Shown in pieces: positions 1-64,000 of a DNA stretch of 64,000 bases. Positions within the stretch are counted from its first letter, which is position 1, and every line of letters starts with the position of its first letter. A program made the position numbers and the translations under genes. The stretch is from Kiritimatiellia bacterium (GTDB lineage: Bacteria > Verrucomicrobiota > Kiritimatiellia > CAIVKH01), in the NCBI GenBank assembly GCA_035327305.1, contig DAOLDL010000003.1, positions 76 through 64,075 of the forward strand. The letters are read 5' to 3'. Under the pieces are notes generated by a model. That model did no database searches. It was given only the letters and a program-made list of their open reading frames with translations, and was not told where the DNA came from.

Positions 1-3000
1 CTGAAATGCCCGTTCAGGTCAAGATCCTCGGTCAGCACGCCGTCCGCATCGCTGGTATGAACGCAACTCAAGGCCAGTACTTCCGCCGAAATATACTCAA
101 AGTGATTTGCCACCGCATCCAGGATTACCGAATCGCCTTCGTATTTCACATGAATACGTTGCGCGATATCAAGGTCGGCAGTTTTCCGCATGTTCTGCAC
201 TTTATTGACAAATTCGCGGGCAAGCCCCTCCTTTACCAGAGCCTCGTTTAGTGCGGTGTCCAGCGCTATCACAAAATGGGTACCGGCGGAAACCGCCAAG
301 CCTTCGCGTGGCTTGCGATCAATCAGTACATCTTCCGGATCAATGGCAATGGTTTCACCGTCGATATCGAGATTCAGAGGTTTTCCGTCCAGCAATTGAT
401 CCAAGGCCTCACCACTCAACTGGCGAACTGCGGCATTTACCTTTTGGACTTTCGCGCCAATTCGGGCGCCCAGACGTTTGAAGTTGGCTTTGGCGGACAA
501 CTCGGCTAGCGCAGATTCATGCCTGCTGAAGTGCGCGGTTTTGACATTCAATTCATCCAGAATCAATTCCTTAAGCGCTTCGGCATGATCCACATTTTCC
601 TGGCGGTGGCTGACAATATGAATACCGGCCAGGGGCTGACGAACCTTCAAATTGTGTTCCGTGCGTAATTGCCGTCCCAACCCGACCACCTCCAGCACTG
701 CTTCCATGCGGGCTTCCAGCTCCACATTTCGAAGAGCGGGGTCGGCCAGAGGAAAGTCACACAAGTGAACCGATTCCGGCATCTTGACCGTTCGCAGATT
801 CTGGTAAATTTCCTCGCTGATGAATGGCACAAACGGCGCCGCAATTTTACACAAGCGAAGAAGTACATCGTATAATGTTCGATACGCCTGCAATTTGTCG
901 GTGTCGTTGGAGCTTTTCCAGAAGCGACGGCGACTGCGACGAATATACCAATTGGTCAAATCTTCAATAAACTGAACAAAGGGTTTGATGGAAGATTGCA
1001 GGTCATATCCATCAAGCGCCTTTACGACTTCCTGATTCAACCGTTCCATGGAGCTGGAAATCCATTGGTCCAGAACATTATCGGAAGCGGGCAAATTCCT
1101 GGATTTCTCCGGAGTCCAACCATCGATATTGGCATACGTCACGAGAAAGCTGTAAGCATTCCAAAGCGGTATAAGCAAGTGACGGAGTGAGTGGACCACG
1201 CCATGTTCCGAAAAACACAAATCCTCGGCGCGCACTACGGGGGAATAAATCATGTACAAACGCAAAGCATCGGCGCCGTGACTGCTCAAAATGTGATTCG
1301 GGTCGGGATAGTTTTTCAGCCGCTTGCTCATTTTGCGACCGTCTTCGGCAAGTACCAGACCATTTACGACGACGTTTTTAAATGCTGACTTTTTGAAAAG
1401 CGCCGTGGAAATAATCAACAGGGTGTAAAACCAACCTCGGGTTTGATCCAGGCCTTCCGCAATGAAATCCGCCGGGAAGCATGCTTCGAAGCGATCGGCG
1501 TTATCGAACGGATAATGATGCTGGGCGTAGGGCATCGACCCGCTTTCAAACCAGCAATCCAAAACTTCAGGCGTGCGTTTGTAACGCTTCCCATCTTTTT
1601 CAAACGTAATTTTGTCGACAATGTGTTTATGAAGATCGGTTACTTTCTGTCCGGATAATTTTTCCAGTTCGGAAATGGATCCCACACAAATCATATCCGA
1701 GCCATCTTCCGAAACCCAAACGGGAATGCACGACCCCCAAAACCGGTTGCGGCTGATATTCCAGTCCTTGGCATCCTTCAGCCAATTTCCGAATCGTTTC
1801 TCACCGACATAGCCGGGCATCCAGTAGACGGAATCGTTTTGCTTTACGAGATCATCGCGTAAATCCTCAACCCTGACATACCAAGCATCGATGGCGCGAT
1901 ATATCAACGGTGTGTCGGTGCGTTCGCAGAACGGATAACTGTGAACGATGGTGCCATGGCGGATCAACTTGCCTTCGTCTTTGAGGCGTTTGATGATCAA
2001 TTTGTCCGCATCTTTGCAGAACATTCCGGCATATTCGGGGATGGCTTCGGTAAAGCGGCATTCGTCATCAAGCGGATCAACAAGTTCGATGGATTCCGTC
2101 CGGCAAACCCGGTAGTCGTCTTCACCATACGCAGGGGCAAGGTGAACGATGCCCGTGCCATCCTCCGTGCTGACAAAGCCATCATTCAGGATGCGAAACG
2201 CATTGGGCGCCTGGCGAAAATATTCAAACAAAGGTTCATAGGTCCATCCGGCCAATTCACGACCTTTCAACTTGGCGAGGACCGTATAGTCCTCCTCTTT
2301 TTTGTAGTAGGCGGAGAGCCGGGCTTCGGCCAGCAGATAACGATCGCCGCTGGAGTTATCGGACACTATGACATAGTCGATGTCCGGTCCGGCGCAAAGG
2401 GCCAGGTTTTCCGGGAGTGTCCAGGGAGTGGTGGTCCAAACCAGGGCGAATAACGGGACTGACTCACCGGCCAGCGGATTCCTGCCCGATGTGATCCGGA
2501 GGCGCACGGTGATGTCGGGATCCTGAACCTGCTTGTAATTGCTGTTTGCCTCGAAGTTAGATAGCGGCGTGGTCAGTTTCCAACTATAAGGCATGATGCG
2601 GTAGGCGCGGTAAATGCGATTCTGATCCCACAACTGCTTGAAAACCCACCAGATGGTTTCCATGAAGGTGGCATCCATGGTTTTATAATCGTTGTCAAAA
2701 TCCACCCAACGGCCCATGCGGGTAACGGTTTTTCGCCATTCACTGACGTAGGTCAACACCATGGACCGGCATTTTTCATTAAAGACATCGATACCGGCTT
2801 CCTTGATGGCGCCGGCGCCGGCCAGTCCCAAAGCTTCCTGGGCCAGCGCTTCGATGGGCAGACCATGGCAGTCCCAGCCAAAGCGCCGTTGGACGTAGTG
2901 CCCGCGCATGGTCATGTAGCGGGGAATGATATCCTTTATTGTGCCGGCCAGTAGATGCCCGTAGTGAGGAAGCCCGGTAGCGAACGGAGGCCCATCGTAA

Positions 3001-3128
3001 AATACAAACGGCTTGGCCGATTCACGATTTTTGAGAGATTTCTCGAAAATTTGTCCAGCCTCCCAGAAGCGGAGAATGTCTTCCTCCATTTTCGGAAAGT
3101 TCACTTTATTCGATACGGGCTTAAACAT
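1..3128 (-). CDS. ileS: Isoleucyl-tRNA synthetase, 5' portion; the 3' end of the gene runs off the window start. Not in the ORF track because no stop codon lies inside the window.
   Basis: Manual reverse-complement translation from the ATG at 3128 gives MFKPVSNKVNFPKMEEDILRFWEAGQIF...FYDGPPFATGLPHYGHLL (HIGH motif), later WDCHGLPIE and KMSKRL (KMSKS motif). Continuous reading frame to position 1. Class I IleS hallmarks. Confidence 0.85.
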   Translation of the reverse strand, partial: MFKPVSNKVNFPKMEEDILRFWEAGQIFEKSLKNRESAKPFVFYDGPPFATGLPHYGHLLAGTIKDIIPRYMTMRGHYVQRRFGWDCHGLPIEALAQEALGLAGAGAIKEAGIDVFNEKCRSMVLTYVSEWRKTVTRMGRWVDFDNDYKTMDATFMETIWWVFKQLWDQNRIYRAYRIMPYSWKLTTPLSNFEANSNYKQVQDPDITVRLRITSGRNPLAGESVPLFALVWTTTPWTLPENLALCAGPDIDYVIVSDNSSGDRYLLAEARLSAYYKKEEDYTVLAKLKGRELAGWTYEPLFEYFRQAPNAFRILNDGFVSTEDGTGIVHLAPAYGEDDYRVCRTESIELVDPLDDECRFTEAIPEYAGMFCKDADKLIIKRLKDEGKLIRHGTIVHSYPFCERTDTPLIYRAIDAWYVRVEDLRDDLVKQNDSVYWMPGYVGEKRFGNWLKDAKDWNISRNRFWGSCIPVWVSEDGSDMICVGSISELEKLSGQKVTDLHKHIVDKITFEKDGKRYKRTPEVLDCWFESGSMPYAQHHYPFDNADRFEACFPADFIAEGLDQTRGWFYTLLIISTALFKKSAFKNVVVNGLVLAEDGRKMSKRLKNYPDPNHILSSHGADALRLYMIYSPVVRAEDLCFSEHGVVHSLRHLLIPLWNAYSFLVTYANIDGWTPEKSRNLPASDNVLDQWISSSMERLNQEVVKALDGYDLQSSIKPFVQFIEDLTNWYIRRSRRRFWKSSNDTDKLQAYRTLYDVLLRLCKIAAPFVPFISEEIYQNLRTVKMPESVHLCDFPLADPALRNVELEARMEAVLEVVGLGRQLRTEHNLKVRQPLAGIHIVSHRQENVDHAEALKELILDELNVKTAHFSRHESALAELSAKANFKRLGARIGAKVQKVNAAVRQLSGEALDQLLDGKPLNLDIDGETIAIDPEDVLIDRKPREGLAVSAGTHFVIALDTALNEALVKEGLAREFVNKVQNMRKTADLDIAQRIHVKYEGDSVILDAVANHFEYISAEVLALSCVHTSDADGVLTEDLDLNGHF

Positions 3129-3267
3129 GATGATTACCTGAACGATTACAACTTCACCACGGGGTGAAAAAGCGATTAAATTAGGCCGAACCAATGTGAT
3201 AAATCAAGAGTATAACTTGTGAGGAACGAACGAAATGCGGAAAGCGGCACAACGGACGAAGTAAACG

Positions 3268-3342
3268 TGGAGCGGGTAGCGGGAATCGAACCCGCGCCCG
3301 AAGCTTGGGAAGCTTCTATTCTACCATTGAACTATACCCGCA
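3268..3342 (-). tRNA. tRNA-Gly, anticodon CCC.
   Basis: Reverse complement reads GCGGGTATAGTTCAATGGTAGAATAGAAGCTTCCCAAGCTTCGGGCGCGGGTTCGATTCCCGCTACCCGCTCCA. It has a 7-bp acceptor stem, an anticodon loop TTCCCAA, a T-arm GGTTCGATTCC and an encoded CCA end. Confidence 0.8.
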
Positions 3343-3487
3343 ACCATCTACGGAAATAATAAGCCCCCCCGCTCTTTTCTCAAGCATTGAATTGTCGATG
3401 GCCGGTAATACACGGCATCACGCGCTTGATCATTGCTCATTTGTTTATTACTCTTTCGCAACTTTTCCGGAGCAAATAAGACAACTC

Positions 3488-4600
3488 ATGAATGTATTAA
3501 TTACCGGCGGCGCGGGGTTTATCGGTTCCCACACCATGGATGCGTTACGTAAGCGTGGCTACCGCGTTCGAATCCTGGACAATCTTTCCAAACCCGTTCA
3601 CCTCAAGGGCAAACCTTCGTACCTGCCATCCGACGTCGAATTCATTCTGGGCGACGTACGCGACAAGGAGTTGCTTCGCAAATGCCTCCAAGGCATCGAC
3701 GTGGTGTATCACCTTGCCGCTTACCAGGACTACCTGCCCGATTTCAGCACGTTTTTTTCCGTCAACGCCGTAAGCACGGCTTTACTCTACGAAATTATTG
3801 TTGAAGATGATTTACCGGTTAAGAAGGTTATTGTGGCCTCTTCCCAATCCGTCGCAGGTGAAGGTCTATACCAATCGTCCAACGGCGATTTATGGATGCC
3901 TGACATGCGCTCGGAAAAGCAATTGGCCAGCGCGCAATGGGAAACCATCGACACCAACGGCCAGATCGCCTCACCCGTGCCCACCCCTTCAGATCGTTCA
4001 AACCCGCAAAATCCTTACGGCTTGAGCAAATTAAGCCAGGAAAAGGCCTGCATCAGCCTCGGACGGCGTTACAACATTCCGTCCGTGGCCATGCGCTACT
4101 CCATTGTTCAAGGTCCCCGCCAGTCTTTTTATAATGCGTATTCCGGCGCTTGCCGGATTTTTTGCCTTTCCGTTTACTTTGATAAAGCGCCGGTTATTTA
4201 TGAAGATGGAAAACAACTTCGCGACTTCGTCAATATTCATGACGTGGTCGACGCCAACCTGAAAGTGCTGGACGACGAACGTGCAGATTACCGCGTGTTT
4301 AATGTCGGAGGCGGTCGTCCCTACACCATCAATGAATTTGCGGGCATTGTCTGCCGGGTGTTTGACAAGGATTTGCCTATCGCCTCCTCGGGTCTCTACC
4401 GTTTTGGCGATACACGCCATTGTATTTCGGATATTTCCGCCTTACGGTCACTGGGTTGGAGTCCACGGCGGACCGCAGAAGAAAGCGTAGCGGAATATGT
4501 CGAATACCTCAAAGCGCAAACCGACATTGAGGACATCCTTGAATTCGCCAACCGGAAAATGAAGGATCTGAATGTCGTTAGGAAAGCCGCCACGGCATGA
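3488..4600 (+). CDS. NAD-dependent nucleotide-sugar epimerase/dehydratase (extended SDR).
   Basis: MNVLITGGAGFIGSH Rossmann motif and a YGLSK (YxxxK) catalytic motif. The ORF-track start at 3305 overlaps the tRNA, so the internal ATG at 3488 is preferred. Confidence 0.8.
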   Translation: MNVLITGGAGFIGSHTMDALRKRGYRVRILDNLSKPVHLKGKPSYLPSDVEFILGDVRDKELLRKCLQGIDVVYHLAAYQDYLPDFSTFFSVNAVSTALLYEIIVEDDLPVKKVIVASSQSVAGEGLYQSSNGDLWMPDMRSEKQLASAQWETIDTNGQIASPVPTPSDRSNPQNPYGLSKLSQEKACISLGRRYNIPSVAMRYSIVQGPRQSFYNAYSGACRIFCLSVYFDKAPVIYEDGKQLRDFVNIHDVVDANLKVLDDERADYRVFNVGGGRPYTINEFAGIVCRVFDKDLPIASSGLYRFGDTRHCISDISALRSLGWSPRRTAEESVAEYVEYLKAQTDIEDILEFANRKMKDLNVVRKAATA

Positions 4601-5295
4601 AGGCGTTTTTACTGGCCGCCGGCAAAGGCACCCGGCTCCGTCCGCTTACCGATACGGTCCCCAAATGCCTGGTGGATATTCAAGGCCGCCCGTTATTATC
4701 GATCTGGTTTGAATTGCTTGGTCGAGCCGGAATCACCGATGTATTGATCAACACCCATCACCTTCCGGAAGTTGTCGAACGTTACGTTCATGAACATACA
4801 CCCCCGGATTTGCGCGTAACGTTGTTTCATGAAAAGGAACTGCTCGGGTCGGCCGGCACAGTGAAACATAACCGCGACTTCATCGGCGCGGATCCGGAAA
4901 CCCTGATCATTTATGCCGACAACCTGTCTTCCATCGATTTGCGGGCATTTCTTCAGTTTCACCAGCGAAAACAAAGCCTGTTTACCATGGGATTGTTTCG
5001 GGCGGCCGCGCCCGAAGAGTGCGGAATCGCCACACTCGATGCCGACAAGCGGGTCGTGGCGTTCACCGAAAAACCGAAAAATCCGGTTTCCGATCTGGCC
5101 AATGCAGGCATCTATGCCATGAGCCGTGAACTGCTCGACCTAATTCCCGATCAACCGCTGGCCGATTTCGGATACGACATTATTCCGCAATTGGTTGGAA
5201 AAATGTATGGATATTTGATTCCCGGATATTATATGGACATCGGTACATGGGAGAGGCTTGAGCGCGCACGAAGGGAATGGCCGGGCCGGATTTAG
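4597..5295 (+). CDS. Sugar-1-phosphate nucleotidyltransferase (HddC/GMP-like, candidate heptose-1-P guanylyltransferase).
   Basis: N-terminal LLAAGKGTRLRPLTDTVPKCLV signature of the NTP-transferase family. ATGA overlap with the upstream gene. Heptose-pathway neighbours. Confidence 0.7.
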   Translation: MKAFLLAAGKGTRLRPLTDTVPKCLVDIQGRPLLSIWFELLGRAGITDVLINTHHLPEVVERYVHEHTPPDLRVTLFHEKELLGSAGTVKHNRDFIGADPETLIIYADNLSSIDLRAFLQFHQRKQSLFTMGLFRAAAPEECGIATLDADKRVVAFTEKPKNPVSDLANAGIYAMSRELLDLIPDQPLADFGYDIIPQLVGKMYGYLIPGYYMDIGTWERLERARREWPGRI

Positions 5296-5319
5296 TCGAT
5301 AGCAAATACAGGAAATCGT

Positions 5320-6306
5320 ATGCTTATTACCCAAACACCACTGCGAATCAGCTTTTCGGGAGGCGGTACCGATCTTTCCGCATACTACCGTAAACGGTCC
5401 GGTGCGGTCGTCAGCACCGCAATTGACAAGTTTATCTACGTTATCCTGAACCAACGGTTTGATGACATGATTTATCTTAGCTATTCGAAGAAGGAAATCG
5501 TTTCAAACGTGGACGAAATCCAACATGAACTTATCCGCGAAGCCATGCGGATGACTGGCGTTGAAAAAGGAATTGAGCTGGCCATCATGGCCGACATCCC
5601 GTCGGAAGGTTCCGGACTGGGTTCTTCCAGCAGTTTGACCGTCGGCCTGCTGAATGCGCTGTACACATACCGCGGCATCCTGGTGACCGCCGAGCAACTG
5701 GCGCATGAGGCCTGCCGGATTGAAATCGATATTTGCGGCAAACCCATCGGCAAGCAGGACCAGTATATCGCCGCATACGGCGGCCTGCGGTATTTCGAGT
5801 TTCGCCCTGATGATTCAGTCCTGGTTGATGATTTACCAGTGGGTAAACTGCGACCCGAATTGTCCAATCGGTTGATGTTGTTTTTCACCAATACCACCCG
5901 GAAATCTCAAAACATTCTCAAGGAACAAACCGAGCGTACCGGTGAGAAGATGAATTACCTCGATGACATCCGTGCGCTCGCCGACCGAACGCGGCAAAGC
6001 CTGGAACGCGGAGAACTGGATGACATCGGCGCAATCCTGAAGCAGAACTGGGATCTCAAACGCGAATTGGCATCCGGCATCACCAACCCTGAAATCGAAC
6101 TCATGGTGGAGCTGGCCATGAGCGCCGGAGCGGGTGGGTGCAAGATTTGCGGCGCCGGCGGCGGAGGTTTTCTTCTGGTATACGCGCCTCACGACAAGAC
6201 CGAGCACATCCGGAAAAACTTGAAGAACTATCGGGAAATGCCATTTTTCATGGAACGGGCGGGCAGTCGGGTTATCTTTAACGTGGAAGGTTACGAATGG
6301 AAGTAA
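5320..6306 (+). CDS. GHMP-family sugar kinase (D-glycero-D-manno-heptose 7-phosphate kinase, HddA-like).
   Basis: GHMP motif PSEGSGLGSSSSL and a C-terminal GAGGGGF glycine-rich segment. Lies between a nucleotidyltransferase and GmhA. Confidence 0.7.
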   Translation: MLITQTPLRISFSGGGTDLSAYYRKRSGAVVSTAIDKFIYVILNQRFDDMIYLSYSKKEIVSNVDEIQHELIREAMRMTGVEKGIELAIMADIPSEGSGLGSSSSLTVGLLNALYTYRGILVTAEQLAHEACRIEIDICGKPIGKQDQYIAAYGGLRYFEFRPDDSVLVDDLPVGKLRPELSNRLMLFFTNTTRKSQNILKEQTERTGEKMNYLDDIRALADRTRQSLERGELDDIGAILKQNWDLKRELASGITNPEIELMVELAMSAGAGGCKICGAGGGGFLLVYAPHDKTEHIRKNLKNYREMPFFMERAGSRVIFNVEGYEWK

Positions 6307-6890
6307 CGAAACAGTATCTTGAAGAAGTCATCGACGCGGCGAGATCGGTTGATCTCAACGAAGTATCACGGTTGGTGGATTTGCTGGAGCAGACGTACCG
6401 ATCCGGTCGCGATGTTTTTGTCATCGGCAATGGTGGAAGCGCATCAAATGCCAGTCACTTTGCCCAGGACTTGTCAAAAGGTTCCATACCTGACATGGAG
6501 GGTAAACGGTTTCGTGTAACCAGCTTCACCGACAATGTCGCCACCATAACCGCAATTTCAAACGACATTGGTTATGAACGAATCTTTGATTTGCAATTGC
6601 GTCAATATGCGCGTCCGAATGACGTTTTGGTTGCAATCAGCGGATCGGGCAACAGCCGGAACATCATTCGCGCCGCCGAGTATGCCCGCGATCATAAGTT
6701 GACCATTGTCGGCGTGACCGGATTCAACGGCGGCCAACTCCTCACCATGAGCGACATCCGCATTCATGTTCCGATAAACGATATGTGCAAAGCCGAGGCC
6801 GTTCACTCCATTGTCTTGCACATGGCGAGTGAAATATTGCGGGTCCGACTCCACGATGTCCGCGGTATCGAATACGCCGATCGCAAATAA
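6297..6890 (+). CDS. gmhA: Phosphoheptose isomerase (SIS domain, GmhA-like).
   Basis: SIS-domain motifs VFVIGNGGSASNASHFAQDL and AISGSGNS. About 197 aa, the length typical for GmhA. Confidence 0.75.
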   Translation: MEVTKQYLEEVIDAARSVDLNEVSRLVDLLEQTYRSGRDVFVIGNGGSASNASHFAQDLSKGSIPDMEGKRFRVTSFTDNVATITAISNDIGYERIFDLQLRQYARPNDVLVAISGSGNSRNIIRAAEYARDHKLTIVGVTGFNGGQLLTMSDIRIHVPINDMCKAEAVHSIVLHMASEILRVRLHDVRGIEYADRK

Positions 6891-7681
6891 TGCGTATGAA
6901 GCGGGGTGACTCCATAAATTCAGCGTCGGCGGAAGAGTCCCTCGAGCTATCCATCGTCATTCCCTGCTACAATGAAATCAACCGACTGCCCCGGACCATG
7001 AAACAGTTGGAAACGTTTTTGCAGAACTTTTCCATCCCCCTTGAAATTGTGGTGGTTGATGATGGATCCCGTGATGAAACGGCCACCTGGGTTCGTAAAT
7101 ATTCGGAATCCGACCGCAGGGTTCGACTCGTCAGTTACGGCGGAAACCGCGGCAAAGGTTATGCCGTTACGCAAGGGATGTTGGCGGCAAAAGGCCGGTA
7201 CCGGGTTTTCATGGACGCCGACGGCTCCACGCCGGTTGAATACATAGAAAATTTTCTGCGCATCATGAAGGAACGTTCGGCGGATATTGTAATTGGTTCA
7301 CGCAAGGAAATCGGCGCCCAACTGCAGGCAACGCAAAGCCTGCCCCGGCGAAGCGCCAGCCAGCTGTTCGCTTTATTAACCCGTTTACTGGTGGTATATG
7401 GCGTTAAAGATACGCAATGCGGTTTCAAAATGTTCACCAAAGAGGCATCCGATTCGATCTTTTCCAGAACCACCGTGGCGGGGGCCATTTTTGACATCGA
7501 GTTGATGTTGCTCGCGGCGGATTTGCGTTATCGCGTGGCGGAGATCCCCGTGACCTGGACTCATGACGATGATTCTCGTCTTACCTACAACCTGCGCAAA
7601 AGCCTGATGATTTTCGTGGAATTGATGCGGGTAAAATTTCGCCACCGGATATTACTGCCTCGCAAAGTCCAACCGGCCTGA
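6890..7681 (+). CDS. GT2 polyprenol-phosphate glycosyltransferase (DPM1/ArnC/GtrB-like).
   Basis: LSIVIPCYNE...VVVDDGSRDET...MDADGSTP motifs of GT-A fold GT2 enzymes that load sugars on undecaprenyl/dolichyl phosphate. TAATG overlap with gmhA. Confidence 0.75.
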   Translation: MRMKRGDSINSASAEESLELSIVIPCYNEINRLPRTMKQLETFLQNFSIPLEIVVVDDGSRDETATWVRKYSESDRRVRLVSYGGNRGKGYAVTQGMLAAKGRYRVFMDADGSTPVEYIENFLRIMKERSADIVIGSRKEIGAQLQATQSLPRRSASQLFALLTRLLVVYGVKDTQCGFKMFTKEASDSIFSRTTVAGAIFDIELMLLAADLRYRVAEIPVTWTHDDDSRLTYNLRKSLMIFVELMRVKFRHRILLPRKVQPA

Positions 7682-7697
7682 AGAAGCCGGACGAATA

Positions 7698-9767
7698 TCA
7701 CGGTTCCCAGAATGCATCCAGAATGATGATACCCGATCCGGATACTTCAGTTCCCGCCCTCCTCCACTGCACAATATGTTCCCCAGGCGGAAGGGATGGA
7801 ACAGGCACTTCCATCTGAATGAATTGAGCTGTCGGCGCTGAAGTTCTCAACAGCATGTCGTTGCCCATGCTGAACTGAATCGGTGCGCTCATATTTTGGG
7901 GTCCGGGCAGGGCCAGATTCAGCATGAGTCGCCCCGCAACCGGGTTTTCCGTGACATTCACCAAACGAATGCGGGACTGACTGTCCCGCCCGACACGGAA
8001 ATAACGCGTCTCTTGCTGACTTACCTGCTGACCGGATAACTCCCAGCCATCGAAAGCTAGCACGACTGGTCGGTTTTCCGACTTGGCACGCTCGACCCGA
8101 TCCATCCAGGTGTTATAATACAAATCGATGCGGTAGGAGTATTCGGATAATTCTTCGAAGGGCAGACCGGGATAAATACCCCATCGAATCAATTGATGAA
8201 TATATGAAGGATTGCCGAGAATAATATGCCGTGAAAAGTTTTGACTGGGCCATGCCCAGAGACCCTCGGGTGTATTCCAATTGTGGTGAGCGGACTCGAT
8301 AAACGGCGCCTCCGGAAACCGGGTCATAAATTCTATTTGTTTTTCGTGCAGGCGCTGGATGTCGCCGGGAGCGGAACCATGCACAAAAGGAGCGGCCGGC
8401 GGATTATAAGGTGTCGGATAACTTTCACCGACCCAACGGATTTCATAGGCGCTTTCCATTAAAAAAGGCGCACCGGGAGGTAAATTTGCATTGATCCATT
8501 TTGCAACGGCGCCAAACGATGTCGATTTCTCGGTAAGCATCAGAAGTTTAGGTGTAAACATAACGGTATGAATCAGAATTGGAATCCCGGCCACGCACCA
8601 GGCGACGGCGATTTTTGATTTCTGCGAAACACGAATCAAACCGCCCAACCAAAGTCCGATTTGATACAGTCCCTGACCCATAACCATCAACACCAACGGG
8701 GCGACTGGCGAAAAGTACCGGGCGGATAAATATTGCGAGCGACCGGTCGCCCACGTTAACAACAGCAATCCAAGCACGGTAACGATCGCAACATATAAAC
8801 GATCTTTACGCCTTGGATCCGGACGCGCCAGAGAAACGATACCCGAAAGAAGAACAATCCATGCGGCGATATTAAATGGTCGCCATTCGCCGAGAAACAG
8901 TTTGGCCACCACGTCATTCAGGATGATGAAATGCGAGTAATCCGCGCCGCTGGTATGCGATTTGTTAAAAAATACGAATCGCAGGACATAGGGTGATACT
9001 AAAACCAATGATAATGCGGTGACCAGTACGGCATTAAAATAGCCCCGGGATCCCTTATCCCCGTGCTTCAGACTAACCGCCCAAAACAATGCCAAAACGC
9101 CGGCCATTGCAACAACAACCATCAAAGCGCCAAGATGGGAATACAACAACGCGGTAATGAAGATAACCGCCAGTCCGCCATCGCGCCTGAACGAACCGGT
9201 TCCCTCCCGTATGCGGAGGAGCATTAAAACCGCCAGCGGGGTCAACATGATGATTTGCGAATATACGTAGGCTTCGCGCGCGTAATATACCGGAAAGAAA
9301 AACACCGCAGACATGACAGTCACAATTTTGGCGGCGGTTTCATCCAGAACTCTAACGGACAATTTGTAAATAGCCCATACACCGGCGATTCCGAACAAGG
9401 ATGCGGGGAGCCTGGCCAGACCTGCGGTAAAAGGCGTCACCGATTCGGTGAACATTTCAATCATCCGGTAAAACAGATTGTGAATGACAAATGCGAGTGG
9501 CATTTGACCGATAGCAACAATCAGATCCCAACTTGTCCGCCAAACCTGACTTTGCGTAAAACCAGTATGGGCATATTTGAAAAAGCCCAATTCGTCCTGC
9601 CATAGTTCTGCGCGACCCAACCATGCCAAACGAAAAATCGCCGCAACAACCAGGACGGCACAAAGGAAATAATCCACCTGCCGCAGACGCGAAACCGGGG
9701 CTTTCAATTGCGGCTCCGGAGGCTTGGGAATGCCCTTATTACCACCGGATTTTACCTTGGATTTCAT
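7698..9767 (-). CDS. GT-C fold membrane glycosyltransferase (ArnT/PMT family, GT39/GT83-like), 689 aa.
   Basis: More than 10 predicted TM helices. A conserved acidic DE motif in the first periplasmic loop (ELWQDELGFF) and a large C-terminal soluble domain. Divergent from the GT2 polyprenol-P gene. Confidence 0.7.
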   Translation of the reverse strand: MKSKVKSGGNKGIPKPPEPQLKAPVSRLRQVDYFLCAVLVVAAIFRLAWLGRAELWQDELGFFKYAHTGFTQSQVWRTSWDLIVAIGQMPLAFVIHNLFYRMIEMFTESVTPFTAGLARLPASLFGIAGVWAIYKLSVRVLDETAAKIVTVMSAVFFFPVYYAREAYVYSQIIMLTPLAVLMLLRIREGTGSFRRDGGLAVIFITALLYSHLGALMVVVAMAGVLALFWAVSLKHGDKGSRGYFNAVLVTALSLVLVSPYVLRFVFFNKSHTSGADYSHFIILNDVVAKLFLGEWRPFNIAAWIVLLSGIVSLARPDPRRKDRLYVAIVTVLGLLLLTWATGRSQYLSARYFSPVAPLVLMVMGQGLYQIGLWLGGLIRVSQKSKIAVAWCVAGIPILIHTVMFTPKLLMLTEKSTSFGAVAKWINANLPPGAPFLMESAYEIRWVGESYPTPYNPPAAPFVHGSAPGDIQRLHEKQIEFMTRFPEAPFIESAHHNWNTPEGLWAWPSQNFSRHIILGNPSYIHQLIRWGIYPGLPFEELSEYSYRIDLYYNTWMDRVERAKSENRPVVLAFDGWELSGQQVSQQETRYFRVGRDSQSRIRLVNVTENPVAGRLMLNLALPGPQNMSAPIQFSMGNDMLLRTSAPTAQFIQMEVPVPSLPPGEHIVQWRRAGTEVSGSGIIILDAFWEP

Positions 9768-9901
9768 TCACGCGACGCTAGCGAAAGACATTGGATACAT
9801 CAAGAACGAAGACCGCAATGGCCGAATTTCCGATTGCATTCAACCGCAATAAATCACCTTATCTTGAAGGCTTAAAAGTTATATGGTAGTATGTCCATTT
9901 A

Positions 9902-12721
9902 ATGAGCAGGTCATTGTTAAAAGCCGTCATGATAAAAATCAGGTATGGCGTGACGAAGCCGGCCATGCTTCTCGCTGTTGCGTGTTCTTTTCCCGTATTC
10001 GCGCAGAATCATTCCATCGAATCCGGCGAGCGCCTGCTTCGCGTAACCGGTGATCGCAATTATCCGCCGTACTGCTTCCTTGACAATGGCATACCCGCGG
10101 GATTTGACATCGACATCATTCGCGCGGTTGCTGAAGCCGTGGATTTCAAACTTGAAATTGAATTAAAGGCGTGGAGTGATGCGCGACACCGCCTTGAAAC
10201 CGGCCGGGCTGATGTCATTCCGGGCATGGCTCGCATTCCATTGCGGGAAGACGATTACGACTTTACGATCCCAACCAAACAGTTGCTTTTCGATCTGTTT
10301 GTGCCGCGGAACTCCGCGATCAAAACCCTGGAGGATGCACGCCACGCCGCCATTCTCATTCAAAAATCCGGCGTTATGTATGACCTGATACGGAGCGAAG
10401 GCATTATAACCAACCTCATACCGGTCGCGGATGCACCGGAAGCCATCACGATGCTGGCCGGCGGGCAATACGACGGAGCCATTGTAAACCTCATGCAGGG
10501 TTATGAGGTATTACAGAAAATGAACGAAAGAAATATTGTACGCCTTCGCTTGACGTTGCCCTCCATTTCCTACTGTATGGCAACCAGAAAAGGCGAGGCG
10601 TCACTCGTTGATCTGCTGAATGTCGGGTTGAACATCATCAAAGCTGAAGGAACCTATCGCGAAATATACGATAAGTGGTTTGGCATTTACGAAGATGAGG
10701 GTGCGAAAATCGAATCGAGATATATTTTCATCCCTCTTGGCGTTATTCTGATTCTATTAGTCCTGCTGTTCTGGATACATCGCACGCTTAAAAATACCAT
10801 TCGCCGGCATACCGCGGAACTGCGGATGATCATTGATCTCATTCCCCACCCGATTTATGCGCGGGACCGGCAGGGAAATTATATACTGGCCAACCAGGCC
10901 ATGGCCTCGTTGTCCGGCATTGAGCTGAAAGACATCATTGGCAAACATTTCACGGAAATTCATCCGCCCGAAAATCATCATGCGGATTATCTGCAGGAGG
11001 ATCGCGAAGTATTCGAAAAGCATATATCGGTCAATATTCCCGAAACACAATACATCGACTCCCGCGGAAGAAAACGCTTCATGCAGGTTTCCAAAATTCC
11101 ATTTCAACAAAAGGACGGAAAAGTTTTATCCGTGCTTTGCGTTGCCGTCGACATTACGGAGTTGATTGAGGCGGAAAATGCGGTGGAGTCGAGCCGCGAC
11201 GACCTGGAAATTACCCTGAATTCCATCGCCGATGGCGTTATCGCAACCAATGCTGAAGGCTTTATCATCCGCATGAATCCCGTGGCGGAAAAGTATACCG
11301 GCATCTCATCCGGTGAAGCAATTGGCCGGCCTATTGCGGGATTGATAAACCTGACAACCAACACCGGCGAACCCGTCCGACTTGACGAAATATTAACCAA
11401 GGCCCATGCCGAAAATGATCTCAACCGATTGATTCGCAATATGGAGATAATCAGCCGGGACGGCTCCAACCGGGATATCGCGTTCAGCTGGGCGCCCATC
11501 GTGGATCGATTCGGCGCCAGCACCGGAATGGTATATGTTATTCGCGATATAACCGAAGAGAATCGACTTAACCGACAGTTGGCGGAAACGCAAAAAATGG
11601 AATCAATCGGTCGGCTCGCCGGCGGCGTTGCCCACGATTTCAACAACCTTCTGACCGGCATCATCGGGTTTACGGAACTACTGAACATAAGCCTTGCCGA
11701 GCATCACGAGTGCCGGACTTACATCAAAGGCATTCTGGAAGCATCCGAACGCGCACGGGATCTGGTCCAACAGCTTCTGACCTTTTCGCGAAAAAATGCG
11801 CGTGAAGTCAATATGGTAAATCTTCATACCGTGATTGGACATGTAATTTCGTTATTACAACATACCATGGACCGCCGCATTACCATCTCCCGCCACCTGA
11901 ACGCCACCCGAACCAATGTCCTGGGCGACCGTTCACAGCTACAGAACGCGATTCTCAATATCGGCGTGAATGCCCGGGATGCCATGCCCGCCGGTGGTTC
12001 GCTTACCATTTCTTCAAGGGACGTAACATTATCCGCGACTGATTGCATTGATCATCCATTTAAAATCAAACCCGGCAATTACATCGAATTGACTGTTACC
12101 GACACCGGGGTTGGCATGGATAAGGAAACGCTTAACCATGCCTTCGAGCCATTTTATACCACGAAAGGGAAAATGGGCGGAACCGGCCTTGGCCTGGCCG
12201 CAGTGTATGGCACCATCAAAGAACATTTCGGTTATATCGATATCAGCAGTAAACCCGGACAAGGCACCACCATCAAACTCGGTTTCCCGACTCAAGGCGG
12301 ACAGCTTATCGCAGATGAAGTGGACGACAGTGAAATGGCGGACCCGCGCGGCAAAGGCACCATTCTGGTTGTGGATGATGAAGCTATTGTCTCCAAAATT
12401 CTGTGCGATTTATTGACCAGCCTCGGTTACCAGACAATGACTGCGGTTAATGGCCGCGACGCCTTGTCGGTTTATCAGGCCAACCGTGATAAAATCGACC
12501 TTGTCGTACTGGACATGATCATGCCGGAATTAAACGGCGAGGAAACCTACCGCGAGTTGAAAAAGATCAATCCGAAGGTAAAAGTGATCATTTGCTCCGG
12601 TTTCATTCAGGATTATGGAGTCGATGATTTGCTGAAACTGGGCATTCTTGACTTTCTGAACAAACCGTTCCGCAAAAGCGAGCTGGCCATCACCATTGCC
12701 AAGGCAATGGCCAACAAGTAA
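9902..12721 (+). CDS. Hybrid sensor histidine kinase: periplasmic solute-binding (SBP_bac_3-like) domain, TM, PAS domains, HisKA/HATPase_c and a C-terminal receiver.
   Basis: N-terminal signal peptide plus an amino-acid-binding-like domain. HisKA H-box GGVAHDFNNLL, ATPase G-boxes DTGVGMD and GTGLGL, and a receiver with VVDDE...VLDMIMP. Confidence 0.8.
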   Translation: MSRSLLKAVMIKIRYGVTKPAMLLAVACSFPVFAQNHSIESGERLLRVTGDRNYPPYCFLDNGIPAGFDIDIIRAVAEAVDFKLEIELKAWSDARHRLETGRADVIPGMARIPLREDDYDFTIPTKQLLFDLFVPRNSAIKTLEDARHAAILIQKSGVMYDLIRSEGIITNLIPVADAPEAITMLAGGQYDGAIVNLMQGYEVLQKMNERNIVRLRLTLPSISYCMATRKGEASLVDLLNVGLNIIKAEGTYREIYDKWFGIYEDEGAKIESRYIFIPLGVILILLVLLFWIHRTLKNTIRRHTAELRMIIDLIPHPIYARDRQGNYILANQAMASLSGIELKDIIGKHFTEIHPPENHHADYLQEDREVFEKHISVNIPETQYIDSRGRKRFMQVSKIPFQQKDGKVLSVLCVAVDITELIEAENAVESSRDDLEITLNSIADGVIATNAEGFIIRMNPVAEKYTGISSGEAIGRPIAGLINLTTNTGEPVRLDEILTKAHAENDLNRLIRNMEIISRDGSNRDIAFSWAPIVDRFGASTGMVYVIRDITEENRLNRQLAETQKMESIGRLAGGVAHDFNNLLTGIIGFTELLNISLAEHHECRTYIKGILEASERARDLVQQLLTFSRKNAREVNMVNLHTVIGHVISLLQHTMDRRITISRHLNATRTNVLGDRSQLQNAILNIGVNARDAMPAGGSLTISSRDVTLSATDCIDHPFKIKPGNYIELTVTDTGVGMDKETLNHAFEPFYTTKGKMGGTGLGLAAVYGTIKEHFGYIDISSKPGQGTTIKLGFPTQGGQLIADEVDDSEMADPRGKGTILVVDDEAIVSKILCDLLTSLGYQTMTAVNGRDALSVYQANRDKIDLVVLDMIMPELNGEETYRELKKINPKVKVIICSGFIQDYGVDDLLKLGILDFLNKPFRKSELAITIAKAMANK

Positions 12722-12805
12722 GACGCTCGCAAACCCGAATTGCCGGAACAATTTTGATGACCTCGGCGGTTCTCTGTCCTACATTACTCCGCTTTGAGGT
12801 AATTT

Positions 12806-13993
12806 ATGAAATTTGTTGTATTAGTAGGCGATGGCATGGGTGACTACCCCATACCAGCATTCGGAAACAGAACCATCTTGCAGGCGGCGGAAATCCCCCA
12901 CATCCGTAAGCTAGCCGCCGCCGGGCGCGTGGACATGGTACAAACCGTACCGGAATCCCTGCCTCCGGGAAGCGATGTGGCGAATTTGAGCTTGTTGGGA
13001 TACAACCCGGAACACGCCTACACCGGTCGGGCCCCCATTGAAGCCGCAGGCGCGGGCATTCCCCTCGCACCCGAAGATGTAGCCCTGCGATGCAACCTGA
13101 TCTACTCCGAAAACGGCGCCATGACGGATTATTCCGCCGGCCATATCTCCACGGAAGATGCCCACCGAATCATCCATACCCTTCAACAGGAACTGGGTCG
13201 GGATGGACTTGCGTTTCACGGGGGCATCAGTTACCGACACCTGATCATTTGGAAAAACGGCCCCATGGATGTCGTCACCCAGCCGCCGCATGACATTGCC
13301 GACAAAATAATTTCCGATTATCTGCCCAAGGGAAATCGCGCCGGGGAATTAATTGAAATCATGGAAAAATCAAAATCCATCCTGACCGACCATCCCGTTA
13401 ATCGCGAACGCAAGGATCGCGGCGAACGCCCGGTCACCCAGGCATGGCTCTGGGGACAAGGTCGGGCGCTGAAAATACCGACATATGCGGATAAATTTGG
13501 CCTGAACGGTGGAATTGTTTCTGCGGTTGACCTGGTACGCGGACTCGGCGTCCTGGCCGGACTGCAAGCGCCGCGTGTTCCCGGGGCCACGGGATTTCTC
13601 GATACCAATTTCGAGGGCAAGGTTGCCACTGCGTTTGAAATTCTTGAAAAAGGAAATTTCGTATACATCCACATTGAAGCGCCCGACGAGTGCGGTCACC
13701 TTGGCGATGCGGAAAAAAAGAAGTTGGCGGTGGAATTATTTGACCAGCGCGTGGTGGGTCCGGTTTGGAAACGGATGGAAGAAAAAGGCGAACCTTATCG
13801 CATGATTCTGGCCATGGATCATCGCACGCCGGTATCGTTGCGTGGACATTCGCGCGAACCGGTGCCCATTGCGGTTATTGATGGTCCCACGGGGCCGTTG
13901 CACCGCGAGGCGCCCTTTGACGAAACCATTGGAAACGGCAAAGCCTCCGGCATGGTTTACGAGTGGATTTCCCGGGAGTATAAACGCCCGTAA
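12806..13993 (+). CDS. apgM: Cofactor-independent phosphoglycerate mutase, archaeal type (ApgM family).
   Basis: N-terminal MKFVVLVGDGMGDYP metalloenzyme signature and about 395 aa, as expected for ApgM. Confidence 0.7.
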   Translation: MKFVVLVGDGMGDYPIPAFGNRTILQAAEIPHIRKLAAAGRVDMVQTVPESLPPGSDVANLSLLGYNPEHAYTGRAPIEAAGAGIPLAPEDVALRCNLIYSENGAMTDYSAGHISTEDAHRIIHTLQQELGRDGLAFHGGISYRHLIIWKNGPMDVVTQPPHDIADKIISDYLPKGNRAGELIEIMEKSKSILTDHPVNRERKDRGERPVTQAWLWGQGRALKIPTYADKFGLNGGIVSAVDLVRGLGVLAGLQAPRVPGATGFLDTNFEGKVATAFEILEKGNFVYIHIEAPDECGHLGDAEKKKLAVELFDQRVVGPVWKRMEEKGEPYRMILAMDHRTPVSLRGHSREPVPIAVIDGPTGPLHREAPFDETIGNGKASGMVYEWISREYKRP

Positions 13994-14005
13994 ATATTCG
14001 CAGTA

Positions 14006-15319
14006 TTACAGGCCCGCCCGTTCCAACAGTTTTTTCCGTTCACGAAAGACAGTTTTACGAAGTTCATCCTCGTCGATGGTGGTCAAACGGCCGTCTTCAT
14101 ACAGTATTTTTCCATCCACAATGGTCATTGCCACATCGGATGATAAATTGGAATAAACAACATTGGTGGCCGGATCCGTGGACGGAATTGTGCTGAAACT
14201 GTCCTGTTCAACAAGAATCATATTTGCACGTTTACCGGGATCCAACGTACCCATCTCATTTTCCCAACCCAGCAACCTCGCGCCGCCTTCCGTCGCCATC
14301 ATCACAACGTCACGAGCTGACAACGCAGACGGTCCCAAGCGGATTTTCTGCATCAATCCGGCCTCCCGCATTTCCATGAATTGATCGAGCCGGTTATTAC
14401 AAGGCGCACCATCCCCCCCAATGGATACATTAATTCCATCATTCAGATATTCCGGAATCGGAGCAATGCCTGAAGCCAGTTTGAAATTTGCCGAAGGGCA
14501 ATGCAGTACATTGGTGCCGGTTTCCTTCAACAGCGCCCGCTCATCCGCATTCGTATGCACACAGTGAGCAAGCCCCACATCCGGGCCGGTTAAGCCTACA
14601 TCATGCAGATAAATGATATTCGGGCGACCGGTCATCTTTTTCACCAAATTGATTTCCTCCTTCTGCTCGGAGCTGTGGGTGTGCAGAAGCAGACCCCGGT
14701 CTCGGGCATAGGCACAAGCATCGCGCATGTTTGACTCTGAACAACTTAACGCAAATCGCGGAGCCACGGCTAATTTCAGGCGTGAATGGTTTCCCCAGCG
14801 TTTCAAAAGCACATCGCAATACGCAAGCGCCTCATTATTATCTACGGCAATGGGATCATAACCACCGGTTTCGTCCATTAGACAATGACCGATTGCGCCC
14901 ATTAAACCAGCTGAATCAACCGCTTGGAACGCGTCTTCCGTGTGGCGGGTCGTTTCGATCGACAAAAACGCCGTCGTGCCGCCCCGGATAAGTTCAGCGC
15001 ATGTCAACAACGCTGAAGCGCGGATGGATTCGGGGTTGTGGGCCGCCTCCATAGGCCAAATATAACCTCGCAACCAGGGAAGCAATGCCAAGTCCTCAGC
15101 GATTCCCTTGAAAATGGTCTGGCAAAAATGGATATGACCTTGAACAAAACCGGGCATGACCAGGCACCCCCCGGCATCCACGATGGTCTCGGCTTTGGCG
15201 GAAAAAACGCCGACTTTTTCAATGCGGCCGTCTTTGACCAGGACCGATCCGTTTTCAATAACCTCCCGGTGCGCAGACGGCCAAACACGCGCGTTTTTTA
15301 TCAACAGGTCACCAGCCAT
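14006..15319 (-). CDS. Amidohydrolase-superfamily deaminase (MTA/SAH deaminase or chlorohydrolase-like).
   Basis: Metal-binding FVQGHIHFCQT (HxH), later HTHSSE and HCVH motifs. 437 aa, typical of the MtaD/TRZ-ATZ clade. Confidence 0.65.
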   Translation of the reverse strand: MAGDLLIKNARVWPSAHREVIENGSVLVKDGRIEKVGVFSAKAETIVDAGGCLVMPGFVQGHIHFCQTIFKGIAEDLALLPWLRGYIWPMEAAHNPESIRASALLTCAELIRGGTTAFLSIETTRHTEDAFQAVDSAGLMGAIGHCLMDETGGYDPIAVDNNEALAYCDVLLKRWGNHSRLKLAVAPRFALSCSESNMRDACAYARDRGLLLHTHSSEQKEEINLVKKMTGRPNIIYLHDVGLTGPDVGLAHCVHTNADERALLKETGTNVLHCPSANFKLASGIAPIPEYLNDGINVSIGGDGAPCNNRLDQFMEMREAGLMQKIRLGPSALSARDVVMMATEGGARLLGWENEMGTLDPGKRANMILVEQDSFSTIPSTDPATNVVYSNLSSDVAMTIVDGKILYEDGRLTTIDEDELRKTVFRERKKLLERAGL

Positions 15320-15408
15320 GAAATCACCCCTTCCATCTTTTTCCGTTCTTGCTTGGAACGGACTGCTTAATGGATTAAGTGTACATAAAAAGCGGTGGAG
15401 TTAGCACC

Positions 15409-16005
15409 ATGAAATTTTACAGAATTATACGTATTTCCCTGATTGTCGGTTTTTTGGGCACTTTAAACTCCGGTTGTGTGGTCGACCAACACGAACAACG
15501 TGTGGTCATGCAACAACAACGGGAGGATAATCTGCTGATCTTGGACGAACTGCGACGCATGCGCGGACGCCTTGATGTCATGGAAAGCGAGATTGACCGG
15601 ATTGCACAACAGGTGAACGCTGTTTCATCCGAGCAGTCGCGTGGCATGCAAGGCCAGATGCAGGGAATCAACGCCACGTTGGATGAGTTACAGCGCCGCA
15701 TTCAAGCTGTTGATGCCGCGCGCGAAAACGATAAAAAGGAAATCGTCGATTCATTGGCCCGTCGCATACAAGCTGTCATGAATACTGCTCCAACCCGCCC
15801 AACGGGAGGCGGAACATCAAGCACTCCCCGGCGACCAATCAGCAATGAAGGTTATGAGCATGTGGTACAACCCGGCGAAACGTTATCAGCCATTGCCCGC
15901 GCATACAAAGTAAGTAGCGCCGATATAGTTCAGGCCAATGGGCTGAAGAGTGCGGACGTTCTTCGGGTCGGCCAGAAGTTGTTCATACCGGCGTCGACAC
16001 CATAA
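15409..16005 (+). CDS. Lipoprotein with a coiled-coil region and a C-terminal LysM peptidoglycan-binding domain.
   Basis: Signal peptide with lipobox LNSGC. Q/R-rich coiled-coil. C-terminal LysM YEHVVQPGETLSAIARAYKVSSADIVQANGL. A GGTGGAG Shine-Dalgarno-like sequence sits upstream of the ATG at 15409. Confidence 0.7.
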   Translation: MKFYRIIRISLIVGFLGTLNSGCVVDQHEQRVVMQQQREDNLLILDELRRMRGRLDVMESEIDRIAQQVNAVSSEQSRGMQGQMQGINATLDELQRRIQAVDAARENDKKEIVDSLARRIQAVMNTAPTRPTGGGTSSTPRRPISNEGYEHVVQPGETLSAIARAYKVSSADIVQANGLKSADVLRVGQKLFIPASTP

Positions 16006-16018
16006 AAACCGGCAGGCC

Positions 16019-16879
16019 TTACACCAACTGCCTGGCCAGGGGTTCCTCTTGAAGATAAGCTTTCAAGCCATCGCGCCAGGTCGGCATAAGGCTACCGGTC
16101 CATTCGGTATACAAATCCGTTGAAAGCACCGAATAGGCCGGTCGCGGCGCGGGATAGTTAAGATTGGATGATGGCATTGGTTTTACCTGCACATCTCTCA
16201 CATTTAACAGCCGGATAATTTCCACTGCGAATTGATACCAGGAACAGGAGTCGCGAGACGCCACATGGAGAATGCCGGTTTTATCCAATCCTGCGCAATT
16301 CAACAAAGCCTCGCCCAGATGCATGGTGTACGTCGGGGATGATACCTGGTCACTAACCACGGTTAATTCTTTTTTCCCGGCAATAACCTGATTCAAAATG
16401 GCTTTGACAAAATTTCGTCCATGAATGCCATAAAGGGATTGCGCGCGGACAATCAATGCCCGTGCGCCGGAATTGCGAACCATGACTTCACCCTGCCATT
16501 TCGTCATTCCATAGACGCTCAAGGGATCCGTCGGGTCTGATTCAATGTAGTCGGTTCCTTTTTTTCCGTTAAAAACGTAGTCCGTGCTGATGTGAATCAA
16601 TTTTATATTTTTTTCCCGGCAAACCTCTGCGACGTTTCCCGCGCCATCGGCATTGATAATCCGTGCGGTGGTAATTTCTTTTTCTGCATCGTCTACACGG
16701 GTATAGGCCGCGCCGTTGATCACGACATCGCAATCCGGCAGGGTGTTTTTAACATCCATTTTATTGGTGATATCGATTTGCGGCAAATCCAACCCGGTGA
16801 ACTCAACACCTTGCCGGGAAGCCACAGCCTGCACATCCCGCCCCAGCATTCCATTTGCGCCGATATAAACAATCTTCAT
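16019..16879 (-). CDS. rfbD: dTDP-4-dehydrorhamnose reductase.
   Basis: MKIVYIGANGMLGRDV N-terminus, a YGMTK (YxxxK) catalytic motif, and about 286 aa, typical of RfbD/RmlD. Confidence 0.8.
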   Translation of the reverse strand: MKIVYIGANGMLGRDVQAVASRQGVEFTGLDLPQIDITNKMDVKNTLPDCDVVINGAAYTRVDDAEKEITTARIINADGAGNVAEVCREKNIKLIHISTDYVFNGKKGTDYIESDPTDPLSVYGMTKWQGEVMVRNSGARALIVRAQSLYGIHGRNFVKAILNQVIAGKKELTVVSDQVSSPTYTMHLGEALLNCAGLDKTGILHVASRDSCSWYQFAVEIIRLLNVRDVQVKPMPSSNLNYPAPRPAYSVLSTDLYTEWTGSLMPTWRDGLKAYLQEEPLARQLV

Positions 16880-16880
16880 A

Positions 16881-17870
16881 TTACCGTCTCAAGGCCGTAC
16901 GGATGGCGGAATCAAGATCAGCGCCTCTCAAGTTGCGGCCGATAATCACTCCGTTTCGATCAATCAAGTAGTTGGATGCATCGCCAAATATCCCCAATTC
17001 CGCAGTGAGCGAACGCGGCGCCGTGGCCAGCGTCCAACGCAATCCATTCTGATTTGCAAAGGTTCGCGCACGTTGTTCATTCGGATCAATGCTGAACCCA
17101 ATGATAGTAAATCCCTCGGCCTGATATCGTTGATGGAAAGCCTGAAGGTCATGTAATTCCCGCCGCCAAATCGTCATGCCCGGCGCCCAAAAATCAATCA
17201 AGGTCACCGTTCCACTTAACCAGCTGTTATTGACAGCCCGTCCATCCCACGAAACAGCCGAAAAGCCGGGGAATAATTGTCCCGGCGCCGTGCGCGCCCT
17301 CGCCTGCTGGACTTTCATTGCGGTAACTGAAATGGATGCATCGGCTCCCGCGCCAGGACGGGTAACCACGATCGGATCACCGGGGCCGGCCCCGCCGGAA
17401 AAATCATAAACCTGTGAGTCGTAATGACGACTTTTCTTGAATTCGTTCATGATTTCTGTAACACCGCGCTCATTGCCGTCCCGGGCATGCAATGCGGCAA
17501 TCTCATGATAAACTTTCTTCATTGACTTGACGTCTTTGTCCCGGAAGGCAGAGAGCGTTACCCGCATCAACTGCATGGCTCCGGCGCGATCCCCTCGGGC
17601 GGCAAGCACCTTGGCTTGAATGACACGTATTTCCACATACTCATCCCACTCACCCTGTTGCTGGGCCTGTTGGAGAATTCCGTCCAAATCATTGTTCACT
17701 TGATGCCACTCGGCGGCGGAATATGTTCCCTCCGACATGATCTGCAGGCGACTAAGTATTTCCGCGCGCCGCGCAGGATTCCCGAATACATGATTGGCGC
17801 AAAGGGATACCAGCAATGACAGAGTCAGTATTTTAAAGGTCCCAGGCATGTTAATAGCCACAATTTTCAT
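16881..17870 (-). CDS. Secreted TPR-containing protein with a C-terminal TlpA/redoxin-like thioredoxin fold lacking the CxxC active site.
   Basis: Signal peptide, TPR-like helical region, then LIDFWAPGMTIWRRELHDL, where canonical TlpA proteins have FWATWCGPCR. Both cysteines are replaced. Confidence 0.55.
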   Translation of the reverse strand: MKIVAINMPGTFKILTLSLLVSLCANHVFGNPARRAEILSRLQIMSEGTYSAAEWHQVNNDLDGILQQAQQQGEWDEYVEIRVIQAKVLAARGDRAGAMQLMRVTLSAFRDKDVKSMKKVYHEIAALHARDGNERGVTEIMNEFKKSRHYDSQVYDFSGGAGPGDPIVVTRPGAGADASISVTAMKVQQARARTAPGQLFPGFSAVSWDGRAVNNSWLSGTVTLIDFWAPGMTIWRRELHDLQAFHQRYQAEGFTIIGFSIDPNEQRARTFANQNGLRWTLATAPRSLTAELGIFGDASNYLIDRNGVIIGRNLRGADLDSAIRTALRR

Positions 17871-17983
17871 AATGCACCCATTAAGTTTATTGTATTTAAA
17901 CTCACTTTCGGAAGTTGATTCCCGTTATTATGCTTAAATATGCAATGGCGGGATAATAATGCAATTCCGTCCGGGCGGAAGAT

Positions 17984-18017
17984 AAAAAAAGCCCCCGGGA
18001 TTAATCGGGGGCTTTTT
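17984..18017. terminator. Bidirectional rho-independent terminator between two converging 3' ends.
   Basis: The sequence gataaaaaaaGCCCCCGggattaatCGGGGGCttttt has a 7-bp GC stem flanked by A- and T-runs on both sides. It lies immediately 3' of the minus-strand gene ending at 18038. Confidence 0.7.
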
Positions 18018-18037
18018 ACTACATCGAATAGACCCGC

Positions 18038-21000
18038 TTACGGTTGTACAAGCACCCGGATGTACTTTGATGTATCGGTCATGCTGATACCATCCTGCAA
18101 CTCGGTGGTGGAAAATGCGGTTCTCAACGGTGTGATATCCTGCCATTGCATGGAAGGTCCGGTCACTTCCGGAGAGCTTTGCACACGGTAGTTTCGCTCC
18201 TGAACCGCCTGCCATATGACTTCCACTTCGCCCGCCGAGCCGGTCATGGAAATGATTTCCAGATTGGAGTTGCTGTTGGTCGGATCCGTGCCGGCGAGAA
18301 ACTCCTCGTAATTGGTCATGCCGTCGCCATCCGAATCAACATGTGGATTCGCACCGGTAATACTGCCGAAGTGGAGGAATTCCCACCAATCCGGCAAGCC
18401 GTCACCATCGGTATCCCACGTATCGAGCATTTTGCCGGACGTGTCCGTCTTGTCGATAATCTTGAGGTATTGAGCATGCTGACCGACGTATGGATTTCCG
18501 TTCAGAATCACAACGAAACCGTCATTCATAAGCTCGTTATAGGTCTTATCGACGCCCCATATTTCCTGGGTCGGATTTGGCGATACCAGGTCCACGATAT
18601 TGTAGGAATGTCCGGCGCGGAAGCCGAACCAGTTTACGCCGGGCGTAACATCCACATTCACGTTGTACGTGTCGAAACGGTTGGTCGAAGCATCAATGTT
18701 GTTGTTCACAAACACAAAGACCACATCCTGCGAAGCCGCGCTGACACCGGCGGCCTCGAACTTGGCGAACCCGATCATGTCCGGATTCCAGCCGTTGGTA
18801 CCGGCCAGGAAGTAATTGTTCGGACTGCGCAAGGCCGGGGAAGCCAGACGCGCACGCCCGATGCGTTGATAAAACGCATGCAGTGTATTCGCCCAATCCG
18901 AGCCGTTGGCGGCAAAGTCACCGGCAATATTATTCCAAACATTGGTCATGTGGTTGTAGCGTTTGAAGTTTGGAATTGATTTATTGAAGTTTTCCTCGTA
19001 GCGGGCAAAATTGTTGCCCGGATCAATTCCGCGACCCGTATATTGCGCGGCATCATTCTGAAGTCCGGCTTCCTGGCCGTTAAAGACCATTGGCGCGCCA
19101 TCAAAACCTGAAACGGTCGCATAAGCGTATGCAATCCTCCACTGGTTGTCATGCGGCAGGATTTCATCATGAGATGTCAGATTCAACAGCAACGGTGACA
19201 ACTCAAACGCATTACGACGGTCATCAAGTTCCTTCCAGATCGGGAATGTCTTGGAGTTTGCGCCTGCGTAGTTGAAATAATTGAAGAAATTATCGCGCCA
19301 GAAGAACACGATGTTCTCATTGAGAATATCGAAGTGACGAGCGGAACGGTAGCCAACACCATGACGCTTACTGCCGCCTATTTCACGGAAACCATCCAAC
19401 GATTCCGCCATAAACAGGAAGTCCCATTTAACACTGCGCGTGCGGTTGATGGTGTATTCCCAGAATTCATTGGGCAGGCCCTGCGCAAAATCACAACGCA
19501 AACCATCGATTCCCTTATACGACTCGTTCTTGGGAGTTCCTATGGGATGGCCTGATTTTTCCAGCCAATAGATTGGATAATAAGAGAAGTACTGCCAGAC
19601 TTCGCGGGCATAGACATTCAATGGCTCCAACCGATCTTCCTCAAACAAGTATCGGTTGTACCAGCGACTGCCCCAGGCGAAGTTTGTGTCCACCGGCGCC
19701 TTGGCCACCAGCGCATCGTATACGCCAAAGTGAAAATCAGCGGCATCCGACCATTTCCCGAAGTCAATGCGATCCGGTGCAACAGCGATATCATTGTTCT
19801 GGCCACTTATGTAGTAAGTCGCCTGTTCATCGTAATTGCCCTTCTTGGAGTACCATTGCGGACGCACAACCCGGATCAGGTCGGAGGCGTTCGTGGCCCA
19901 GGCAAACATATCGACGCCCACCTGGCCGATTTCACAATCCCATGCACTGTGATTAAATGTGCCATCCAACATAACCCCTACGCCGGCGGCATCCATGGCG
20001 GCAACAAAAGCCTGAAACTCCGCCATGGCATTGGCGTCGGAAGCAGGGTCACCCAGAACGGTATTGACCCGCCAATAATTCTGCACGGCATAGGGACTGC
20101 CGGGATCGTATGGCAAGCCGGTGGTCGGATCCGTTTCGCGGCCATCCGCGCCAATCGGATGAATCGGTTGCAACCACAACATGTTCATGCCCAGATTATT
20201 GAAGTAAGCGGTATTGATGACATCCGGTTTGTTCGTGTTGACGAGATACATATCCTTGAACGTACTGCGACCGGAGAACGTATCGTTGACCGCTTCCGCA
20301 TAAACCGGATTCAATTCATAGATCGTATTTTCGCGCGCTTTGCGTGGAGAAACCACAACCGCGCAATCGCGACGCATGCCGTTGTCGGTATAATAGGCAT
20401 AAGGTCCGCCATTTACGCGATAACGGGCATTGATGCGGTACGCACCTGTACGATTGACCGGAATCGTTACACTGAACCTTCCACCGCCAATGTCATTCAT
20501 CGGGTAGGCGCGATAATACGTCGTCTGGGTGGCTGGCGTAATCAGGCTCCAATCTTCATCTCCGGGCATTACGGCGAAATCGCGCCGGTTCAAGTTTGAG
20601 AATAATTCCACATCGGAAACGGTATTGCCGACACCGACATTGGGTTCGATGATTACAGTAATGAACTGCTGATCGCCGGCCAATTCATTGATGAAGAAGC
20701 GACGAAGTCCGTAATTCGCATCGTTGGTGCTACCGTTGACCACCGTCCACATTTTCGGACTGCCGCGATCCCAATGCCCATCCAAGTCTTCATCGCGGAT
20801 GCTTTCAAGCGGTACACGTTGAAATTCCATGATGTCCAAATTATTGTCATTGTTCCAAACGAAAGGCCCTTGGGAATGGATACCGCCGCCGTCTGACGTT
20901 CCATAGGCAACTGCGGCAATGTATACAGCCTCGGGGATATAGCCGAAGGCATCAATCAAATCGATTTCACCTTCGAGGCGGTGATTGGGAGGCGTAGGAT

Positions 21001-24000
21001 TGTTGGCGGCGCTTCCCGTTACATTCAACCAGGACTCCCAATTATTCTCACCCTCGCCGGCCAGTATCGGTTTCACCGAGCTGTCAAAAAATGCCAGGCC
21101 CGCTTTGTTCCAGCCCGGTAGAGGAGTCTGGGCATCTCCCAATTCATCCGTGACAAAGATGAAATGGTCATTGGCGCCGGACTGTTCGCTTACACCCCAG
21201 GTTGCCACATAAAGGCGCGTGCCATTCACCGCCGCCCAGATATACATGTCAGAGCCATGGACCAGATAATGATCGCTGTCCGGCAATCCATCGATGTTAA
21301 AGTTGAAATTGGTGACGCCCTGGACATTGGCCTGCCAATCGTTTCCGTTGTTGTTGTCCCACGTTGTGCCCGCGACATCGCGGAATACGAAATCTATCGA
21401 TGTGGCATTTGTCGGCACCGGAATGGTGACAACCCAATTGGTGGATACAGGCGTCATATTGGTCTGATAGACCTGTTGCCATGTGCCCAATGTCTTGGCC
21501 GAGTGACCGACGTGCATTACAACCGGGGAAACATTTTTCAAAGGCCCGTCATTCGGCGAATACGTAACGGTCAGCGTTTGACCGCGAATGGCAAGACCGG
21601 GTGTCCACTGTGCGACCGATTGCTGGGTCGGCGGACCGCCGATAGGTTTGCTGTTGGAGTCATAGATATTGTACTTGTAAATATTGCCTTCGAGATAACC
21701 AGCGTAGACTTCTTCAAAATTCGTAAACCCGTCCCCATCAAAGTCGTTCTGGTCATCCCACTGTCCGCTGTAGAATGTGGAATGATTGTAGGGGTTCAAT
21801 CTGGTCCAGTTTTCGCCGTAATTCGGGATGAAATCGCGGTTGGTGTCGCCCGGCCATGGAGCATCGGGACCGGGAGCGCCATCGGAGTCGATGAAAGGCA
21901 TTTCCACATTGTCCGGAATACCGTCGCCATCGGAGTCGATCGCGTTAATACCGTAAAGATTCATGTTAATCATGCGTGTAATGGTGTTGGTCACACCGGC
22001 ATCGACACGTACCAATTCAAAGAAGGAAGGACCATTCACGAAATTGCCCCAAAGCCGGTTCGTTTCCGCACCGCTACCGTCACGGTAAACGACCTCGCCG
22101 TTGAATACGTTGGTATACCAACCGGCATTCCAGGGTAACTCATATCCGTTCCAGTAAAGGCGAATGCTTGATGGCGAGCCGGAAGCTTGAACTGACGTGC
22201 GGAAGAACGGGAGTTCAATTTGCGCACCTTCCGCGTGATTAAATGTCGCGGACTGTGTATTTGCAAGCACGGTAAACGCACGATTGACAATCGTCGTGTT
22301 GATAATTTGACGCGGACTTCCCCAGTCGGCTTCAGTGGCCACTACCTGCATGGTGTGAACACCGGCGGTCAATCCGTGAATATTGAATTTCCATGAGCCA
22401 CGAATCAGCTGATGTGCGGTCTGGGGCGAGCCGCCATTAAGAGCCACAGTTATGCCATAAGCAGTATAATCGGGATTTTCGATGGAAAGAACATGGTCGC
22501 CGCGGATGGTACCACCATCGGGAATCGAGAGTTCAAGATCCGGTCCGCGTGTATCCACGTAAATGACCTTGGGAAATGTATTGAAGCGGGCGGGAACGCC
22601 GGCGCCTTCGTTGAAGGCGCGGACTTTCACCACGTTCAATCCTTCGGGGACATTTGTGGCATTGATGGAGAAGCTCATGGTCCAGTTGGTGGAATTCACC
22701 TGGTTCATCCGTTCATACCGGCCACTGACAATATCGATGCCCGTGCTGTAAAAATTGGTCGGCGTCAGTTTCGCATTTCCCAGGCCCCACTTCAGCATGA
22801 CGGAATCTACATTTCCACCATCCGGCCGGAATGTTACATCGACCGTTACATTGGTGGAGCGAATGTGCGTAATCTGGCGTGGTTTATCCGGTGCGTGAAT
22901 TCCGCCGGGAACGATCCAGTTCATGGTACCGGCCGGGTTTCCATTGTCGCGGAATGTGACATTGCCGTCTTCCGCCACCTTGGGAGCGTAATAGGCCCAA
23001 CCCTGGCCGTTGTTGCCGGGTACTGTTACGTTGACTTTTGGCGTGCCGCCATCGTTGTATACCGTAATATCACCGGCGCGCCCGGTGTAATCCTTGAGAA
23101 CGGTGCCTACCGGGAAGGAAACGGTAATACCGTTACGGGTCTGGTTGTTGCCGGAATCATTCAGCACAACAAGCAACAAACCTTCACCTGTATTGGGCGA
23201 TCCGTTACTGTTCAAGTCATCAAATCGCTCGTATGCAAAAAAATCGTTTTCTCCCCATCGATCCCATTCACGTCCGCGAGCGAAATTCTGGTGAACGAAA
23301 ACCATATTTCGAACATCCTGAAACTGATCGCCAAGCGCCTGGCTGTCATATCCGGGACGCATCCAAGTGCGGTTGTTATGATCAGCCCACGTCAAATTGT
23401 TGCCGGTGAAATACACCATCGGGTAACCGATATGGCCGAGGATGTATGCGTAGGCCAGATTGATTTTGTTCGGTCCGGCTTCATCATGACCCCAGGCATA
23501 CGTAATACCCAATTCAGGTTGTATACCGCCGCCGCCCATCACCAGGCCGCCGAGATTGCCGTTGCTGAACGCGTCGTAAAGCTTCTGCTTCAGCGGATAA
23601 TCGATAAATCGCATGGGATTGCGGGTATTCCCGGCAATGCCCTGCCCCATATCGCCATACCAGTAATTCAGTTCACCTTGATAACTCAAGATTTCCGCAA
23701 AAATCAAAAGATCATCGCGCAAAACATAGTTGGCGAACATGGTGTCGCGCACATCGTCGGTGCCATCGCGACCACGACGTTGGTCAAAATTCCATTGCGC
23801 TTCGTGCAACCAGCCATTTCCGGGCCATCCGAAAAACTCAAAATCAACATGCTTGGCGGCATCCAGACGCAGACCGTCAAAATCCACCATGTTACCCAGC
23901 CACACAATCCACCGGTCCAAGTACTTGGCCGCGTTTTCTGCTTCATAACCGCTGGGATAATAAGGGTATTTGCTGTACTGGCCGCGATGACGAAGGAACG

Positions 24001-24655
24001 AGACACCATCCACAAAATTCCATCCGGGTGTATTACTGCCACCGGTGAAACGTTTGGGAAGCGGATTGCGCGGGCTGTCTTCCGTGCGAATATCAATCAG
24101 TGTTACCAACTCCTGCCACAGCGTGCCACCGAATCCGTTGCCGGGTGACCATTGGTCCATGCGAGGACCACGACGGTAATTCAATGTATTGGCATGACCG
24201 GGCGCCCACTCAACGTGGAAATCTTCCGGTGCCATGCCGGGATAGTAACGAAAATCCGGCCCGTTGCCATTGTGGTTCATCAAAACGTCAGGAATGATTT
24301 TCAGGTCGATCTGATGTGCATTGCGCACCATTTGACGCAGTTGGCCAAGATCACCGTAGCGTGTGGCATAGGAGCCACGTTGTGGAATTTGCCCCAGATC
24401 GAAGCGGTCATAAAGATTGTAACCGACATTACCCCATTTGGTGCCTTTGCCGGTTGGGCCTTTGTTCGGAGAAGGAATCCAAATACTGTCGTACCAGAAT
24501 TCGCCCACTTCCGGAAGGCGGCGGTAAATTTCCTCCCATTCCGTTTCAAACCATTGAATCATCACCTCGGATTTCGCTTCTTCCGAAGAAAAAAAAGCGC
24601 AAAGCGCCAATGCCAAAACACTCACCCGCAACTTGAATTTATTGAACGCGTACAT
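18038..24655 (-). CDS. Giant secreted two-module GH13 glycoside hydrolase, 2205 aa. Both modules are alpha-amylase/pullulanase-like, with Ca-binding Asp-rich repeats (TSP3/dockerin-like) and multiple beta-sandwich linker domains.
   Basis: The signal peptide begins MYAFNKFKLRVSVLALALCAFF, so the start is placed at 24655 rather than the ORF-track 24760. GH13 module 1 has regions I-IV: DVLMNH, GLRLDAAKH, FAEILS and WGHDE. Module 2 has LDGTFNH, GLRCDFAQ, FMAESLDG and LTSHDE. Repeats include DSDGDGIPD, DFDGDGFTNFEE, DTDGDGLPDWWEF and DSDGDGMTNYEEF. Confidence 0.8.
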   Translation of the reverse strand: MYAFNKFKLRVSVLALALCAFFSSEEAKSEVMIQWFETEWEEIYRRLPEVGEFWYDSIWIPSPNKGPTGKGTKWGNVGYNLYDRFDLGQIPQRGSYATRYGDLGQLRQMVRNAHQIDLKIIPDVLMNHNGNGPDFRYYPGMAPEDFHVEWAPGHANTLNYRRGPRMDQWSPGNGFGGTLWQELVTLIDIRTEDSPRNPLPKRFTGGSNTPGWNFVDGVSFLRHRGQYSKYPYYPSGYEAENAAKYLDRWIVWLGNMVDFDGLRLDAAKHVDFEFFGWPGNGWLHEAQWNFDQRRGRDGTDDVRDTMFANYVLRDDLLIFAEILSYQGELNYWYGDMGQGIAGNTRNPMRFIDYPLKQKLYDAFSNGNLGGLVMGGGGIQPELGITYAWGHDEAGPNKINLAYAYILGHIGYPMVYFTGNNLTWADHNNRTWMRPGYDSQALGDQFQDVRNMVFVHQNFARGREWDRWGENDFFAYERFDDLNSNGSPNTGEGLLLVVLNDSGNNQTRNGITVSFPVGTVLKDYTGRAGDITVYNDGGTPKVNVTVPGNNGQGWAYYAPKVAEDGNVTFRDNGNPAGTMNWIVPGGIHAPDKPRQITHIRSTNVTVDVTFRPDGGNVDSVMLKWGLGNAKLTPTNFYSTGIDIVSGRYERMNQVNSTNWTMSFSINATNVPEGLNVVKVRAFNEGAGVPARFNTFPKVIYVDTRGPDLELSIPDGGTIRGDHVLSIENPDYTAYGITVALNGGSPQTAHQLIRGSWKFNIHGLTAGVHTMQVVATEADWGSPRQIINTTIVNRAFTVLANTQSATFNHAEGAQIELPFFRTSVQASGSPSSIRLYWNGYELPWNAGWYTNVFNGEVVYRDGSGAETNRLWGNFVNGPSFFELVRVDAGVTNTITRMINMNLYGINAIDSDGDGIPDNVEMPFIDSDGAPGPDAPWPGDTNRDFIPNYGENWTRLNPYNHSTFYSGQWDDQNDFDGDGFTNFEEVYAGYLEGNIYKYNIYDSNSKPIGGPPTQQSVAQWTPGLAIRGQTLTVTYSPNDGPLKNVSPVVMHVGHSAKTLGTWQQVYQTNMTPVSTNWVVTIPVPTNATSIDFVFRDVAGTTWDNNNGNDWQANVQGVTNFNFNIDGLPDSDHYLVHGSDMYIWAAVNGTRLYVATWGVSEQSGANDHFIFVTDELGDAQTPLPGWNKAGLAFFDSSVKPILAGEGENNWESWLNVTGSAANNPTPPNHRLEGEIDLIDAFGYIPEAVYIAAVAYGTSDGGGIHSQGPFVWNNDNNLDIMEFQRVPLESIRDEDLDGHWDRGSPKMWTVVNGSTNDANYGLRRFFINELAGDQQFITVIIEPNVGVGNTVSDVELFSNLNRRDFAVMPGDEDWSLITPATQTTYYRAYPMNDIGGGRFSVTIPVNRTGAYRINARYRVNGGPYAYYTDNGMRRDCAVVVSPRKARENTIYELNPVYAEAVNDTFSGRSTFKDMYLVNTNKPDVINTAYFNNLGMNMLWLQPIHPIGADGRETDPTTGLPYDPGSPYAVQNYWRVNTVLGDPASDANAMAEFQAFVAAMDAAGVGVMLDGTFNHSAWDCEIGQVGVDMFAWATNASDLIRVVRPQWYSKKGNYDEQATYYISGQNNDIAVAPDRIDFGKWSDAADFHFGVYDALVAKAPVDTNFAWGSRWYNRYLFEEDRLEPLNVYAREVWQYFSYYPIYWLEKSGHPIGTPKNESYKGIDGLRCDFAQGLPNEFWEYTINRTRSVKWDFLFMAESLDGFREIGGSKRHGVGYRSARHFDILNENIVFFWRDNFFNYFNYAGANSKTFPIWKELDDRRNAFELSPLLLNLTSHDEILPHDNQWRIAYAYATVSGFDGAPMVFNGQEAGLQNDAAQYTGRGIDPGNNFARYEENFNKSIPNFKRYNHMTNVWNNIAGDFAANGSDWANTLHAFYQRIGRARLASPALRSPNNYFLAGTNGWNPDMIGFAKFEAAGVSAASQDVVFVFVNNNIDASTNRFDTYNVNVDVTPGVNWFGFRAGHSYNIVDLVSPNPTQEIWGVDKTYNELMNDGFVVILNGNPYVGQHAQYLKIIDKTDTSGKMLDTWDTDGDGLPDWWEFLHFGSITGANPHVDSDGDGMTNYEEFLAGTDPTNSNSNLEIISMTGSAGEVEVIWQAVQERNYRVQSSPEVTGPSMQWQDITPLRTAFSTTELQDGISMTDTSKYIRVLVQP

Positions 24656-24945
24656 GTTACACCTGTCTACCACGAAGGCTTGTTGGGTTAAAATCACGGT
24701 ATATTTAAACCGTTTTAGCAATGTATGCGTTTGACTCACATTTGTTAAGGAATATTTCAACTTTCATTGTGATTTCTGTTTTTGCTTGATCATGATAGAG
24801 TTGTGATTAAATCGACAAACCATTCTGCAACTTGGGAAATCAAGGGTTGCACTCCAGTAACAATCGTTGCAAAATGCCACGCGACACCCGGATACGCGTT
24901 TCGATCATTCGAGACGCGACAGGGTAATTTTGTTTTTAGGAGTAA

Positions 24946-26331
24946 TTGGTTATGGCGGAAATAACTATAGAAAACGCACCTCGCAAGGCTCGCGAACATT
25001 ACGATAAAGGTTTTGCCGCCATGGAGCGGGGCAATCTGGATTATGCGATCGATATGTTCAATCTATCGCTTGAAATTTGTCCGCAACTGCTTAAATCCCG
25101 CAAATTTCTACGCGCCGCGCAAGTGAAACGCTTCAAGACAAAAGGCGCCAGCTCTCTTCAAAAAGCGCTCATCCCAGTAAAGGCCGCCGGCAAAACGATG
25201 AAAGCGCAGTCCGCACTTAAGAAGGAGCCGCTTAATGCTCTTAAAGTGACGGAGGAGTTGCTTGCCCTGGATCCTTTCAATACTTCGTTTGTTAATTTGA
25301 ATGTGCAGGCCGCTATTGGATCCGGCATGCCGGAGGCCGCCGTCCTTACGTTGGAAGTCGCCAAGGAAGGAAATCCTTCGGACATCAAACTACTGCGCCA
25401 GTTGGCATCGTTATACCAGGAAGTCGATCGCCTGCACGATGCCCGTGTTCTTTACGAAGAGATTGCAAGGCTGGCTCCCAATGATCCCCAATCAATCAAG
25501 CAACTGAAAGATGCGACCGCGCTCGACTCCATGCAACGTGGTCGCTGGGGCGAAGAAGGTGATTTCCGCGGCAAGATGAAGGACAACAAGGAAGCAGTTC
25601 TTCTCGAACAGCAGAACAAGGCGGTCAAGAGTTCGCGTGACATCGACATTCTGATTGATGAAAACATCAAGAAAATCGAAGCCGAACCGCAGAATATCAA
25701 TTATCGTCGCGCTCTCGCCGATTTGTACGTCAAAGCGGATCGATTCGATGAAGCATTGGAAACATTAAAACAGGCTCATGAAGTCACCGGTGGCGCCGAT
25801 CCGCAAATCGACCGGGCCATCAGCAGTACCTATATCAAAAAACTCGACTTTGAAATCGCGCAATTTGAAGCCGCCGGCGATACGGAACATGCAACCGCCT
25901 GGAAAAAAGAAAAGGATGACTTCATGTTCGACGATGCTCGTGACAAAGTCGAACGCTACCCCAACGATCTTCTGTTCCGATTTGATCTGGGCGTGTTGCA
26001 TTACGATCGCGGCGAAGTAAATGAAGCGATTCAGCAATTCCAGCTCGCACAACGCAATCCGCAACGTCGTATCCGCGCCTTGTTTTACCTCGGCCTTTGC
26101 TTCAAGCAAAAAGGACAGTTGGACATCGCGCTGGAGCAATTACAGAAAGCGGCATCCGAACTCCTGGTCATGGACGACACCAAAAAGGATATTCTGTACG
26201 AATTGGGCGAGCTATCAGAGCAGATGGGCAACAAGGAAAAGGCGCTCGCTTACTTCAAGGAAATCTACGGCGTCGATATTTCCTATCGCGATGTCGCCGC
26301 AAAAATGGAATCCTTCTACAAAAAGCAATGA
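24946..26331 (+). CDS. TPR-repeat protein, soluble and highly charged.
   Basis: Multiple 34-aa TPR-like repeats (A/L/Y patterned helices) and no TM segment. Translationally coupled to the downstream gene by an ATGA overlap. Confidence 0.6.
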   Translation: MVMAEITIENAPRKAREHYDKGFAAMERGNLDYAIDMFNLSLEICPQLLKSRKFLRAAQVKRFKTKGASSLQKALIPVKAAGKTMKAQSALKKEPLNALKVTEELLALDPFNTSFVNLNVQAAIGSGMPEAAVLTLEVAKEGNPSDIKLLRQLASLYQEVDRLHDARVLYEEIARLAPNDPQSIKQLKDATALDSMQRGRWGEEGDFRGKMKDNKEAVLLEQQNKAVKSSRDIDILIDENIKKIEAEPQNINYRRALADLYVKADRFDEALETLKQAHEVTGGADPQIDRAISSTYIKKLDFEIAQFEAAGDTEHATAWKKEKDDFMFDDARDKVERYPNDLLFRFDLGVLHYDRGEVNEAIQQFQLAQRNPQRRIRALFYLGLCFKQKGQLDIALEQLQKAASELLVMDDTKKDILYELGELSEQMGNKEKALAYFKEIYGVDISYRDVAAKMESFYKKQ

Positions 26332-27275
26332 CCGACCGCATGGCGATGGCGTCTGTTCGCACAGCCGTTACCTTATCCGTTTTGTGCCTTTTTCTGGCGT
26401 GCCTGTCATGCTCGCGTGAGCGCCAAGCCCCACCCTACTTCGGAACTCCGACCCGCGGGGAATTTTCGGTCATGTCATACAATCTGCTTCATTTCCGGTA
26501 TATGGATCGAAACCGCGACGGACAGATGAACAATTTTAAACCGGCTGATGAAATCGCGGCATTGGTTGATATTGTCAAACTCTCCAATCCCGACATTCTG
26601 GCCGTCCAGGAACTGGGTGATGCCGCTTCAGCGCTCCGCCTTCAGCAAACATTACGTGATGCAGGACTTCACTATCCCCACCTGGATCATCTATCCGGAC
26701 CCAATCCGCATACATCCCTGGGCATATTGAGCCGCCTGCCCATTGTGAATTCAATACCGCTGACCAATTTATTTTACAGTATCCAAGGCCGAAACCTCGT
26801 TGTGCAACGAGGTTTTCAACAGGTGGATATCCGATTGCCTGATGATAAAGTCATCCGGGTCGTCAATCTCCACTTGAAGTCAAAAGTGTTTCACGAGGCA
26901 GGTCAGACGGAAATGAGACGCAACGAAGCAAGGATTCTGGCCACCCATATCAGAAAATTTCAACGTGAAAACCCAGACATGCCGTTGATCGTCTGCGGCG
27001 ATTTCAACGACAATCACAATTCCGCAGCCATGCGCGAATTATTGGGAAGAGATGACACGGATCTGCAGTTTCTGCCACTGGTGGATCGCGATGGAGATGG
27101 ATGGACCCACTTTTTTGGACGCGACCACATTTACTCGCGTATAGATTACATTTTAGTCAATTCGGCCATGAAGCAGAGGTGGGTCGAGAGCAAGTCCGGA
27201 ATAGTACGCGACAACCGCACGTACAAGGCTTCGGATCATCGCCCTATCTTCGCCACCTTTAACGCGACAAACTGA
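26328..27275 (+). CDS. Endonuclease/exonuclease/phosphatase (EEP) family lipoprotein.
   Basis: Signal peptide with lipobox LACLSC. EEP motifs SYNLLHF, DILAVQE, and C-terminal GDFNDN...SDHRPIFATF. Start chosen at the internal ATG at 26328, which overlaps the upstream stop. Confidence 0.7.
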   Translation: MTDRMAMASVRTAVTLSVLCLFLACLSCSRERQAPPYFGTPTRGEFSVMSYNLLHFRYMDRNRDGQMNNFKPADEIAALVDIVKLSNPDILAVQELGDAASALRLQQTLRDAGLHYPHLDHLSGPNPHTSLGILSRLPIVNSIPLTNLFYSIQGRNLVVQRGFQQVDIRLPDDKVIRVVNLHLKSKVFHEAGQTEMRRNEARILATHIRKFQRENPDMPLIVCGDFNDNHNSAAMRELLGRDDTDLQFLPLVDRDGDGWTHFFGRDHIYSRIDYILVNSAMKQRWVESKSGIVRDNRTYKASDHRPIFATFNATN

Positions 27276-27603
27276 CCGCCGGATTGATTTGCAGGCGGTA
27301 AAAACGCTCTTCGCCGGGAGGTACCCGGTCCGTGTACGTCAATGTACGGCCGGTTCCCCGGATATAATCGAATCCCGGCAACACCTTCCAGGGCGATCTC
27401 GCACTGCGGGTGTGGTTGTACAGTACCGTGTAGGCAAAATCAGGGTCGGATTCCCATGACAGTGACACAACATCGGCCGAGCGGGTCACAAAAAGACGTG
27501 TTTTACTTAATGGAACATCTTCCAACGTTACGCGTTGTTTGGCGCATCCGCACGCCACAATACCGGCCAGAACAACCAACAACAAAAATTTGCCCGCGTT
27601 CAT
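27259..27603 (-). CDS. Small lipoprotein of unknown function.
   Basis: Signal peptide with lipobox VACGC, 114 aa, no recognisable motif. Confidence 0.45.
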   Translation of the reverse strand: MNAGKFLLLVVLAGIVACGCAKQRVTLEDVPLSKTRLFVTRSADVVSLSWESDPDFAYTVLYNHTRSARSPWKVLPGFDYIRGTGRTLTYTDRVPPGEERFYRLQINPAVSLSR

Positions 27604-27631
27604 ATCGGTGTAAATGCGCGTTTTGTCGCAA

Positions 27632-28414
27632 TCACTTGATCGGATGAGCTTCAGACTCGACTGCGTCGTCAGGTTTCACGGCTGTTGATTTTTCAAGCGA
27701 CTCGACCAGATTATCGAGATCATTGATGATTTCTTCGGAAGATGCCGGTGTTGTGGTCCGCACCGTGGGATACAAATCAGAGGGGCGTTCAACCGGCGCA
27801 ACCGGAGGCAATGTCGTTGAAGAAGGATTCAGCGATTCACGAGTTGTCCGCACCGGCGCCGGTTGATAGATGGATGCATCTCCGCCGCGCAATGGACCGG
27901 TCTGGTCATACCAGCTTGAACGTCGCAATGGCGCGGCTTCATCCTCAAGCGTTAAATTGTAGCGTTTGGAAAACCATCTCCACTCATTTCTGTTCCACTT
28001 AAAGATGCGCCCGAATTCATTAACCAGGTTGGCATTATCCAATTGGCGAATGTAAACCAGTTCAGGCACCCAGGCCAGGGCTTCGCGAATGGAAGCCGGC
28101 AAGAGGTCATCGCCACCGATCAGGACTGCGCGGGTGGGAGATTTTTTCAGAAAGCTCAACTCACGCAGATCATGCATACCCAATTGCACCCATGAGTTGC
28201 CGTCCCAGCCATGAATCAGCGGGTTTAGCGTCGTTGCGTCCCCTTGATAAGAAATCAGCACGGACGGACGCTTGTCGATTACATCAAACATGACCTGCAT
28301 CACGGAAAAACGTGATGGCGCTACAATCAATGTAAAGTCGCGCCCGCGGGCAAACGTTTCCGGCACGGCAACCATGCCAAGCAACCCCAACGTCATGATC
28401 AATGTCTTCTTCAT
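27632..28414 (-). CDS. Secreted hypothetical protein.
   Basis: N-terminal signal peptide MKKTLIMTLGLLGMVAVPETFA. P/T-rich C-terminal tail. Confidence 0.45.
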   Translation of the reverse strand: MKKTLIMTLGLLGMVAVPETFARGRDFTLIVAPSRFSVMQVMFDVIDKRPSVLISYQGDATTLNPLIHGWDGNSWVQLGMHDLRELSFLKKSPTRAVLIGGDDLLPASIREALAWVPELVYIRQLDNANLVNEFGRIFKWNRNEWRWFSKRYNLTLEDEAAPLRRSSWYDQTGPLRGGDASIYQPAPVRTTRESLNPSSTTLPPVAPVERPSDLYPTVRTTTPASSEEIINDLDNLVESLEKSTAVKPDDAVESEAHPIK

Positions 28415-28539
28415 ATAAATTCCTTGAAATATGCGGACAAGTTACCACAACACATGTGATATGATCAAGCCATGTCGTCATAACCTTACGGAAGATAATA
28501 TATTGTGCCAGTGCCCCGCGCCGTTTACAATTCGCCGAC

Positions 28540-29361
28540 ATGTTGCAAATTGAACAAAAAAGAACAGTCGATCTACCCTATATTTCCGTCCGGGATATAT
28601 TTTGCGACGGTTTGGCGCCGGAATTTGCGCGAAGTCCGATTCATCGCAACCGGGTATACACGGTAACGCATTTTGCGAAGTTGGCACTAGCTGGTTCTCC
28701 CGCCGGAAGCGTGTTGGAGGTGGGATGTGGTGTTGGCCATGTGACCCACCCTCTCGCGCGAGCCGGAATGAAAGTGACGGGTATTGATATCGACCCGCCC
28801 TCGATTGCAGCCGCCCGCGCCCGTTATTCGACTCCAGGTATTTCATTTGACTGTATCGATATCAAGGATGCGCCGGTTGCAACCTACGACGTTATCGTTT
28901 TGACTGAAGTTCTGGAACATGTAAAAGCGTACCGGGCTTTTATTCACCTCATTTCCGACCGTATGAAACCCGGTTCCGCCCTCATTCTGACCGTACCGAA
29001 CGGCTATTGCTGGTCGGAATGCCTTTGCCGGCCAAGTTACTGGTTGAAAACCACCCCGCTCGGAAAACCGATTGTCAAAACCATCAAGAAACTTCTGCGA
29101 ACCCGCGATGTCACCACGGCCAATGAACAAACGCCGCATGTCAACTTTTTTACCATGCCTCAATTGGAGGAACTTTTTACCGATTGCGGATTGGCGCTGG
29201 AGTCTTCGCATGCGTCATTCATCTGGTGGTCGGTCACGGAAACATTTTTTTCCGAACACACCCTCAACGAAGAAAAAGCCGCCCGGGATTTTGACCGCTC
29301 GCAAGCGTCCAAGTTCAACAAGTGCACCCTTTGGTCATTTTTGCTCAGGAAAAAAACATGA
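28540..29361 (+). CDS. Class I SAM-dependent methyltransferase.
   Basis: Motif I VLEVGCGVGHVT plus motifs II and III (DVIVLTEVLEHV). Confidence 0.7.
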   Translation: MLQIEQKRTVDLPYISVRDIFCDGLAPEFARSPIHRNRVYTVTHFAKLALAGSPAGSVLEVGCGVGHVTHPLARAGMKVTGIDIDPPSIAAARARYSTPGISFDCIDIKDAPVATYDVIVLTEVLEHVKAYRAFIHLISDRMKPGSALILTVPNGYCWSECLCRPSYWLKTTPLGKPIVKTIKKLLRTRDVTTANEQTPHVNFFTMPQLEELFTDCGLALESSHASFIWWSVTETFFSEHTLNEEKAARDFDRSQASKFNKCTLWSFLLRKKT

Positions 29362-30080
29362 ACCGTGTCGATTATGAAAAGTTTTGGAAGGGCTACTGGA
29401 ATGATACCACCGTCTACGGCCCGGCCTGCCGTCATCGACGCCGGATCGTGCGAAAACTATTGGCATCGATTCCCCATCAAAATGTGCTGGACCTCGGTTG
29501 TGGCGATGGAAGCTTTGTCGCGGAAAGCTCTAAATTATTAAACGCGACATTTGAAGGTTCGGACATTTCCGAGGCCGCGCTCGAAATTGCCCGCAAGAAT
29601 GTTCCGGGTATCCGGTTTTACAAGCTGGACTTGATGGCCGGCGCACCGGATCACAAATACGACGCCATCGTTCTCTCTGAAGTTTTGGAACACATCGAGG
29701 ACGATGAACATGTTCTGAAAACCATAGCCCCGTTCACGCGCCATGTGGTCATTTCCGTGCCTGGTGGTTCCGCTCATAAAGTTGATCGCCGTTACGGACA
29801 TTTTCGCAATTATACCGGCAATCTTCTTCAGGAAAAACTGGAGCGCTGCGGATTTGACGTGGTGAGGTATTTCCGCTGGGGATTTCCTTTGTATGACCTA
29901 CAGCAATTTCTGGCATATCAGGAGGGCGAATGGGGTTCAAAAACCATGTCGGAAGGCCGTTATGGGCCGGGACGCCGCATCATTTCGCACCTGGTTTATG
30001 GCCTGTATTTTCTCCAGTTCCTACCGATGGGTCAGCAAGTGTTTGCCATCGGCAAAAGCAAATCGTTCCCGGAAACGTAA
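29358..30080 (+). CDS. Class I SAM-dependent methyltransferase (second, paralogous architecture).
   Basis: VLDLGCGDGSF motif I and DAIVLSEVLEHI. Start taken at the ATG at 29358 (ATGA overlap) rather than the ORF-track 29322. Confidence 0.65.
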   Translation: MNRVDYEKFWKGYWNDTTVYGPACRHRRRIVRKLLASIPHQNVLDLGCGDGSFVAESSKLLNATFEGSDISEAALEIARKNVPGIRFYKLDLMAGAPDHKYDAIVLSEVLEHIEDDEHVLKTIAPFTRHVVISVPGGSAHKVDRRYGHFRNYTGNLLQEKLERCGFDVVRYFRWGFPLYDLQQFLAYQEGEWGSKTMSEGRYGPGRRIISHLVYGLYFLQFLPMGQQVFAIGKSKSFPET

Positions 30081-30083
30081 GCA

Positions 30084-31217
30084 TTGAAAATTCTGCTGGC
30101 ATCCAATTATCAACCGCCGCACATGGGGGGAATCGAGTTCGCCGCCGAAGCGTTGCGCGATTGCTGGCGCAAGGACGGACACGAGGTTACCTGGATCACC
30201 ACGGATACGCCGCCAGGCTCCCGGGAAAACACGCCGGATAATATCCGCATTCCCTGCTGGAATTTTCTGGAGAATCGATTTCAGATCAACACACCGCTCA
30301 TCAACCCGATGCAATGCAAAAGGATCCGCCAACTGGTTGAAATGCATGATGTCGTAAACACGCACAGCCTGGCGCCCGGACTTGCCGTAATGGTGATGAA
30401 GGAGGCATTGCGACTTGGAAAACCTTTGGTGGTCACCCAGCATGTCGCGGTCATTCCTTTGAAACTCAAGATACTCGGCGAGTTTCAACGGCGATACATC
30501 GTTTCCATGGCGCGTCGTACGCAACATGGCGGTGCAATCATTACGTTTGTCGGCAAAGCTGTGCACGATTGGTTTGTAACCGAGGCGGGACTGGATCCGG
30601 AAAAACTGGTCATGACTCCCGCCGGCATCAATCAGGACACCTACTCGTTCGTGCCCGATCACGAACGTGTTGCATTGCGTCAAAAGTGGCAATGCCCTGA
30701 AAATAAACTCAACGTTTTGTTTGTGGGAAGATTTTACGACAAAAAGGGTTTGCCTTTAATCCGCGAAATAGCGACCAGTATGCCTGATGTGGCTTTTACA
30801 TTGGTCGGTGGCGGACCGGTTGATCCCTCGGGTTGGAACTTGCCGAATGTCCGGATTATCAATTTTGTCAGCAACGAAGAGTTGCGAGAACTCTACGGCT
30901 CGCACGATCTGTTCATCATGCCGTCTTATGGCGAAGGCTGGCCGGCCGTTGTGCCGCAAGCCATGATCTGCGGAACTAAATGCCTTATCTCCGAGGAATG
31001 CTTTTCCGGCTATCAAAAAGATGCGGAGTGTTTTTATGTGCGACCTCGCAATGCCGCATCGCTGATCGAAACCGTACAACTGTTTAAAAGCCTGTCACCG
31101 GTGCGGGAATCCGATCGGATTAAAACGTCCGAGTATGCCGCCGCCACATGGGACTGGATGTCCACCGCGCGAATTTACCTTGAGCAATTCAACCGGCTTT
31201 GTCAAAAGCAGGTTTGA
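30084..31217 (+). CDS. GT4 (GT-B fold) glycosyltransferase.
   Basis: C-terminal GT4 donor-binding region (FVGRFYDKKGL...PSYGEGWP, an E-x7-E-like region). 377 aa. Confidence 0.7.
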   Translation: MKILLASNYQPPHMGGIEFAAEALRDCWRKDGHEVTWITTDTPPGSRENTPDNIRIPCWNFLENRFQINTPLINPMQCKRIRQLVEMHDVVNTHSLAPGLAVMVMKEALRLGKPLVVTQHVAVIPLKLKILGEFQRRYIVSMARRTQHGGAIITFVGKAVHDWFVTEAGLDPEKLVMTPAGINQDTYSFVPDHERVALRQKWQCPENKLNVLFVGRFYDKKGLPLIREIATSMPDVAFTLVGGGPVDPSGWNLPNVRIINFVSNEELRELYGSHDLFIMPSYGEGWPAVVPQAMICGTKCLISEECFSGYQKDAECFYVRPRNAASLIETVQLFKSLSPVRESDRIKTSEYAAATWDWMSTARIYLEQFNRLCQKQV

Positions 31218-31229
31218 TGCGATGGATTA

Positions 31230-32174
31230 TCAGCGCTCGTTCGACTTTGCATCGATCACTTCATGAAGTATATAAAGCGGACGTCGCTTGCTTTCTTCAT
31301 AGATCCGGCTCACATACTGCCCCACCATGCCGATGCTGATCAGCTGAATTCCCCCGATAAAAACAATGATCGCCACAATCGTCGTCCAGCCCGGCTCGAA
31401 TCCGGCAGGATTGATAAGGCGGCGTATAATGATCATCAATATCCATAATGCGCCGATAAAAGAAACCGCGAATCCCGTACCGGTGACCCACCGCAAAGGC
31501 GCGCCGGAAAAAGAGGTTACGGCGTCCAGAGCAAGCCGAACGGATTTCCAGACCGGATACTTGGTTACGCCGGCATGCCGGGCGGCGCGTTCGTAATACA
31601 CCGCGCATTGCCGGAATCCCACCCAACAGGTCAGCCCCCGCATGAAGCGATGAAGTTCACGAACTTCACGCAAGGTTTCGATCACTTTCCGATCGACGAG
31701 CCGGAAATCACCGGTATCCATCGGGACGTTGACTTTTGACAGGGAGTGGAATACCCGGTAAAACGATGCCGCCAGAAATTTTTTGAGCCACGTCTCCCCT
31801 TCCCGGCTCTTGCGAACGGCATAAACCACTTCATTGCCTTCACGCCAGCGCGCCAGTAATTCCGGTATGACTTCGGGTGGATCCTGCAAATCGGCATCGA
31901 TAATGACAACCGCATCAGCACGGCTGTAATCCATGCCTGCAGTAATCGCAATTTGATGGCCGAAATTCCGGGATAATCGCAAAAGCACGACATGCGGATT
32001 GGACTTGGCGGTTTCGGCAACCCATTGTGTGGAGCCGTCGGAGCTTCCGTCGTCGACAAACAGGATACGCCATTCGATATTTTCCGAGACAAGCGTCTTG
32101 GTCACGCGCTCCAGCATGATCGGCAGATTTTCCCGTTCATTAAGAAATGGAACAACTATATCCAACGTTTTCAT
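31230..32174 (-). CDS. GT2 polyprenol-phosphate glycosyltransferase with two C-terminal TM helices (GtrB/ArnC/DPM1-like). Second copy in the window.
   Basis: LDIVVPFLNE...FVDDGSSDGS...IDADLQDPP motifs and two C-terminal hydrophobic helices. Start at the ATG at 32174 (MKTLDIVVP), adjacent to the gmhB stop. Confidence 0.75.
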   Translation of the reverse strand: MKTLDIVVPFLNERENLPIMLERVTKTLVSENIEWRILFVDDGSSDGSTQWVAETAKSNPHVVLLRLSRNFGHQIAITAGMDYSRADAVVIIDADLQDPPEVIPELLARWREGNEVVYAVRKSREGETWLKKFLAASFYRVFHSLSKVNVPMDTGDFRLVDRKVIETLREVRELHRFMRGLTCWVGFRQCAVYYERAARHAGVTKYPVWKSVRLALDAVTSFSGAPLRWVTGTGFAVSFIGALWILMIIIRRLINPAGFEPGWTTIVAIIVFIGGIQLISIGMVGQYVSRIYEESKRRPLYILHEVIDAKSNER

Positions 32175-32788
32175 TCGTGAACCTGCCTGGTTGATTGACC
32201 TGATATGGTATTCCATGCTTTTTCAAGGTTTTTGACAACTGCATCCGGCATGGCCTGGTGCAGATCGAAAAACTGTTCCACCTGGGAAATTTTCAAGCTG
32301 GTCACCAGGATGGTTCGGCAACCGGCGGCACGCCCGGCCTGGATGTCGACTGTTCCATCTCCAATCATCCAGCTTGATGACAAATCAATACCATGTTTTC
32401 GGGCGGCGGCAATCAGCATTCCGGGTCCCGGTTTGCGGCAATCCGAATCGCGCGTGTATTCAATCCGCCCGTGCCGACCCGGTTTCGGATGATAAGGGGA
32501 AAAAATCAGATCGTCCCAGGCGCCGCCTTCAGTTTCCAGTTGGCGCGCCAGCTCATCGTTCACTTGTGACAGCTCCTCCAACGTTAGCGTGCCTTTGGCA
32601 ATTCCCGGCTGATTTGTGACCACGATCGAAACATACCCGGCCTCGCGAATTTTTTTTAGAAATGTGCCGGCGCCTTTTATCATATATACCTGTTCGGAAC
32701 GGCGGGGCGAATCAAGAAGGCCATGGTTTTCGTCATAAACCATTTCGTTCAGGATTCCATCCCGATCTATAAATATTGCGCGTTTCAA
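32171..32788 (-). CDS. gmhB: D-glycero-D-manno-heptose 1,7-bisphosphate phosphatase (HAD superfamily, GmhB-like).
   Basis: HAD motif I AIFIDRDGILN. Histidinol-phosphatase-like motifs VVTNQ and GDGTVDIQAG. About 205 aa. Confidence 0.75.
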   Translation of the reverse strand: MKRAIFIDRDGILNEMVYDENHGLLDSPRRSEQVYMIKGAGTFLKKIREAGYVSIVVTNQPGIAKGTLTLEELSQVNDELARQLETEGGAWDDLIFSPYHPKPGRHGRIEYTRDSDCRKPGPGMLIAAARKHGIDLSSSWMIGDGTVDIQAGRAAGCRTILVTSLKISQVEQFFDLHQAMPDAVVKNLEKAWNTISGQSTRQVHE

Positions 32789-33498
32789 TGTTGGTCTGCT
32801 CCCGACAACATCTTGTCCAATTCACGCCAGCCCTCCGGCTGGCCGATTTCATAGAACCGTTCATTTACTTCATACGCGGCCAATTGACCAGCTTGAACAA
32901 GGTCAGACAGTATAACCGCCAAATCAAGCGGCGGTGCATGATTCAAGTAGGCTTCAAGCACGTCGCGCCGGAATATGGACAAACCATAATCGATGTAATC
33001 GGCATCGCCCGGCTTCGCTTTCTTGTTGTAATAGACCACGTTATCCCCGTTTATACGGACATTGCTGGAATCCCATTGCCCGTGGTTGCGAAAGACACTC
33101 ATGACAGCGCGGACCGCCCGTGATCGATACCATTCAAGCATGGCCTGATATTTGACTGGCAAATAACTGTCGCCATACATCAACATGAATTCCGGCGCCA
33201 ATTTATCCTTCGCATGAATCAATGCGCCTCCAGTTCCCAGCAAGGCGGATGGATCTTCCGTGACAAAATCCACGTGCATATTCCACGCCGATCCATCGCC
33301 CAGTAGTTCCTGTATCATTTCACCGCGATAGCCAATCAACATGAGAATTTCATTGAGCCCGTTACGTTTGAGAAGTTCGAGCTGATGGAGAACAAACGGC
33401 TTGCCTGCCACCGGTATCAAGGCCTTGGGTAAATCGCCGGCCACGGATTGAATCCGCGTACCCATACCGCCGGCCAGAATCACCACTTGCATGTTCAA
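32785..33498 (-). CDS. Sugar-1-phosphate nucleotidyltransferase (HddC-like). Second copy in the window.
   Basis: VVILAGGMGTRIQSVAGDLPKALIPVAGKP NTP-transferase signature. ATGA-coupled to gmhB. Confidence 0.7.
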   Translation of the reverse strand: MNMQVVILAGGMGTRIQSVAGDLPKALIPVAGKPFVLHQLELLKRNGLNEILMLIGYRGEMIQELLGDGSAWNMHVDFVTEDPSALLGTGGALIHAKDKLAPEFMLMYGDSYLPVKYQAMLEWYRSRAVRAVMSVFRNHGQWDSSNVRINGDNVVYYNKKAKPGDADYIDYGLSIFRRDVLEAYLNHAPPLDLAVILSDLVQAGQLAAYEVNERFYEIGQPEGWRELDKMLSGADQH

Positions 33499-34412
33499 GC
33501 AGAATTCCTCCAGTGATCAAGAATACGTGCGACACTCTGATCACGCGACACACAAGGACGCCACCCCAGCGATTTCAGCCTGGTACAATCACCCACTTTG
33601 AACGGTTCATCAATAGGGCGGATGAGTCCGGGGTCCACTTCTTCACGGATTTCCCGGATGGAATGTCGTTTGAAGTCATCCAGCAATTGCCGAATCGTCA
33701 CCGGTGACCCGGAACACAAGTTGTACGAAGAACCCGGCGCGCCTTTTTCAAGTATGGTTTCCAATCCGCGCACAGCATCCTCAATATCAAGAAAATCACG
33801 GGTGATCTCGAGGTTTCCGACTTTGATCGCATCCATATCGCCCCGCTCGACGGCGACTATGCGTCGGGCGAAATCAGATGAAACATCACCGGTCTTGCCC
33901 GGACCGATTATAAAAAACGGCCTGACCACCAATACATCAAGGCAAAATTGTTTTCCATAAAGCAACGCGGCCTGTTCAGCGGCGATCTTGCTCCATGCAT
34001 AGGGACTTGATCCGGACAGTGGTGAATTTTCCGGCAAGGACACGGCTTGCGTTGGCGCCGCGTAAGCCGAACTGGAAGAAATCATCATGAAGCGGGCTTT
34101 ACGTCCCGCCGCCTGCATGCCGGTTAATATATTTATCGTTCCGTTCACATTGCATTCAAAGGTTTCGGCGGGAGATTTCCATGATACACCGGGCAGACTT
34201 TGCGCACTCATATGAACGACAACATCCGGGCGCACCGCTTCCAACCAGTCTTTCACACACTCGGAGTCGGTTACATCACCTGCAAGAAGGTGACATCCGT
34301 CCGCTCCCACGGCGCGCCTTGACGCGCTCCAGACCTCGACACCGGAAGCAGTCAACTTTCCAGCCAATGCGCTACCCATAAAACCGGAACCTCCGGTTAT
34401 AAGGCATTTCAT
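33495..34412 (-). CDS. NAD-dependent epimerase/dehydratase (extended SDR).
   Basis: MKCLITGGSGFMGS Rossmann motif and a YAWSK (YxxxK) catalytic motif. Start at the internal ATG at 34412. Confidence 0.7.
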   Translation of the reverse strand: MKCLITGGSGFMGSALAGKLTASGVEVWSASRRAVGADGCHLLAGDVTDSECVKDWLEAVRPDVVVHMSAQSLPGVSWKSPAETFECNVNGTINILTGMQAAGRKARFMMISSSSAYAAPTQAVSLPENSPLSGSSPYAWSKIAAEQAALLYGKQFCLDVLVVRPFFIIGPGKTGDVSSDFARRIVAVERGDMDAIKVGNLEITRDFLDIEDAVRGLETILEKGAPGSSYNLCSGSPVTIRQLLDDFKRHSIREIREEVDPGLIRPIDEPFKVGDCTRLKSLGWRPCVSRDQSVARILDHWRNSA

Positions 34413-35425
34413 GCGCCGGCTCCCGGAATGGAAATCACGCGGCCCGTTTTTTCCGACTCGTACGCGGCCAGCCCCAGCTTCATCGCGGCCAAACCATCCA
34501 GTCCATTTCCAATGGGTTCGCGACGTTCCTTGATAGCCGAGGTAAATTCCCTCCACTCATCATGCCATGAACGATCGCCACCGCGGTAGTGAATCACATG
34601 GTCCTGGAAAGGCGCGGTAAAGTCACGCCGCCCAACACTCAACGTTTCCGTGCCGTATCCCCCGCCCAAACCCTCGATTTGCACATATCCGTCTTCGCCG
34701 AATACTTCGAAGGAAAAAAGGTTCTTCCACTGCACCAGGGTCGTATGCAGCATTGCGGTCGCCCCATTTGCGCCGCGGAACAGAGCCATCCCACCATCGT
34801 CCAGTTCCTGTTCCTTGAAATAATGAATCGAGGTCATGGCGGAAACTTCGACCAGCTCGCCAAGGAACCATCGGAAAAGATCGATGCCATGCGTACCCTG
34901 CTCGATAAATTGACCACCCGAGGCCATCGATGGGTCAGCCCGCCATTCCTTTTCGTATCCCGGTCTACCGCAGATCCCATAGCGACACCGGGCAAACAAT
35001 GGGCGGCCCAACTCACCCCGGTCCAATCGTGTTTTGGCTTCCCAAATCGCCGGATGATGCCGGTGATTGAATCCGCATTTGAGAATTTTCCCGGATTTAC
35101 GCGCGGCGGAAATCATGGCCTCGGATTCTTCAATGGTGCGGGTCAGGGGTTTTTCACACAACACATGCTTGCCCGCTTCAAGCGCGGCGATGGTGATTTC
35201 CGCATGAACGTGAGGTGGTGTACATACAATCAAGGCATCGATGTTTTTGTCGTCAACCACTTCCCGCCAGTTTTCCACCGCCCGGCAATTAAATTGAGAA
35301 GCGATGCGTTCCGCATGATCCTTGTGCAAACTGGCAATCGCGACAAGTGTGTCTTCTTTTGAATCGACCAACACCGGCGCGCGCCGGCGACACTGTAATC
35401 CTGCACCGATGATTCCAACTTTCAT
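34409..35425 (-). CDS. Gfo/Idh/MocA-family NAD(P)-dependent oxidoreductase (sugar/sugar-nucleotide dehydrogenase, WbpB-like).
   Basis: MKVGIIGAG Rossmann motif, EKPL motif, C-terminal alpha/beta domain. Start at the internal ATG at 35425. Confidence 0.65.
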   Translation of the reverse strand: MKVGIIGAGLQCRRRAPVLVDSKEDTLVAIASLHKDHAERIASQFNCRAVENWREVVDDKNIDALIVCTPPHVHAEITIAALEAGKHVLCEKPLTRTIEESEAMISAARKSGKILKCGFNHRHHPAIWEAKTRLDRGELGRPLFARCRYGICGRPGYEKEWRADPSMASGGQFIEQGTHGIDLFRWFLGELVEVSAMTSIHYFKEQELDDGGMALFRGANGATAMLHTTLVQWKNLFSFEVFGEDGYVQIEGLGGGYGTETLSVGRRDFTAPFQDHVIHYRGGDRSWHDEWREFTSAIKERREPIGNGLDGLAAMKLGLAAYESEKTGRVISIPGAGA

Positions 35426-36729
35426 GACTTGACCTTTCTGCCGCGTCCGATCGTCAATACGGTCAAACCGGCCTCCTCCCATTTATCCGCAGGCCACAGG
35501 TTTGCGGTGTCAAATACCAGGGCGCCCTGCATCAGGGATTTGACTTTAACGGGATCAATTGATTTGTAATCAGCCCACGGCGTCATCAGCACCAGCACAT
35601 CCGCATCTCGAAGCGCTTCATCAACGCCGTCACAAAATTCGAACGATCCAAGTTGCAACGCTTCCGTTCGATCGGCTTTGGGATCGTGCGCCCGGACAAC
35701 AGCGCCTTCTTCATTCAGCGCGCCAATCACATCCAGCGCGGCTGACCGTCGCAAGGTGCTGGTGTCGGGTTTGTAGGTCAACCCCAACACGGCAACCCGG
35801 CATCCCTTCAACTTTCCATGCAGGCGTTTAAGTGTAAGCACGACGGCTTTGTTCTGTTCCTGATTGGATACCCACGCCCCATCAAGCAACATTGTTTCAA
35901 CACCGAATTTATCGCCGATCCCCCGCAATGTCTGCATATCGCGGGCCAGTGTCCCCCCCGCGAAACCCAAACCGGGAAACAGCATCGCCTTGGCTCCGAT
36001 ACGCGGTTCCAGACGAAGCGCTTCCGCCAACTTATAACCATCCGCGCCCATGACATCACATAAATTGCCGATTTCATTGGCAAAACAAATCGATGTGGCC
36101 AGAAATGCATTCAGGGCGTGCTTCGACATTTCCGCCGTCCGCACATCCACTTTTTTCCAATCACTGGAAAACGAGGCGAGCAATTTTTCCAGGGATTGGA
36201 AAACGGATGCAGAATCAGCGCCGATAACGGGAAGCGGCGGACGGCGAAACCGCTCAATGGCCTGACCGAGGCGGAGGTTCTCCGGACTGTAAGCCATACC
36301 CCCTCGCCAGGCTGGATTTGCATCGCGAATCGCTGTCGCCAGTTCATCGCATGTGCCGACAGGAACTTGCGCGGTCACATAAACCGGCACATCGCTTTTC
36401 AATGCGCCGGCCATGGCGCGGATATCGTCAAAAATTCCGGATAGATCGCTCTGATCGTTTTCATCGACCGGCGTGTCGTGCATAACCATGACAACATCCG
36501 CGGTGGTTACCGCGTGTGATACATCATTTGTAAAGACAAGTTTTCCGGAGGCGAGGCCACTCTCCAGCAATGGATCCAATCCCGGTTCAAATAGTGGAGC
36601 TTTCCCGCCGCGCAATGATTCAATCCGCGAGGCATCGGAGTCATAACCAACCACATCGTGGCCCATGTCCGCCAGACACGCCGCGCCCACTACGCCCTGA
36701 TGCCAGCAACCCACAACGGCAATCCTCAT
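35422..36729 (-). CDS. Nucleotide-sugar 6-dehydrogenase (UDP-glucose/GDP-mannose dehydrogenase family).
   Basis: N-terminal MRIAVVG NAD-binding region, central dimerisation domain, C-terminal UDP-binding domain (GLTYKPDTSTLRRS). 435 aa. Confidence 0.7.
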   Translation of the reverse strand: MRIAVVGCWHQGVVGAACLADMGHDVVGYDSDASRIESLRGGKAPLFEPGLDPLLESGLASGKLVFTNDVSHAVTTADVVMVMHDTPVDENDQSDLSGIFDDIRAMAGALKSDVPVYVTAQVPVGTCDELATAIRDANPAWRGGMAYSPENLRLGQAIERFRRPPLPVIGADSASVFQSLEKLLASFSSDWKKVDVRTAEMSKHALNAFLATSICFANEIGNLCDVMGADGYKLAEALRLEPRIGAKAMLFPGLGFAGGTLARDMQTLRGIGDKFGVETMLLDGAWVSNQEQNKAVVLTLKRLHGKLKGCRVAVLGLTYKPDTSTLRRSAALDVIGALNEEGAVVRAHDPKADRTEALQLGSFEFCDGVDEALRDADVLVLMTPWADYKSIDPVKVKSLMQGALVFDTANLWPADKWEEAGLTVLTIGRGRKVKS

Positions 36730-37712
36730 GAAAGCGACTCCTTCCCAAGCATGCGGCGGACGGCGTGGCGGATGGACTCGTTTGATGAATATCTGGTTAC
36801 CCAGCCCCGGGCGGTCATTTTATCGACTTTGAAATTAACCTTGGGCTGGTCGCCCGGCCAGGCGCGTTTGGCCCCCTGAATTTTGATGACCGGATTGATT
36901 CCCATTTCCTCCACAACGATGCTTGCGATGTCGAGAACCTTGGTTATGGTGGTTGTGCCGAGATTGAAAATATCGGCTGGTTTTTCCTCGGTCATGGGGA
37001 TATTCAGAAACGACCAGGCCATTCCGTTGATGCATTCCTCGACCAAAAAGTAATTTTTTTGCTGGGTGCCATCGCCGAGAATCAACAATTCCTCGGGATT
37101 CGCCCGCAAGCGATTGATGAAATCGTAAATTACGCCATGGGTCATGCGGCCGCCCACGACATTTCCGAACCTGAACATCCATCCGCGAACGCCATAGAGC
37201 TGACTGAAAGATGAAATAAATGCTTCGCTGGCGATTTTGCCGGCGGCATAGGTGGATATCGGCAACAACGGCCCCGCGTCCTCGGTTACCGGATTATCCA
37301 CGCATAACTCACCGTACACCGCGCCGGTGGATGCAAACAGGATTGGTTGAATGCCATTTTCCCGCATGGCGTCCAGAACGTTAAACGTCACGATGGCACA
37401 GTCATTCAAATCGCGGCGCGGTTTGGCATGGCTACCGATAATATCCGTGTTGGCGGCAAGATGCCATACAAGGTCATGGCCTTTCATTGACTCGCGCACC
37501 AGCGAGTCGTTCATCAAGTCGGCTTCGATAAATTTAAAAGCGTGGTTTCCAAAATGAGGCTCGACAAATTCGCGGCGGCCATTGGACAGATTGTCCACCA
37601 CCGTCACGTGGTACCCATCCGCAAGCAGACGATCCACGATGTGACTGCCAATAAATCCCGCGCCGCCGGTGAGGTAAACCCTTTGTATGGAATCGCCAAG
37701 TAATCTGTTCAT
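36726..37712 (-). CDS. NAD-dependent epimerase/dehydratase (extended SDR).
   Basis: VYLTGGAGFIGSH Rossmann motif and a YAAGK (YxxxK) catalytic motif. Confidence 0.7.
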   Translation of the reverse strand: MNRLLGDSIQRVYLTGGAGFIGSHIVDRLLADGYHVTVVDNLSNGRREFVEPHFGNHAFKFIEADLMNDSLVRESMKGHDLVWHLAANTDIIGSHAKPRRDLNDCAIVTFNVLDAMRENGIQPILFASTGAVYGELCVDNPVTEDAGPLLPISTYAAGKIASEAFISSFSQLYGVRGWMFRFGNVVGGRMTHGVIYDFINRLRANPEELLILGDGTQQKNYFLVEECINGMAWSFLNIPMTEEKPADIFNLGTTTITKVLDIASIVVEEMGINPVIKIQGAKRAWPGDQPKVNFKVDKMTARGWVTRYSSNESIRHAVRRMLGKESLS

Positions 37713-37713
37713 G

Positions 37714-38700
37714 TTATGATCCGTAATCAGGCTTGATTCTTCCGGCGGCCACGTCTTTCACCATCGACGTGATGGAGGCGCGAACCGCTTCGCGTGAATT
37801 CATTTTGTTCTTCCAACCCAGAGCGCGAATTTTCCGGGTGTCCAGGCGATACAGGGGCACATCGGCTTTCCAGCCGCGAGAGCCACCGGTATGGGCATAC
37901 TCCACATTTTTCAGTCCCATGCACCCGGCTACCAAGTCGGCAATTTCATTAACGGTAAGAAAGTCCTTTGAAGCGACGTTGAAGTAACGATAGCCCGGTT
38001 CGGGATTTTTTTCCAGCATCAGGAATGCCCCGACCACATCGTCGACGTGTATATAAGGTTTGCTTTGCGTGCCGTCGCCGAAAATTTTGAGTCGTGCGGG
38101 ATTGGCGGCGAGTCGACGGATAAAGTCGTAGGCAACGCCATGGGTTTGCCGGGGACCCACGACATTGGCAAAACGGAACACCACACCCTGTATGTCGAAC
38201 ATGAAACTGTAGGCGCTTACCAGCGCCTCACAAGCCAGCTTGCATGCTCCATACGTGGAAACGGGAATCATCTTGTCATAATCCTCCGGGATCGGATAAG
38301 GCGGCACTTCGCCATACACTCCGCTTCCCGATGTGAAAAATATCCGTTTCACATTTTCAAGCCGCATCGCTTCGAGCACATTGCGGGTAAGCATGGTGCC
38401 GTTGCTGAAATCTATGTCCGGATCGACGGCGGCCCTGGCAATGTCGGAATTTGAGGCGAGATGGAAAACGGTGTGGTGGTTACGTATGGCTTGCCGCAGT
38501 GCCTCGCAATCGCGCACATCACCCTCCACAATCGTCAGGCGCGGGTCATTCTGAACTGCTTCAAGATGCCAGCCCTGACCGGTGGAAAAATTGTCGTAAA
38601 CGGTCACATGCCCGGAGGTTTCCCCCAAAAGACGAGTGGTCAGATGCGCGCCGATGAAGCCGGCGCCGCCGGTAACAAAATATCTGTGAGTTTCAGTCAT
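37714..38700 (-). CDS. NAD-dependent epimerase/dehydratase (extended SDR).
   Basis: YFVTGGAGFIGAH Rossmann motif and a YGACK (YxxxK) catalytic motif. Start chosen at the ATG at 38700. Confidence 0.7.
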   Translation of the reverse strand: MTETHRYFVTGGAGFIGAHLTTRLLGETSGHVTVYDNFSTGQGWHLEAVQNDPRLTIVEGDVRDCEALRQAIRNHHTVFHLASNSDIARAAVDPDIDFSNGTMLTRNVLEAMRLENVKRIFFTSGSGVYGEVPPYPIPEDYDKMIPVSTYGACKLACEALVSAYSFMFDIQGVVFRFANVVGPRQTHGVAYDFIRRLAANPARLKIFGDGTQSKPYIHVDDVVGAFLMLEKNPEPGYRYFNVASKDFLTVNEIADLVAGCMGLKNVEYAHTGGSRGWKADVPLYRLDTRKIRALGWKNKMNSREAVRASITSMVKDVAAGRIKPDYGS

Positions 38701-38801
38701 TGTATGTCCATGATTATTAAACAAGTACCGCATTTTTTCCAACTGCGGCGGAAAAGGCAACATGTAAACACGTTGTGGCTATTTTTGACGGTCCGGCATG
38801 A

Positions 38802-41800
38802 TTAAAAACGCGCTTTTAAACCAATTTCCCATGTTTTCTCCTCGTACGTCGGCATTTCCATGCGCGTAAAGCCGCCGAAACACTGAACTTCGCCTCCAAA
38901 ATCATACGCAAGCCGGATCGTGATATTCCAAACATCCTCCCACTCCGTTGCGGTTTCCCGGGCTATTCCCCATTCGGTGTTCAATTCGTAGGAAATCAAT
39001 CCGCAGTTTCCCGTGAAGGCGCCCAGCAATGCATGATATTCCAGTTTTTCTGGAGAATAGTATTCGGGAACCGTATCATCGTTACGCTCCTGACGCACTT
39101 TGTAACCAGCGCCAACGTACGGACTATCCATTAAACGATACACGATTTGACCCGCGAGCTTCACGGCGTCATTGTCATCCGTACGTAGCAGATAGTTTCC
39201 GCGGGCATGTGCATCAAATTGATTCAGCATGATTGAATTGACTGACCATGAAAAAGCGTCGTACCGGATATTTTCGCGGATCGCTTCGACTGTCGGTACA
39301 ATGTCGCGTTGGTAGCCCAGTTCCCAGCTTCCATTGAGCACCCGGTTTTCTGAATGTAAAAACAATGACCCGACAGCCTGGTTTTTCGGTTCGTTATCGC
39401 TCCACTGTATCCACTGCAATTCACTGCGTAACCGGCGTTCGTTTGTGAAAAACCAAAGCCCCTCCATGCCCAAACGAAAACCATCCACATCACCGAGCGA
39501 TGTGCGGCGATGGTTACTATGTTCCGCCCGCGCACCCAGTCGAATATCTTCCTGTATGTGCCAATGTCCGGCAACGCCAAACCGATTCGCCGATCGATCA
39601 TCGGTATCATGGATGTTATCGAAGTTGACGACCAGTTGCGGCCTCAACTCCTTTTCAGCCTTTTCCAACAGACGAAAAACCTGATCCTGATCAAGCGATC
39701 CGGCCTGCGCCGCTGTACGGAGCTTCGATAAAGCGGCGGGCAGATCCCCTCGTTCGAGCGAGTTTGACCCCCAATCATACATGAACAAAGAAGGATCAAC
39801 GCCAGAATCAGACACTTCCTGATATAATGCATGTGCACGGGCATGCTGACCTTGCTGATTCAACCGGCGCGCCATTTCCACCTTGGCCTGAATAACCGGA
39901 TTGTTGGATCTCAAATACTCATTGATGTCATCTGCGCCATCCAACATCACCAATTCCATGGTTCGAGGCGGCGGAATGGCGCGGAATGGAATTCGCATAC
40001 GGTCATATCCCGGAGTTACAAATCCATGTTCATCCAAAGCCAGGACATAATCAAAATACTTGCGCGTCACATTTCGCAATATATCCACCTCCTCCTTGCC
40101 AGGATCGTGCGACATATGTCCACAATCTCCATGAGGATAAACAAACATGCGTGGAATACCTTCCGGTATCGAACGGGCGGCATCGCCGAGCCATTGGTTT
40201 AACCGCGCTTCCATTTCCGCAACGGTTTCGACGGATTCATCGGATTTGATGATTCGATGGATAAGCGGATTACCCAAAAAGGCCGATGCCACGCCCCTGG
40301 TATTTGAAATGTGCTCCGGCCCGGTGGTGGCGACCAACCATCGACCGCTCTGTTGCAGATCGACAAATGATGTACGCGAAGTTTCACGAGGAAGCATGTG
40401 GCGAAAAACTGATACATCCACAGCAAGAACAACTTTTACCTGATGCTTTGCCATAAATGCATCCAATTCAGGCAACACATCGGGAGAGGGATGCACCAGC
40501 ACCATGATGACTTGTTGCCCTGGATTGGCCACAGCGTGCTCCAACTCAAAAGGAAATATAAATGTGTAACCTGCCGCCAGCAACTGACGCATGTGGTTTT
40601 TCAATTGCCCGACATGATTCTGCCCGTCCATTTGACACACCGACAAGGATTTGTATGCCAATACGGGAACTGCGGATTCCGGTGCGAGTTGCGCCAAGGG
40701 TTTCAAGCGCCGGATCGAGGCTGGAATGTTTCGACCATGTGCCTTATTCCGAATAACAGCGCCCCCTTCAGTATTGTTGATGATATCGTCGGCTCGCGCA
40801 ACCAATCGATTCATCCCGGCATGGGCGGGATTATGTTTCAGATATTCTGATGCGTATGCAAAAGCGGCCGGCCAATCAAACAGACCTTCGGCAATTTCCG
40901 CACTGACTCTGTATAAATCCGGAGTTGGCGAAGATTCAATTCCGGCCTCGGCCAACGATGCCGCGACTTCATAATCCCCTTTAGCTCTTGCCAACTCAAT
41001 CGCCCTCGAGAATAATTGATGGGCAGGGAACTTCCGCAAGCCCAGCTCTATCAAATAAATCGCTTCATCGTGACGGCATGCTCGCACCAATGCATCGGCG
41101 GCAGTCTGCAGGAAATACACGCCATCATGGACGTTGCGTACCGACTCCGTCCAAAGCGCAAATATTTCAGGCTCACGCCCCAGACTGACCAGCATGTCGG
41201 AAAATTTATCCGCGCCGAAAGTCCCGCGTGACCGCAGTCTTGCACCCCACCAATTTACCTGGGACACCGCTTCCGCATAACGTTCATCCGCCATCAACAT
41301 GTCAAATAACTCCAGCCGCAAATCCGGCTGACCGGAATCGCGATCGAGACTTTCCATGACAAACATAACCGCATCGGAAATTTTGCCCACTCGACGGGAC
41401 TGCATTGCCTTTATTCTATAATGGACAGCCGGGGGAACAGGCGCCAACAAGGCGTTCATGAAGAAATCGTCAACATTTCTCGGGGATTCAAAACGGGGCG
41501 CCAGCCTGGCCGCCTGAAGCCATGCGGAACTGGCAGGATCCCTTGCAATAATCCTCCGGTACAACGTATAAGCAGTCTCCGGCTCGCTGTTCATGGCAAA
41601 TTCGTCGGCAAATCCCAGCAATAACGTGGTTATGAGTGGGTCATAGTAGGGTTGATCACCGACATAGCCGCGCATGATTTCACCGAGTGCCTGATTATCG
41701 CGACATATCGCGGCAATTTCATAAAGTAGATCCACTTCAACATGGTCAAATGTCGGCAGGTCGCCCGGTGTAAGGGCAGGAAGTTCATGCGACCAGGCAT

Positions 41801-43367
41801 CACAGTTGCCTTTCAGCGCCTTTATCAGCGATAATTGCAATGAGCTTTTGCGGTCTAGATTATCGGCGACAATCCGTTCAAGAAGCATGACCGCCGCATT
41901 CATGGCGCCATTGCGCATTGCGGAATCGGCGAGATTACGCCAGGCGGATATCCCGCGCGTCGCATCCAGAAGCGAACGCGCATCGGAGAACGCGCGAATC
42001 TTCACCAATGCTTCCAAAACCTTGACCAAGTCCTCATCGGCAACCGGTCCGTCATGCCTGAATGCCCTCTCCCAGTATCGCAGAGCTTCAGCATCATCAC
42101 CGGACTCCCACATGAGCCACCCGAGCGAACGAGCTGACTCAAAACCATCGGGATCGTAATTAAGCGATTCATGCAGAAGCCATATCCGTTCATGAACCGG
42201 ACGGGATTCCGCGACCAGCCGACAGGCACCTGCCATCAATACATTCGATTGTTCACCACGGATATTTTTTAACGCATGGAGTCCCTGCCGAAGATCATCA
42301 AAGGAAAGTACGAAGCGGGCGCGTCCTCTGGCCATGGCTTCAATTATATTATCCGGCGCCACGTCACGCTCGATTTCCTCCACTTCACGAAACAATCCGG
42401 TCGCCAGATAATAAAAATGTCGAAGTTCGACTACGCGTTCATTCGTCGGAGAAAGTGCGACGGCGCGACGGACACAAGCGATGGCTTCGCTTGCATTTCC
42501 CGCCTGGAAATGTGCGTCAGCAATCCATGCCAGCCAACCCGGACGCACAGCATCCAGATGCTCCAGTCCCCGCGACCAGGCGTTCGCGGCATCCTGCCAA
42601 TTTTCACCGTACCAGTAATGCCATCCCAAATCCGACCACAGACTTGCCCGCCCTGGATTTAACCGTATTGCTTTTTCGTATTCAGTGACTGCTTCAGTGG
42701 AGAGTTCGCGTCGCGCCAGATCACGTGCCCGTTGCTGATGAATCAGGCTTCGCAAATCCACATACGCATTGAAATCATCCACGTCGTCATACCCCTCAAT
42801 CCCGCCGGTCAGGATATCTTGACGAAAAATCGCATACAATTGCTTCAACGTGTCATCAGCAACTGAAGGCAGTATTTTTGAAATCAGCATCGCGGCGGCG
42901 GAGTCCCTTTTTTTCTCCAACAAAATGCCCAACCACCGGATAATTGTGTCATTGGGCCGGCCCCGCAGACCTTCAACCGGAATTGCCTTCAGCAGGTTGT
43001 TTGCATCATCAAGGCGATTCATCCGCAAAAGCAGATCGACATTCCATGTGATGGAAAGTGACATCCAGTCGGCATCGAGTTTCCAAGCTTTCTCCAGCGC
43101 TTGAAGCGCTTCCTGGTCGCGATTGCCAAGCATCAAGGCGCGACCGAATTGACGCCATGCCTCGGCATGGGCGGGATCAAGAGATACGGCGCGTTCCGCG
43201 TGAACAATGGCATCGCTGATGTGTCCTCCGGTCAAAGCCTGACGCGACGCGGACACGGCCTCATGTACGGTAGCGCTTTCCGCGTATGAGCTTGGCAACC
43301 ACCCGCTCGCATGCGCACTCATAAATACGAAAAGTATGGCAGACGATAATTTAGCGATGATCTGCAT
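38802..43367 (-). CDS. Outer-membrane exopolysaccharide export protein, 1521 aa. It has a long N-terminal TPR scaffold, a central deacetylase/hydrolase-like insert and a C-terminal beta-barrel porin (PgaA/BcsC/PelB-like fusion).
   Basis: Signal peptide. About 900 aa of TPR-like helical repeats. A central region of roughly 200 aa (around aa 930-1130) with a putative metal-binding stretch FVYPHGDCGHMSHD. The C-terminal ~400 aa shows alternating beta-strand patterning and ends in an aromatic residue (…EIGLKARF), the canonical OMP C-terminal signature. Confidence 0.65.
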   Translation of the reverse strand: MQIIAKLSSAILFVFMSAHASGWLPSSYAESATVHEAVSASRQALTGGHISDAIVHAERAVSLDPAHAEAWRQFGRALMLGNRDQEALQALEKAWKLDADWMSLSITWNVDLLLRMNRLDDANNLLKAIPVEGLRGRPNDTIIRWLGILLEKKRDSAAAMLISKILPSVADDTLKQLYAIFRQDILTGGIEGYDDVDDFNAYVDLRSLIHQQRARDLARRELSTEAVTEYEKAIRLNPGRASLWSDLGWHYWYGENWQDAANAWSRGLEHLDAVRPGWLAWIADAHFQAGNASEAIACVRRAVALSPTNERVVELRHFYYLATGLFREVEEIERDVAPDNIIEAMARGRARFVLSFDDLRQGLHALKNIRGEQSNVLMAGACRLVAESRPVHERIWLLHESLNYDPDGFESARSLGWLMWESGDDAEALRYWERAFRHDGPVADEDLVKVLEALVKIRAFSDARSLLDATRGISAWRNLADSAMRNGAMNAAVMLLERIVADNLDRKSSLQLSLIKALKGNCDAWSHELPALTPGDLPTFDHVEVDLLYEIAAICRDNQALGEIMRGYVGDQPYYDPLITTLLLGFADEFAMNSEPETAYTLYRRIIARDPASSAWLQAARLAPRFESPRNVDDFFMNALLAPVPPAVHYRIKAMQSRRVGKISDAVMFVMESLDRDSGQPDLRLELFDMLMADERYAEAVSQVNWWGARLRSRGTFGADKFSDMLVSLGREPEIFALWTESVRNVHDGVYFLQTAADALVRACRHDEAIYLIELGLRKFPAHQLFSRAIELARAKGDYEVAASLAEAGIESSPTPDLYRVSAEIAEGLFDWPAAFAYASEYLKHNPAHAGMNRLVARADDIINNTEGGAVIRNKAHGRNIPASIRRLKPLAQLAPESAVPVLAYKSLSVCQMDGQNHVGQLKNHMRQLLAAGYTFIFPFELEHAVANPGQQVIMVLVHPSPDVLPELDAFMAKHQVKVVLAVDVSVFRHMLPRETSRTSFVDLQQSGRWLVATTGPEHISNTRGVASAFLGNPLIHRIIKSDESVETVAEMEARLNQWLGDAARSIPEGIPRMFVYPHGDCGHMSHDPGKEEVDILRNVTRKYFDYVLALDEHGFVTPGYDRMRIPFRAIPPPRTMELVMLDGADDINEYLRSNNPVIQAKVEMARRLNQQGQHARAHALYQEVSDSGVDPSLFMYDWGSNSLERGDLPAALSKLRTAAQAGSLDQDQVFRLLEKAEKELRPQLVVNFDNIHDTDDRSANRFGVAGHWHIQEDIRLGARAEHSNHRRTSLGDVDGFRLGMEGLWFFTNERRLRSELQWIQWSDNEPKNQAVGSLFLHSENRVLNGSWELGYQRDIVPTVEAIRENIRYDAFSWSVNSIMLNQFDAHARGNYLLRTDDNDAVKLAGQIVYRLMDSPYVGAGYKVRQERNDDTVPEYYSPEKLEYHALLGAFTGNCGLISYELNTEWGIARETATEWEDVWNITIRLAYDFGGEVQCFGGFTRMEMPTYEEKTWEIGLKARF

Positions 43368-45273
43368 AAATCACCCGCGTAACGCCCGGCGGGAAAAGCT
43401 CGATCTGCCTGGTGGTAACCGCCAATCTCCGTGCCGGAGTATATTTCCTGGCTTCCTCCAAGCTCATCTCGACCTGGCCCTCATCCCCCGCGATCAACAA
43501 CATCTCATTTGTTCCTATCCTGACTTGTTGCTTCAACAATTCCATCGCTTCATCCACGGAAACGATGAAGGTGACTTGATATCCCAGGTCGCGGAACGCG
43601 GCGGCCAGTTCCGGATCATAGCCCGTAACGGCGAATCGCGTAACCAGCATGCGCACGGACGGCATATTGAAGATGGCGGCGACTCGTTTAGCCAGCTCAT
43701 GTGCGTCAGCCCGGGTATATTTTCGATGTGTGGTGATGACCGGAACCGTATTGATTCCATCTCGCGCCGCACGCATAACCTCCACTTGCCGATGCTCGGA
43801 CAACGGATGCAGTCGATCGACATCCAACCATACCGGGAGAAGCGCGCTGGCCTGCTCTCTCATTGCATCCGATAGTTGATGGTACCTTCCATCCAGCAGA
43901 AACAGAGGTTTCAATGGGAGATAGTGTACCGGCTGAACTTGAATTTCGCCGCCCTCCGAGCCGATCCAAAATTGACCGTGCGTAAATTGACGGGAAATCG
44001 GAACGGATCGGGCAAACATTTCCTGATCGTGAGATACCCAAATGCGGTTGTTCTTGATTCGCAGGAAAATATGGTGAGTGTCATCCAGATTATTGGTTCG
44101 GGTTGTCGAGGCCAGTGTTTGCAATTTCCCAAGTCGCTTTTCCTGGAGTCGAACGGTCTGGTTTTGAATGGAGACCCGCAAGAAGGCGTGTGGTCCGGCG
44201 TAACGAACATACAAGGCGGCAACGGTTCCCGTTGAAATCCTCATGGTGACACCCGCCTCGAAATCACCCCAGAAATCGCTTCCTCGAAGAAGAGCCGAAC
44301 CGTTAGCGCCAAGCAGAATGGAATCACCATCCATGACGCCATTTCCAATGTACCAGCCGGTTTGTAATCCCGATGCGGGATACCATTCTTCCAGAGCACG
44401 AAGCAAATCCTCCGGCGACCATACGCCTTGTACCCTCATACGGGTAAGTGCGTACGGATCAGCGGTCTGACCGTTAAAAGGACTTCCTTCCTGCGTGAAT
44501 GCAATTCGATGAAACTGCTTGAGCGCTCCCTGATTGATGGTCGATGCGAGAGGATCCACATCCCGCCCCTCTCCCGGATCACCATAGGGATATAAATATG
44601 CTTGAATCGGACGGCTGGTGGCGCGAGCGAGAATATCTGCGGCGACCCGGTAGTCACGCGTAAGACGATCTTCAAACATGCCGTCGGTCTCGACATTATT
44701 TCTTACCCAGGCGCGTCGACTTAAAAAATTACCCTCCTTGCCGGCGGGATCAACGGCAATGCGTTTAATTGCTTCATGTCCCATACTGGCCAGCGACCAA
44801 TTCGGGTGCCGGGTGATCCGGCGCAAGTCGGTTTTGTCGATAAAATGATTTCCCCAGTATTCGGTTACTTCGGTAGGCACGAACAGTGTGCCGGTCATTC
44901 GATGTTTGATCAGACGCGGCGTTGCCCATACCATGTGATCCTTGCGCCCGCCTTCAAACATCAGCAAAACGGCTTTTCGCGGCAATGGCGCGTCACGATA
45001 ATAAAAGGACTCAATATCATCCGTATTGATCGTGCTATATCCGTGATCCTTAAGAGCGTCGAGAAACGCATCCAGCTTGGCCGGGGAAACATACCGTGGA
45101 TTATCGCTGTCCGCGATGCCTTCAAAAGACAACGCAAAGAATCCATCCCAACCCACATCGTCGCCCCATTCGGTGTCCGGGAGAGGATCCTTGCGAATAA
45201 AGAAATTGACAAGGGTGACAAAAAGAAATGCCACGATCAGCCATTGGGCGATGATGAATGCTTTTTTCATCAT
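43351..45273 (-). CDS. Membrane-anchored polysaccharide N-deacetylase/hydrolase (PgaB-like two-domain protein), 640 aa.
   Basis: N-terminal TM helix, then a CE4/NodB-like region (FALSFEGIADSD...VLLMFEGGRKDH...GTLFVPT) and a C-terminal domain about 300 aa long, as in PgaB. It sits between the synthase and exporter genes. Confidence 0.6.
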   Translation of the reverse strand: MMKKAFIIAQWLIVAFLFVTLVNFFIRKDPLPDTEWGDDVGWDGFFALSFEGIADSDNPRYVSPAKLDAFLDALKDHGYSTINTDDIESFYYRDAPLPRKAVLLMFEGGRKDHMVWATPRLIKHRMTGTLFVPTEVTEYWGNHFIDKTDLRRITRHPNWSLASMGHEAIKRIAVDPAGKEGNFLSRRAWVRNNVETDGMFEDRLTRDYRVAADILARATSRPIQAYLYPYGDPGEGRDVDPLASTINQGALKQFHRIAFTQEGSPFNGQTADPYALTRMRVQGVWSPEDLLRALEEWYPASGLQTGWYIGNGVMDGDSILLGANGSALLRGSDFWGDFEAGVTMRISTGTVAALYVRYAGPHAFLRVSIQNQTVRLQEKRLGKLQTLASTTRTNNLDDTHHIFLRIKNNRIWVSHDQEMFARSVPISRQFTHGQFWIGSEGGEIQVQPVHYLPLKPLFLLDGRYHQLSDAMREQASALLPVWLDVDRLHPLSEHRQVEVMRAARDGINTVPVITTHRKYTRADAHELAKRVAAIFNMPSVRMLVTRFAVTGYDPELAAAFRDLGYQVTFIVSVDEAMELLKQQVRIGTNEMLLIAGDEGQVEMSLEEARKYTPARRLAVTTRQIELFPPGVTRVIYADHR

Positions 45274-46940
45274 ACTTCGCCCTTTTCACTACTGCGTGTT
45301 TGGCGTGTTCCCCACGAGGAAACCCAGAACGTAAGCACCGCCCACGGCACTTGCCACACCAGCACCAAAAGGTAATAGAAACAGAATATTACGCCGTAAA
45401 ACCAGAGTCGGGATCGCTTCACCAACAGATAAGCCGCGCTCATGAGCGCGCTCATCAGGAAAATGCCGAAAAGGTACATGGCCGGTGTTCCCTGCTGAAA
45501 AACGGGAATGTAAACCAATGCCCGCATAACCACGGCGGGACTGATGACGGGAAGAATAAATCCCGCATAAAACGAAAGCCACATCAACGGTTGCCGTTTC
45601 CAAATGAAAAAGCAGGCTTTCAGCGACTCCCTAAACCATGAGCGCTTCCAACGCATCTGTTGGCGTAGGAATGTGCGATGCCGGGTCGGCACCATGGTGG
45701 TGGTGCGGGCGCGGGCATCGTATTTCAATTTCCAGCCGCGACGAATCAATTTATTCGTCAATGACCGGTCATCACCAAACGTCGCCGGCTGACCAAAGAA
45801 AGCTTGATTGATCCAACCGTCCAGAATGCCCAGCAGTGGTTCCCGACGATATGCCGTAAACGGTCCGGACAAGCAAGTAACCGTGTCAAAAATGCTTTCC
45901 GCCGCTTTAAGCACGCGGAATCCGATGAAATATCGGACCGCCTGCATTTTGGTCAGCATGTTAACCGAGGCATTTTCGACATCGCAATGCCCGGTAACCG
46001 CGGCAACCTCCGGGTCGGCAAAACCGTCGACGATTTTGGATAATGCATCGGGACACAAGAAGCTGTCGGAATCGGTGTAGACGATAATTTCACCTGAAGC
46101 CACGCGGGTTCCGGCCGCCAGGGCATGGCGTTTGCCCTGCTGTTCCTCGAGGTGAATGATTACCAGGTCAGGATATTTTTTCTTAGCCCGGTACATGGCG
46201 GCCAGGGTTTCGTCCGTACTGCCATCGTTGATTGCGATGACCTGCAATTTGTCCGCCGGATAATCCGACTCAAACGCGTGGCTTATTGTGCGTTCGATAT
46301 ACTGTTCTTCGTTGTGCGTTGGAATCAGCACCGTAAGCGGAGGCTTCTCCTTGACCGGCCGGGGTGCGCGATAACAGGCCGCGAAAATAAAGCGGCTTAC
46401 CAGATATGCCCCGACGGAAATGGTGTACAGGAAAACGGGCACATCAAACCAGAAGTAATAAAGATTCTGATAACGGGCAATGATGGTAAGGCTTGCCGCG
46501 ACGAAGAGTACAATTACCGATATCCAGAGCAGGTAATTCCATGTGGTTCGTGACAAGCGCAGACTTAACCGTTCGCCAAACTGCACTCCGACTTCACCGG
46601 ATTTTTCGTGACGGACTTTTACCGTGCCATCGACTTCATAATCGCGGGCGGCAAATTCTTCCGGCATGGCGCCTTCCGGAATGTGAAATCTTAATTTAAT
46701 TTTCTCATGATCACCGGGAAGGTCCAATCCGGAAAGGCGGAGTCCGCCATCCGAAATATCCGAGGCCTTGGCCCGTATGATCTGTTGATTCGGCCCTGAA
46801 CCGATGATTATTTCCACCGGGAAATCGACTTTGTAGCGGGGGGATTGACGCCGGTCGCTGGCATTAGGACGTGAAAGCGCCCTCAATCGCCGGTCGGGGA
46901 TTCTAACCGGATGTATTTGTTTGCCGGTTTCTTCGCTCAT
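45270..46940 (-). CDS. Processive GT2 polysaccharide synthase with an N-terminal PilZ c-di-GMP-binding domain (PgaC/BcsA/Alg44-like hybrid).
   Basis: Canonical PilZ motifs RRQSPR (RxxxR) and DISDGG (DxSxGG) in the first 100 aa. GT2 motifs DGSTDET and YTDSDS, Q(Q)xRW as QQMRWKRSW, and multiple TM helices N- and C-terminal to the GT domain. Confidence 0.75.
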   Translation of the reverse strand: MSEETGKQIHPVRIPDRRLRALSRPNASDRRQSPRYKVDFPVEIIIGSGPNQQIIRAKASDISDGGLRLSGLDLPGDHEKIKLRFHIPEGAMPEEFAARDYEVDGTVKVRHEKSGEVGVQFGERLSLRLSRTTWNYLLWISVIVLFVAASLTIIARYQNLYYFWFDVPVFLYTISVGAYLVSRFIFAACYRAPRPVKEKPPLTVLIPTHNEEQYIERTISHAFESDYPADKLQVIAINDGSTDETLAAMYRAKKKYPDLVIIHLEEQQGKRHALAAGTRVASGEIIVYTDSDSFLCPDALSKIVDGFADPEVAAVTGHCDVENASVNMLTKMQAVRYFIGFRVLKAAESIFDTVTCLSGPFTAYRREPLLGILDGWINQAFFGQPATFGDDRSLTNKLIRRGWKLKYDARARTTTMVPTRHRTFLRQQMRWKRSWFRESLKACFFIWKRQPLMWLSFYAGFILPVISPAVVMRALVYIPVFQQGTPAMYLFGIFLMSALMSAAYLLVKRSRLWFYGVIFCFYYLLVLVWQVPWAVLTFWVSSWGTRQTRSSEKGEV

Positions 46941-47165
46941 TTACGTCGATTCTCTGCACAATTCCGGCAACCCGATGCCCCTCTCCCGGAAAAGTGCCCT
47001 GACTCCTCACATCCTTATAATGGCGTGAAAGTAACACAGCGACAAACAAGCGACAAAACAAAACTGGAGAGAACTGCCCGGGTTAATTTTGGCCGGTTTT
47101 AAGATTTAACTATGAACGAACCGACGTAATGTCATTCGAGGCCGATACCGATTCTTGAAACCTGG

Positions 47166-48119
47166 TTAAAGACGTCGCCGCACTTTTTCCCAGTCATCTC
47201 TTTGCCAAAGCAGGTTACCTGTGTTAAACAAATAACCGTTGTCGTGAGCAAAAGTTCCGATTCCCTTGAAAGTAACCTTTCCGGATACACTTTCCCGCTC
47301 TTTGATAGTAGCGATATCACCTGCCCTTATCGGGCCGTTCCACGAGTCAATGGTGTAATTCTTCCGTCCTTTAGTGCCGGAATAATTCAACATGCTGTAG
47401 TGGGCATCCTTTGACACAAAACCGCATATATATGCTGGAATGGGTTTAAAAGTAGGCAGTTTTTCATATAACTCGTCCGACTCCTGTGACGTCAGACTTC
47501 CCACATCCTGACCGCGTTTCAATACTTTATCCTTGAATACACTGATTGCTTTAAAGAATGCAAACAGATGGTCCCGGCCGATGCCAACTTTGACAAGAAT
47601 ATGGATATCGGAGTGGTTAAACTGATCCCCCGGAATATCCAACCAAATACCATTCCATTTAGTGGTTTTAATGCCTACCTTGATTTTTGGAGATCGGTAC
47701 TCACCGCGTTGCTCTTTAATCATGTGAATATCGGTCGGCAGGTAGTCTTGTAACGCCCCAACCTCATGCCCAAGTTGCGTATCAATGTCCCACTTCTTTT
47801 TTAGATACAGAGCAAGCGCCAACTCCCCCAAGTAACCTCTTGTCATATCTGCCCAAAGTTGGCCTAAATCTCTTTGGCGTGAACCACCGTAATCCGTGGC
47901 GGCGGTTTTACCTAAAATTTTTAATGCGTCGACGCACATACGGGAATACCCCGCCTCGTCAATCATTACTATACTTGGTAAAAGTCTTTGCTCGATCCAC
48001 GATTTTGCATTGAATTGCTTTGTTATTTCTCCGCCGGCAACTCCCTTTTCAAGAATCTTGGATGCTTCTTCCTCTTCCACGCCTAAATTACGGGTTATGG
48101 CCTCTATCTCGTCGCGCAT
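47166..48119 (-). CDS. Putative Type II restriction endonuclease (partner of the upstream methyltransferase).
   Basis: No named family recognised. Assignment rests on its position immediately downstream of, and overlapping, a C5-cytosine DNA methyltransferase in a visibly AT-richer island. Confidence 0.45.
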   Translation of the reverse strand: MRDEIEAITRNLGVEEEEASKILEKGVAGGEITKQFNAKSWIEQRLLPSIVMIDEAGYSRMCVDALKILGKTAATDYGGSRQRDLGQLWADMTRGYLGELALALYLKKKWDIDTQLGHEVGALQDYLPTDIHMIKEQRGEYRSPKIKVGIKTTKWNGIWLDIPGDQFNHSDIHILVKVGIGRDHLFAFFKAISVFKDKVLKRGQDVGSLTSQESDELYEKLPTFKPIPAYICGFVSKDAHYSMLNYSGTKGRKNYTIDSWNGPIRAGDIATIKERESVSGKVTFKGIGTFAHDNGYLFNTGNLLWQRDDWEKVRRRL

Positions 48120-49234
48120 GCCAATCTCCCGTTGAACGATGAAAACTCAAAGAGTTCCGGTGATTCGATCCACGAAGGTGTTACGCTCTCGTATTGAATA
48201 CCGGCCAGTGTTTTCAAGATGGCAGTAAAAACAATTTCCGACATAAGAGGCGATACCGCCATTCCAATCTGCTTCCGCACACTTTCCTTGGAACCTTCGA
48301 ATATAAAATCGTCTGGAAATGTCTGAAGTCTGGCCCGTTCTCTATTGGTGAGAGCTCGTGGCTCTTCCCAATGATATCCATGCGTCCCACCTCCTCCACT
48401 TCCTGTAATCGTGTATGAAGGGCGATCCGGATGTAGTCGCTTATAAATATGACTTAGACGTGTATTTTTTACGTTCAGCTTTAAATGATCCGGCAGATTG
48501 GCGGTCCAGGCATTTTCACCCGGACGCGTTCTCTTTAGCCTCTCAATAACGGTTTTTGATTGAACTGTGCGCTCATTATTGGCCGCATCTGCAGGTATGG
48601 GGGGAACCAGCAAAGCCTGCCTCGCCGTGACCTGCTTATGAGTCGTAAAGGGAGCCGGCACTCGGAATACGCGATTGAGCGACCTGTCCAGTCCAACGAT
48701 GATCATGCGATGACGTGCTTGAGGAATACCATATTCTTCAAATTTATATAGATGGACCGTAAGCTCATACCCGTTACCTGCATTTTTAAGGTCCGACAAT
48801 ATTTTTTTAAAAGCCGTGCCGTCATTAACGCTTGTAATTCCACCAACGTTTTCAGCAACAAAAAAGGTGGGCTTAAAGTGATTGATAATTTTCACGCCAT
48901 ACATGTACAGAGGACCAAATGCACCGTGAAACCCTCGTTTTTCCCCTACGATACTGAAGTCATTGCAAGGAAACCCGTAAGCGAATGCGTTTATGTTGCC
49001 AAGCGTATTCAAATCAAGCTCGCGAACGTCACGACAAATAACACTTTGAGGTCCCTCCGGGCAAATATTTCGCGTATAAGTGGCGCAGGTATCCGGATCG
49101 AAGTCATTAGCCCAGGCATGCTCTATTGAATATGAAATACCACCTTTGCGTACTCGAGATCTCAAGGCCCCGAGCGCGAGTCCTCCTGGCCCACAAAACA
49201 GTTCACCCAGGCGATATATTACCTTTTTTGACAA
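48104..49234 (-). CDS. DNA (cytosine-5)-methyltransferase.
   Basis: C5-MTase motifs: I LFCGPGG, IV GFPCNDFS, VI ENVGG, VIII QARHRMIIVG. A variable target-recognition region before motif IX. Confidence 0.85.
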   Translation of the reverse strand: MSKKVIYRLGELFCGPGGLALGALRSRVRKGGISYSIEHAWANDFDPDTCATYTRNICPEGPQSVICRDVRELDLNTLGNINAFAYGFPCNDFSIVGEKRGFHGAFGPLYMYGVKIINHFKPTFFVAENVGGITSVNDGTAFKKILSDLKNAGNGYELTVHLYKFEEYGIPQARHRMIIVGLDRSLNRVFRVPAPFTTHKQVTARQALLVPPIPADAANNERTVQSKTVIERLKRTRPGENAWTANLPDHLKLNVKNTRLSHIYKRLHPDRPSYTITGSGGGGTHGYHWEEPRALTNRERARLQTFPDDFIFEGSKESVRKQIGMAVSPLMSEIVFTAILKTLAGIQYESVTPSWIESPELFEFSSFNGRLACATR

Positions 49235-49513
49235 AGTAGTTGCCTCATTCTCATCAGCGTGTGAATTTCTGGCATTATTTTATTCATTCCCATTTTAAAC
49301 AGCAGTTAGGCAATAAAAGTTTCCGGAATAAATGATATTCACGATTCGAGTGCAATTCAAGTTTGGTCTCGTTACCACTTCTGGGAAATTGGCCATTTAT
49401 TGGCGCTAATTCTTCGTCATGCGCCGCACGGAGGCGTTACTTCACCAAAACTGCACGGCGCGCGGTAGTTCGCCGCTCCAGAATAATAATCATATCAGAA
49501 ACAAAGGGCGGAG

Positions 49514-50161
49514 CTATGCGACGCCGCTGGGTATCTGGGTGTCGTGATGCTTTTCGAAAGCTTCAATTTCCGCCAGATGCTTCAGGCTTAATGCTATGTC
49601 ATCCAAACCGTGCAACAGATGTTCTTTGACCACGGGATCGACATCGAAATGAAAGGCAACTTCTTCATCCAGATGCAGGATGATCCGTTGTTCATCAAGA
49701 TCAATCGTCGCTTCCACATTGGTGAAGCGGCCGACCAACTCAAATATCTTGTCAACTTCCGCCTCGCTTAATTCGATGGTCAGCATCCCATTCTTCACAC
49801 AATTGTTGCGAAAAATGTCCGCGAATGCCGGAACAATCGCACCGCTGATCTCCCGGCGCGGGGCAATGATGGCTTTAAAGCCGTACTGCATAACCGCCCA
49901 GACCGCATGTTCACGACTGGAACCACATCCGAAATTGTTGCGCGTCACCAGAATCGACGCGCCGGCGAAATGCGGAGCATTCAATTCAAAATCCGGATTC
50001 GGCGTTCCATCGGCCAGATAGCGCCAGTCAAAGAAAAGACTTTCGCCAAAACCGGTCCGTTTGATCGATTTCAAAAACTGTTTGGGAATGATGGCGTCGG
50101 TATCGATGTTTGATCGATCCAACGTGGCCAGCAATCCGCGATGTGTGGTAAATGGTTCCAT
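49514..50161 (-). CDS. leuD: 3-isopropylmalate dehydratase small subunit.
   Basis: LeuD signature NNFGCGSSREHA, about 215 aa, immediately downstream of leuC. Confidence 0.85.
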   Translation of the reverse strand: MEPFTTHRGLLATLDRSNIDTDAIIPKQFLKSIKRTGFGESLFFDWRYLADGTPNPDFELNAPHFAGASILVTRNNFGCGSSREHAVWAVMQYGFKAIIAPRREISGAIVPAFADIFRNNCVKNGMLTIELSEAEVDKIFELVGRFTNVEATIDLDEQRIILHLDEEVAFHFDVDPVVKEHLLHGLDDIALSLKHLAEIEAFEKHHDTQIPSGVA

Positions 50162-50197
50162 GATAATTCTCCCGTCGCGACTGGATCGATGATGAAC

Positions 50198-51625
50198 TTA
50201 CGACTTCAAACTTTCCAAATAGGGTTCCCAGTTGCGAATATCCACAAAGTGCCCCTCGATCGCGGCGGCGGCGGCCATTTCCGGGCTGACCAGGTGGGTG
50301 CGTCCTCCTTTGCCTTGACGACCTTCAAAGTTGCGGTTGGATGTTGAAGCCGACCGTTCACCAGGCTTCAACTGATCCGGATTCATGCCCAGACACATAC
50401 TGCAACCGGCATAGCGCCACTCGGCGCCGAAGTCGGTGAATACTTTGTCGATACCTTCCGCTTCGGCTTCTTTGCGGACCTGCATCGAGCCGGGTACGAC
50501 AATAACCCGAACGCTTTCGGCTTTTTTATGGCCTTTGATTATCTTGGAGATTTTGCGCAAGTCTTCCAGCCGGGCATTGGTGCAACTGCCGATAAAAATC
50601 GTATCCGGACGAATATCGGTCATCGGCATGCCGGGCGTCAGCCCCATATACTCCAATGCCTGTTCCACATCCTTGCGACTGTAGCCGGGAACTTGATCCA
50701 ATTCCGGCACACGACTTGTGACATCTGTCACCATGCCCGGACTGGTTCCCCATGTGATTTGCGGCGCGATCTTGGATGCGTCGATCGTAATAGTGCGGTC
50801 GAATTTTGCATCGGGATCGCTCGGCAAGGTCTTCCAGTAGGCCAACGCTTTTTCCGCCGCATCCCCTTTCGGGGCAAAAGGACGATCCTTGGAGAAGATG
50901 TATTTATAGGTGATTTCATCCGGAGCAACCAAGCCGGCCCGGGCGCCGCCCTCAATACTCATGTTGCAAATGGTCATGCGGCCTTCCATGGAAAGCGATC
51001 GAATGGCTTCTCCGCAATATTCCATTACGTAACCGGTGCCACCGGCGGTTCCGATTTCACCAATCAACTTCAAAACCATGTCCTTGGCGGTGGCGCCGGT
51101 TTGCAATTTGCCGGTGAATTCCACTTTGAAGGTTTTGGGCAATGTTTGGCGCAATGTTTGCGTGGCCAGCACATGTTCCACCTCGGATGTACCGATGCCA
51201 AACGCCAGCGCGCCAAAAGCACCATGCGTTGACGTATGTGAATCACCGCACACCATCGTCAGCCCGGGAAGTGTGATTCCCAGTTCAGGCCCGATGATAT
51301 GAACAATGCCCTGCTTGTCGCTATCCAGATCGTAAAGCGTAATGCCGTTGTCCCGGCAATTGTTGAGAAGCGCATCCACCTGCGCCTTGGAAATCGGATC
51401 AAGAATTTTGTGGCGATCGTTATCGGTCGGCACGTTGTGATCCATGGTGGAGAACGTCAGCTCGGGGTGCCGCACCTTGCGACCGGTGAGCCGCAAACCT
51501 TCAAATGCCTGCGGGCTGGTCACTTCATGCACCAAGTGACGATCGATGTACAACAGCACGGTTCCATCGGGCATGGTTTTGACGACGTGCTTTTCCCATA
51601 TTTTCTCAAAAAGTGTTTTGCTCAT
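50198..51625 (-). CDS. leuC: 3-isopropylmalate dehydratase large subunit.
   Basis: Aconitase-family motifs including [28 protein letters not shown] and the Fe-S ligand region [10 protein letters not shown]. 475 aa. Confidence 0.85.
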
Positions 51626-51767
51626 AACCGGGCGAAGATAGTCGGCAAGCTCCGGAAAATCAAGCAGATGTACGCCCTATGAAGTCAACCGAATGCCAAC
51701 AGCGCTTGCAGAATACGATTGGAAGCAGTAGTTTGCCGCCGAAAAGCATTATTTTCTGGAGTTTTAG

Positions 51768-52397
51768 ATGAGTGAAAAACGATTTGATCGCGCAGTCAGA
51801 ATTGGGATTGGCGGACCCGTAGGTTCGGGAAAAACCATGCTGGTTCTGCGGCTTTGCCAACATTTGCGGGAAAAATACAGCCTCGGTGTGGTTACCAACG
51901 ATATCTACACCCTGGAGGATGCTCAATTCCTTACCCGCCAGCAAGCATTGGAGGCGGACCGGATTCGCGGCGTCGAGACCGGCGGTTGCCCGCACACCGC
52001 GATCCGTGATGACATCGCAATGAATCAACACGCGCTTGAAGACCTGGTGGCAACCCATCCTGACATTGAGGTTTTATTGGTTGAAAGCGGAGGCGACAAT
52101 TTATCCGCCACCTTTTCCCCGGAACTGGTCGACAGCTTCATCTACGTAATCGACGTTGCGGAAGGCGATAAGATTCCCCGCAAAGGCGGCCCGGCCATTT
52201 GCCGCAGTGACCTGCTGATCATCAACAAAATCGACCTGGCGCCGTTGGTCGGCGCCGACCTCGGAGTTATGGAACGCGACGCCAGAAAAATGCGCGACCA
52301 ACGGCCATTTCTATTTTGCGACCTTAAAACCGAAAAGGGGTTGGCCGATGTGATTCGATGGATAGAGTTCAACGCACTTTTTACCGGGGCCACCTGA
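51768..52397 (+). CDS. ureG: Urease accessory GTPase.
   Basis: P-loop [16 protein letters not shown] metal-binding motif, NKIDL. About 209 aa. Confidence 0.8.
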
Positions 52398-52413
52398 AGC
52401 GATCGGCTTCTTC

Positions 52414-53220
52414 ATGCAGGGAACTTTTGATATAACATGCCAACGCCGTGAACATGGCGAAACGTACATTGCCCGGCAATACGTTTCATCGCCCTGGCAC
52501 TTGAGCAAGCCTTACTGGGATGGCCAGATCCTGCTGGTACAGGCGGCCAACGCAACAGCGGGAATATTTTCCGGCGATCATTTAAGCCTCCGGGTCGATG
52601 TGCGGGAGCATGCCGCTGTTTTATTGACATCCCCCAGCGCCAGCCGAATCCACACCATGCATAAAGGTGAAGCCACGCTCCGGCAATCGATTTCGGTATC
52701 CGCAAACGCCTGGTTGGAATGGATGCCGGAATTATTTATTCCCCAAAACAAATCATCGTATCGGCAAATCACCCAGGTCGATGTCGAAAAGGGCGGCATG
52801 TTGTATATGGTCGAAACACTGGCCCCGGGTCGCGTGGCGCACGGCGAATCATTCAAGTTTGAGCGTGTGGAATGGACAACCAGAATTAACCATGCGGGCC
52901 GGATGGTGCTTTCCGAGCGATACCCTCTTTCGCCAGGCAATGGCTCATTGATTGACCTGACGTATAAAGGTAAATCCCGTTACTTCGCCAATGCCTTAAT
53001 CATATATCCCGGCGCGGACAACCTGCGTGAGTGGCAGGATCGTCTGGCCGAAATAGCGGGACCCCAGGACATCATGGGACTCACGGAAATCGACGAGGAT
53101 GTATACCTGATCCGTCTGATATCCGAACAAAGTCAGGATGTTAAAGATTGCCTGCGAAAATTGCGCGATATGCTGGCGGAGAAGATTCCTCAATTGCGGC
53201 AATCAGCCCGAAAACTGTAG
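52414..53220 (+). CDS. ureD: Urease accessory protein UreD/UreH.
   Basis: Length and composition fit the UreD family (…GIFSGDHLSLRVDV…TSPSASRIH…). Directly downstream of ureG. Confidence 0.6.
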   Translation: MQGTFDITCQRREHGETYIARQYVSSPWHLSKPYWDGQILLVQAANATAGIFSGDHLSLRVDVREHAAVLLTSPSASRIHTMHKGEATLRQSISVSANAWLEWMPELFIPQNKSSYRQITQVDVEKGGMLYMVETLAPGRVAHGESFKFERVEWTTRINHAGRMVLSERYPLSPGNGSLIDLTYKGKSRYFANALIIYPGADNLREWQDRLAEIAGPQDIMGLTEIDEDVYLIRLISEQSQDVKDCLRKLRDMLAEKIPQLRQSARKL

Positions 53221-53301
53221 ATATTATCACAACTCACTTTTCCCAAATCACTTCCGATTTTCGCTGGACTTCGTATACTGACGAGGTTATGTTCAAAAAA
53301 A

Positions 53302-53487
53302 ATGGACACAGATATTATGACCACCAATTCCAAATCCAGTCGTAAATCATACGTAAAACCGAAGGTCACCAAGGTTAAACTTGAGGACAAACGTGTTGTT
53401 GCCATGGCGATGTGCAAGGATTCGGTAGATAATTCCGCTTGTGTTCAAGACCGAATCACGCCGCTTTTCCAAATAAATCCTTCCTGA
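53302..53487 (+). CDS. Small Lys-rich peptide of 56-61 aa ending in Ser. Candidate modified-peptide precursor, speculative.
   Basis: ORF MDTDIMTTNSKSSRKSYVKPKVTKVKLEDKRVVAMAMCKDSVDNSACVQDRITPLFQINPS. Alternative start at 53317. Isolated in a 490-nt gap directly upstream of an HPr-kinase-like gene. Confidence 0.35.
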   Translation: MDTDIMTTNSKSSRKSYVKPKVTKVKLEDKRVVAMAMCKDSVDNSACVQDRITPLFQINPS

Positions 53488-53706
53488 TTTATCATCGCCA
53501 GTTTTCTCCAAATTGCCGGGGTCATATTCGAACTGGACCCTGCCGATCAAGCCTCACCGGTATCGCTTGCGCTTGCTTATCAGCCTTTCATAGTCCCGGA
53601 TTTTCCAGGCAAGAAACCTTTTGGTTCATACCGAATCATTGAACCAAAACAATCCATACTCGCGCCGATCTCCGGATCGCCATATTGGGAAAATGAAGTT
53701 TGGCGC

Positions 53707-54378
53707 ATGGGGAACTCCAATTCGCAGGAAATTGCCATAGAAATTAATGACGCCATCCGTGACCGGTGGGTTCCCGTCGCCAATATCGCGAATGACTTTT
53801 CCCGTGGAACAATTCAACCTTTTTTTGGCCGCCGCGCGGCTCCCGGGCCTCATGCACTGAACTATCCTTACGATCAGGCAATTCTTATCAACCGACTGTT
53901 ATACAAGGAAGTTGCCATCGTTCACGGCGCGGGCATCGTTGTTGATGGCAAAGGCTATGTTTTTTTCGGTCCTTCGGGAATTGGTAAAACCACCATAAGC
54001 CGGCTCTGGCTCGGCCATGGAGCAGTGTTGCTTAACGACGATCGGGTTGCAATTTACCGGCAAGGCGATGAATGGCGAATCGCCGGCACACCGTGGCACG
54101 GCGAGGAACCAAAAGTATCCCCGGCCAGCGCCCCGCTTGCCGGGGTGGTACGATTGCGACAAGCTCCGGAAAATAATATACGAAAGCTTACCGCCATCGA
54201 GGGACTATCCGAATTGCTGGCTTGCGCCCTGATACCTTTCTTTTCGAGGAGCGGAATTGACCGCGCCATGGACCTCCTTGGGGACATGTACAACGCCGTT
54301 CCCATGATGGAATTTTCATTCCGCCCGGAAAAAGAAGCGTTGACCTATTTTTCCGGCCACACAGCAGACTTGGCGTGA
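53707..54378 (+). CDS. HPr kinase/phosphorylase C-terminal-domain-like P-loop protein (HprK-related kinase).
   Basis: Walker A in HprK context: HGAGIVVDGKGYVFFGPSGIGKTT. 223 aa and no N-terminal HprK domain. Confidence 0.6.
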   Translation: MGNSNSQEIAIEINDAIRDRWVPVANIANDFSRGTIQPFFGRRAAPGPHALNYPYDQAILINRLLYKEVAIVHGAGIVVDGKGYVFFGPSGIGKTTISRLWLGHGAVLLNDDRVAIYRQGDEWRIAGTPWHGEEPKVSPASAPLAGVVRLRQAPENNIRKLTAIEGLSELLACALIPFFSRSGIDRAMDLLGDMYNAVPMMEFSFRPEKEALTYFSGHTADLA

Positions 54379-54821
54379 TTTATCCAGATCGGCGGACGAA
54401 ACAGCACCCCGATACGACCGATAGCTATATGCAACCACCGGTATAACCGGGAAGGTCCCGATGTAGCATCCGTAACGCGGCCAGCCTGATCGGAAAATTT
54501 TTCCACCCGCCCCAGAACGGAACAATCAGGCATGGGAATCCGATCAGGAAACCATGCCCCGTCGCCTTTCGTGATCCACCACCATTTGCCGTGACGCTCG
54601 ACACGCTTCAAGGCCCGATGGGCAATCAAATGACCATCGTATTGACATACAATGACGTCACCTATGCGAGGTTCAACGAGTTTGCGGGCGGCCACACGAA
54701 GACTGACGGCATCTTGCCAGCGCCGTCCCATGCTGATCCCGGAAGAAGGAAGTGATATGTGCCCGCAAGCCTCCAGCTTTGCTGATAGCGCTTCATCCAA
54801 TTGTACTTTTGTTTCCGACAT
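54345..54821 (-). CDS. S24/S26-family serine peptidase (signal-peptidase/LexA-like Ser-Lys dyad).
   Basis: Ser motif LPSSGISMGRRW (GxSM), Lys motif HRALKRV, and a downstream ITKGDGAWFPD...SVLGRV matching the S26 GDN...S.DSR...G.V region. Its 3' end overlaps the kinase 3' end by 34 nt, convergently. Confidence 0.55.
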   Translation of the reverse strand: MSETKVQLDEALSAKLEACGHISLPSSGISMGRRWQDAVSLRVAARKLVEPRIGDVIVCQYDGHLIAHRALKRVERHGKWWWITKGDGAWFPDRIPMPDCSVLGRVEKFSDQAGRVTDATSGPSRLYRWLHIAIGRIGVLFRPPIWINHAKSAVWPEK

Positions 54822-54835
54822 GCTAGCATTTCCCC

Positions 54836-55324
54836 ATGAAACATATATGGGCGCCCTGGCGAATCGACTATATCACATCACCAAAGATAAAGGATTGTTT
54901 TTTGTGCGCATACTTTGCCTCGGAAAACGACCGTGAAAATCTTGTGTTGGCTCGGGGACCGACCTGTGGCGTGGTCATGAACCGCTACCCCTACACCGGC
55001 GGCCATCTCATGATCTGTCCGTATCGCCATATTTCCTCGCTGGGGGAACTCACCACGGAAGAGATGACGGAAATGATGAAGTGGTCTGCTATATCTGTCG
55101 ATATTCTGAAAAAGCATATGAAGCCGGATGGATTCAACATCGGATTGAACCTTGGAGAAGCGGGAGGAGCCGGACTCAAGGATCATTTACATATGCATGT
55201 CGTACCGCGATGGATTGGTGACACCAACTTCACCAGTGTGGTCGGCGATCTGCGGGTAATTCCGCAAGCGCTGGAGGCACTGTTCGATCAGTTACAGCCG
55301 ACATTCGAGGCGCTACCATCATAA
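54836..55324 (+). CDS. HIT-family (histidine triad) nucleotide hydrolase/transferase.
   Basis: Histidine triad HLHMHVVPR and an N-terminal CFLC zinc-ligand-like motif. Confidence 0.75.
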   Translation: MKHIWAPWRIDYITSPKIKDCFLCAYFASENDRENLVLARGPTCGVVMNRYPYTGGHLMICPYRHISSLGELTTEEMTEMMKWSAISVDILKKHMKPDGFNIGLNLGEAGGAGLKDHLHMHVVPRWIGDTNFTSVVGDLRVIPQALEALFDQLQPTFEALPS

Positions 55325-55436
55325 TCTGCACCCCCTCCCGGTCTTTGCCTTCCTTGCGGTGGCGCCGCACCGGATTTCCTGACGGACTGAATCATATCCC
55401 GGGTTTGCGGCGCTTGCCAGTGAGGTTGTTATTCCG

Positions 55437-56321
55437 TCACATCGATTTCAGCGATCGATCCGATCGCGTAATATCCACCCCATCCACCGTCCACCGCGTC
55501 AACAAGGTTTTGACGCGACCTAGCCGGGTGGAAATATCCATGGATACAATGATCCGTTGTTCCGGGCAGACCCAGATTGATTCCGGGATATTCCGGACAA
55601 ACAATCCGGGAGATTTTGATTTCACCAGCAACTCCCTCGCCTCATGATCGCCCAGAGCCGATTTAACGTGGGCTGTGTCCACAACCTCCGCGGACATTTC
55701 ATGGACGGCGTCATCCATGATAAGCGCGTACAACCGAGGTTCATCGCGCGGCAGATCACCCAGCGACCTTAGAGAAAACATCATCGACACATAATCCTGC
55801 GTGCCTTCCGGAATCATGAATTCAACGTTCGTTTTGGCGCGCCTATCACTCCACGAAGCAACCTTGCGAACTGAATCCACCGTCAAAAAATCATCCTGGC
55901 GGAACGACCCTTCCCTGATCAGCTTGTGGACTTCATACATTGTTTCGCCGACTTCGTTTATTCGTTCGACACTGACTATTTGACTGTCAATTCGCTTGAA
56001 TAACGACACCCAACCCTGGCTTTTGGCTTGCATGACCCGGATCCAAACATTTGTTCCACCCTCGGAATAGCGCCGGCATGACATGGTCGCCTTACCGGCG
56101 GTAACCGCGCCCCACTTGATGTCATATTCCATTACCTCGCTTTCGAGCGGTAAAGGAGCGGAGGAAGCCATAAAACCGGTCGTTAAAACAACCATGAAAG
56201 TTAAAAATTGGATTGCGCGAATAAACACATCCTGACAGTGGTCAAAAGAGATGGTGGAAGCAAGCGTTATCGCGCCACGCGATATATGGTTGCTTGGGTA
56301 ATGTTCCAAATGTTTTGCCAT
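55437..56321 (-). CDS. Secreted hypothetical protein.
   Basis: Internal hydrophobic signal-like segment (FLTFMVVLTTGFMASSA). No recognisable catalytic motif. The true start may be internal. Confidence 0.4.
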   Translation of the reverse strand: MAKHLEHYPSNHISRGAITLASTISFDHCQDVFIRAIQFLTFMVVLTTGFMASSAPLPLESEVMEYDIKWGAVTAGKATMSCRRYSEGGTNVWIRVMQAKSQGWVSLFKRIDSQIVSVERINEVGETMYEVHKLIREGSFRQDDFLTVDSVRKVASWSDRRAKTNVEFMIPEGTQDYVSMMFSLRSLGDLPRDEPRLYALIMDDAVHEMSAEVVDTAHVKSALGDHEARELLVKSKSPGLFVRNIPESIWVCPEQRIIVSMDISTRLGRVKTLLTRWTVDGVDITRSDRSLKSM

Positions 56322-56353
56322 AAATGCATCCTATTCGCTAGGCTTCGCGCACT

Positions 56354-57244
56354 GTGGTTCATGTATCAAAAATCATTCGCACACGACATCCGGCATGGCG
56401 CTGGCTCCGATTGGCCGGGGTGTTGGTATTAGCGGCCTGGTTGTTGCCGGGTTGCGTAAACCGTATGTTCTATTATCCGGATACTCATGTCTACCGCACC
56501 GCAAAGGATTTCCCCTACCCGGTAAGAGAAATTTTCTTTGATAGCCTGGACGGAACCGAACTTCACGGATGGCTTCTCATCTCGCCGGCCACCAATCCAT
56601 TGGGAACCGTGGTACATTTCCATGGCAATGCACAGAACATTTCCGCACACGCTGATTTTGTCGATTGGTTGCCCCGCGAAGGGTATCATGTATTCATTTT
56701 TGATTACCGCGGCTTCGGCAAGTCGAAGGGTCGACCCACCCGCGAAGGTGTTTACATGGATGGCGTGGCGGCAATGATGCAAGCCATGCGTTTACCCGGC
56801 ATTGAGTCCAACCGGCTGTTCGTTATCGGCCAAAGTCTCGGCGGCGCCGTGGCATTGTCGGTTGCGGGGAGTCATCCCGAATTTGACATAAAGGCAATGG
56901 TCATCGATTCCTCCTTTTATTCCTACCGTGGTATTGTGAAAGACAAGTTGAAAGACATGCCGTTATTATCATTGGCGGCTCGTCCGCTATCAAAATGGCT
57001 GACCAGCGACACGCATTCGCCGCATCTCAATATCGCTCAAATACAGGCTCCGGTCATGTTCATCCACGGCACACGGGATTATGTGATCCCGCATCATCAT
57101 TCGGAAATGCTGTATGAATCTGCCCGTGAGCCGAAGGAATTGCTCTTGATTGATGGCGCGGCTCACATCAGTGCGTTACACTCCCATCGCTTTGACACCG
57201 CCCCCCGCATAATCCGATTTTTCACCGAACAAATTCAGCCATGA
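56354..57244 (+). CDS. Alpha/beta-hydrolase fold protein (membrane-anchored/lipoprotein-like).
   Basis: Nucleophile elbow GQSLGG, HGN oxyanion motif, acid and His (FIHGTRD) downstream. N-terminal signal/anchor with LLPGC. Confidence 0.7.
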   Translation: MVHVSKIIRTRHPAWRWLRLAGVLVLAAWLLPGCVNRMFYYPDTHVYRTAKDFPYPVREIFFDSLDGTELHGWLLISPATNPLGTVVHFHGNAQNISAHADFVDWLPREGYHVFIFDYRGFGKSKGRPTREGVYMDGVAAMMQAMRLPGIESNRLFVIGQSLGGAVALSVAGSHPEFDIKAMVIDSSFYSYRGIVKDKLKDMPLLSLAARPLSKWLTSDTHSPHLNIAQIQAPVMFIHGTRDYVIPHHHSEMLYESAREPKELLLIDGAAHISALHSHRFDTAPRIIRFFTEQIQP

Positions 57245-59643
57245 AATCACTAAAGCCATTCATTTTTACTGTCACCGTGTTTCTTTGCGCCATGACCGGT
57301 CTTGATGCGCAGGTAATCGACACATTCCGATACGGCGATTCGTCGTCCGCGGCAAAAAGCTGGCGCCCGGTCGGCGACTCCCCCCCGCCAAAACCAATTT
57401 CCAATGCGGGGTTGCAATTCACCGCGCCGTTTGCATCACCTGATCGCGATCGCGTTTATTGGGATCGCGACGGTGAATGGAATTTTCAGAGCACCAGCAG
57501 TTTTGAACTCGAACTAACTTGTCCCGATCCAAGCGCTTTCCGGTCGTTTGCCATTTATTTCCGGAGCGGCAAAGGCTGGTATGTCTGGAATCACCCGCTT
57601 CCCACCGCCGGTCGCCAAAAATTGATTTTGCAAAAAGGGCATTTTTCCATTGAGGGGACGCCAACGGGTTGGAACAAAATCGACCGCATCCGCATTTCAC
57701 CATGGAAAGGCGAACCACGGCAAACGGAATTTATTCTGCACCAATTCAATGCGCGAAGAGATGGACTCTACCTCATTCAAGCCACCGATTCGGCGCCGAA
57801 TGCCACGGAGCGAAACGTCGCGCGAAGAACCACCGAACGCATGAGCAGGTGGTTACGGCAAAGCGGCGTTCCTCATTCGATTGTAACGGAAGATCAACTT
57901 GCCAACGTGGCCCATCACGCCTCGATTCTGGTTTTTCCCTACAACACCAAATTGCCCGCCAACGGGATAAAGGAATTACGGCCTTTTATTCAACGCGGCG
58001 GCAAACTGATGGTATTTTACAGTTCCGACGATCAATTGGCCAAACTCATGGGTGTGCAACTGGGCGCGGTCACCAATACCCGTGATATCGCGCAATGGCG
58101 CGGCATGCAATTTGGCAACGAAGCGCCGGCCGGCGTACCTCATCGCATTCACCAGCAATCCTGGAATATCGGCCACGCCACCCCTTCAGCCAAAAATTCG
58201 CGTATCATCGCCTGGTGGATGAATGCAAACGGACGTCGCTCCGCCGATCCCGCTGTGATTGCCACTCCAAACGGATATTGGTTCACCCATATTCTGCTGG
58301 ATGACGACAATCTGGCCAAACAACGCATGCTTTCCGGCCTGCTGGCCAGCCTGGATACTGCCATCTGGAAAGACACTGCGGATCACGCAATGTTGAATGC
58401 GGGAAAAGTGGATGGTTGGTCAAGCGCGCAACAAACCATGCAAGCGATCCAAAAGCTCGCAGAACGGCATCCCAATGAAGAGACCATCTCGGCATTTATC
58501 CGCCGTTCCGGTGTTCACTTGCGAAATCTTCAGGAACAGTATCAACGCAGGCAATTCCGCGATGCCACGCTCAAGGGGTATGAATTGACCGACTTGTTGA
58601 TTCGAGCCTATGCCCTGGCACAAAGACCGGTTATGCCCGAATTCCGCGGAATGTGGAATCACGACGCGACGGGCCGATTTCCGGGTGACTGGGATCGCAC
58701 CGCCAAATTGTTGGCGGACAGTGGAATCAACGCGATCTTTATCAACGCGACGTGGGCTGGACTGGCACACTATCAAAGCAAACATCTTCCGCAATCATTC
58801 ACGTACCGCTTTTATGGCGATCAATTGGCGCAGTGCATTGCCGCCGCAAGAAAACATGGCCTGGAAGTGCATGCCTGGATCGTGTGCTGGTATCTGGAAA
58901 ACTCTCCGGCGGAATTTTCGGGACCTCTTAAAAAAACCGATCGCCTGCAACACGGAAGCAAGGGCAACGAACGGATGTGGATGAATCCGGCCCATCCGGA
59001 AAATGTAAAACACCATCTCGATGTGATCAGGGAAATCCTGGCCAACTATGATGTGGACGGCATTCATTTGGACTACATCCGGTACCCGGATAGCGATGGT
59101 TGTTTTTCCGCCTTTACTCGGCGGACATTTCAGCGTGCCACCGGCAAAGAAGCCGCCCGATGGCCGCAGGACGTTCTCGTCGGCGGGCCACTGCGAAACG
59201 ATTTTATCAAATGGCGGGCAGACGTTATAACTGACTTTGTACGCCAGGCCGGGCAAACCATCCGGCAAGCAAAACCAAAAGTAAAATTATCAACCGCCGT
59301 CTGGGGTGGATATCCCGATGTTATATCATCCATCGGACAAGATTGGGGTGCGTGGTTGCGCGCAGGTCTGGTGGATTTTATTACCCCGATGAATTATGCA
59401 AACGAATTGTCACGCTTCAATTCACTTTTGGAGAAGCAATTGGCCCTGCCGGGAGCTCGCGGTCGTATTTACCCCGGGATCGGCGTAACCGCAAATGAAA
59501 GCCAATTGCGCGGCGATCAGGTGATCGAACAAGTTCTGGCCTCTCGCCGTATGGGGGCAGGTGGTTTTGTACTTTTTGATTTGAGCCAGACCATCGTCGA
59601 TGACACATTGCCGGCGCTTCGAATGGGAACAACAAAACCATGA
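57241..59643 (+). CDS. Secreted family-10 glycoside-hydrolase-like (GHL10/DUF4015, YngK-like) TIM-barrel protein with an N-terminal beta-rich domain. 800 aa.
   Basis: Signal peptide. The C-terminal 400 aa have (beta/alpha)8-like patterning, with GIHLDYIRYP and VWGGYPD motifs typical of GHL10 proteins. Confidence 0.5.
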   Translation: MKSLKPFIFTVTVFLCAMTGLDAQVIDTFRYGDSSSAAKSWRPVGDSPPPKPISNAGLQFTAPFASPDRDRVYWDRDGEWNFQSTSSFELELTCPDPSAFRSFAIYFRSGKGWYVWNHPLPTAGRQKLILQKGHFSIEGTPTGWNKIDRIRISPWKGEPRQTEFILHQFNARRDGLYLIQATDSAPNATERNVARRTTERMSRWLRQSGVPHSIVTEDQLANVAHHASILVFPYNTKLPANGIKELRPFIQRGGKLMVFYSSDDQLAKLMGVQLGAVTNTRDIAQWRGMQFGNEAPAGVPHRIHQQSWNIGHATPSAKNSRIIAWWMNANGRRSADPAVIATPNGYWFTHILLDDDNLAKQRMLSGLLASLDTAIWKDTADHAMLNAGKVDGWSSAQQTMQAIQKLAERHPNEETISAFIRRSGVHLRNLQEQYQRRQFRDATLKGYELTDLLIRAYALAQRPVMPEFRGMWNHDATGRFPGDWDRTAKLLADSGINAIFINATWAGLAHYQSKHLPQSFTYRFYGDQLAQCIAAARKHGLEVHAWIVCWYLENSPAEFSGPLKKTDRLQHGSKGNERMWMNPAHPENVKHHLDVIREILANYDVDGIHLDYIRYPDSDGCFSAFTRRTFQRATGKEAARWPQDVLVGGPLRNDFIKWRADVITDFVRQAGQTIRQAKPKVKLSTAVWGGYPDVISSIGQDWGAWLRAGLVDFITPMNYANELSRFNSLLEKQLALPGARGRIYPGIGVTANESQLRGDQVIEQVLASRRMGAGGFVLFDLSQTIVDDTLPALRMGTTKP

Positions 59644-59710
59644 AGTTGCTGTTTACATCTGTCGTGCATCTCCCTAGTATCGGGTAACTTGTCATATGCG
59701 AGAGGATCCT

Positions 59711-60481
59711 ATGGCCGCCACGAAAAATAGTGGAAAACCACGCTACAAACGCATTTTGTTGAAATTAAGCGGTGAGGCATTTCAAAACAAACGCACGGGA
59801 GAAAGCCTTGATCCCGAAGTGCTTGTAAGTATTGCCAATCAGATTAAACGGGTGAAAAATCTCGGCGTGGAAGTGGCAATAGTGGTCGGAGGCGGAAACA
59901 TCTTTCGCGGGCTGACCGGTGAAAATTGCGGTGTTGACCGAACCACAGGTGACCACATGGGCATGTTGGCTACGGTAATCAACAGCCTGGCCTTGCAGTC
60001 CGCCCTCGAAAGCGCCGGCGTAATGACTCGTGTCCTTAGCGCCATCAATATCTCCGAAGTCGCCGAACCGTTCATCCGCCGCCGCGCCATCCGTCACCTC
60101 GAGAAAGGACGCGTCATCATCATCGGCGCTGGAACGGGTAATCCGTATTTTACAACCGATAGCGCCGCCGCCTTGCGCGCCAGTGAAATCAACGCGGATA
60201 TTCTGTTGAAAGCAACCAAGGTGGATGGCATTTACAATGCCGACCCCATGAAGTCCCCGGGTGCGGTCCGCTTCGATCACATCAGTTACCAACAGGCATT
60301 GCGGGATCAGTTAAAAGTCATGGACGCCGCCGCGTTCTCACTCTGCCAGGAAAATAATATTCCCATCCTCGTATTTAATTTCTTCAAGGAAAATGAAATC
60401 ATGCGCGCCGTACTTGGTCAAAAAGTCGGAACGCTGGTCGATGATAAAGCGTCGGCCCAATCGAAACGCAAAACAGGATAA
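59711..60481 (+). CDS. pyrH: Uridylate (UMP) kinase.
   Basis: RILLKLSGEA...VVGGGNIFRG signature. Start taken at the internal ATG (MAATKNSGKPRYKRILLKLSGE). Confidence 0.85.
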   Translation: MAATKNSGKPRYKRILLKLSGEAFQNKRTGESLDPEVLVSIANQIKRVKNLGVEVAIVVGGGNIFRGLTGENCGVDRTTGDHMGMLATVINSLALQSALESAGVMTRVLSAINISEVAEPFIRRRAIRHLEKGRVIIIGAGTGNPYFTTDSAAALRASEINADILLKATKVDGIYNADPMKSPGAVRFDHISYQQALRDQLKVMDAAAFSLCQENNIPILVFNFFKENEIMRAVLGQKVGTLVDDKASAQSKRKTG

Positions 60482-60486
60482 ATGAC

Positions 60487-61050
60487 ATGGATTCGACCGA
60501 CGACATACTTTTGGAAGCTGAAGACAAGATGAACAAATGCGTGGAGCATTTGACCCACGAGTTATCCGGACTTCGCACCGGCAAAGCCTCCCCCAGCCTG
60601 GTTGACAGCATTCCGGTTGAATATTATGGCGCCATGACCAAATTACGGGAAATAGCGGGCATCAGCACGCCGGAACCCCGACTGATCGTCATCAATGCCT
60701 ATGATCCATCAGCGTTGTCGGCCATCGACAAAGCGATTCTCGCCGCGAATATTGGCGTCACCCCGATCAACGACGGTCGCGTGATTCGCATCCCGATTCC
60801 GGAACTAAGCGAAGAGCGTCGCAAGGAACTGATCAAGGTCGGCAAGCGTATGAGCGAAGAAGCGCGTGTTGCGATCCGGAATGTTCGACGCGATTCGAAC
60901 GAAGCCATAAAGTCATTGCAGAAGAACAACAAAATCACCGAAGATGAGCGCGATGCCGGCACCGAAGAAATTCAGAAGCTGACCGATGCCTACATTGGTA
61001 AAGTCGACACCATGATCGCAACAAAAGAAAAAGATATCATGGTGGTGTGA
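60487..61050 (+). CDS. frr: Ribosome recycling factor.
   Basis: 187 aa. Conserved RRF sequence (…LSGLRTGKASPSLVDSI…RIPIPELSEERRKEL…) and the conserved pyrH-frr arrangement. Confidence 0.85.
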   Translation: MDSTDDILLEAEDKMNKCVEHLTHELSGLRTGKASPSLVDSIPVEYYGAMTKLREIAGISTPEPRLIVINAYDPSALSAIDKAILAANIGVTPINDGRVIRIPIPELSEERRKELIKVGKRMSEEARVAIRNVRRDSNEAIKSLQKNNKITEDERDAGTEEIQKLTDAYIGKVDTMIATKEKDIMVV

Positions 61051-61068
61051 GTCGTCTGGCTGGATCGT

Positions 61069-62169
61069 TCAGAATTCCGGCCAGTTTTTGCAATTCAACA
61101 GTGCATTCAGTATTTTTTGATCGGCCCGGGGCAGAGCATATTCATCGATTTGTTTTGCGGTCACCCAGGCAAAGTCCGCACAGCCAATTGGCTTTGGTTT
61201 TCCAGATGTCACACGAACCCAGTATGCATGCAGATCCATCCGGAAGTGACTGAACGTATGGCGTACCGTGATCAGATGCGGACCGACTCTGACGTTTAAA
61301 TTCAACTCCTCCTTCAGTTCGCGGCGAATACACTCCGGGAGCGACTCTCCACGCTCAACACCGCCGCCGGGGAATTCCCACAGGCCTCCCAACATGGACG
61401 ACTCCTTGCGTTGTGCGATCAGGATTTGACCGGAATCGTTTATGATGACTCCGGCGCCAACATGCCGGTGCGGAATAGACTTCCTGGGCGTGCGTACGGG
61501 ATACATCGCGGGGTTTCCCGTTTTCCGTGCCTTGCAAACCGGAGCAAGCGGACACACATTACAGGCCGGATTGGCTGGCGAACAGACCAGAGCCCCCAAC
61601 TCCATCATCGCTTCATTAAATTCCCCGCTTCGTCCTTTTGGCAAAAGATCATCCAGAATCGATTGAAGCTTTTTGCGAACAACGGGGCGGTCTGAATCTT
61701 CGTCAACGGCAAACACCCTTGTGATAACGCGAATTACATTTCCATCCAAAACCGCGTAATCCAGATTAAATGCAAGACTGGCAATGGCCGCCGCGGTATA
61801 CGGTCCCACGCCAGGCAAAGCAAGCAGTCCCTGATAGTCCGTCGGGAATCGGGCATGATTGTGCTCCACCAGATGCCTGGCCGTCGCATGGGCGCGACGG
61901 GCGCGACTGTAATATCCCAATCCCTCCCACATCTTAAGCGCTTCCGACTGGCGGGCGGCGGCAAGGGACTCAAGAGTGGGAAATCGTTTTATGAATTTTA
62001 TAAAATAGGGAGTCGCCTGGTCCGCCCTGGTTTGCTGAAGCATCAATTCCGAAATCCATACATGGTATGGCGACCGGTTTTTACGCCATGGCAGATCACG
62101 GCGGTTGTCGGAAAACCATGCCGGCAAATCGTGACGGAAACGTTTTGATACCGAGGGTGAAATACGCAT
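61069..62169 (-). CDS. mutY: A/G-specific adenine DNA glycosylase (HhH-GPD, 4Fe-4S cluster, C-terminal NUDIX-like domain).
   Basis: HhH-GPD motif LPGVGPYTAAAI. Cys cluster C-x6-C-x2-C-x5-C (CSPANPACNVCPLAPVC). C-terminal MutT-like domain (GLWEFPGG). Confidence 0.8.
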   Translation of the reverse strand: MRISPSVSKRFRHDLPAWFSDNRRDLPWRKNRSPYHVWISELMLQQTRADQATPYFIKFIKRFPTLESLAAARQSEALKMWEGLGYYSRARRAHATARHLVEHNHARFPTDYQGLLALPGVGPYTAAAIASLAFNLDYAVLDGNVIRVITRVFAVDEDSDRPVVRKKLQSILDDLLPKGRSGEFNEAMMELGALVCSPANPACNVCPLAPVCKARKTGNPAMYPVRTPRKSIPHRHVGAGVIINDSGQILIAQRKESSMLGGLWEFPGGGVERGESLPECIRRELKEELNLNVRVGPHLITVRHTFSHFRMDLHAYWVRVTSGKPKPIGCADFAWVTAKQIDEYALPRADQKILNALLNCKNWPEF

Positions 62170-62181
62170 GTGAAGAGTGTT

Positions 62182-62835
62182 TCAGTCGAGATGTCGCTCG
62201 TGTTCACGAACACGGCGTAAATTTCGCTGGGCAATGGTGCGATCAGGGGAATCCATTTCCTCGAGTTGAGCAAGCCGGGGGGGGCCAACCGTCATATCCA
62301 GCACATCGACATCCCATGCATAATATAATTTTCGCATACGGTTTTGTTCATCAATCAACACAAATTGATAATGAACTTCCTGCTTGTTCGATCCCCTCTG
62401 GGTAGTCGACCAGCGAGGGAACATGATTTGCCCACGGAGGCTGGAAATTTGTGATTCCAGCCACTGGTCAATATCGCCAACTCCTTCAGGCCCCGGACTT
62501 TGCCGGACCCTTCTGATGACTTCATCCGTTCCAATGGCCGAAGTGACAGCGCGAAGAAGGGTTTCACGGCGATTGCGTTCCCTTTCCCTCTCTTCAAAAT
62601 ATGCGCGATCATCAGGCGAAATCCTTTCGCATCCGGCGGCAAGCAAAAGCGCCAGAAAGAATACCCGGCCGACATGAATACCAAACCTGTACATGAAACG
62701 CCCCAACCATCCCGTCATTGCCCGTTTTCCGTCGCGAATACCCATGCGGAACCACCACAGGGCAAAATTGTTGCAAAAACCGCCCCCGGGATTCAAAGAG
62801 ACACTTTTACTTTGACCGGGGACTTCATAAATCAT
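62182..62835 (-). CDS. Lipoprotein of unknown function (charged, coiled-coil-like).
   Basis: Internal start MTGWLGRFMYRFGIHVGRVFFLALLLAAGC gives a lipobox. The true start is probably 62721. Confidence 0.4.
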   Translation of the reverse strand: MIYEVPGQSKSVSLNPGGGFCNNFALWWFRMGIRDGKRAMTGWLGRFMYRFGIHVGRVFFLALLLAAGCERISPDDRAYFEERERERNRRETLLRAVTSAIGTDEVIRRVRQSPGPEGVGDIDQWLESQISSLRGQIMFPRWSTTQRGSNKQEVHYQFVLIDEQNRMRKLYYAWDVDVLDMTVGPPRLAQLEEMDSPDRTIAQRNLRRVREHERHLD

Positions 62836-62869
62836 ATCTTATTCATGCGACATAACGAGGAAAATTATT

Positions 62870-63694
62870 ATGGCTGACAATCCTATTGATCCGGAAAAAA
62901 AACAGGACGCCACACCGCCGAAAATTAACATCAAATCAGCGGAAAAGAAGTCGGACACGACTCGGATTGATTTATCTGCGGCCAAACCGCCTCCATCGAT
63001 TGTCGACAAGAAGGATCTGCCTGCCGACGCAGATGATTATTTCAAGCGCAGTACCATGCGGATTGACATTCCGCCGGGTCACGGCGCTCCGATGGGTGGA
63101 AAGAAAAGCGATACCACCCGGATTGATATTCCTGCCACTTCCGGGGATGCGTCAAAACAACAAACTTCGAAAATTGACCTTAGTTCGGCGGCAAGTTCCA
63201 CCGATGATGTGTTCAAGGCTAAGACTATTCCCGTCGGCGTGCCCACGCCTCCGCCAGTAGCACCACCGGGAAGACCCAAAACGATACAGATGAAACGTCC
63301 GGCCGCCGCGCCGGGCGAATCGATTATTGTTTCACCGGAAACCACCGCCAACGCCACGGAACAGGCGCGCAAAAGTGAAACCGCGCGCATTGATCTCTCG
63401 GCGGATAACGTGGATCGCCCGGCGACCCGCCCCAAAACCATTCGCATCAAACGTCCGGACGGCACTTCAGGGCGCAAAGCGCTTGCGATCGCCAGGCCGT
63501 CAGATGAAGAAACGCCGACGCCTTCCGAGGAAACAGTCAGTCCGCCAATTGTCGATACAGCGGATAGCGATAATGAGCCGGGCGTTTTTGTCGGAATAAT
63601 TTCGATTGCCGCACTTGTGGTCGCCGGAATCCTGCTGTACGTTTTGCTGGCGCAAACCATGGCGCCGAACCTTCCATTTCCGGGTCGAATCTAA
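62870..63694 (+). CDS. Tail-anchored low-complexity repeat protein (TTRIDL-repeat protein).
   Basis: Four copies of (K/R)KS(D/E)T(T/A)RIDL(S/P)A, two copies of RPKTI(Q/R)(M/I)KRP, a P/T/S-rich disordered body and a single C-terminal TM helix (VFVGIISIAALVVAGILLYVLLA). Confidence 0.5.
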   Translation: MADNPIDPEKKQDATPPKINIKSAEKKSDTTRIDLSAAKPPPSIVDKKDLPADADDYFKRSTMRIDIPPGHGAPMGGKKSDTTRIDIPATSGDASKQQTSKIDLSSAASSTDDVFKAKTIPVGVPTPPPVAPPGRPKTIQMKRPAAAPGESIIVSPETTANATEQARKSETARIDLSADNVDRPATRPKTIRIKRPDGTSGRKALAIARPSDEETPTPSEETVSPPIVDTADSDNEPGVFVGIISIAALVVAGILLYVLLAQTMAPNLPFPGRI

Positions 63695-63756
63695 ACCGGA
63701 ATTGAACGGTTTGGGTTATAAGCGGTCCTATTACCCGAAAGCATCAGGAGTATCAA

Positions 63757-64000
63757 ATGTCAGAAGCTATAGAACATGTTAATGCATCAACGTGGTCAAC
63801 CGTAACCGGGTCATCGTTGCCGGTTCTTGTCGATTTTTGGGCGGAATGGTGCGGCCCTTGCCGGGCGATTGCCCCGGTGTTGGAGGAATTGGCCAAGGAA
63901 TACGAAGGCAAGCTGAAGATCGTCAAAGTCAATGTTGATGAAGCGCCGGATATTGCCCAGCAATTTGGCATTCGCTCCATCCCCACCCTTCTTGTATTCA
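63757..64000 (+). CDS. trxA: Thioredoxin, 5' part; the gene continues past the window end.
   Basis: FWAEWCGPC active site. AGGAG Shine-Dalgarno sequence 8 nt upstream of the ATG. Confidence 0.85.

Follow-up and report, generated by a model that had tools for sequence, protein, structure and literature searches.

Two-domain alpha-amylase-pullulanases are found in Actinobacteria and Bacillota, as exemplified by ApuB of Bifidobacterium breve and the enzyme of Bacillus sp. KSM-1378. They are anchored to their monoderm hosts by LPXTG motifs, a membrane segment or SLH domains. The GH13_38/_48/_49 clade has maltogenic amylases, alpha-amylases and alpha-glucosidases as its characterised members. Each domain of the alpha-amylase-pullulanase from Gardnerella shows activity alone (bioRxiv 10.1101/2022.10.19.512974), and the dual-GH13 amylase-pullulanase ApuB has been characterised, according to a citation in PMC3709733. 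Marecek, Terrapon and Janecek (2024, PMC11239784) cover GH13_48, with AmyB of Thermotoga neapolitana (4gkl) and the Lactobacillus plantarum enzyme 3dhu, and GH13_49, with MalA of Haloarcula japonica. Some GH13_49 members have N-terminal domains to which no function is assigned, and binding domains resembling those of glucodextranase (PMC11239784).

The gene described here lies on the minus strand of the window, the whole 64-kb stretch of DNA that was analysed, to which all coordinates below refer. The original prediction had placed a secreted protein with two GH13 modules at 18038-24655, which was correct; translation of the plus strand over this interval gave nothing but stop-ridden sequence. 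The reading frame is intact over 18038..24760 with no internal stop. Within it, the coding sequence (18038..24655) runs from the ATG at 24655 to the stop codon at 18038-18040 and encodes 2205 amino acids plus the stop codon. An independent gene call on the 150-kb source metagenome contig (ENA ERZ27240676) gave an identical 2205-aa product. All the strings quoted in the prediction (GLRLDAAKH, FAEILS, GLRCDFAQ, FMAESLDG, DSDGDGIPD, DFDGDGFTNFEE, DTDGDGLPDWWEF and DSDGDGMTNYEEF) were found in the translation. A Pfam search with the whole protein matched Alpha-amylase in two stretches, TSP3_bac in three, CBM53 and Alpha-amy_C_pro. About 20 nt past the stop is a terminator-like hairpin (17986..18017; 12-bp stem with 7 G-C pairs, T run), identified by consensus scan only, in a region where such sites are no more frequent than in shuffled sequence. 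The 290-bp intergenic region upstream of the ATG contains a weak candidate sigma-70-like promoter (24720..24748) matching at 9 of 12 positions, no better than shuffled sequence.

The protein resembles the alpha-amylase-pullulanases, which are about 1700-2000 aa long, in being a single exported polypeptide with an N-terminal GH13 alpha-amylase, mid-chain starch-binding CBMs and a second GH13 module. However, their second module is a pullulanase of the GH13_14 type accompanied by CBM41/48, whereas here it is GH13_48/49-clade-like, and neither CBM41 nor CBM48 was found in the protein. The present host is a diderm PVC bacterium, and the accessories are TSP3 repeats, a domain that we call domain X, and an FN3-like terminal domain. 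We consider the gene product likely to be a multi-modular enzyme, exported by Sec, that depolymerises alpha-glucan (starch/glycogen) through two different GH13 modules, both catalytically competent, in one chain.

Two different GH13 modules

Domains A and B of module 1 occupy residues 30-493 (23177..24568; Pfam PF00128, E 3.7e-14), followed by domain C at residues 494-560 (22976..23176). Its signature residues lie in region I, DVLMNH (D123, N127, H128); region II, GLRLDAAKH (R263, nucleophile D265, K268, H269); region III, FAEIL (acid/base E321); and region IV, WGHD (H390, D391). These ten residues were invariant in 121/121 sequences. The best solved-structure matches were 1mwo of Pyrococcus woesei (GH13_7; E 1.3e-18) and BLA of B. 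licheniformis, 1vjs/1bli (GH13_5; about 2e-18). The aligned parts include regions I and II, the GYxxYDxxDLG motif and, at the C-terminal end, the Alpha-amy_C_pro domain. The Pfam match to Alpha-amy_C_pro (residues 494-536) had a score of 20.2 bits, just under the cutoff of 21, and the same domain was precomputed for several homologues. The E-values reach only about 1e-18 over partial stretches, however; scores against NCBIfam equivalogs of the PRK09441 type fall far below the cutoffs (131.8 vs 516), and module 1 has added insertions between regions II and III. From these alignments, module 1 is best placed in the GH13_5/_7 ('Termamyl-like') group as a divergent representative, and module 1 (residues 30-560) would act as an endo-acting alpha-amylase of this type.

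Module 2 begins with a beta-sandwich N-domain at residues 1306-1440 (20336..20740), which had AlphaFold2 strands at pLDDT about 50-86, a mean identity of 67% and no Pfam match. The best Foldseek hits of the model, which is of low confidence, were GlgE and TVAII, in each of which an N-domain precedes GH13. Domain A with a large domain B then spans residues 1441-1945 (18821..20335; PF00128, E 3.8e-06 in a Pfam search with this half of the protein alone). Domain C, a beta-sandwich at residues 1946-2070 (18446..18820; pLDDT 66-86), was predicted from AlphaFold2 strands at residues 843-964 of the modelled fragment. The barrel itself was modelled poorly: much of it has a pLDDT below 50. The signature residues are in region I, MLDGTFNH (D1564, N1568, H1569); region II, GLRCDFAQG (R1720, C1721, nucleophile D1722); region III, FMAESLDG (E1751); region IV, LTSHD (H1829, D1830); and the end of CSR-VII (G1860, Q1861), and all were invariant in 121/121. 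Alignment of the two modules by hhalign (E 8e-06) brought regions I, II, IV and VII into register.

When the family profile was compared with solved structures, module 2 matched 4gkl (7.4e-14) and 3dhu (1.1e-09) best, the alignments covering CSR-VI, I, II and VII. These matches, together with the invariant Cys before the nucleophile and the invariant GQ ending CSR-VII, place module 2 near the GH13_38/_48/_49 clade. Similarity to GH13_48/_49 is low beyond the conserved regions, and domain B of module 2 is about 100 residues longer than that of 4gkl. The GH13_49-specific signatures tested were absent from it: CSR-II ends in Q-G rather than [WY]-[GA], Ala rather than Asp precedes the acid/base, and Thr replaces Glu in CSR-IV. 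The NCBIfam MalA model, with its cutoff of 875, gave 29 bits. Module 2 may represent a new GH13 subfamily. The 'pullulanase-type' activity predicted earlier found no support, as two maltogenic amylases of GH13_48, 4gkl and 3dhu, are the nearest relatives. Pullulanase/GlgX models matched only weakly and locally (21.6 bits vs a cutoff of 504.5). Module 2 as a whole (residues 1306-2070), which consists of the N-domain, the barrel with its domain B of about 150 residues and the C-domain, would be a second alpha-1,4-glucan-acting enzyme.

Region II of module 2 carries Q-G where the canonical form has Lys-His, and its distant sequence matches include the transferases GlgE (4u33, E 1.9e-05) and the T. 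maritima maltosyltransferase (1gju, 1.2e-03). It is conceivable, though unlikely, that module 2 is mainly a transglycosylase (4-alpha-glucanotransferase or maltosyltransferase-like) rather than a hydrolase, in which case the protein would remodel alpha-glucans, for example by disproportionating oligosaccharides freed by module 1. Both transferases lack Lys-His in the same way, and GlgE heads the Foldseek list. That ranking, however, derives from a low-confidence model, and the nearest sequence relatives (4gkl, 7e-14; 3dhu, 1e-09) are hydrolases with the same region II type, CD-A/V. Moreover, GlgE requires maltose 1-phosphate, which is unlikely to occur outside the cell. Both modules would use the GH13 retaining double-displacement mechanism, with D265 and D1722 as Asp nucleophiles, E321 and E1751 as Glu acid/bases, and D391 and D1830 as Asp transition-state stabilisers. 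The substrate and the division into endo and exo action between the modules are assigned here by inference.

Export, binding modules and the C-terminal domain

Residues 1-29 (24569..24655) constitute a type I signal peptide, MYAFNKFKLRVSVLALALCAFFSSEEAKS, followed by EVMIQWF, in which the n-, h- and c-regions are recognisable. Conservation was 12% over these residues and rose abruptly at the invariant E30. In homologues, AQA, AKA or VRA (A-x-A context) immediately precedes the invariant EVM(L/I)QWFETEW, which bears out the predicted export. A lipobox-like motif was present in only 11/120 homologues.

Residues 561-900 (21956..22975; mean identity 48%, 22 invariant columns) gave scattered weak Pfam matches in a few homologues only (Big_7, EMC7 beta-sandwich, CarboxypepD_reg), and presumably form about three Ig-like beta-sandwich domains. 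Central calcium-binding TSP3-type repeats follow at residues 901-1000 (21656..21955), including DSDGDGIPD, DSDGAPGPD and DFDGDGFTNFEE. This region had the highest mean identity of the protein (73%), invariant acidic residues including D907, D909, D911, D915, D967 and D971, and TSP3_bac matches in 18/19 family members. A second pair of repeats lies at residues 2076-2125 (18281..18430; DTDGDGLPDWWEF ... DSDGDGMTNYEEFLAGTDP), with the best TSP3_bac stretch at residues 2107-2127; the region also weakly matches the TSP3-like portion of NCBIfam Amuc_1099_fam. Of the 'thrombospondin/dockerin-type' repeats originally proposed, the bacterial thrombospondin type 3 part is right (TSP3_bac, 47.5 bits vs a cutoff of 25); no dockerin family appeared in the Pfam search even at E<=1. 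The protein is comparable with the dockerin-bearing GH13 amylases of the Ruminococcus bromii amylosome in its extracellular multi-modular GH13 design, its CBMs and its calcium-binding repeats near the C-terminus, but dockerin and cohesin families were undetected by Pfam, and TSP3 is a separate calcium-binding repeat family. Amy10 and Amy12 of R. bromii were among the Foldseek fold matches.

A CBM25/CBM53-type starch-binding module is located at residues ~1010-1110 (21326..21628). Pfam CBM53 matched residues 1029-1089 with 27.7 bits (cutoff 27.6), 17/19 homologues had CBM53 and 8/19 CBM_25, and the family profile gave E-values of 0.004-0.016 for 2laa and 2c3v, both solved CBM25 modules. It is followed by domain X, an all-beta domain of about 190 aa at residues 1112-1305 (20741..21322; AlphaFold2 pLDDT 75-89, strands throughout), for which no Pfam or solved-structure sequence match was obtained, even with a 47-sequence profile. 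The CBM25/53 module, and probably domain X as well, would keep the enzyme bound to glucan that is insoluble or branched, with the TSP3 repeats as rigid spacers and the FN3-like domain terminating the chain; for domain X and the terminal domain these roles are what we infer.

This C-terminal domain comprises residues 2128-2205 (78 aa; 18041..18274), and its model (AlphaFold2 pLDDT 89) indicates an FN3-like beta-sandwich with confidence. As predicted, the last ~80 aa carry no family assignment in Pfam or NCBIfam. Foldseek against PDB returned FN3 domains only (E at least 0.03), with no confident solved-structure match and no similarity to known sorting domains; the domain may tether the protein to the cell surface, as the original prediction proposed. 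The family motif is W...NY...W...TA...(R)FYRVxVxP, represented here by KYIRVLVQP. A profile search retrieved 3666 representative proteins, marking the domain as a widespread repeat. The last copy was flush with the C-terminus in 119/141; the domain is usually the final one of diverse PVC proteins, and internal tandem copies in other proteins bear the same terminal motif. Proteins sharing it include LamG, BspA-LRR and PATR types, which resemble surface proteins.

A Sec signal by itself is no proof that a protein of a diderm host is exported past the periplasm. The type I signal peptide is the only demonstrable export signal of this protein, and searches with Pfam, NCBIfam and Foldseek revealed no known signal for outer-membrane sorting or anchoring. 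A periplasmic enzyme acting on imported maltodextrins or the cell's own glucan, instead of external starch, is nevertheless improbable. A chain of about 2200 aa with raw-starch-type CBM25/53, long calcium-stiffened spacers and FN3/Ig-like domains has the build typical of an extracellular polysaccharidase, and its terminal domain is the one common to the surface-protein-like LamG, BspA-LRR and PATR proteins. The final location is thus more probably secreted or surface-held.

Conservation, gene integrity and genomic setting

Homology search found 225 homologues, with 49-83% identity among the collinear full-length ones. All but one of the best 120 of these were 2172-2334 aa long with at least 93% query coverage. 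With 225 homologues, and those listed nearly all full length, the gene is far beyond chance. The same architecture was present in 124 species-level genomes, all PVC, and all carriers were PVC metagenome-assembled genomes. Invariant columns were most frequent in module 2 (22%), compared with 15% in module 1. All 20 catalytic or signature positions tested across both modules, and every catalytic and -1 subsite residue, were invariant in 121/121 sequences, so both modules are probably active, as the original prediction had it. It is very improbable that either is a catalytically dead, carbohydrate-binding remnant, because each keeps its nucleophile, its acid/base, the Asp that serves as stabiliser, both His, the Arg and the context of the stacking Tyr, and the loss of catalytic residues in one module that the prediction had allowed for was not observed. 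That the long frame is an assembly chimera or two genes fused by a frameshift, also envisaged earlier, is effectively refuted by the more than 120 homologues, full length and collinear, that come from independent assemblies (JGI, ENA, NCBI, Logan), the occurrence in 124 genomes, the identical protein on three contigs, the uniform GC of 0.51-0.53 throughout the gene and its flanks, and linker domains conserved over the supposed junction.

Its neighbours in the window are housekeeping genes of unrelated function, and the 64 kb contain neither a sugar transporter nor a further alpha-glucan gene. At 12 or more related loci, however, the gene adjoins one for a GH57 protein of about 1100-1470 aa. 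Between them, these GH57 proteins have CBM53/25, TSP3 and the same C-terminal domain, and the one at locus L023 also has domain X (38% identity, E 3e-30). This arrangement points to an extracellular alpha-glucan-degrading toolkit.

Taken together, the gene is real and is predicted to encode an exported enzyme that degrades starch or glycogen and has two GH13 units, different from each other and both apparently active. Its architecture, first judged unusual, is that of an uncharacterised family conserved in Verrucomicrobia-related (PVC) bacteria. Dual-GH13 enzymes such as ApuB and that of Gardnerella were already known and characterised; what is new is this PVC-specific variant.

The gene and its homologues

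Translation of 18038-24655 confirmed these coordinates for a secreted amylase-type protein with two GH13 modules. The gene is on the minus strand, within a single ORF (18038 to 24760) that has no internal stop codons, and every peptide string quoted in that prediction was found in the minus-strand translation. The plus-strand translation of 18038-24655 was ruled out by stops throughout. Starting from the ATG at 24655, which has a Shine-Dalgarno-like AGGTG sequence 5' of it, the product is 2205 residues long, and gene calling on the source contig (150-kb contig of ENA assembly ERZ27240676) gave an identical protein. A longer form from a TTG start at 24760 was ruled out by the position of the signal peptide, the N-termini of homologues, and this independent gene call. 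The GC content was flat (0.51-0.53) across the gene and its flanks. Because a strong terminator-like hairpin with a 12-bp stem is located about 20 nt 3' of the stop codon and an intergenic region of 290 bp lies upstream, the gene looks monocistronic, as judged from consensus scans only. Inside it, on the plus strand, are antisense ORFs of 578 aa (22412-24148), 324 aa (21164-22138) and 289 aa (19730-20599); none of the three was predicted by the ENA gene caller, and most likely they arise from the long coding frame opposite.

Among about 5.8 billion proteins searched, 225 were homologues. The best 120 of the 225, from independent JGI, ENA, NCBI and Logan assemblies, were 49-83% identical with at least 93% query coverage and nearly all full length, and all but one measured 2172-2334 aa. 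In a scan with one genome per species, relatives were present in 124 genomes, all of them MAGs, labelled as Kiritimatiellia, Lentisphaerae/Victivallales, Luteolibacter, Akkermansiaceae, Chthoniobacterales, Methylacidiphilales or generic Verrucomicrobiota. As all 124 genomes carry PVC labels, the family is confined to the PVC group. Every segment of the protein is conserved, linkers too, and the rival reading of the long ORF as a chimera is dismissed by the collinear full-length homologues in independent assemblies and in the 124 genomes. Some variants depart from this layout. A family member of 1625 aa (P0214) lacks module 1, and a stand-alone module 2 paralogue of 1167 aa, with FN3, TSP3 and the C-terminal domain, is encoded in a related PVC locus (L080:14937-18437). 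On account of these two variants, module 2 with its accessory domains looks like the core of the protein and module 1 like an N-terminal addition. In a subgroup of about 2300 aa (e.g. proteins P0060-P0109 and those of loci L009, L029 and L062), the proteins exceed the others by about 100 aa and diverge more at the C-terminal end.

The two catalytic modules

Module 1 occupies residues 30-493 and contains conserved regions I-IV (DVLMNH, GLRLDAAKH, FAEIL and WGHD), followed by a C-domain of the Alpha-amy_C_pro type (residues 494-560). The barrel of module 2 (residues 1441-1945) is flanked in the predicted structure by a beta-sandwich N-domain (residues 1306-1440) and a C-domain (residues 1946-2070). 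Its regions I, II, III, IV and VII read MLDGTFNH, GLRCDFAQG, FMAESLDG, LTSHD and PMVFNGQ. PF00128 exceeded its cutoff on module 1 and on the module 2 half alone. A local profile-profile alignment of the two modules by hhalign (E 8e-06) placed regions I, II, IV and VII in register.

Catalytic columns were read from an alignment of the protein and 120 homologues. D123, N127, H128, R263, D265, K268, H269, E321, H390 and D391 of module 1 were invariant in 121/121 sequences, as were D1564, N1568, H1569, R1720, D1722, E1751, H1829 and D1830 of module 2. The Tyr motifs of the beta2-loop, GYNLYD and SPYAV, were likewise invariant, and 22% of the module 2 columns showed no variation, the highest constraint in the protein. 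An AlphaFold2 model of residues 1105-2205 from a 19-sequence alignment had pLDDT below 50 across much of the module 2 barrel; Foldseek with this low-confidence model nevertheless matched GlgE and TVAII, GH13 enzymes that have N-domains, at E 1e-12 to 1e-10. The presence of two GH13 modules with all signature regions was borne out. A dead module is a very unlikely rival reading; the catalytic residues kept in every aligned sequence argue that both modules are catalytically intact, as far as the sequence can tell.

The best solved relatives of module 1 are GH13_5 and GH13_7 enzymes, and it aligned with the amylases of B. licheniformis (1vjs) and Pyrococcus woesei (1mwo) at E of about 1e-18. Its C-domain scored 20.2 bits with Alpha-amy_C_pro against a cutoff of 21, and the NCBIfam PRK09441 models were far under their cutoff. 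The module 2 profile matched 4gkl (T. neapolitana AmyB) at E 7e-14 and 3dhu, an L. plantarum enzyme, at 1e-09, with regions VI, I, II and VII in register. The spacing between regions I and II is about 150 residues in module 2 and about 50 in 4gkl.

Subfamilies GH13_48 and GH13_49 were established in a study (PMC11239784) according to which they share a Cys right before the nucleophile in CSR-II and a GQ at the end of CSR-VII. GH13_49 is marked by [WY]-[GA] ending CSR-II, an Asp before the acid/base Glu, and a Glu in third position of CSR-IV, and GH13_48 by L-[DN] at the end of CSR-V (PMC11239784). Module 2 has both shared features, invariant, in C1721-D1722 and G1860-Q1861. In contrast, it carries Q1725-G1726, A1750-E1751 and T1827 (NLTSHD) at the GH13_49 positions, all invariant or nearly so; with all three specific signatures absent, membership in GH13_49 is not supported. 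The likely counterpart of CSR-V, WSDAADFH, would end in F-H and not in L-[DN], in a tentative register, CSR-V being located in the enlarged domain B outside the reach of the 4gkl and 3dhu alignments. Since the shared features are present and the GH13_49-specific ones absent, these motifs place module 2 near the GH13_38/48/49 clade and probably outside the defined subfamilies. It is a candidate founder of a new GH13 subfamily near this clade.

A pullulanase-type second module, as originally suggested, did not hold up. Pullulanase and GlgX models matched only locally, around region I (TIGR02104, 21.6 bits against a cutoff of 504.5; TIGR02100, 26.2 against 640.9), and no CBM41 or CBM48 was found in Pfam scans of the whole protein or its halves. 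These far-below-cutoff scores and the lack of CBM41/CBM48 ruled out a debranching enzyme of GH13_11 to _14. A transferase role for module 2 is an unlikely rival, although the low-confidence model did return GlgE among its matches; as its closest relatives by sequence, 4gkl and 3dhu, are hydrolases, we favour a module that would process chain ends or oligosaccharides, as in GH13_48 relatives.

Accessory modules and the C-terminal domain

A type I signal peptide occupies residues 1-29, where AKS precedes EVMIQWF. The leaders of the homologues are hydrophobic and mutually unrelated, with AQA, AKA or VRA right before an invariant EVM(L/I)QWFETEW, and a lipobox-like motif was present in only 11 of the 120. 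Residues 561-900 form a conserved region with no firm family; from a few weak Ig-like or beta-sandwich Pfam matches, we infer several beta-sandwich domains. The central TSP3-type Asp-rich region (residues 901-1000) had the highest mean identity of all segments (73%). The protein matched TSP3_bac (PF18884), a DxDxDGxxDxxE calcium-binding repeat, in three stretches with 47.5 bits against a cutoff of 25. Among 19 members, this family was detected in the central segment of 18 and in the C-terminal half of 14, and Pfam placed two TSP3 repeats at residues 2076-2125. The Asp-rich repeats are therefore assigned to TSP3_bac and predicted to bind calcium. The dockerin-type repeats of the original prediction, and with them a cellulosome or amylosome assignment, had no support, as the Pfam dockerin family gave no match at E<=1 in the whole protein or its halves.

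Residues ~1010-1110 matched CBM53 only marginally at the Pfam cutoff (27.7 bits against 27.6). The family was also matched in 17/19 homologues (best E 8e-11), and the profile of this segment matches the solved CBM25 modules 2laa and 2c3v; it is a putative CBM25/CBM53 starch-binding module. The next domain (domain X, residues 1112-1305) is all-beta, with pLDDT 75-89. By sequence it had no match in Pfam or among solved structures, even with a 47-sequence profile; it may resemble glucodextranase-C or CBM9-like domains.

The last 80 residues had been left unassigned, with a possible role in surface tethering. A model of this C-terminal domain (CTD; residues 2128-2205, window 18041-18274), predicted from 38 family sequences, had pLDDT 89 and five to seven strands. 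Foldseek against the PDB matched fibronectin type III only, at non-significant E values (at least 0.03) and TM-scores of about 0.5-0.6; a T9SS or other sorting domain was not among the matches. Pfam and NCBIfam gave no match on the last 80-120 aa, and the C-terminal end reads KYIRVLVQP, with no hydrophobic helix. A T9SS CTD, PEP-CTERM, LPXTG and SLH thus had no support from a family model, the fold or a terminal helix.

Searching 1.84 billion representative proteins with a CTD profile yielded 3666 proteins at E<=1e-3; a homologue search with the CTD alignment had no match at E<=0.01, the domain being short and the database huge. Copies often occur in tandem, repeating about every 83 aa, and a single protein can have as many as 22 matched stretches. 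The last copy is flush with the C-terminus in 119 of the 141 top proteins, with the motif (Q)RFYRVxxxP, and all 24 single-copy matches among the top 150 are C-terminal. The FYRV motif is also present in 194 of 229 internal tandem copies; it is therefore the last strand of the fold and not a dedicated terminal signal, which weakens the case for a dedicated cleaved sorting signal. Small CTD-only representatives are mostly C-terminal fragments. It is the terminal domain of several proteins encoded in the flanks of related loci (GH57 giants, the stand-alone module 2 paralogue, and LamG, BspA-type LRR and PATR proteins), and elsewhere of cadherin-like and MBG-domain proteins (representatives P0121-P0269). 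The CTD is an undescribed FN3-like module and a typical terminus of PVC exported proteins.

A separate 114-aa ORF in the window, 27259-27603 (-), encodes a lipoprotein-like leader (MNAGKFLLLVVLAGIVAC...) and, after it, one FN3-like 'RFYR' copy of the CTD. It matched the CTD HMM at E 3e-06 to 3e-08, had no Pfam or NCBIfam matches, and was among the predictions of the ENA gene caller. Similar small ORFs are found at L002:4977-5345, in a syntenic position of the closest relative, and at L051:18110-18439.

Genomic surroundings and proposed role

The genes around the amylase gene are unrelated to it: they encode a hybrid sensor kinase, a phosphoglycerate mutase, an amidohydrolase, a LysM protein, an RmlD-like reductase, and AhpC-like, TPR and Exo_endo_phos proteins. 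A starch-utilisation locus around the gene was therefore rejected, and no GH57 gene is present in the 64-kb window. In at least 12 related PVC loci, the dual-GH13 gene adjoins a gene for a GH57 protein of about 1100-1470 aa (e.g. L023:5760-9719, L052:14595-18731, L047:1010-5407, L012:4359-8522 and L021:3831-7784(-)). CBM53/25, TSP3 repeats and the CTD all occur among these neighbours, and the L023 protein matched domain X with 38% identity (E 3e-30). The two genes are a conserved pair in related loci.

Several other features of the window were recorded. On the opposite strand, some 5 kb downstream of the amylase gene, 9902-12721 (+) encodes a hybrid sensor kinase of 939 aa, which combines a periplasmic SBP_bac_3 (solute-binding) domain with PAS, HisKA/HATPase and receiver domains. 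A same-strand run of genes at 38802-46940 (-) resembles a c-di-GMP-controlled exopolysaccharide synthase operon; its products are a PilZ-domain family-2 glycosyltransferase (45270-46940), a protein of 640 aa without a Pfam match (43351-45273) and a TPR protein of 1521 aa (38802-43367). The gene for a C-5 cytosine DNA methyltransferase (48104-49234 (-)) overlaps the start of the downstream 317-aa ORF (47166-48119 (-)), and the two may form a restriction-modification pair. The 800-aa product of 57241-59643 (+) has about 480 N-terminal residues that match no family, and its C-terminal half contains a GHL10/DUF4015 domain of a putative glycosyl hydrolase. The products of 7698-9767 (-) (689 aa) and 27632-28414 (-) (260 aa) had no Pfam match at the thresholds applied.

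Our analysis reveals a predicted exported protein that combines two GH13 active sites with a starch-type CBM, and shows strong purifying selection on all of these features throughout a phylum-level group. We propose that module 1 would make endo-cleavages of alpha-1,4 links and module 2 would act on chain ends or oligosaccharides, while the CBM25/53, and probably domain X too, would grip granular or branched glucan and the TSP3 repeats would provide spacing stiffened by calcium. The enzyme would be active beyond the outer membrane, often alongside a GH57 partner. A periplasmic role, an unlikely rival, would suit the signal peptide and a terminus with no sorting-domain match; the CBM25/53, the long spacers and a CTD shared with LamG, BspA-LRR and PATR proteins, which look like surface proteins, lead us to favour activity beyond the outer membrane.

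The tandem design had been called unusual, yet it has known precedents. In the Gardnerella alpha-amylase-pullulanase, each domain proved active when separate (bioRxiv 10.1101/2022.10.19.512974); ApuB and Bacillus KSM-1378, as cited in PMC3709733, are further exported chains with two GH13 modules. The protein resembles these enzymes in its single exported chain with two GH13 modules, but its second module is of another type, its host is a diderm PVC bacterium, and its accessory parts are TSP3 repeats, domain X and an FN3-like terminus. Literature searches returned nothing on the dual-GH13 PVC family or on the PVC C-terminal domain. Because two GH13 heads per chain are already known, this is an incremental step unless the terminal cassette is a new display system. 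We consider it quite unlikely that the TSP3 pair and the FN3-like '(R)FYRV-P' CTD form a PVC-wide surface display or retention cassette for exported proteins. If true, the clients of the cassette would include the dual-GH13 enzyme, the GH57 giants next to it in other genomes, and LamG, BspA-LRR and PATR proteins; single-copy lipoprotein-like proteins such as that of 27259-27603 could be the anchor partner. The dual-GH13 enzyme would then belong to an undescribed cell-surface 'amylosome' of Verrucomicrobia-related bacteria that is independent of cohesin and dockerin, and module 2 would found a new GH13 subfamily.

PVC bacteria (Kiritimatiellia, Lentisphaeria, Verrucomicrobiia) are major, poorly cultured polysaccharide degraders. 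Conserved in more than 120 species-level genomes, this 2200-residue enzyme is probably their main tool on external starch or glycogen. Domain X, the N-domain of module 2 and the FN3-like terminal domain are undescribed in Pfam and NCBIfam, and undescribed modules are common to the co-located GH57 enzymes; their definition would improve CAZyme annotation in PVC genomes. The family could also reveal how diderm PVC bacteria hold very large enzymes on their surface.

Follow-up and report, generated by a model that had tools for sequence, protein, structure and literature searches.

The locus described here lies in a 64-kb stretch of DNA from a Kiritimatiellia bacterium (the window) and raises the question whether a small peptide gene, a gene for an HprK-like protein, a gene for a signal-peptidase-like protease, and a HIT gene together constitute a peptide maturation system. 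An earlier note had envisaged such a kinase plus signal peptidase route, with a conceivable lasso ring, a Ser-Lys dyad peptidase, and a HIT hydrolase as further participant. The small ORF, the P-loop, the convergent 158-aa ORF, and the HIT ORF were all recovered at their places by an ORF check (Table 1). A precursor-like peptide proved to be genetically tied to both enzymes, and this part of the proposal stands; the lasso ring, the HIT protein, and the dyad were given up. On the whole, the locus probably encodes a three-gene RiPP-type maturation module that consists of a precursor, an HprK/PEPCK-fold kinase, and a cytoplasmic leader peptidase of the SipW/Sec11 type.

Table 1. Features of the locus, with positions counted from the first nucleotide of the window.
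Feature	Position	Strand	Remarks
Precursor peptide gene	53302..53487	+	61 aa, ATG 53302; alternative 56 aa, ATG 53317
Leader recognition-type motif Y-V-K-P-K-V (YxxPx[V/I/L])	53350..53367	+	residues 17-22 of the 61-aa form
Probable leader/core junction region L27-E28-D29-K30-R31-V32-V33-A34-M35-A36-M37	53380..53412	+	inferred from alignment A5 and the mapped LppA cleavage
Conserved core CKDSVDNSACVQDRITPLFQINPS	53413..53484	+	invariant Cys38 and Cys47; invariant C-terminal Ser61
Codon of Ser61	53482-53484	+	predicted phospho-acceptor
Two-domain HprK/PEPCK-fold P-loop protein ("ScmC-like")	53488..54378	+	~296 aa; predicted peptide kinase
Kinase-like catalytic core	53923..54042	+	His146, P-loop, Asp184-Asp185
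His146	53923-53925	+	
P-loop GPSGIGKTT	53968-53994	+	
Asp184-Asp185	54037-54042	+	
Compact SipW/Sec11-type signal-peptidase-like protease	54345..54821	-	158 aa; predicted leader peptidase
Catalytic Ser30	54732-54734	-	
Catalytic His68	54618-54620	-	
Catalytic Asp93	54543-54545	-	
HIT ORF	54836-55324	+	

The earlier note could match this combination of enzymes to no described system. This view is now superseded, as a pairing of an HprK-like kinase with a SipW-like peptidase has been reported. The clusters for the linear polyphosphorylated peptides (LPP) of Bacillota (LppA/K/B/S/D/N) are built on the HprK-like kinase LppK and the SipW-like signal peptidase LppS, and their precursors carry a YxxPxV leader (Popov et al., Nat Commun 2026, PMC13381572). 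The catalytic residues of LppS are S29, H68, and D93, its cleavage of LppA was experimentally mapped after F-3/E-2/T-1 and requires an RRE protein, and LppK phosphorylates Ser3 of the core. The motif [Y/W]xxPx[L/V] is the RRE-binding element of both lasso and LPP leaders (PMC13381572). The HprK-like kinase of the Bsf lasso system also targets core Ser3 and not the C-terminus. Other lasso kinases act on the C-terminal Ser, which is phosphorylated by PsmK and PadeK (a D158A/D159A variant of PsmK is inactive; PMC6993621) and polyphosphorylated by ThcoK and SyanK (PMC10368454). In pseudomycoidin, the phosphate is decorated by the NTP transferase PsmN (PMC6993621).

The small ORF is a real gene, far above chance, because 11 loci have it in front of the kinase-like gene and most of the changes among them are synonymous. 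These loci, all of the Kiritimatiellia/Verrucomicrobia type, are the window and ten others with an orthologous peptide directly upstream of the kinase-like gene (L137, L138, L139, L141, L003, L004, L005, L142, L143, and L144). The matches listed by the metagenome scan were distant relatives, and close ones were retrieved individually. In 28 pairwise comparisons among 8 of the 11 loci, 497 codon differences are synonymous and 296 nonsynonymous, and third codon positions hold 701 of the 1105 nucleotide differences; between the peptide genes of L137 and L138, the counts are 23 and 1. The peptide is under purifying selection and not a spurious ORF, a possibility the earlier note had kept in view. 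Its identity between loci is 52-98%, whereas the kinase-like proteins encoded next to it are only 37-76% identical to that of the window. Both genes are adjacent in 11 of 11 loci (at most 12 nt apart, or overlapping), and the peptidase gene, also real, lies convergently downstream in 10 of them.

The N-terminus of the peptide is variable and rich in Lys, Arg, and Ser. The conserved stretch extends from Tyr17 to the end of the ORF, which closes with INPS and a TGA codon. In alignment A5 the Tyr and Pro of the YxxP motif and both Cys are invariant. Two candidate cleavage sites can be proposed: one after L-E-D, by comparison with the F-E-T of the LPP and Acidobacterial peptides, and one after A-M-A, following the classical -3/-1 small-residue rule. 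The importance that the earlier note had attached to the C-terminal Ser is borne out, as this residue ends 11 of 11 window-type peptides, 43 of 43 clean cassette peptides, and all of the 120 best database matches. YxxP likewise occurs in 120 of these 120 matches and exactly two Cys in 118. The search of the peptide against RiPP-precursor HMMs, as had been suggested, gave no match in Pfam or NCBIfam. Profile A5, however, matches about 1,875 database precursor clusters, every one unannotated. Judged by their sequences, these precursors constitute a large family without annotation, marked by YxxP, two Cys, and an obligatory C-terminal Ser, and no description of it was found in the literature.

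Contrary to the earlier view of the peptide as alone in a 490-nt gap, the kinase-like reading frame begins directly after its TGA codon. The segment 53488-53706 is open in this frame and encodes an N-terminal domain of ~73 aa, which is conserved in homologues of ~290 aa. Thus, the kinase-like protein is not a stand-alone HprK C-terminal domain as had been assumed. Since no ATG, GTG, or TTG precedes 53707 in its frame, the gene likely starts with ATC at 53491 or 53494, and the public annotation (ATG 53707, 223 aa) is probably truncated. A fusion of peptide and kinase by read-through of the TGA was considered and rejected. Since the ORFs share a reading frame in only 7 of 11 loci, a fusion is not conserved, and translational coupling is the simpler reading.

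An HprK-like kinase gene is present at the locus, and its product matches an HMM of the cassette kinase-like proteins (see below) with E = 9e-72. In 40 sequences, no variation occurs at His146, Gly161, Gly166, Lys167, Thr169, and Asp184, and conservation of Asp185 is 90% or higher. His146, the P-loop, and Asp184-Asp185 align with the His, the P-loop, and the Asp-Asp pair of L. casei HprK/P. The scores on curated families, for which the truncated and the full-length forms were both run, are low: 25.8-26.4 bits on PF07475 (cut-off 33.3), 24-25 bits on TIGR00679 (HPr kinase/phosphorylase; cut-off 240), 30 bits on TIGR04355 (HprK-related kinase B; cut-off 200), 12.8 bits on TIGR04352 (HprK-related kinase A; cut-off 200), and 12.1 bits on TIGR04249 (ScmC; cut-off 125). 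The protein thus reaches the cut-off of neither of the HprK-related families A and B with which a comparison had been proposed, and, as it stays below every curated threshold, the term "kinase" rests on fold and motifs. A weak precomputed match to PF27840 (ScmC) exists for the protein and its relatives; a local Pfam run returned none.

The peptidase gene overlaps the 3' end of the kinase-like gene convergently by 34 nt, as noted before. The invariant residues of its product (Ser30/Met31, His68/Arg69, Asp87, and Asp93) show the Sec11/SipW pattern, and the Ser30-His68-Asp93 set takes the place of the Ser-Lys dyad proposed earlier. When the window peptidase served as sole query in a word-based search, it retrieved only itself, and the family was recovered via genomic context and a home-built HMM. 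An HMM from cassette peptidases of distant loci matches the window protein with E = 5.6e-38, and the family profile matches human SEC11C and SEC11A with E of about 1e-10 and with the invariant residues aligned. The Sec11/SipW/archaeal type I signal peptidases (MEROPS S26B; TIGR02228) share the Ser-His-Asp arrangement and the box motifs G-x-S-M, G-D-[IV]-[IV], H-R, and T-K-G-D...D. Unlike these housekeeping enzymes, however, the window peptidase has only 158 aa, reaches 29 bits on TIGR02228 (sigpep_I_arch; cut-off 51.85), and has no visible N-terminal membrane anchor, as a hydrophobic segment is lacking from residues 1-30 (MSETKVQLDEALSAKLEACGHISLPSSGIS). Whereas type I signal peptidases serve secretory proteins, this enzyme is genetically dedicated to one small peptide.

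Comparison with distant loci placed the three genes in a wider context. Among 137 loci listed with a kinase-like gene, from Acidobacteriota, Chloroflexota, Methylomirabilota, and Verrucomicrobiota, 92 contain the peptidase family, 108 PqqD, and 95 a radical SAM/SPASM enzyme. In these listed loci, the peptide, peptidase, and kinase-like genes are usually accompanied by PqqD and radical SAM/SPASM genes and often by NTP_transf_5. The window precursor fits the family profile of this cassette (YxxP, two Cys, terminal Ser in A5). Because relatives normally carry PqqD and radical SAM/SPASM, the window module represents a pared-down version of a larger cassette (peptide/peptidase/kinase/PqqD/radical SAM-SPASM with or without NTP_transf_5), which is common in Acidobacteriota, Chloroflexota, and Verrucomicrobiota. 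ORFs of ~165 aa that precede the peptide gene in L138, L139, and L141 were considered as a missing partner and discarded, as they encode secreted proteins to which nothing in the window corresponds. At this position, L144 has a 164-aa ORF for a different, unrelated secreted protein. A promoter and terminator scan of 53100-55500 yielded no more sites than shuffled sequence, and no ABC exporter was found among the genes within about 10 kb or the larger window ORFs scanned.

The larger cassette suggests an alternative in which the module depends on further genes. In L003, L004, L142, and L143, a near-identical peptide is immediately preceded by PqqD and radical SAM/SPASM genes, and L142 and the window come from one metagenome sample. 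The window could thus contain half of a full cassette, whose PqqD and radical SAM/SPASM genes would lie in another part of the genome. The radical SAM enzyme would cross-link the peptide or modify it in another way at its two Cys, and phosphorylation and leader removal would be two steps among several toward a radical-SAM-modified product. These Cys may be radical SAM targets, and the window module may be incomplete alone. Both Cys and YxxPxV stay invariant in loci that lack PqqD and radical SAM, which would fit this scenario, as would the inability of LppS to cleave without an RRE (PMC13381572). However, RiPP clusters are normally contiguous, and when all frames of the 64-kb window and of L137-L141 were searched with HMMs of the cassette PqqD, radical SAM, and NTP_transf_5 proteins, no match with E < 1 appeared. 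L144 likewise contains none of the three according to these HMMs (E <= 1e-3) and to precomputed Pfam calls. In six loci (the window, L137, L138, L139, L141, and L144) PqqD and radical SAM are absent within at least 5 kb upstream, and the peptide is still under purifying selection. We therefore regard a split cassette as rather unlikely, though worth keeping in mind. The function of the HprK/PEPCK-fold protein might also be a different one. HprK/P also runs a phosphorolysis reaction, and the protein could carry out a different nucleotide-dependent reaction on the peptide, such as phosphorolysis or activation of the C-terminal carboxylate, or act mainly by binding the leader as a scaffold in place of the RRE. 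Its scores below all curated kinase thresholds, its best whole-chain structural matches, which are PEPCKs and not HprK/P, and the precomputed Pfam label of an uncharacterized ScmC would be in line with such a role. Yet the His, P-loop, and Asp-Asp set, which HprK/P and proven peptide kinases also have, shows little or no variation, and the only residue in a fixed place across the precursors, besides Tyr, Pro, and the two Cys, is the terminal Ser with its hydroxyl group. Moreover, the NTP_transf_5 protein that often co-occurs in the wider cassette is of the same kind as PsmN, which decorates a phosphate (PMC6993621). An activity other than that of a Ser kinase thus appears improbable.

The two remaining alternatives concern additional or different partners. 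The HIT protein could act as a fourth partner, for example on a nucleotidylated or phosphorylated peptide intermediate, as its gene adjoins the peptidase gene divergently in the window and in L139 and is found near the module in L137, L138, and L144. In the latter three loci, however, a PMT_2 gene (642-657 aa) separates it from the module, and it is absent from L141, L142, L143, L003-L005, and all listed Acidobacterial and Chloroflexi loci. Its synteny is limited to the clade, as is that of the downstream iPGM and asd genes, and the best family match of the protein is the ATP adenylyltransferase-type housekeeping HIT. A role in the pathway is thus very unlikely, the HIT gene is local synteny, and the four genes, whose conservation the earlier note had proposed to check, are no conserved quartet. 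Hardly any credit can be given to a lasso peptide with a macrolactam ring to Asp and a phosphorylated tail from a paeninodin-type pathway. The YxxPxV leader is of the lasso type, and the peptide does end in Ser beside an HprK-like gene. Still, the serine peptidase takes the protease role, and no Asn-synthetase-like cyclase or transglutaminase-like B protease was found among the window ORFs scanned with Pfam or in the checked neighbor families (12 of the top 25 in the 137 loci listed, with all larger ones included, each examined with Pfam or by inspection of a representative). The earlier statement that the window contains no lasso B, C, or PqqD gene agrees with these scans.

In the preferred three-gene module, the 56-61-aa precursor would be translated together with the kinase gene, whose start within a few codons of the peptide stop would couple it translationally. 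The kinase would then use His146, the P-loop, and Asp184-Asp185 to transfer one or more phosphates from an NTP to the side chain of C-terminal Ser61, a step with analogues in the lasso kinases PadeK, ThcoK, SyanK, and PsmK. The Ser30-His68-Asp93 peptidase would remove the leader with its YxxPxV motif, either after L-E-D or after A-M-A, and the product would be a linear peptide of 25-32 residues with a C-terminal phosphate and possibly a Cys38-Cys47 disulfide. By analogy, phosphorylation of the terminal Ser by the kinase and removal of the leader by the peptidase are the most likely functions of the two enzymes, whose folds and catalytic residues are conserved. The phosphorylation, the residue that it targets, the point of cleavage, and independence of an RRE are inferred. 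Against the module speak the sub-threshold scores of the kinase-like protein, the core Ser3 as target of LppK and of the Bsf kinase, the need of LppS for an RRE, of which the 64-kb window shows none, the PqqD and radical SAM genes of L003, L004, L142, and L143, the lack of a nearby exporter, and the missing canonical start codon of the kinase gene. A more far-reaching reading, which we put forward only tentatively, is that the window contains a complete three-gene pathway and the smallest phosphopeptide RiPP system, in which the kinase and a soluble Sec11-type serine peptidase read the YxxPxV leader directly without an RRE, and a near-invariant peptide of 25-32 residues, possibly with a disulfide bridge, is (poly)phosphorylated at its C-terminal Ser. 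The family would then be a large non-Bacillota relative of LPP with radical SAM chemistry and at least ~1,900 precursor clusters, for which no description was found. The extreme conservation of the core would argue for a conserved cellular or signaling role rather than for an arms-race antibiotic.

Among described systems, LPP is closest in its logic of kinase, SpI-peptidase, RRE, and NTP transferase, which it shares with the wider cassette. LPP and the window module have in common the YxxPx[V/L] leader, the HprK-like kinase, the lack of a macrolactam cyclase, and a SipW/archaeal-type leader peptidase of ~150 aa (S29/H68/D93 in LppS, S30/H68/D93 in the window); the likeness to LppK and LppS is taken from published descriptions. 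With the wider cassette, LPP also shares a discrete RRE of the PqqD type and an NTP_transf_5 protein, and with the Acidobacterial precursors, which lack a conserved Ser3, the F-E-T junction motif. The differences are considerable. LPP is described as restricted to Bacillota, whereas the window module occurs in Kiritimatiellia. LppK phosphorylates Ser3, but the sole universally conserved Ser of the window family is C-terminal. LPP precursors have 35-200 aa with long cores and highly variable C-termini; the window core is short and nearly invariant, contains two Cys, and ends with Ser. Of the LPP motif YxxPxVLxHQxIxFETxxS, the window peptide has YVKPKV, with L-E-D in place of F-E-T, and no Ser is conserved three residues past either junction. 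The discrete PqqD-like RRE of LPP is absent from the window (64 kb, any frame, E < 1) and present in L003, L142, L143, and 108 of the 137 listed loci. An NTP transferase (PF14907-type) as in LPP gave no HMM match in the window, and an MsbA-like exporter was likewise not found among the genes within about 10 kb or the larger ORFs scanned. Finally, the wider family includes a radical SAM/SPASM enzyme, and the LPP paper is silent on any.

The paeninodin/pseudomycoidin lasso type (PadeK, ThcoK, SyanK, PsmK) resembles the window in its HprK-family kinase beside a Ser-ending precursor, the essential Asp-Asp pair, and a YxxPxL leader motif, and also has an NTP transferase, PsmN. It differs in that the window has no cyclase, no cysteine-protease B2, and no lariat, and leader removal is assigned to a serine enzyme of the signal peptidase type. 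SynChlorMet (Scm) combines HprK-like (ScmC), PqqD (ScmD), and SPASM radical SAM proteins (ScmE/F; TIGR04248-04251, PF27840). However, the window protein scores 12 bits on TIGR04249 (cut-off 125), PqqD and radical SAM are missing from the window, and the related radical SAM enzymes reach 83-97 bits on ScmE (cut-off 400). Two radical SAM enzymes belong to the Scm cassette, which is not known to include a signal-peptidase-like gene or an identified precursor. Literature searches for a RiPP system with HprK, radical SAM, and signal peptidase, or for ScmC/SynChlorMet, found only the LPP and lasso kinase papers.

Leader peptidases of the signal peptidase type, together with primary modification by an HprK-like enzyme, were first reported for RiPPs in 2026, as a Bacillota-only feature. 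The same pairing of enzymes is now found in Kiritimatiellia/Verrucomicrobia and is abundant in Acidobacteriota and Chloroflexota, joined to radical SAM/SPASM. The signature of YxxP leader, two Cys, and obligatory C-terminal Ser offers an easy handle for genome mining. With a natural version that lacks RRE and radical SAM genes, leader recognition without an RRE and the role of a phosphorylated terminal Ser become testable. A search of plasmids with the kinase-like protein gave distant matches only; a related cluster of kinase-like, PqqD, and S24-S26 genes is located on the Butyrivibrio plasmid pNP243.

Sequence comparison shows that the window carries three linked genes under selection, coding for a small precursor peptide, a kinase-like enzyme of the HprK/PEPCK fold and a signal-peptidase-type protease, with intact catalytic constellations in both enzymes. 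The four ORFs named in an earlier note on this DNA (small ORF, P-loop, convergent 158-aa and HIT) are all present in the sequence. The combination at its centre, a peptide with a terminal Ser beside an HprK-like enzyme and a protease of the signal-peptidase type, has held up as a set of linked, conserved genes. Most of its observation was correct; it erred on the lasso ring, the HIT partner, the Ser-Lys dyad and the gene boundaries.

Features of the module, its surroundings and compared loci (L-numbers)
Feature	Sequence	Position	Strand	Remarks
Small peptide ORF	window	53302-53487	+	61 aa, or 56 aa from second ATG at 53317
Kinase-like (P-loop) ORF as called	window	ATG 53707 to 54378	+	223 aa
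Peptidase ORF	window	54345-54821	-	158 aa; convergent 34-nt overlap with P-loop ORF
HIT ORF	window	54836-55324	+	
ureG-like (cobW/UreG family) and ureD, adjacent	window	51768-53220		leuC/leuD upstream, opposite strand
pyrH-frr pair	window	59696-61050		
Polysaccharide-biosynthesis locus	window	28500-46940		6-25 kb 5' of module
α-Amylase-domain ORF	window	18038-24760	-	2240 aa
Secreted c11 protein	L078	9035-10885		Acidobacterial locus
Secreted c11 protein	L100	518-2740		Acidobacterial locus
Secreted c11 protein	L108	2794-5010		Acidobacterial locus
Giant divergent upstream protein	L137	2-4588		
Giant divergent upstream protein	L138	1-4573		
Giant divergent upstream protein	L139	1-2428		
Giant divergent upstream protein	L141	1-2814		
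Giant divergent upstream protein	L143	1-4970		
Giant divergent upstream protein	L144	1-4909		

In each of ten further loci, which comprise contigs with the closest kinase-like homologues and three Verrucomicrobia MAG loci, a gene of 53-64 aa overlaps the kinase-like gene or stops at most 12 nt short of it. The peptides share the consensus Y-x-K-P-x-[VIL]-T-[KR]-[VI]-[KN]-L-[EQ]-D-...-V-A-M-A-V-C-K-D-S-L-D-N-x-A-C-A-Q-D-G-V-T-P-L-F-Q-I-N-P-S and are more conserved than the neighbouring enzyme. Across 28 pairwise comparisons of eight loci, the last 46 codons differ by 497 synonymous and 296 nonsynonymous codon differences, and third positions hold 701 of the 1105 nucleotide differences; between the peptide genes of L137 and L138, 23 changes are synonymous and one is nonsynonymous. 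Given this recurrence beside the kinase-like gene, with mostly synonymous change, the small ORF is genuine and not the spurious one that the earlier note had allowed for. On the ENA contig it is uncalled, and a 1.1-kb Logan contig calls a 62-aa gene there (L001, L002).

The P-loop protein has homologues of about 290 aa, compared with 223 aa in the called window form, and their additional ~70 N-terminal residues, several of them invariant in the family (A10, G11, F34, W67, W72), align with translated 53488-53706. This stretch is open in the kinase frame from the codon directly after the peptide TGA. Because the N-terminus of the longer homologues matches it, the kinase-like protein is a two-domain enzyme instead of a stand-alone HprK C-terminal domain, and the 490-nt gap in which the peptide was thought to sit alone is coding. 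The NCBI protein is the 223-aa form without the conserved N-terminal domain, an annotation that is probably truncated. No ATG, GTG or TTG occurs between 53488 and 53707, and such codons are likewise missing before the conserved N-terminal strand in L139 (5872-5900) and L003 (7986-8045). In seven of the 11 loci with a window-type peptide, the kinase-like gene shares the reading frame of the peptide ORF, from which the TGA alone separates it. The simple explanation for the missing start codon is translational coupling that uses a non-canonical start (ATC, CTG); the true start in the window is probably ATC at 53491 or 53494. Low-level read-through of the TGA, which would yield a peptide-enzyme fusion, is a conceivable alternative. 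The protein reaches none of the curated cut-offs, scoring 26 bits on PF07475 (cut-off 33), 30 on TIGR04355 (200), 13 on TIGR04352 (200) and 12 on TIGR04249 (125). It thus falls outside these families, including the HprK-related kinase A/B families (TIGR04352, TIGR04355) with which the earlier note had proposed to compare it.

In the protein encoded by the convergent ORF, Ser30-Met31, His68-Arg69, Asp87 and Asp93 are invariant in an alignment of 22 homologues, and the profile of that alignment hits human SEC11C and SEC11A at E ~1e-10 with the invariant residues aligned. The sole NCBIfam match of note, to an archaeal-type signal peptidase model, is below cut-off, and the 158-aa sequence has no N-terminal hydrophobic anchor. 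By these features it is a small, probably soluble Ser-His-Asp enzyme of the Sec11/SipW type. A signal-peptidase-type protease beside the kinase-like gene had been correctly proposed; its supposed Ser-Lys dyad is replaced by Ser30, His68 and Asp93.

Scans of genomes and metagenomes yielded at least 134 loci that encode remoter homologues of the kinase-like protein; together with three of the close-relative contigs L137-L139 and L141 they gave a set of 137 loci, in which ORFs were called and clustered. The earlier note had considered that the kinase-like protein might keep other partners. Its linkage to peptide and peptidase stands (peptidase family in at least 92/137 loci), a PqqD protein (at least 108/137) and a radical SAM/SPASM enzyme (at least 95/137) are indeed further partners, and HIT is not; the counts are lower bounds because contig ends cut many loci. 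Other recurring neighbours are a 50-70-aa peptide and often a protein that Pfam identifies as NTP_transf_5. In the usual arrangement the peptide gene comes first, followed by the peptidase, kinase-like, PqqD and radical SAM genes, and the hosts among the loci listed are chiefly Acidobacteriota, Chloroflexota and Methylomirabilota. HMMs from the distant loci recognize the window peptidase at E = 5.6e-38 and the kinase-like protein at E = 9e-72. The cassette peptides are homologous to the window peptide; in the precursor alignment the Tyr and Pro of YxxP and two Cys are invariant, and all 43 cleanly delimited peptides end in Ser. A precursor profile search returned 1,875 clusters at E ≤ 0.01, of which the best 120 have no Pfam domain and are unnamed or 'hypothetical protein' at source; the terminal Ser and YxxP occur in all 120, and exactly two Cys in 118. 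Terminal Ser, YxxP and the two Cys are invariant or nearly so. In 24 loci a secreted Ser/Thr/Gly-rich protein of ~600-740 aa (cluster c11) lies directly on one side of the cassette or the other. ECF-sigma-like (c19) and methyltransferase-like (c21) genes, each judged so from a single representative, recur in subsets of loci.

In paeninodin-type lasso clusters, HprK-family kinases phosphorylate the side chain of the precursor C-terminal Ser, sometimes several times (PMC6993621; PMC10368454). One of these, PsmK, is inactivated by mutation of an Asp-Asp pair, and PsmN, an uncharacterised NTP transferase, puts a hexose on the phosphate (PMC6993621). Closer to the present family are the linear polyphosphorylated peptides (LPP) of Bacillota, reported in May 2026 by Popov et al. 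(PMC13381572). Their precursor motif is YxxPxVLxHQxIxFETxxS; the HprK-like kinase LppK polyphosphorylates core Ser3, and the SipW-like peptidase LppS (P. alginolyticus, WP_029196374.1; catalytic S29/H68/D93) cuts after F-E-T only if the discrete RRE, LppB, presents the leader. Further genes of these clusters code for an NTP transferase and for a pump that is MsbA-like. According to the authors, such peptidases had previously been seen in no RiPP pathway, and LPP and paeninodins occur in Bacillota alone (PMC13381572). The present family shares with LPP the logic of kinase, peptidase, RRE and NTP transferase, a YxxPx[V/I/F] leader and, in Acidobacterial peptides, the F-E-T junction. What sets it apart from LPP are the phyla in which it occurs, a short core with two Cys, the obligatory terminal Ser and a radical SAM/SPASM partner. 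The earlier note could not match the locus to a described system: LPP are a published cousin, whereas for the family itself no description was found within the searchable library. Plasmid pNP243 of the cultured Bacillota strain Butyrivibrio fibrisolvens (NZ_CP146964.1; L145 1-9891) carries an annotated relative cluster, in which a kinase-like 'hypothetical protein' of 296 aa, matching the window protein at E = 1e-17, stands beside a PqqD family protein, an S24/S26 family peptidase (hhalign probability 95.6%) and a 57-aa Cys-rich peptide with YVKPEL and a terminal Trp instead of Ser. It is flanked by a nucleotidyltransferase, GT2, two ABC ATPases and PssD/PssE glycosyltransferases, and represents a further variation on the theme of kinase-like protein, RRE and serine peptidase.

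By analogy, the kinase-like enzyme would (poly)phosphorylate Ser61 and the peptidase would remove the leader, either after L-E-D, by homology with F-E-T of the LPP precursor LppA, or after A-M-A, following the classical -3/-1 rule, with neither site preferred. The product may be a linear phosphopeptide, possibly disulfide-bridged. The module may work without an RRE and a radical SAM enzyme, or genes elsewhere in the genome may supply these. PqqD and radical SAM genes lie directly 5' in four of the 11 window-type loci (L003, L004, L142, L143) and are missing within at least 5 kb upstream in six (window, L137, L138, L139, L141, L144); for L005 the available upstream sequence extends over just 0.9 kb. 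The 64-kb window, in all its frames, has no match to the cassette HMMs for PqqD, radical SAM and NTP_transf_5. YxxPxV and both Cys are still invariant in the reduced loci, so something still reads them. The interest of the system rests on this naturally minimal, RRE-less module and on the size and simplicity of a precursor family without a description found. L142 (ena:ERZ27240676:k141_77374), from the same metagenome sample as the window, has PqqD, radical SAM, peptide and kinase-like genes at 5186-9041, then directly pyrH-frr, a pair that is also found 3' of the window module; no SipW-type peptidase is near. One community thus harbours both the full and the reduced version, and these share some synteny.

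A lasso ring finds no counterpart in the gene content. Neither an Asn-synthetase-like cyclase, a transglutaminase-like protease nor an ABC exporter occurs in the window ORFs covered by Pfam (28 ORFs scanned, plus precomputed calls from ~43 kb to the window end), which, with the HMM result for PqqD, agrees with the earlier note that lasso B, C and PqqD genes are absent from the window. HIT was rejected as a partner, and with it the conserved quartet: only the nearest relatives have HIT near the module, a PMT_2 gene intervenes between peptidase and HIT in three of them, and elsewhere HIT is missing. Its position is synteny, as is that of iPGM and asd farther along.

The window is a stretch of a 150-kb metagenomic contig of ENA assembly ERZ27240676, which in NCBI has locus tags of the PJ991_ series and proteins labelled Kiritimatiellia bacterium. 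It has ureG- and ureD-like genes 5' of the module and DUF3108, α/β-hydrolase, GHL10 protein, pyrH and frr 3' of it. Urease structural genes, ureE and ureF are absent among the window ORFs scanned. The large polysaccharide-biosynthesis locus encodes glycosyltransferases (GT4 and GT2), a UDP-glucose dehydrogenase and several NAD-dependent sugar epimerases/dehydratases, together with a 1521-aa TPR protein and a cellulose-synthase-like GT2-PilZ protein. Next to the peptidase, L137, L138 and L144 have a PMT_2 glycosyltransferase. In Bacilli, capsular polysaccharide loci house LPP and paeninodin clusters (PMC13381572). The 2240-aa ORF combines an α-amylase catalytic domain with CBM53 and bacterial TSP3 repeats, and several long antisense ORFs overlapping it are probably artefacts. 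Most Kiritimatiellia/Verrucomicrobia-type loci encode a divergent giant protein (1,500 to >3,500 aa) 5' of the module, where the window has ureG/ureD; that of L139 contains CLIPPER domains.
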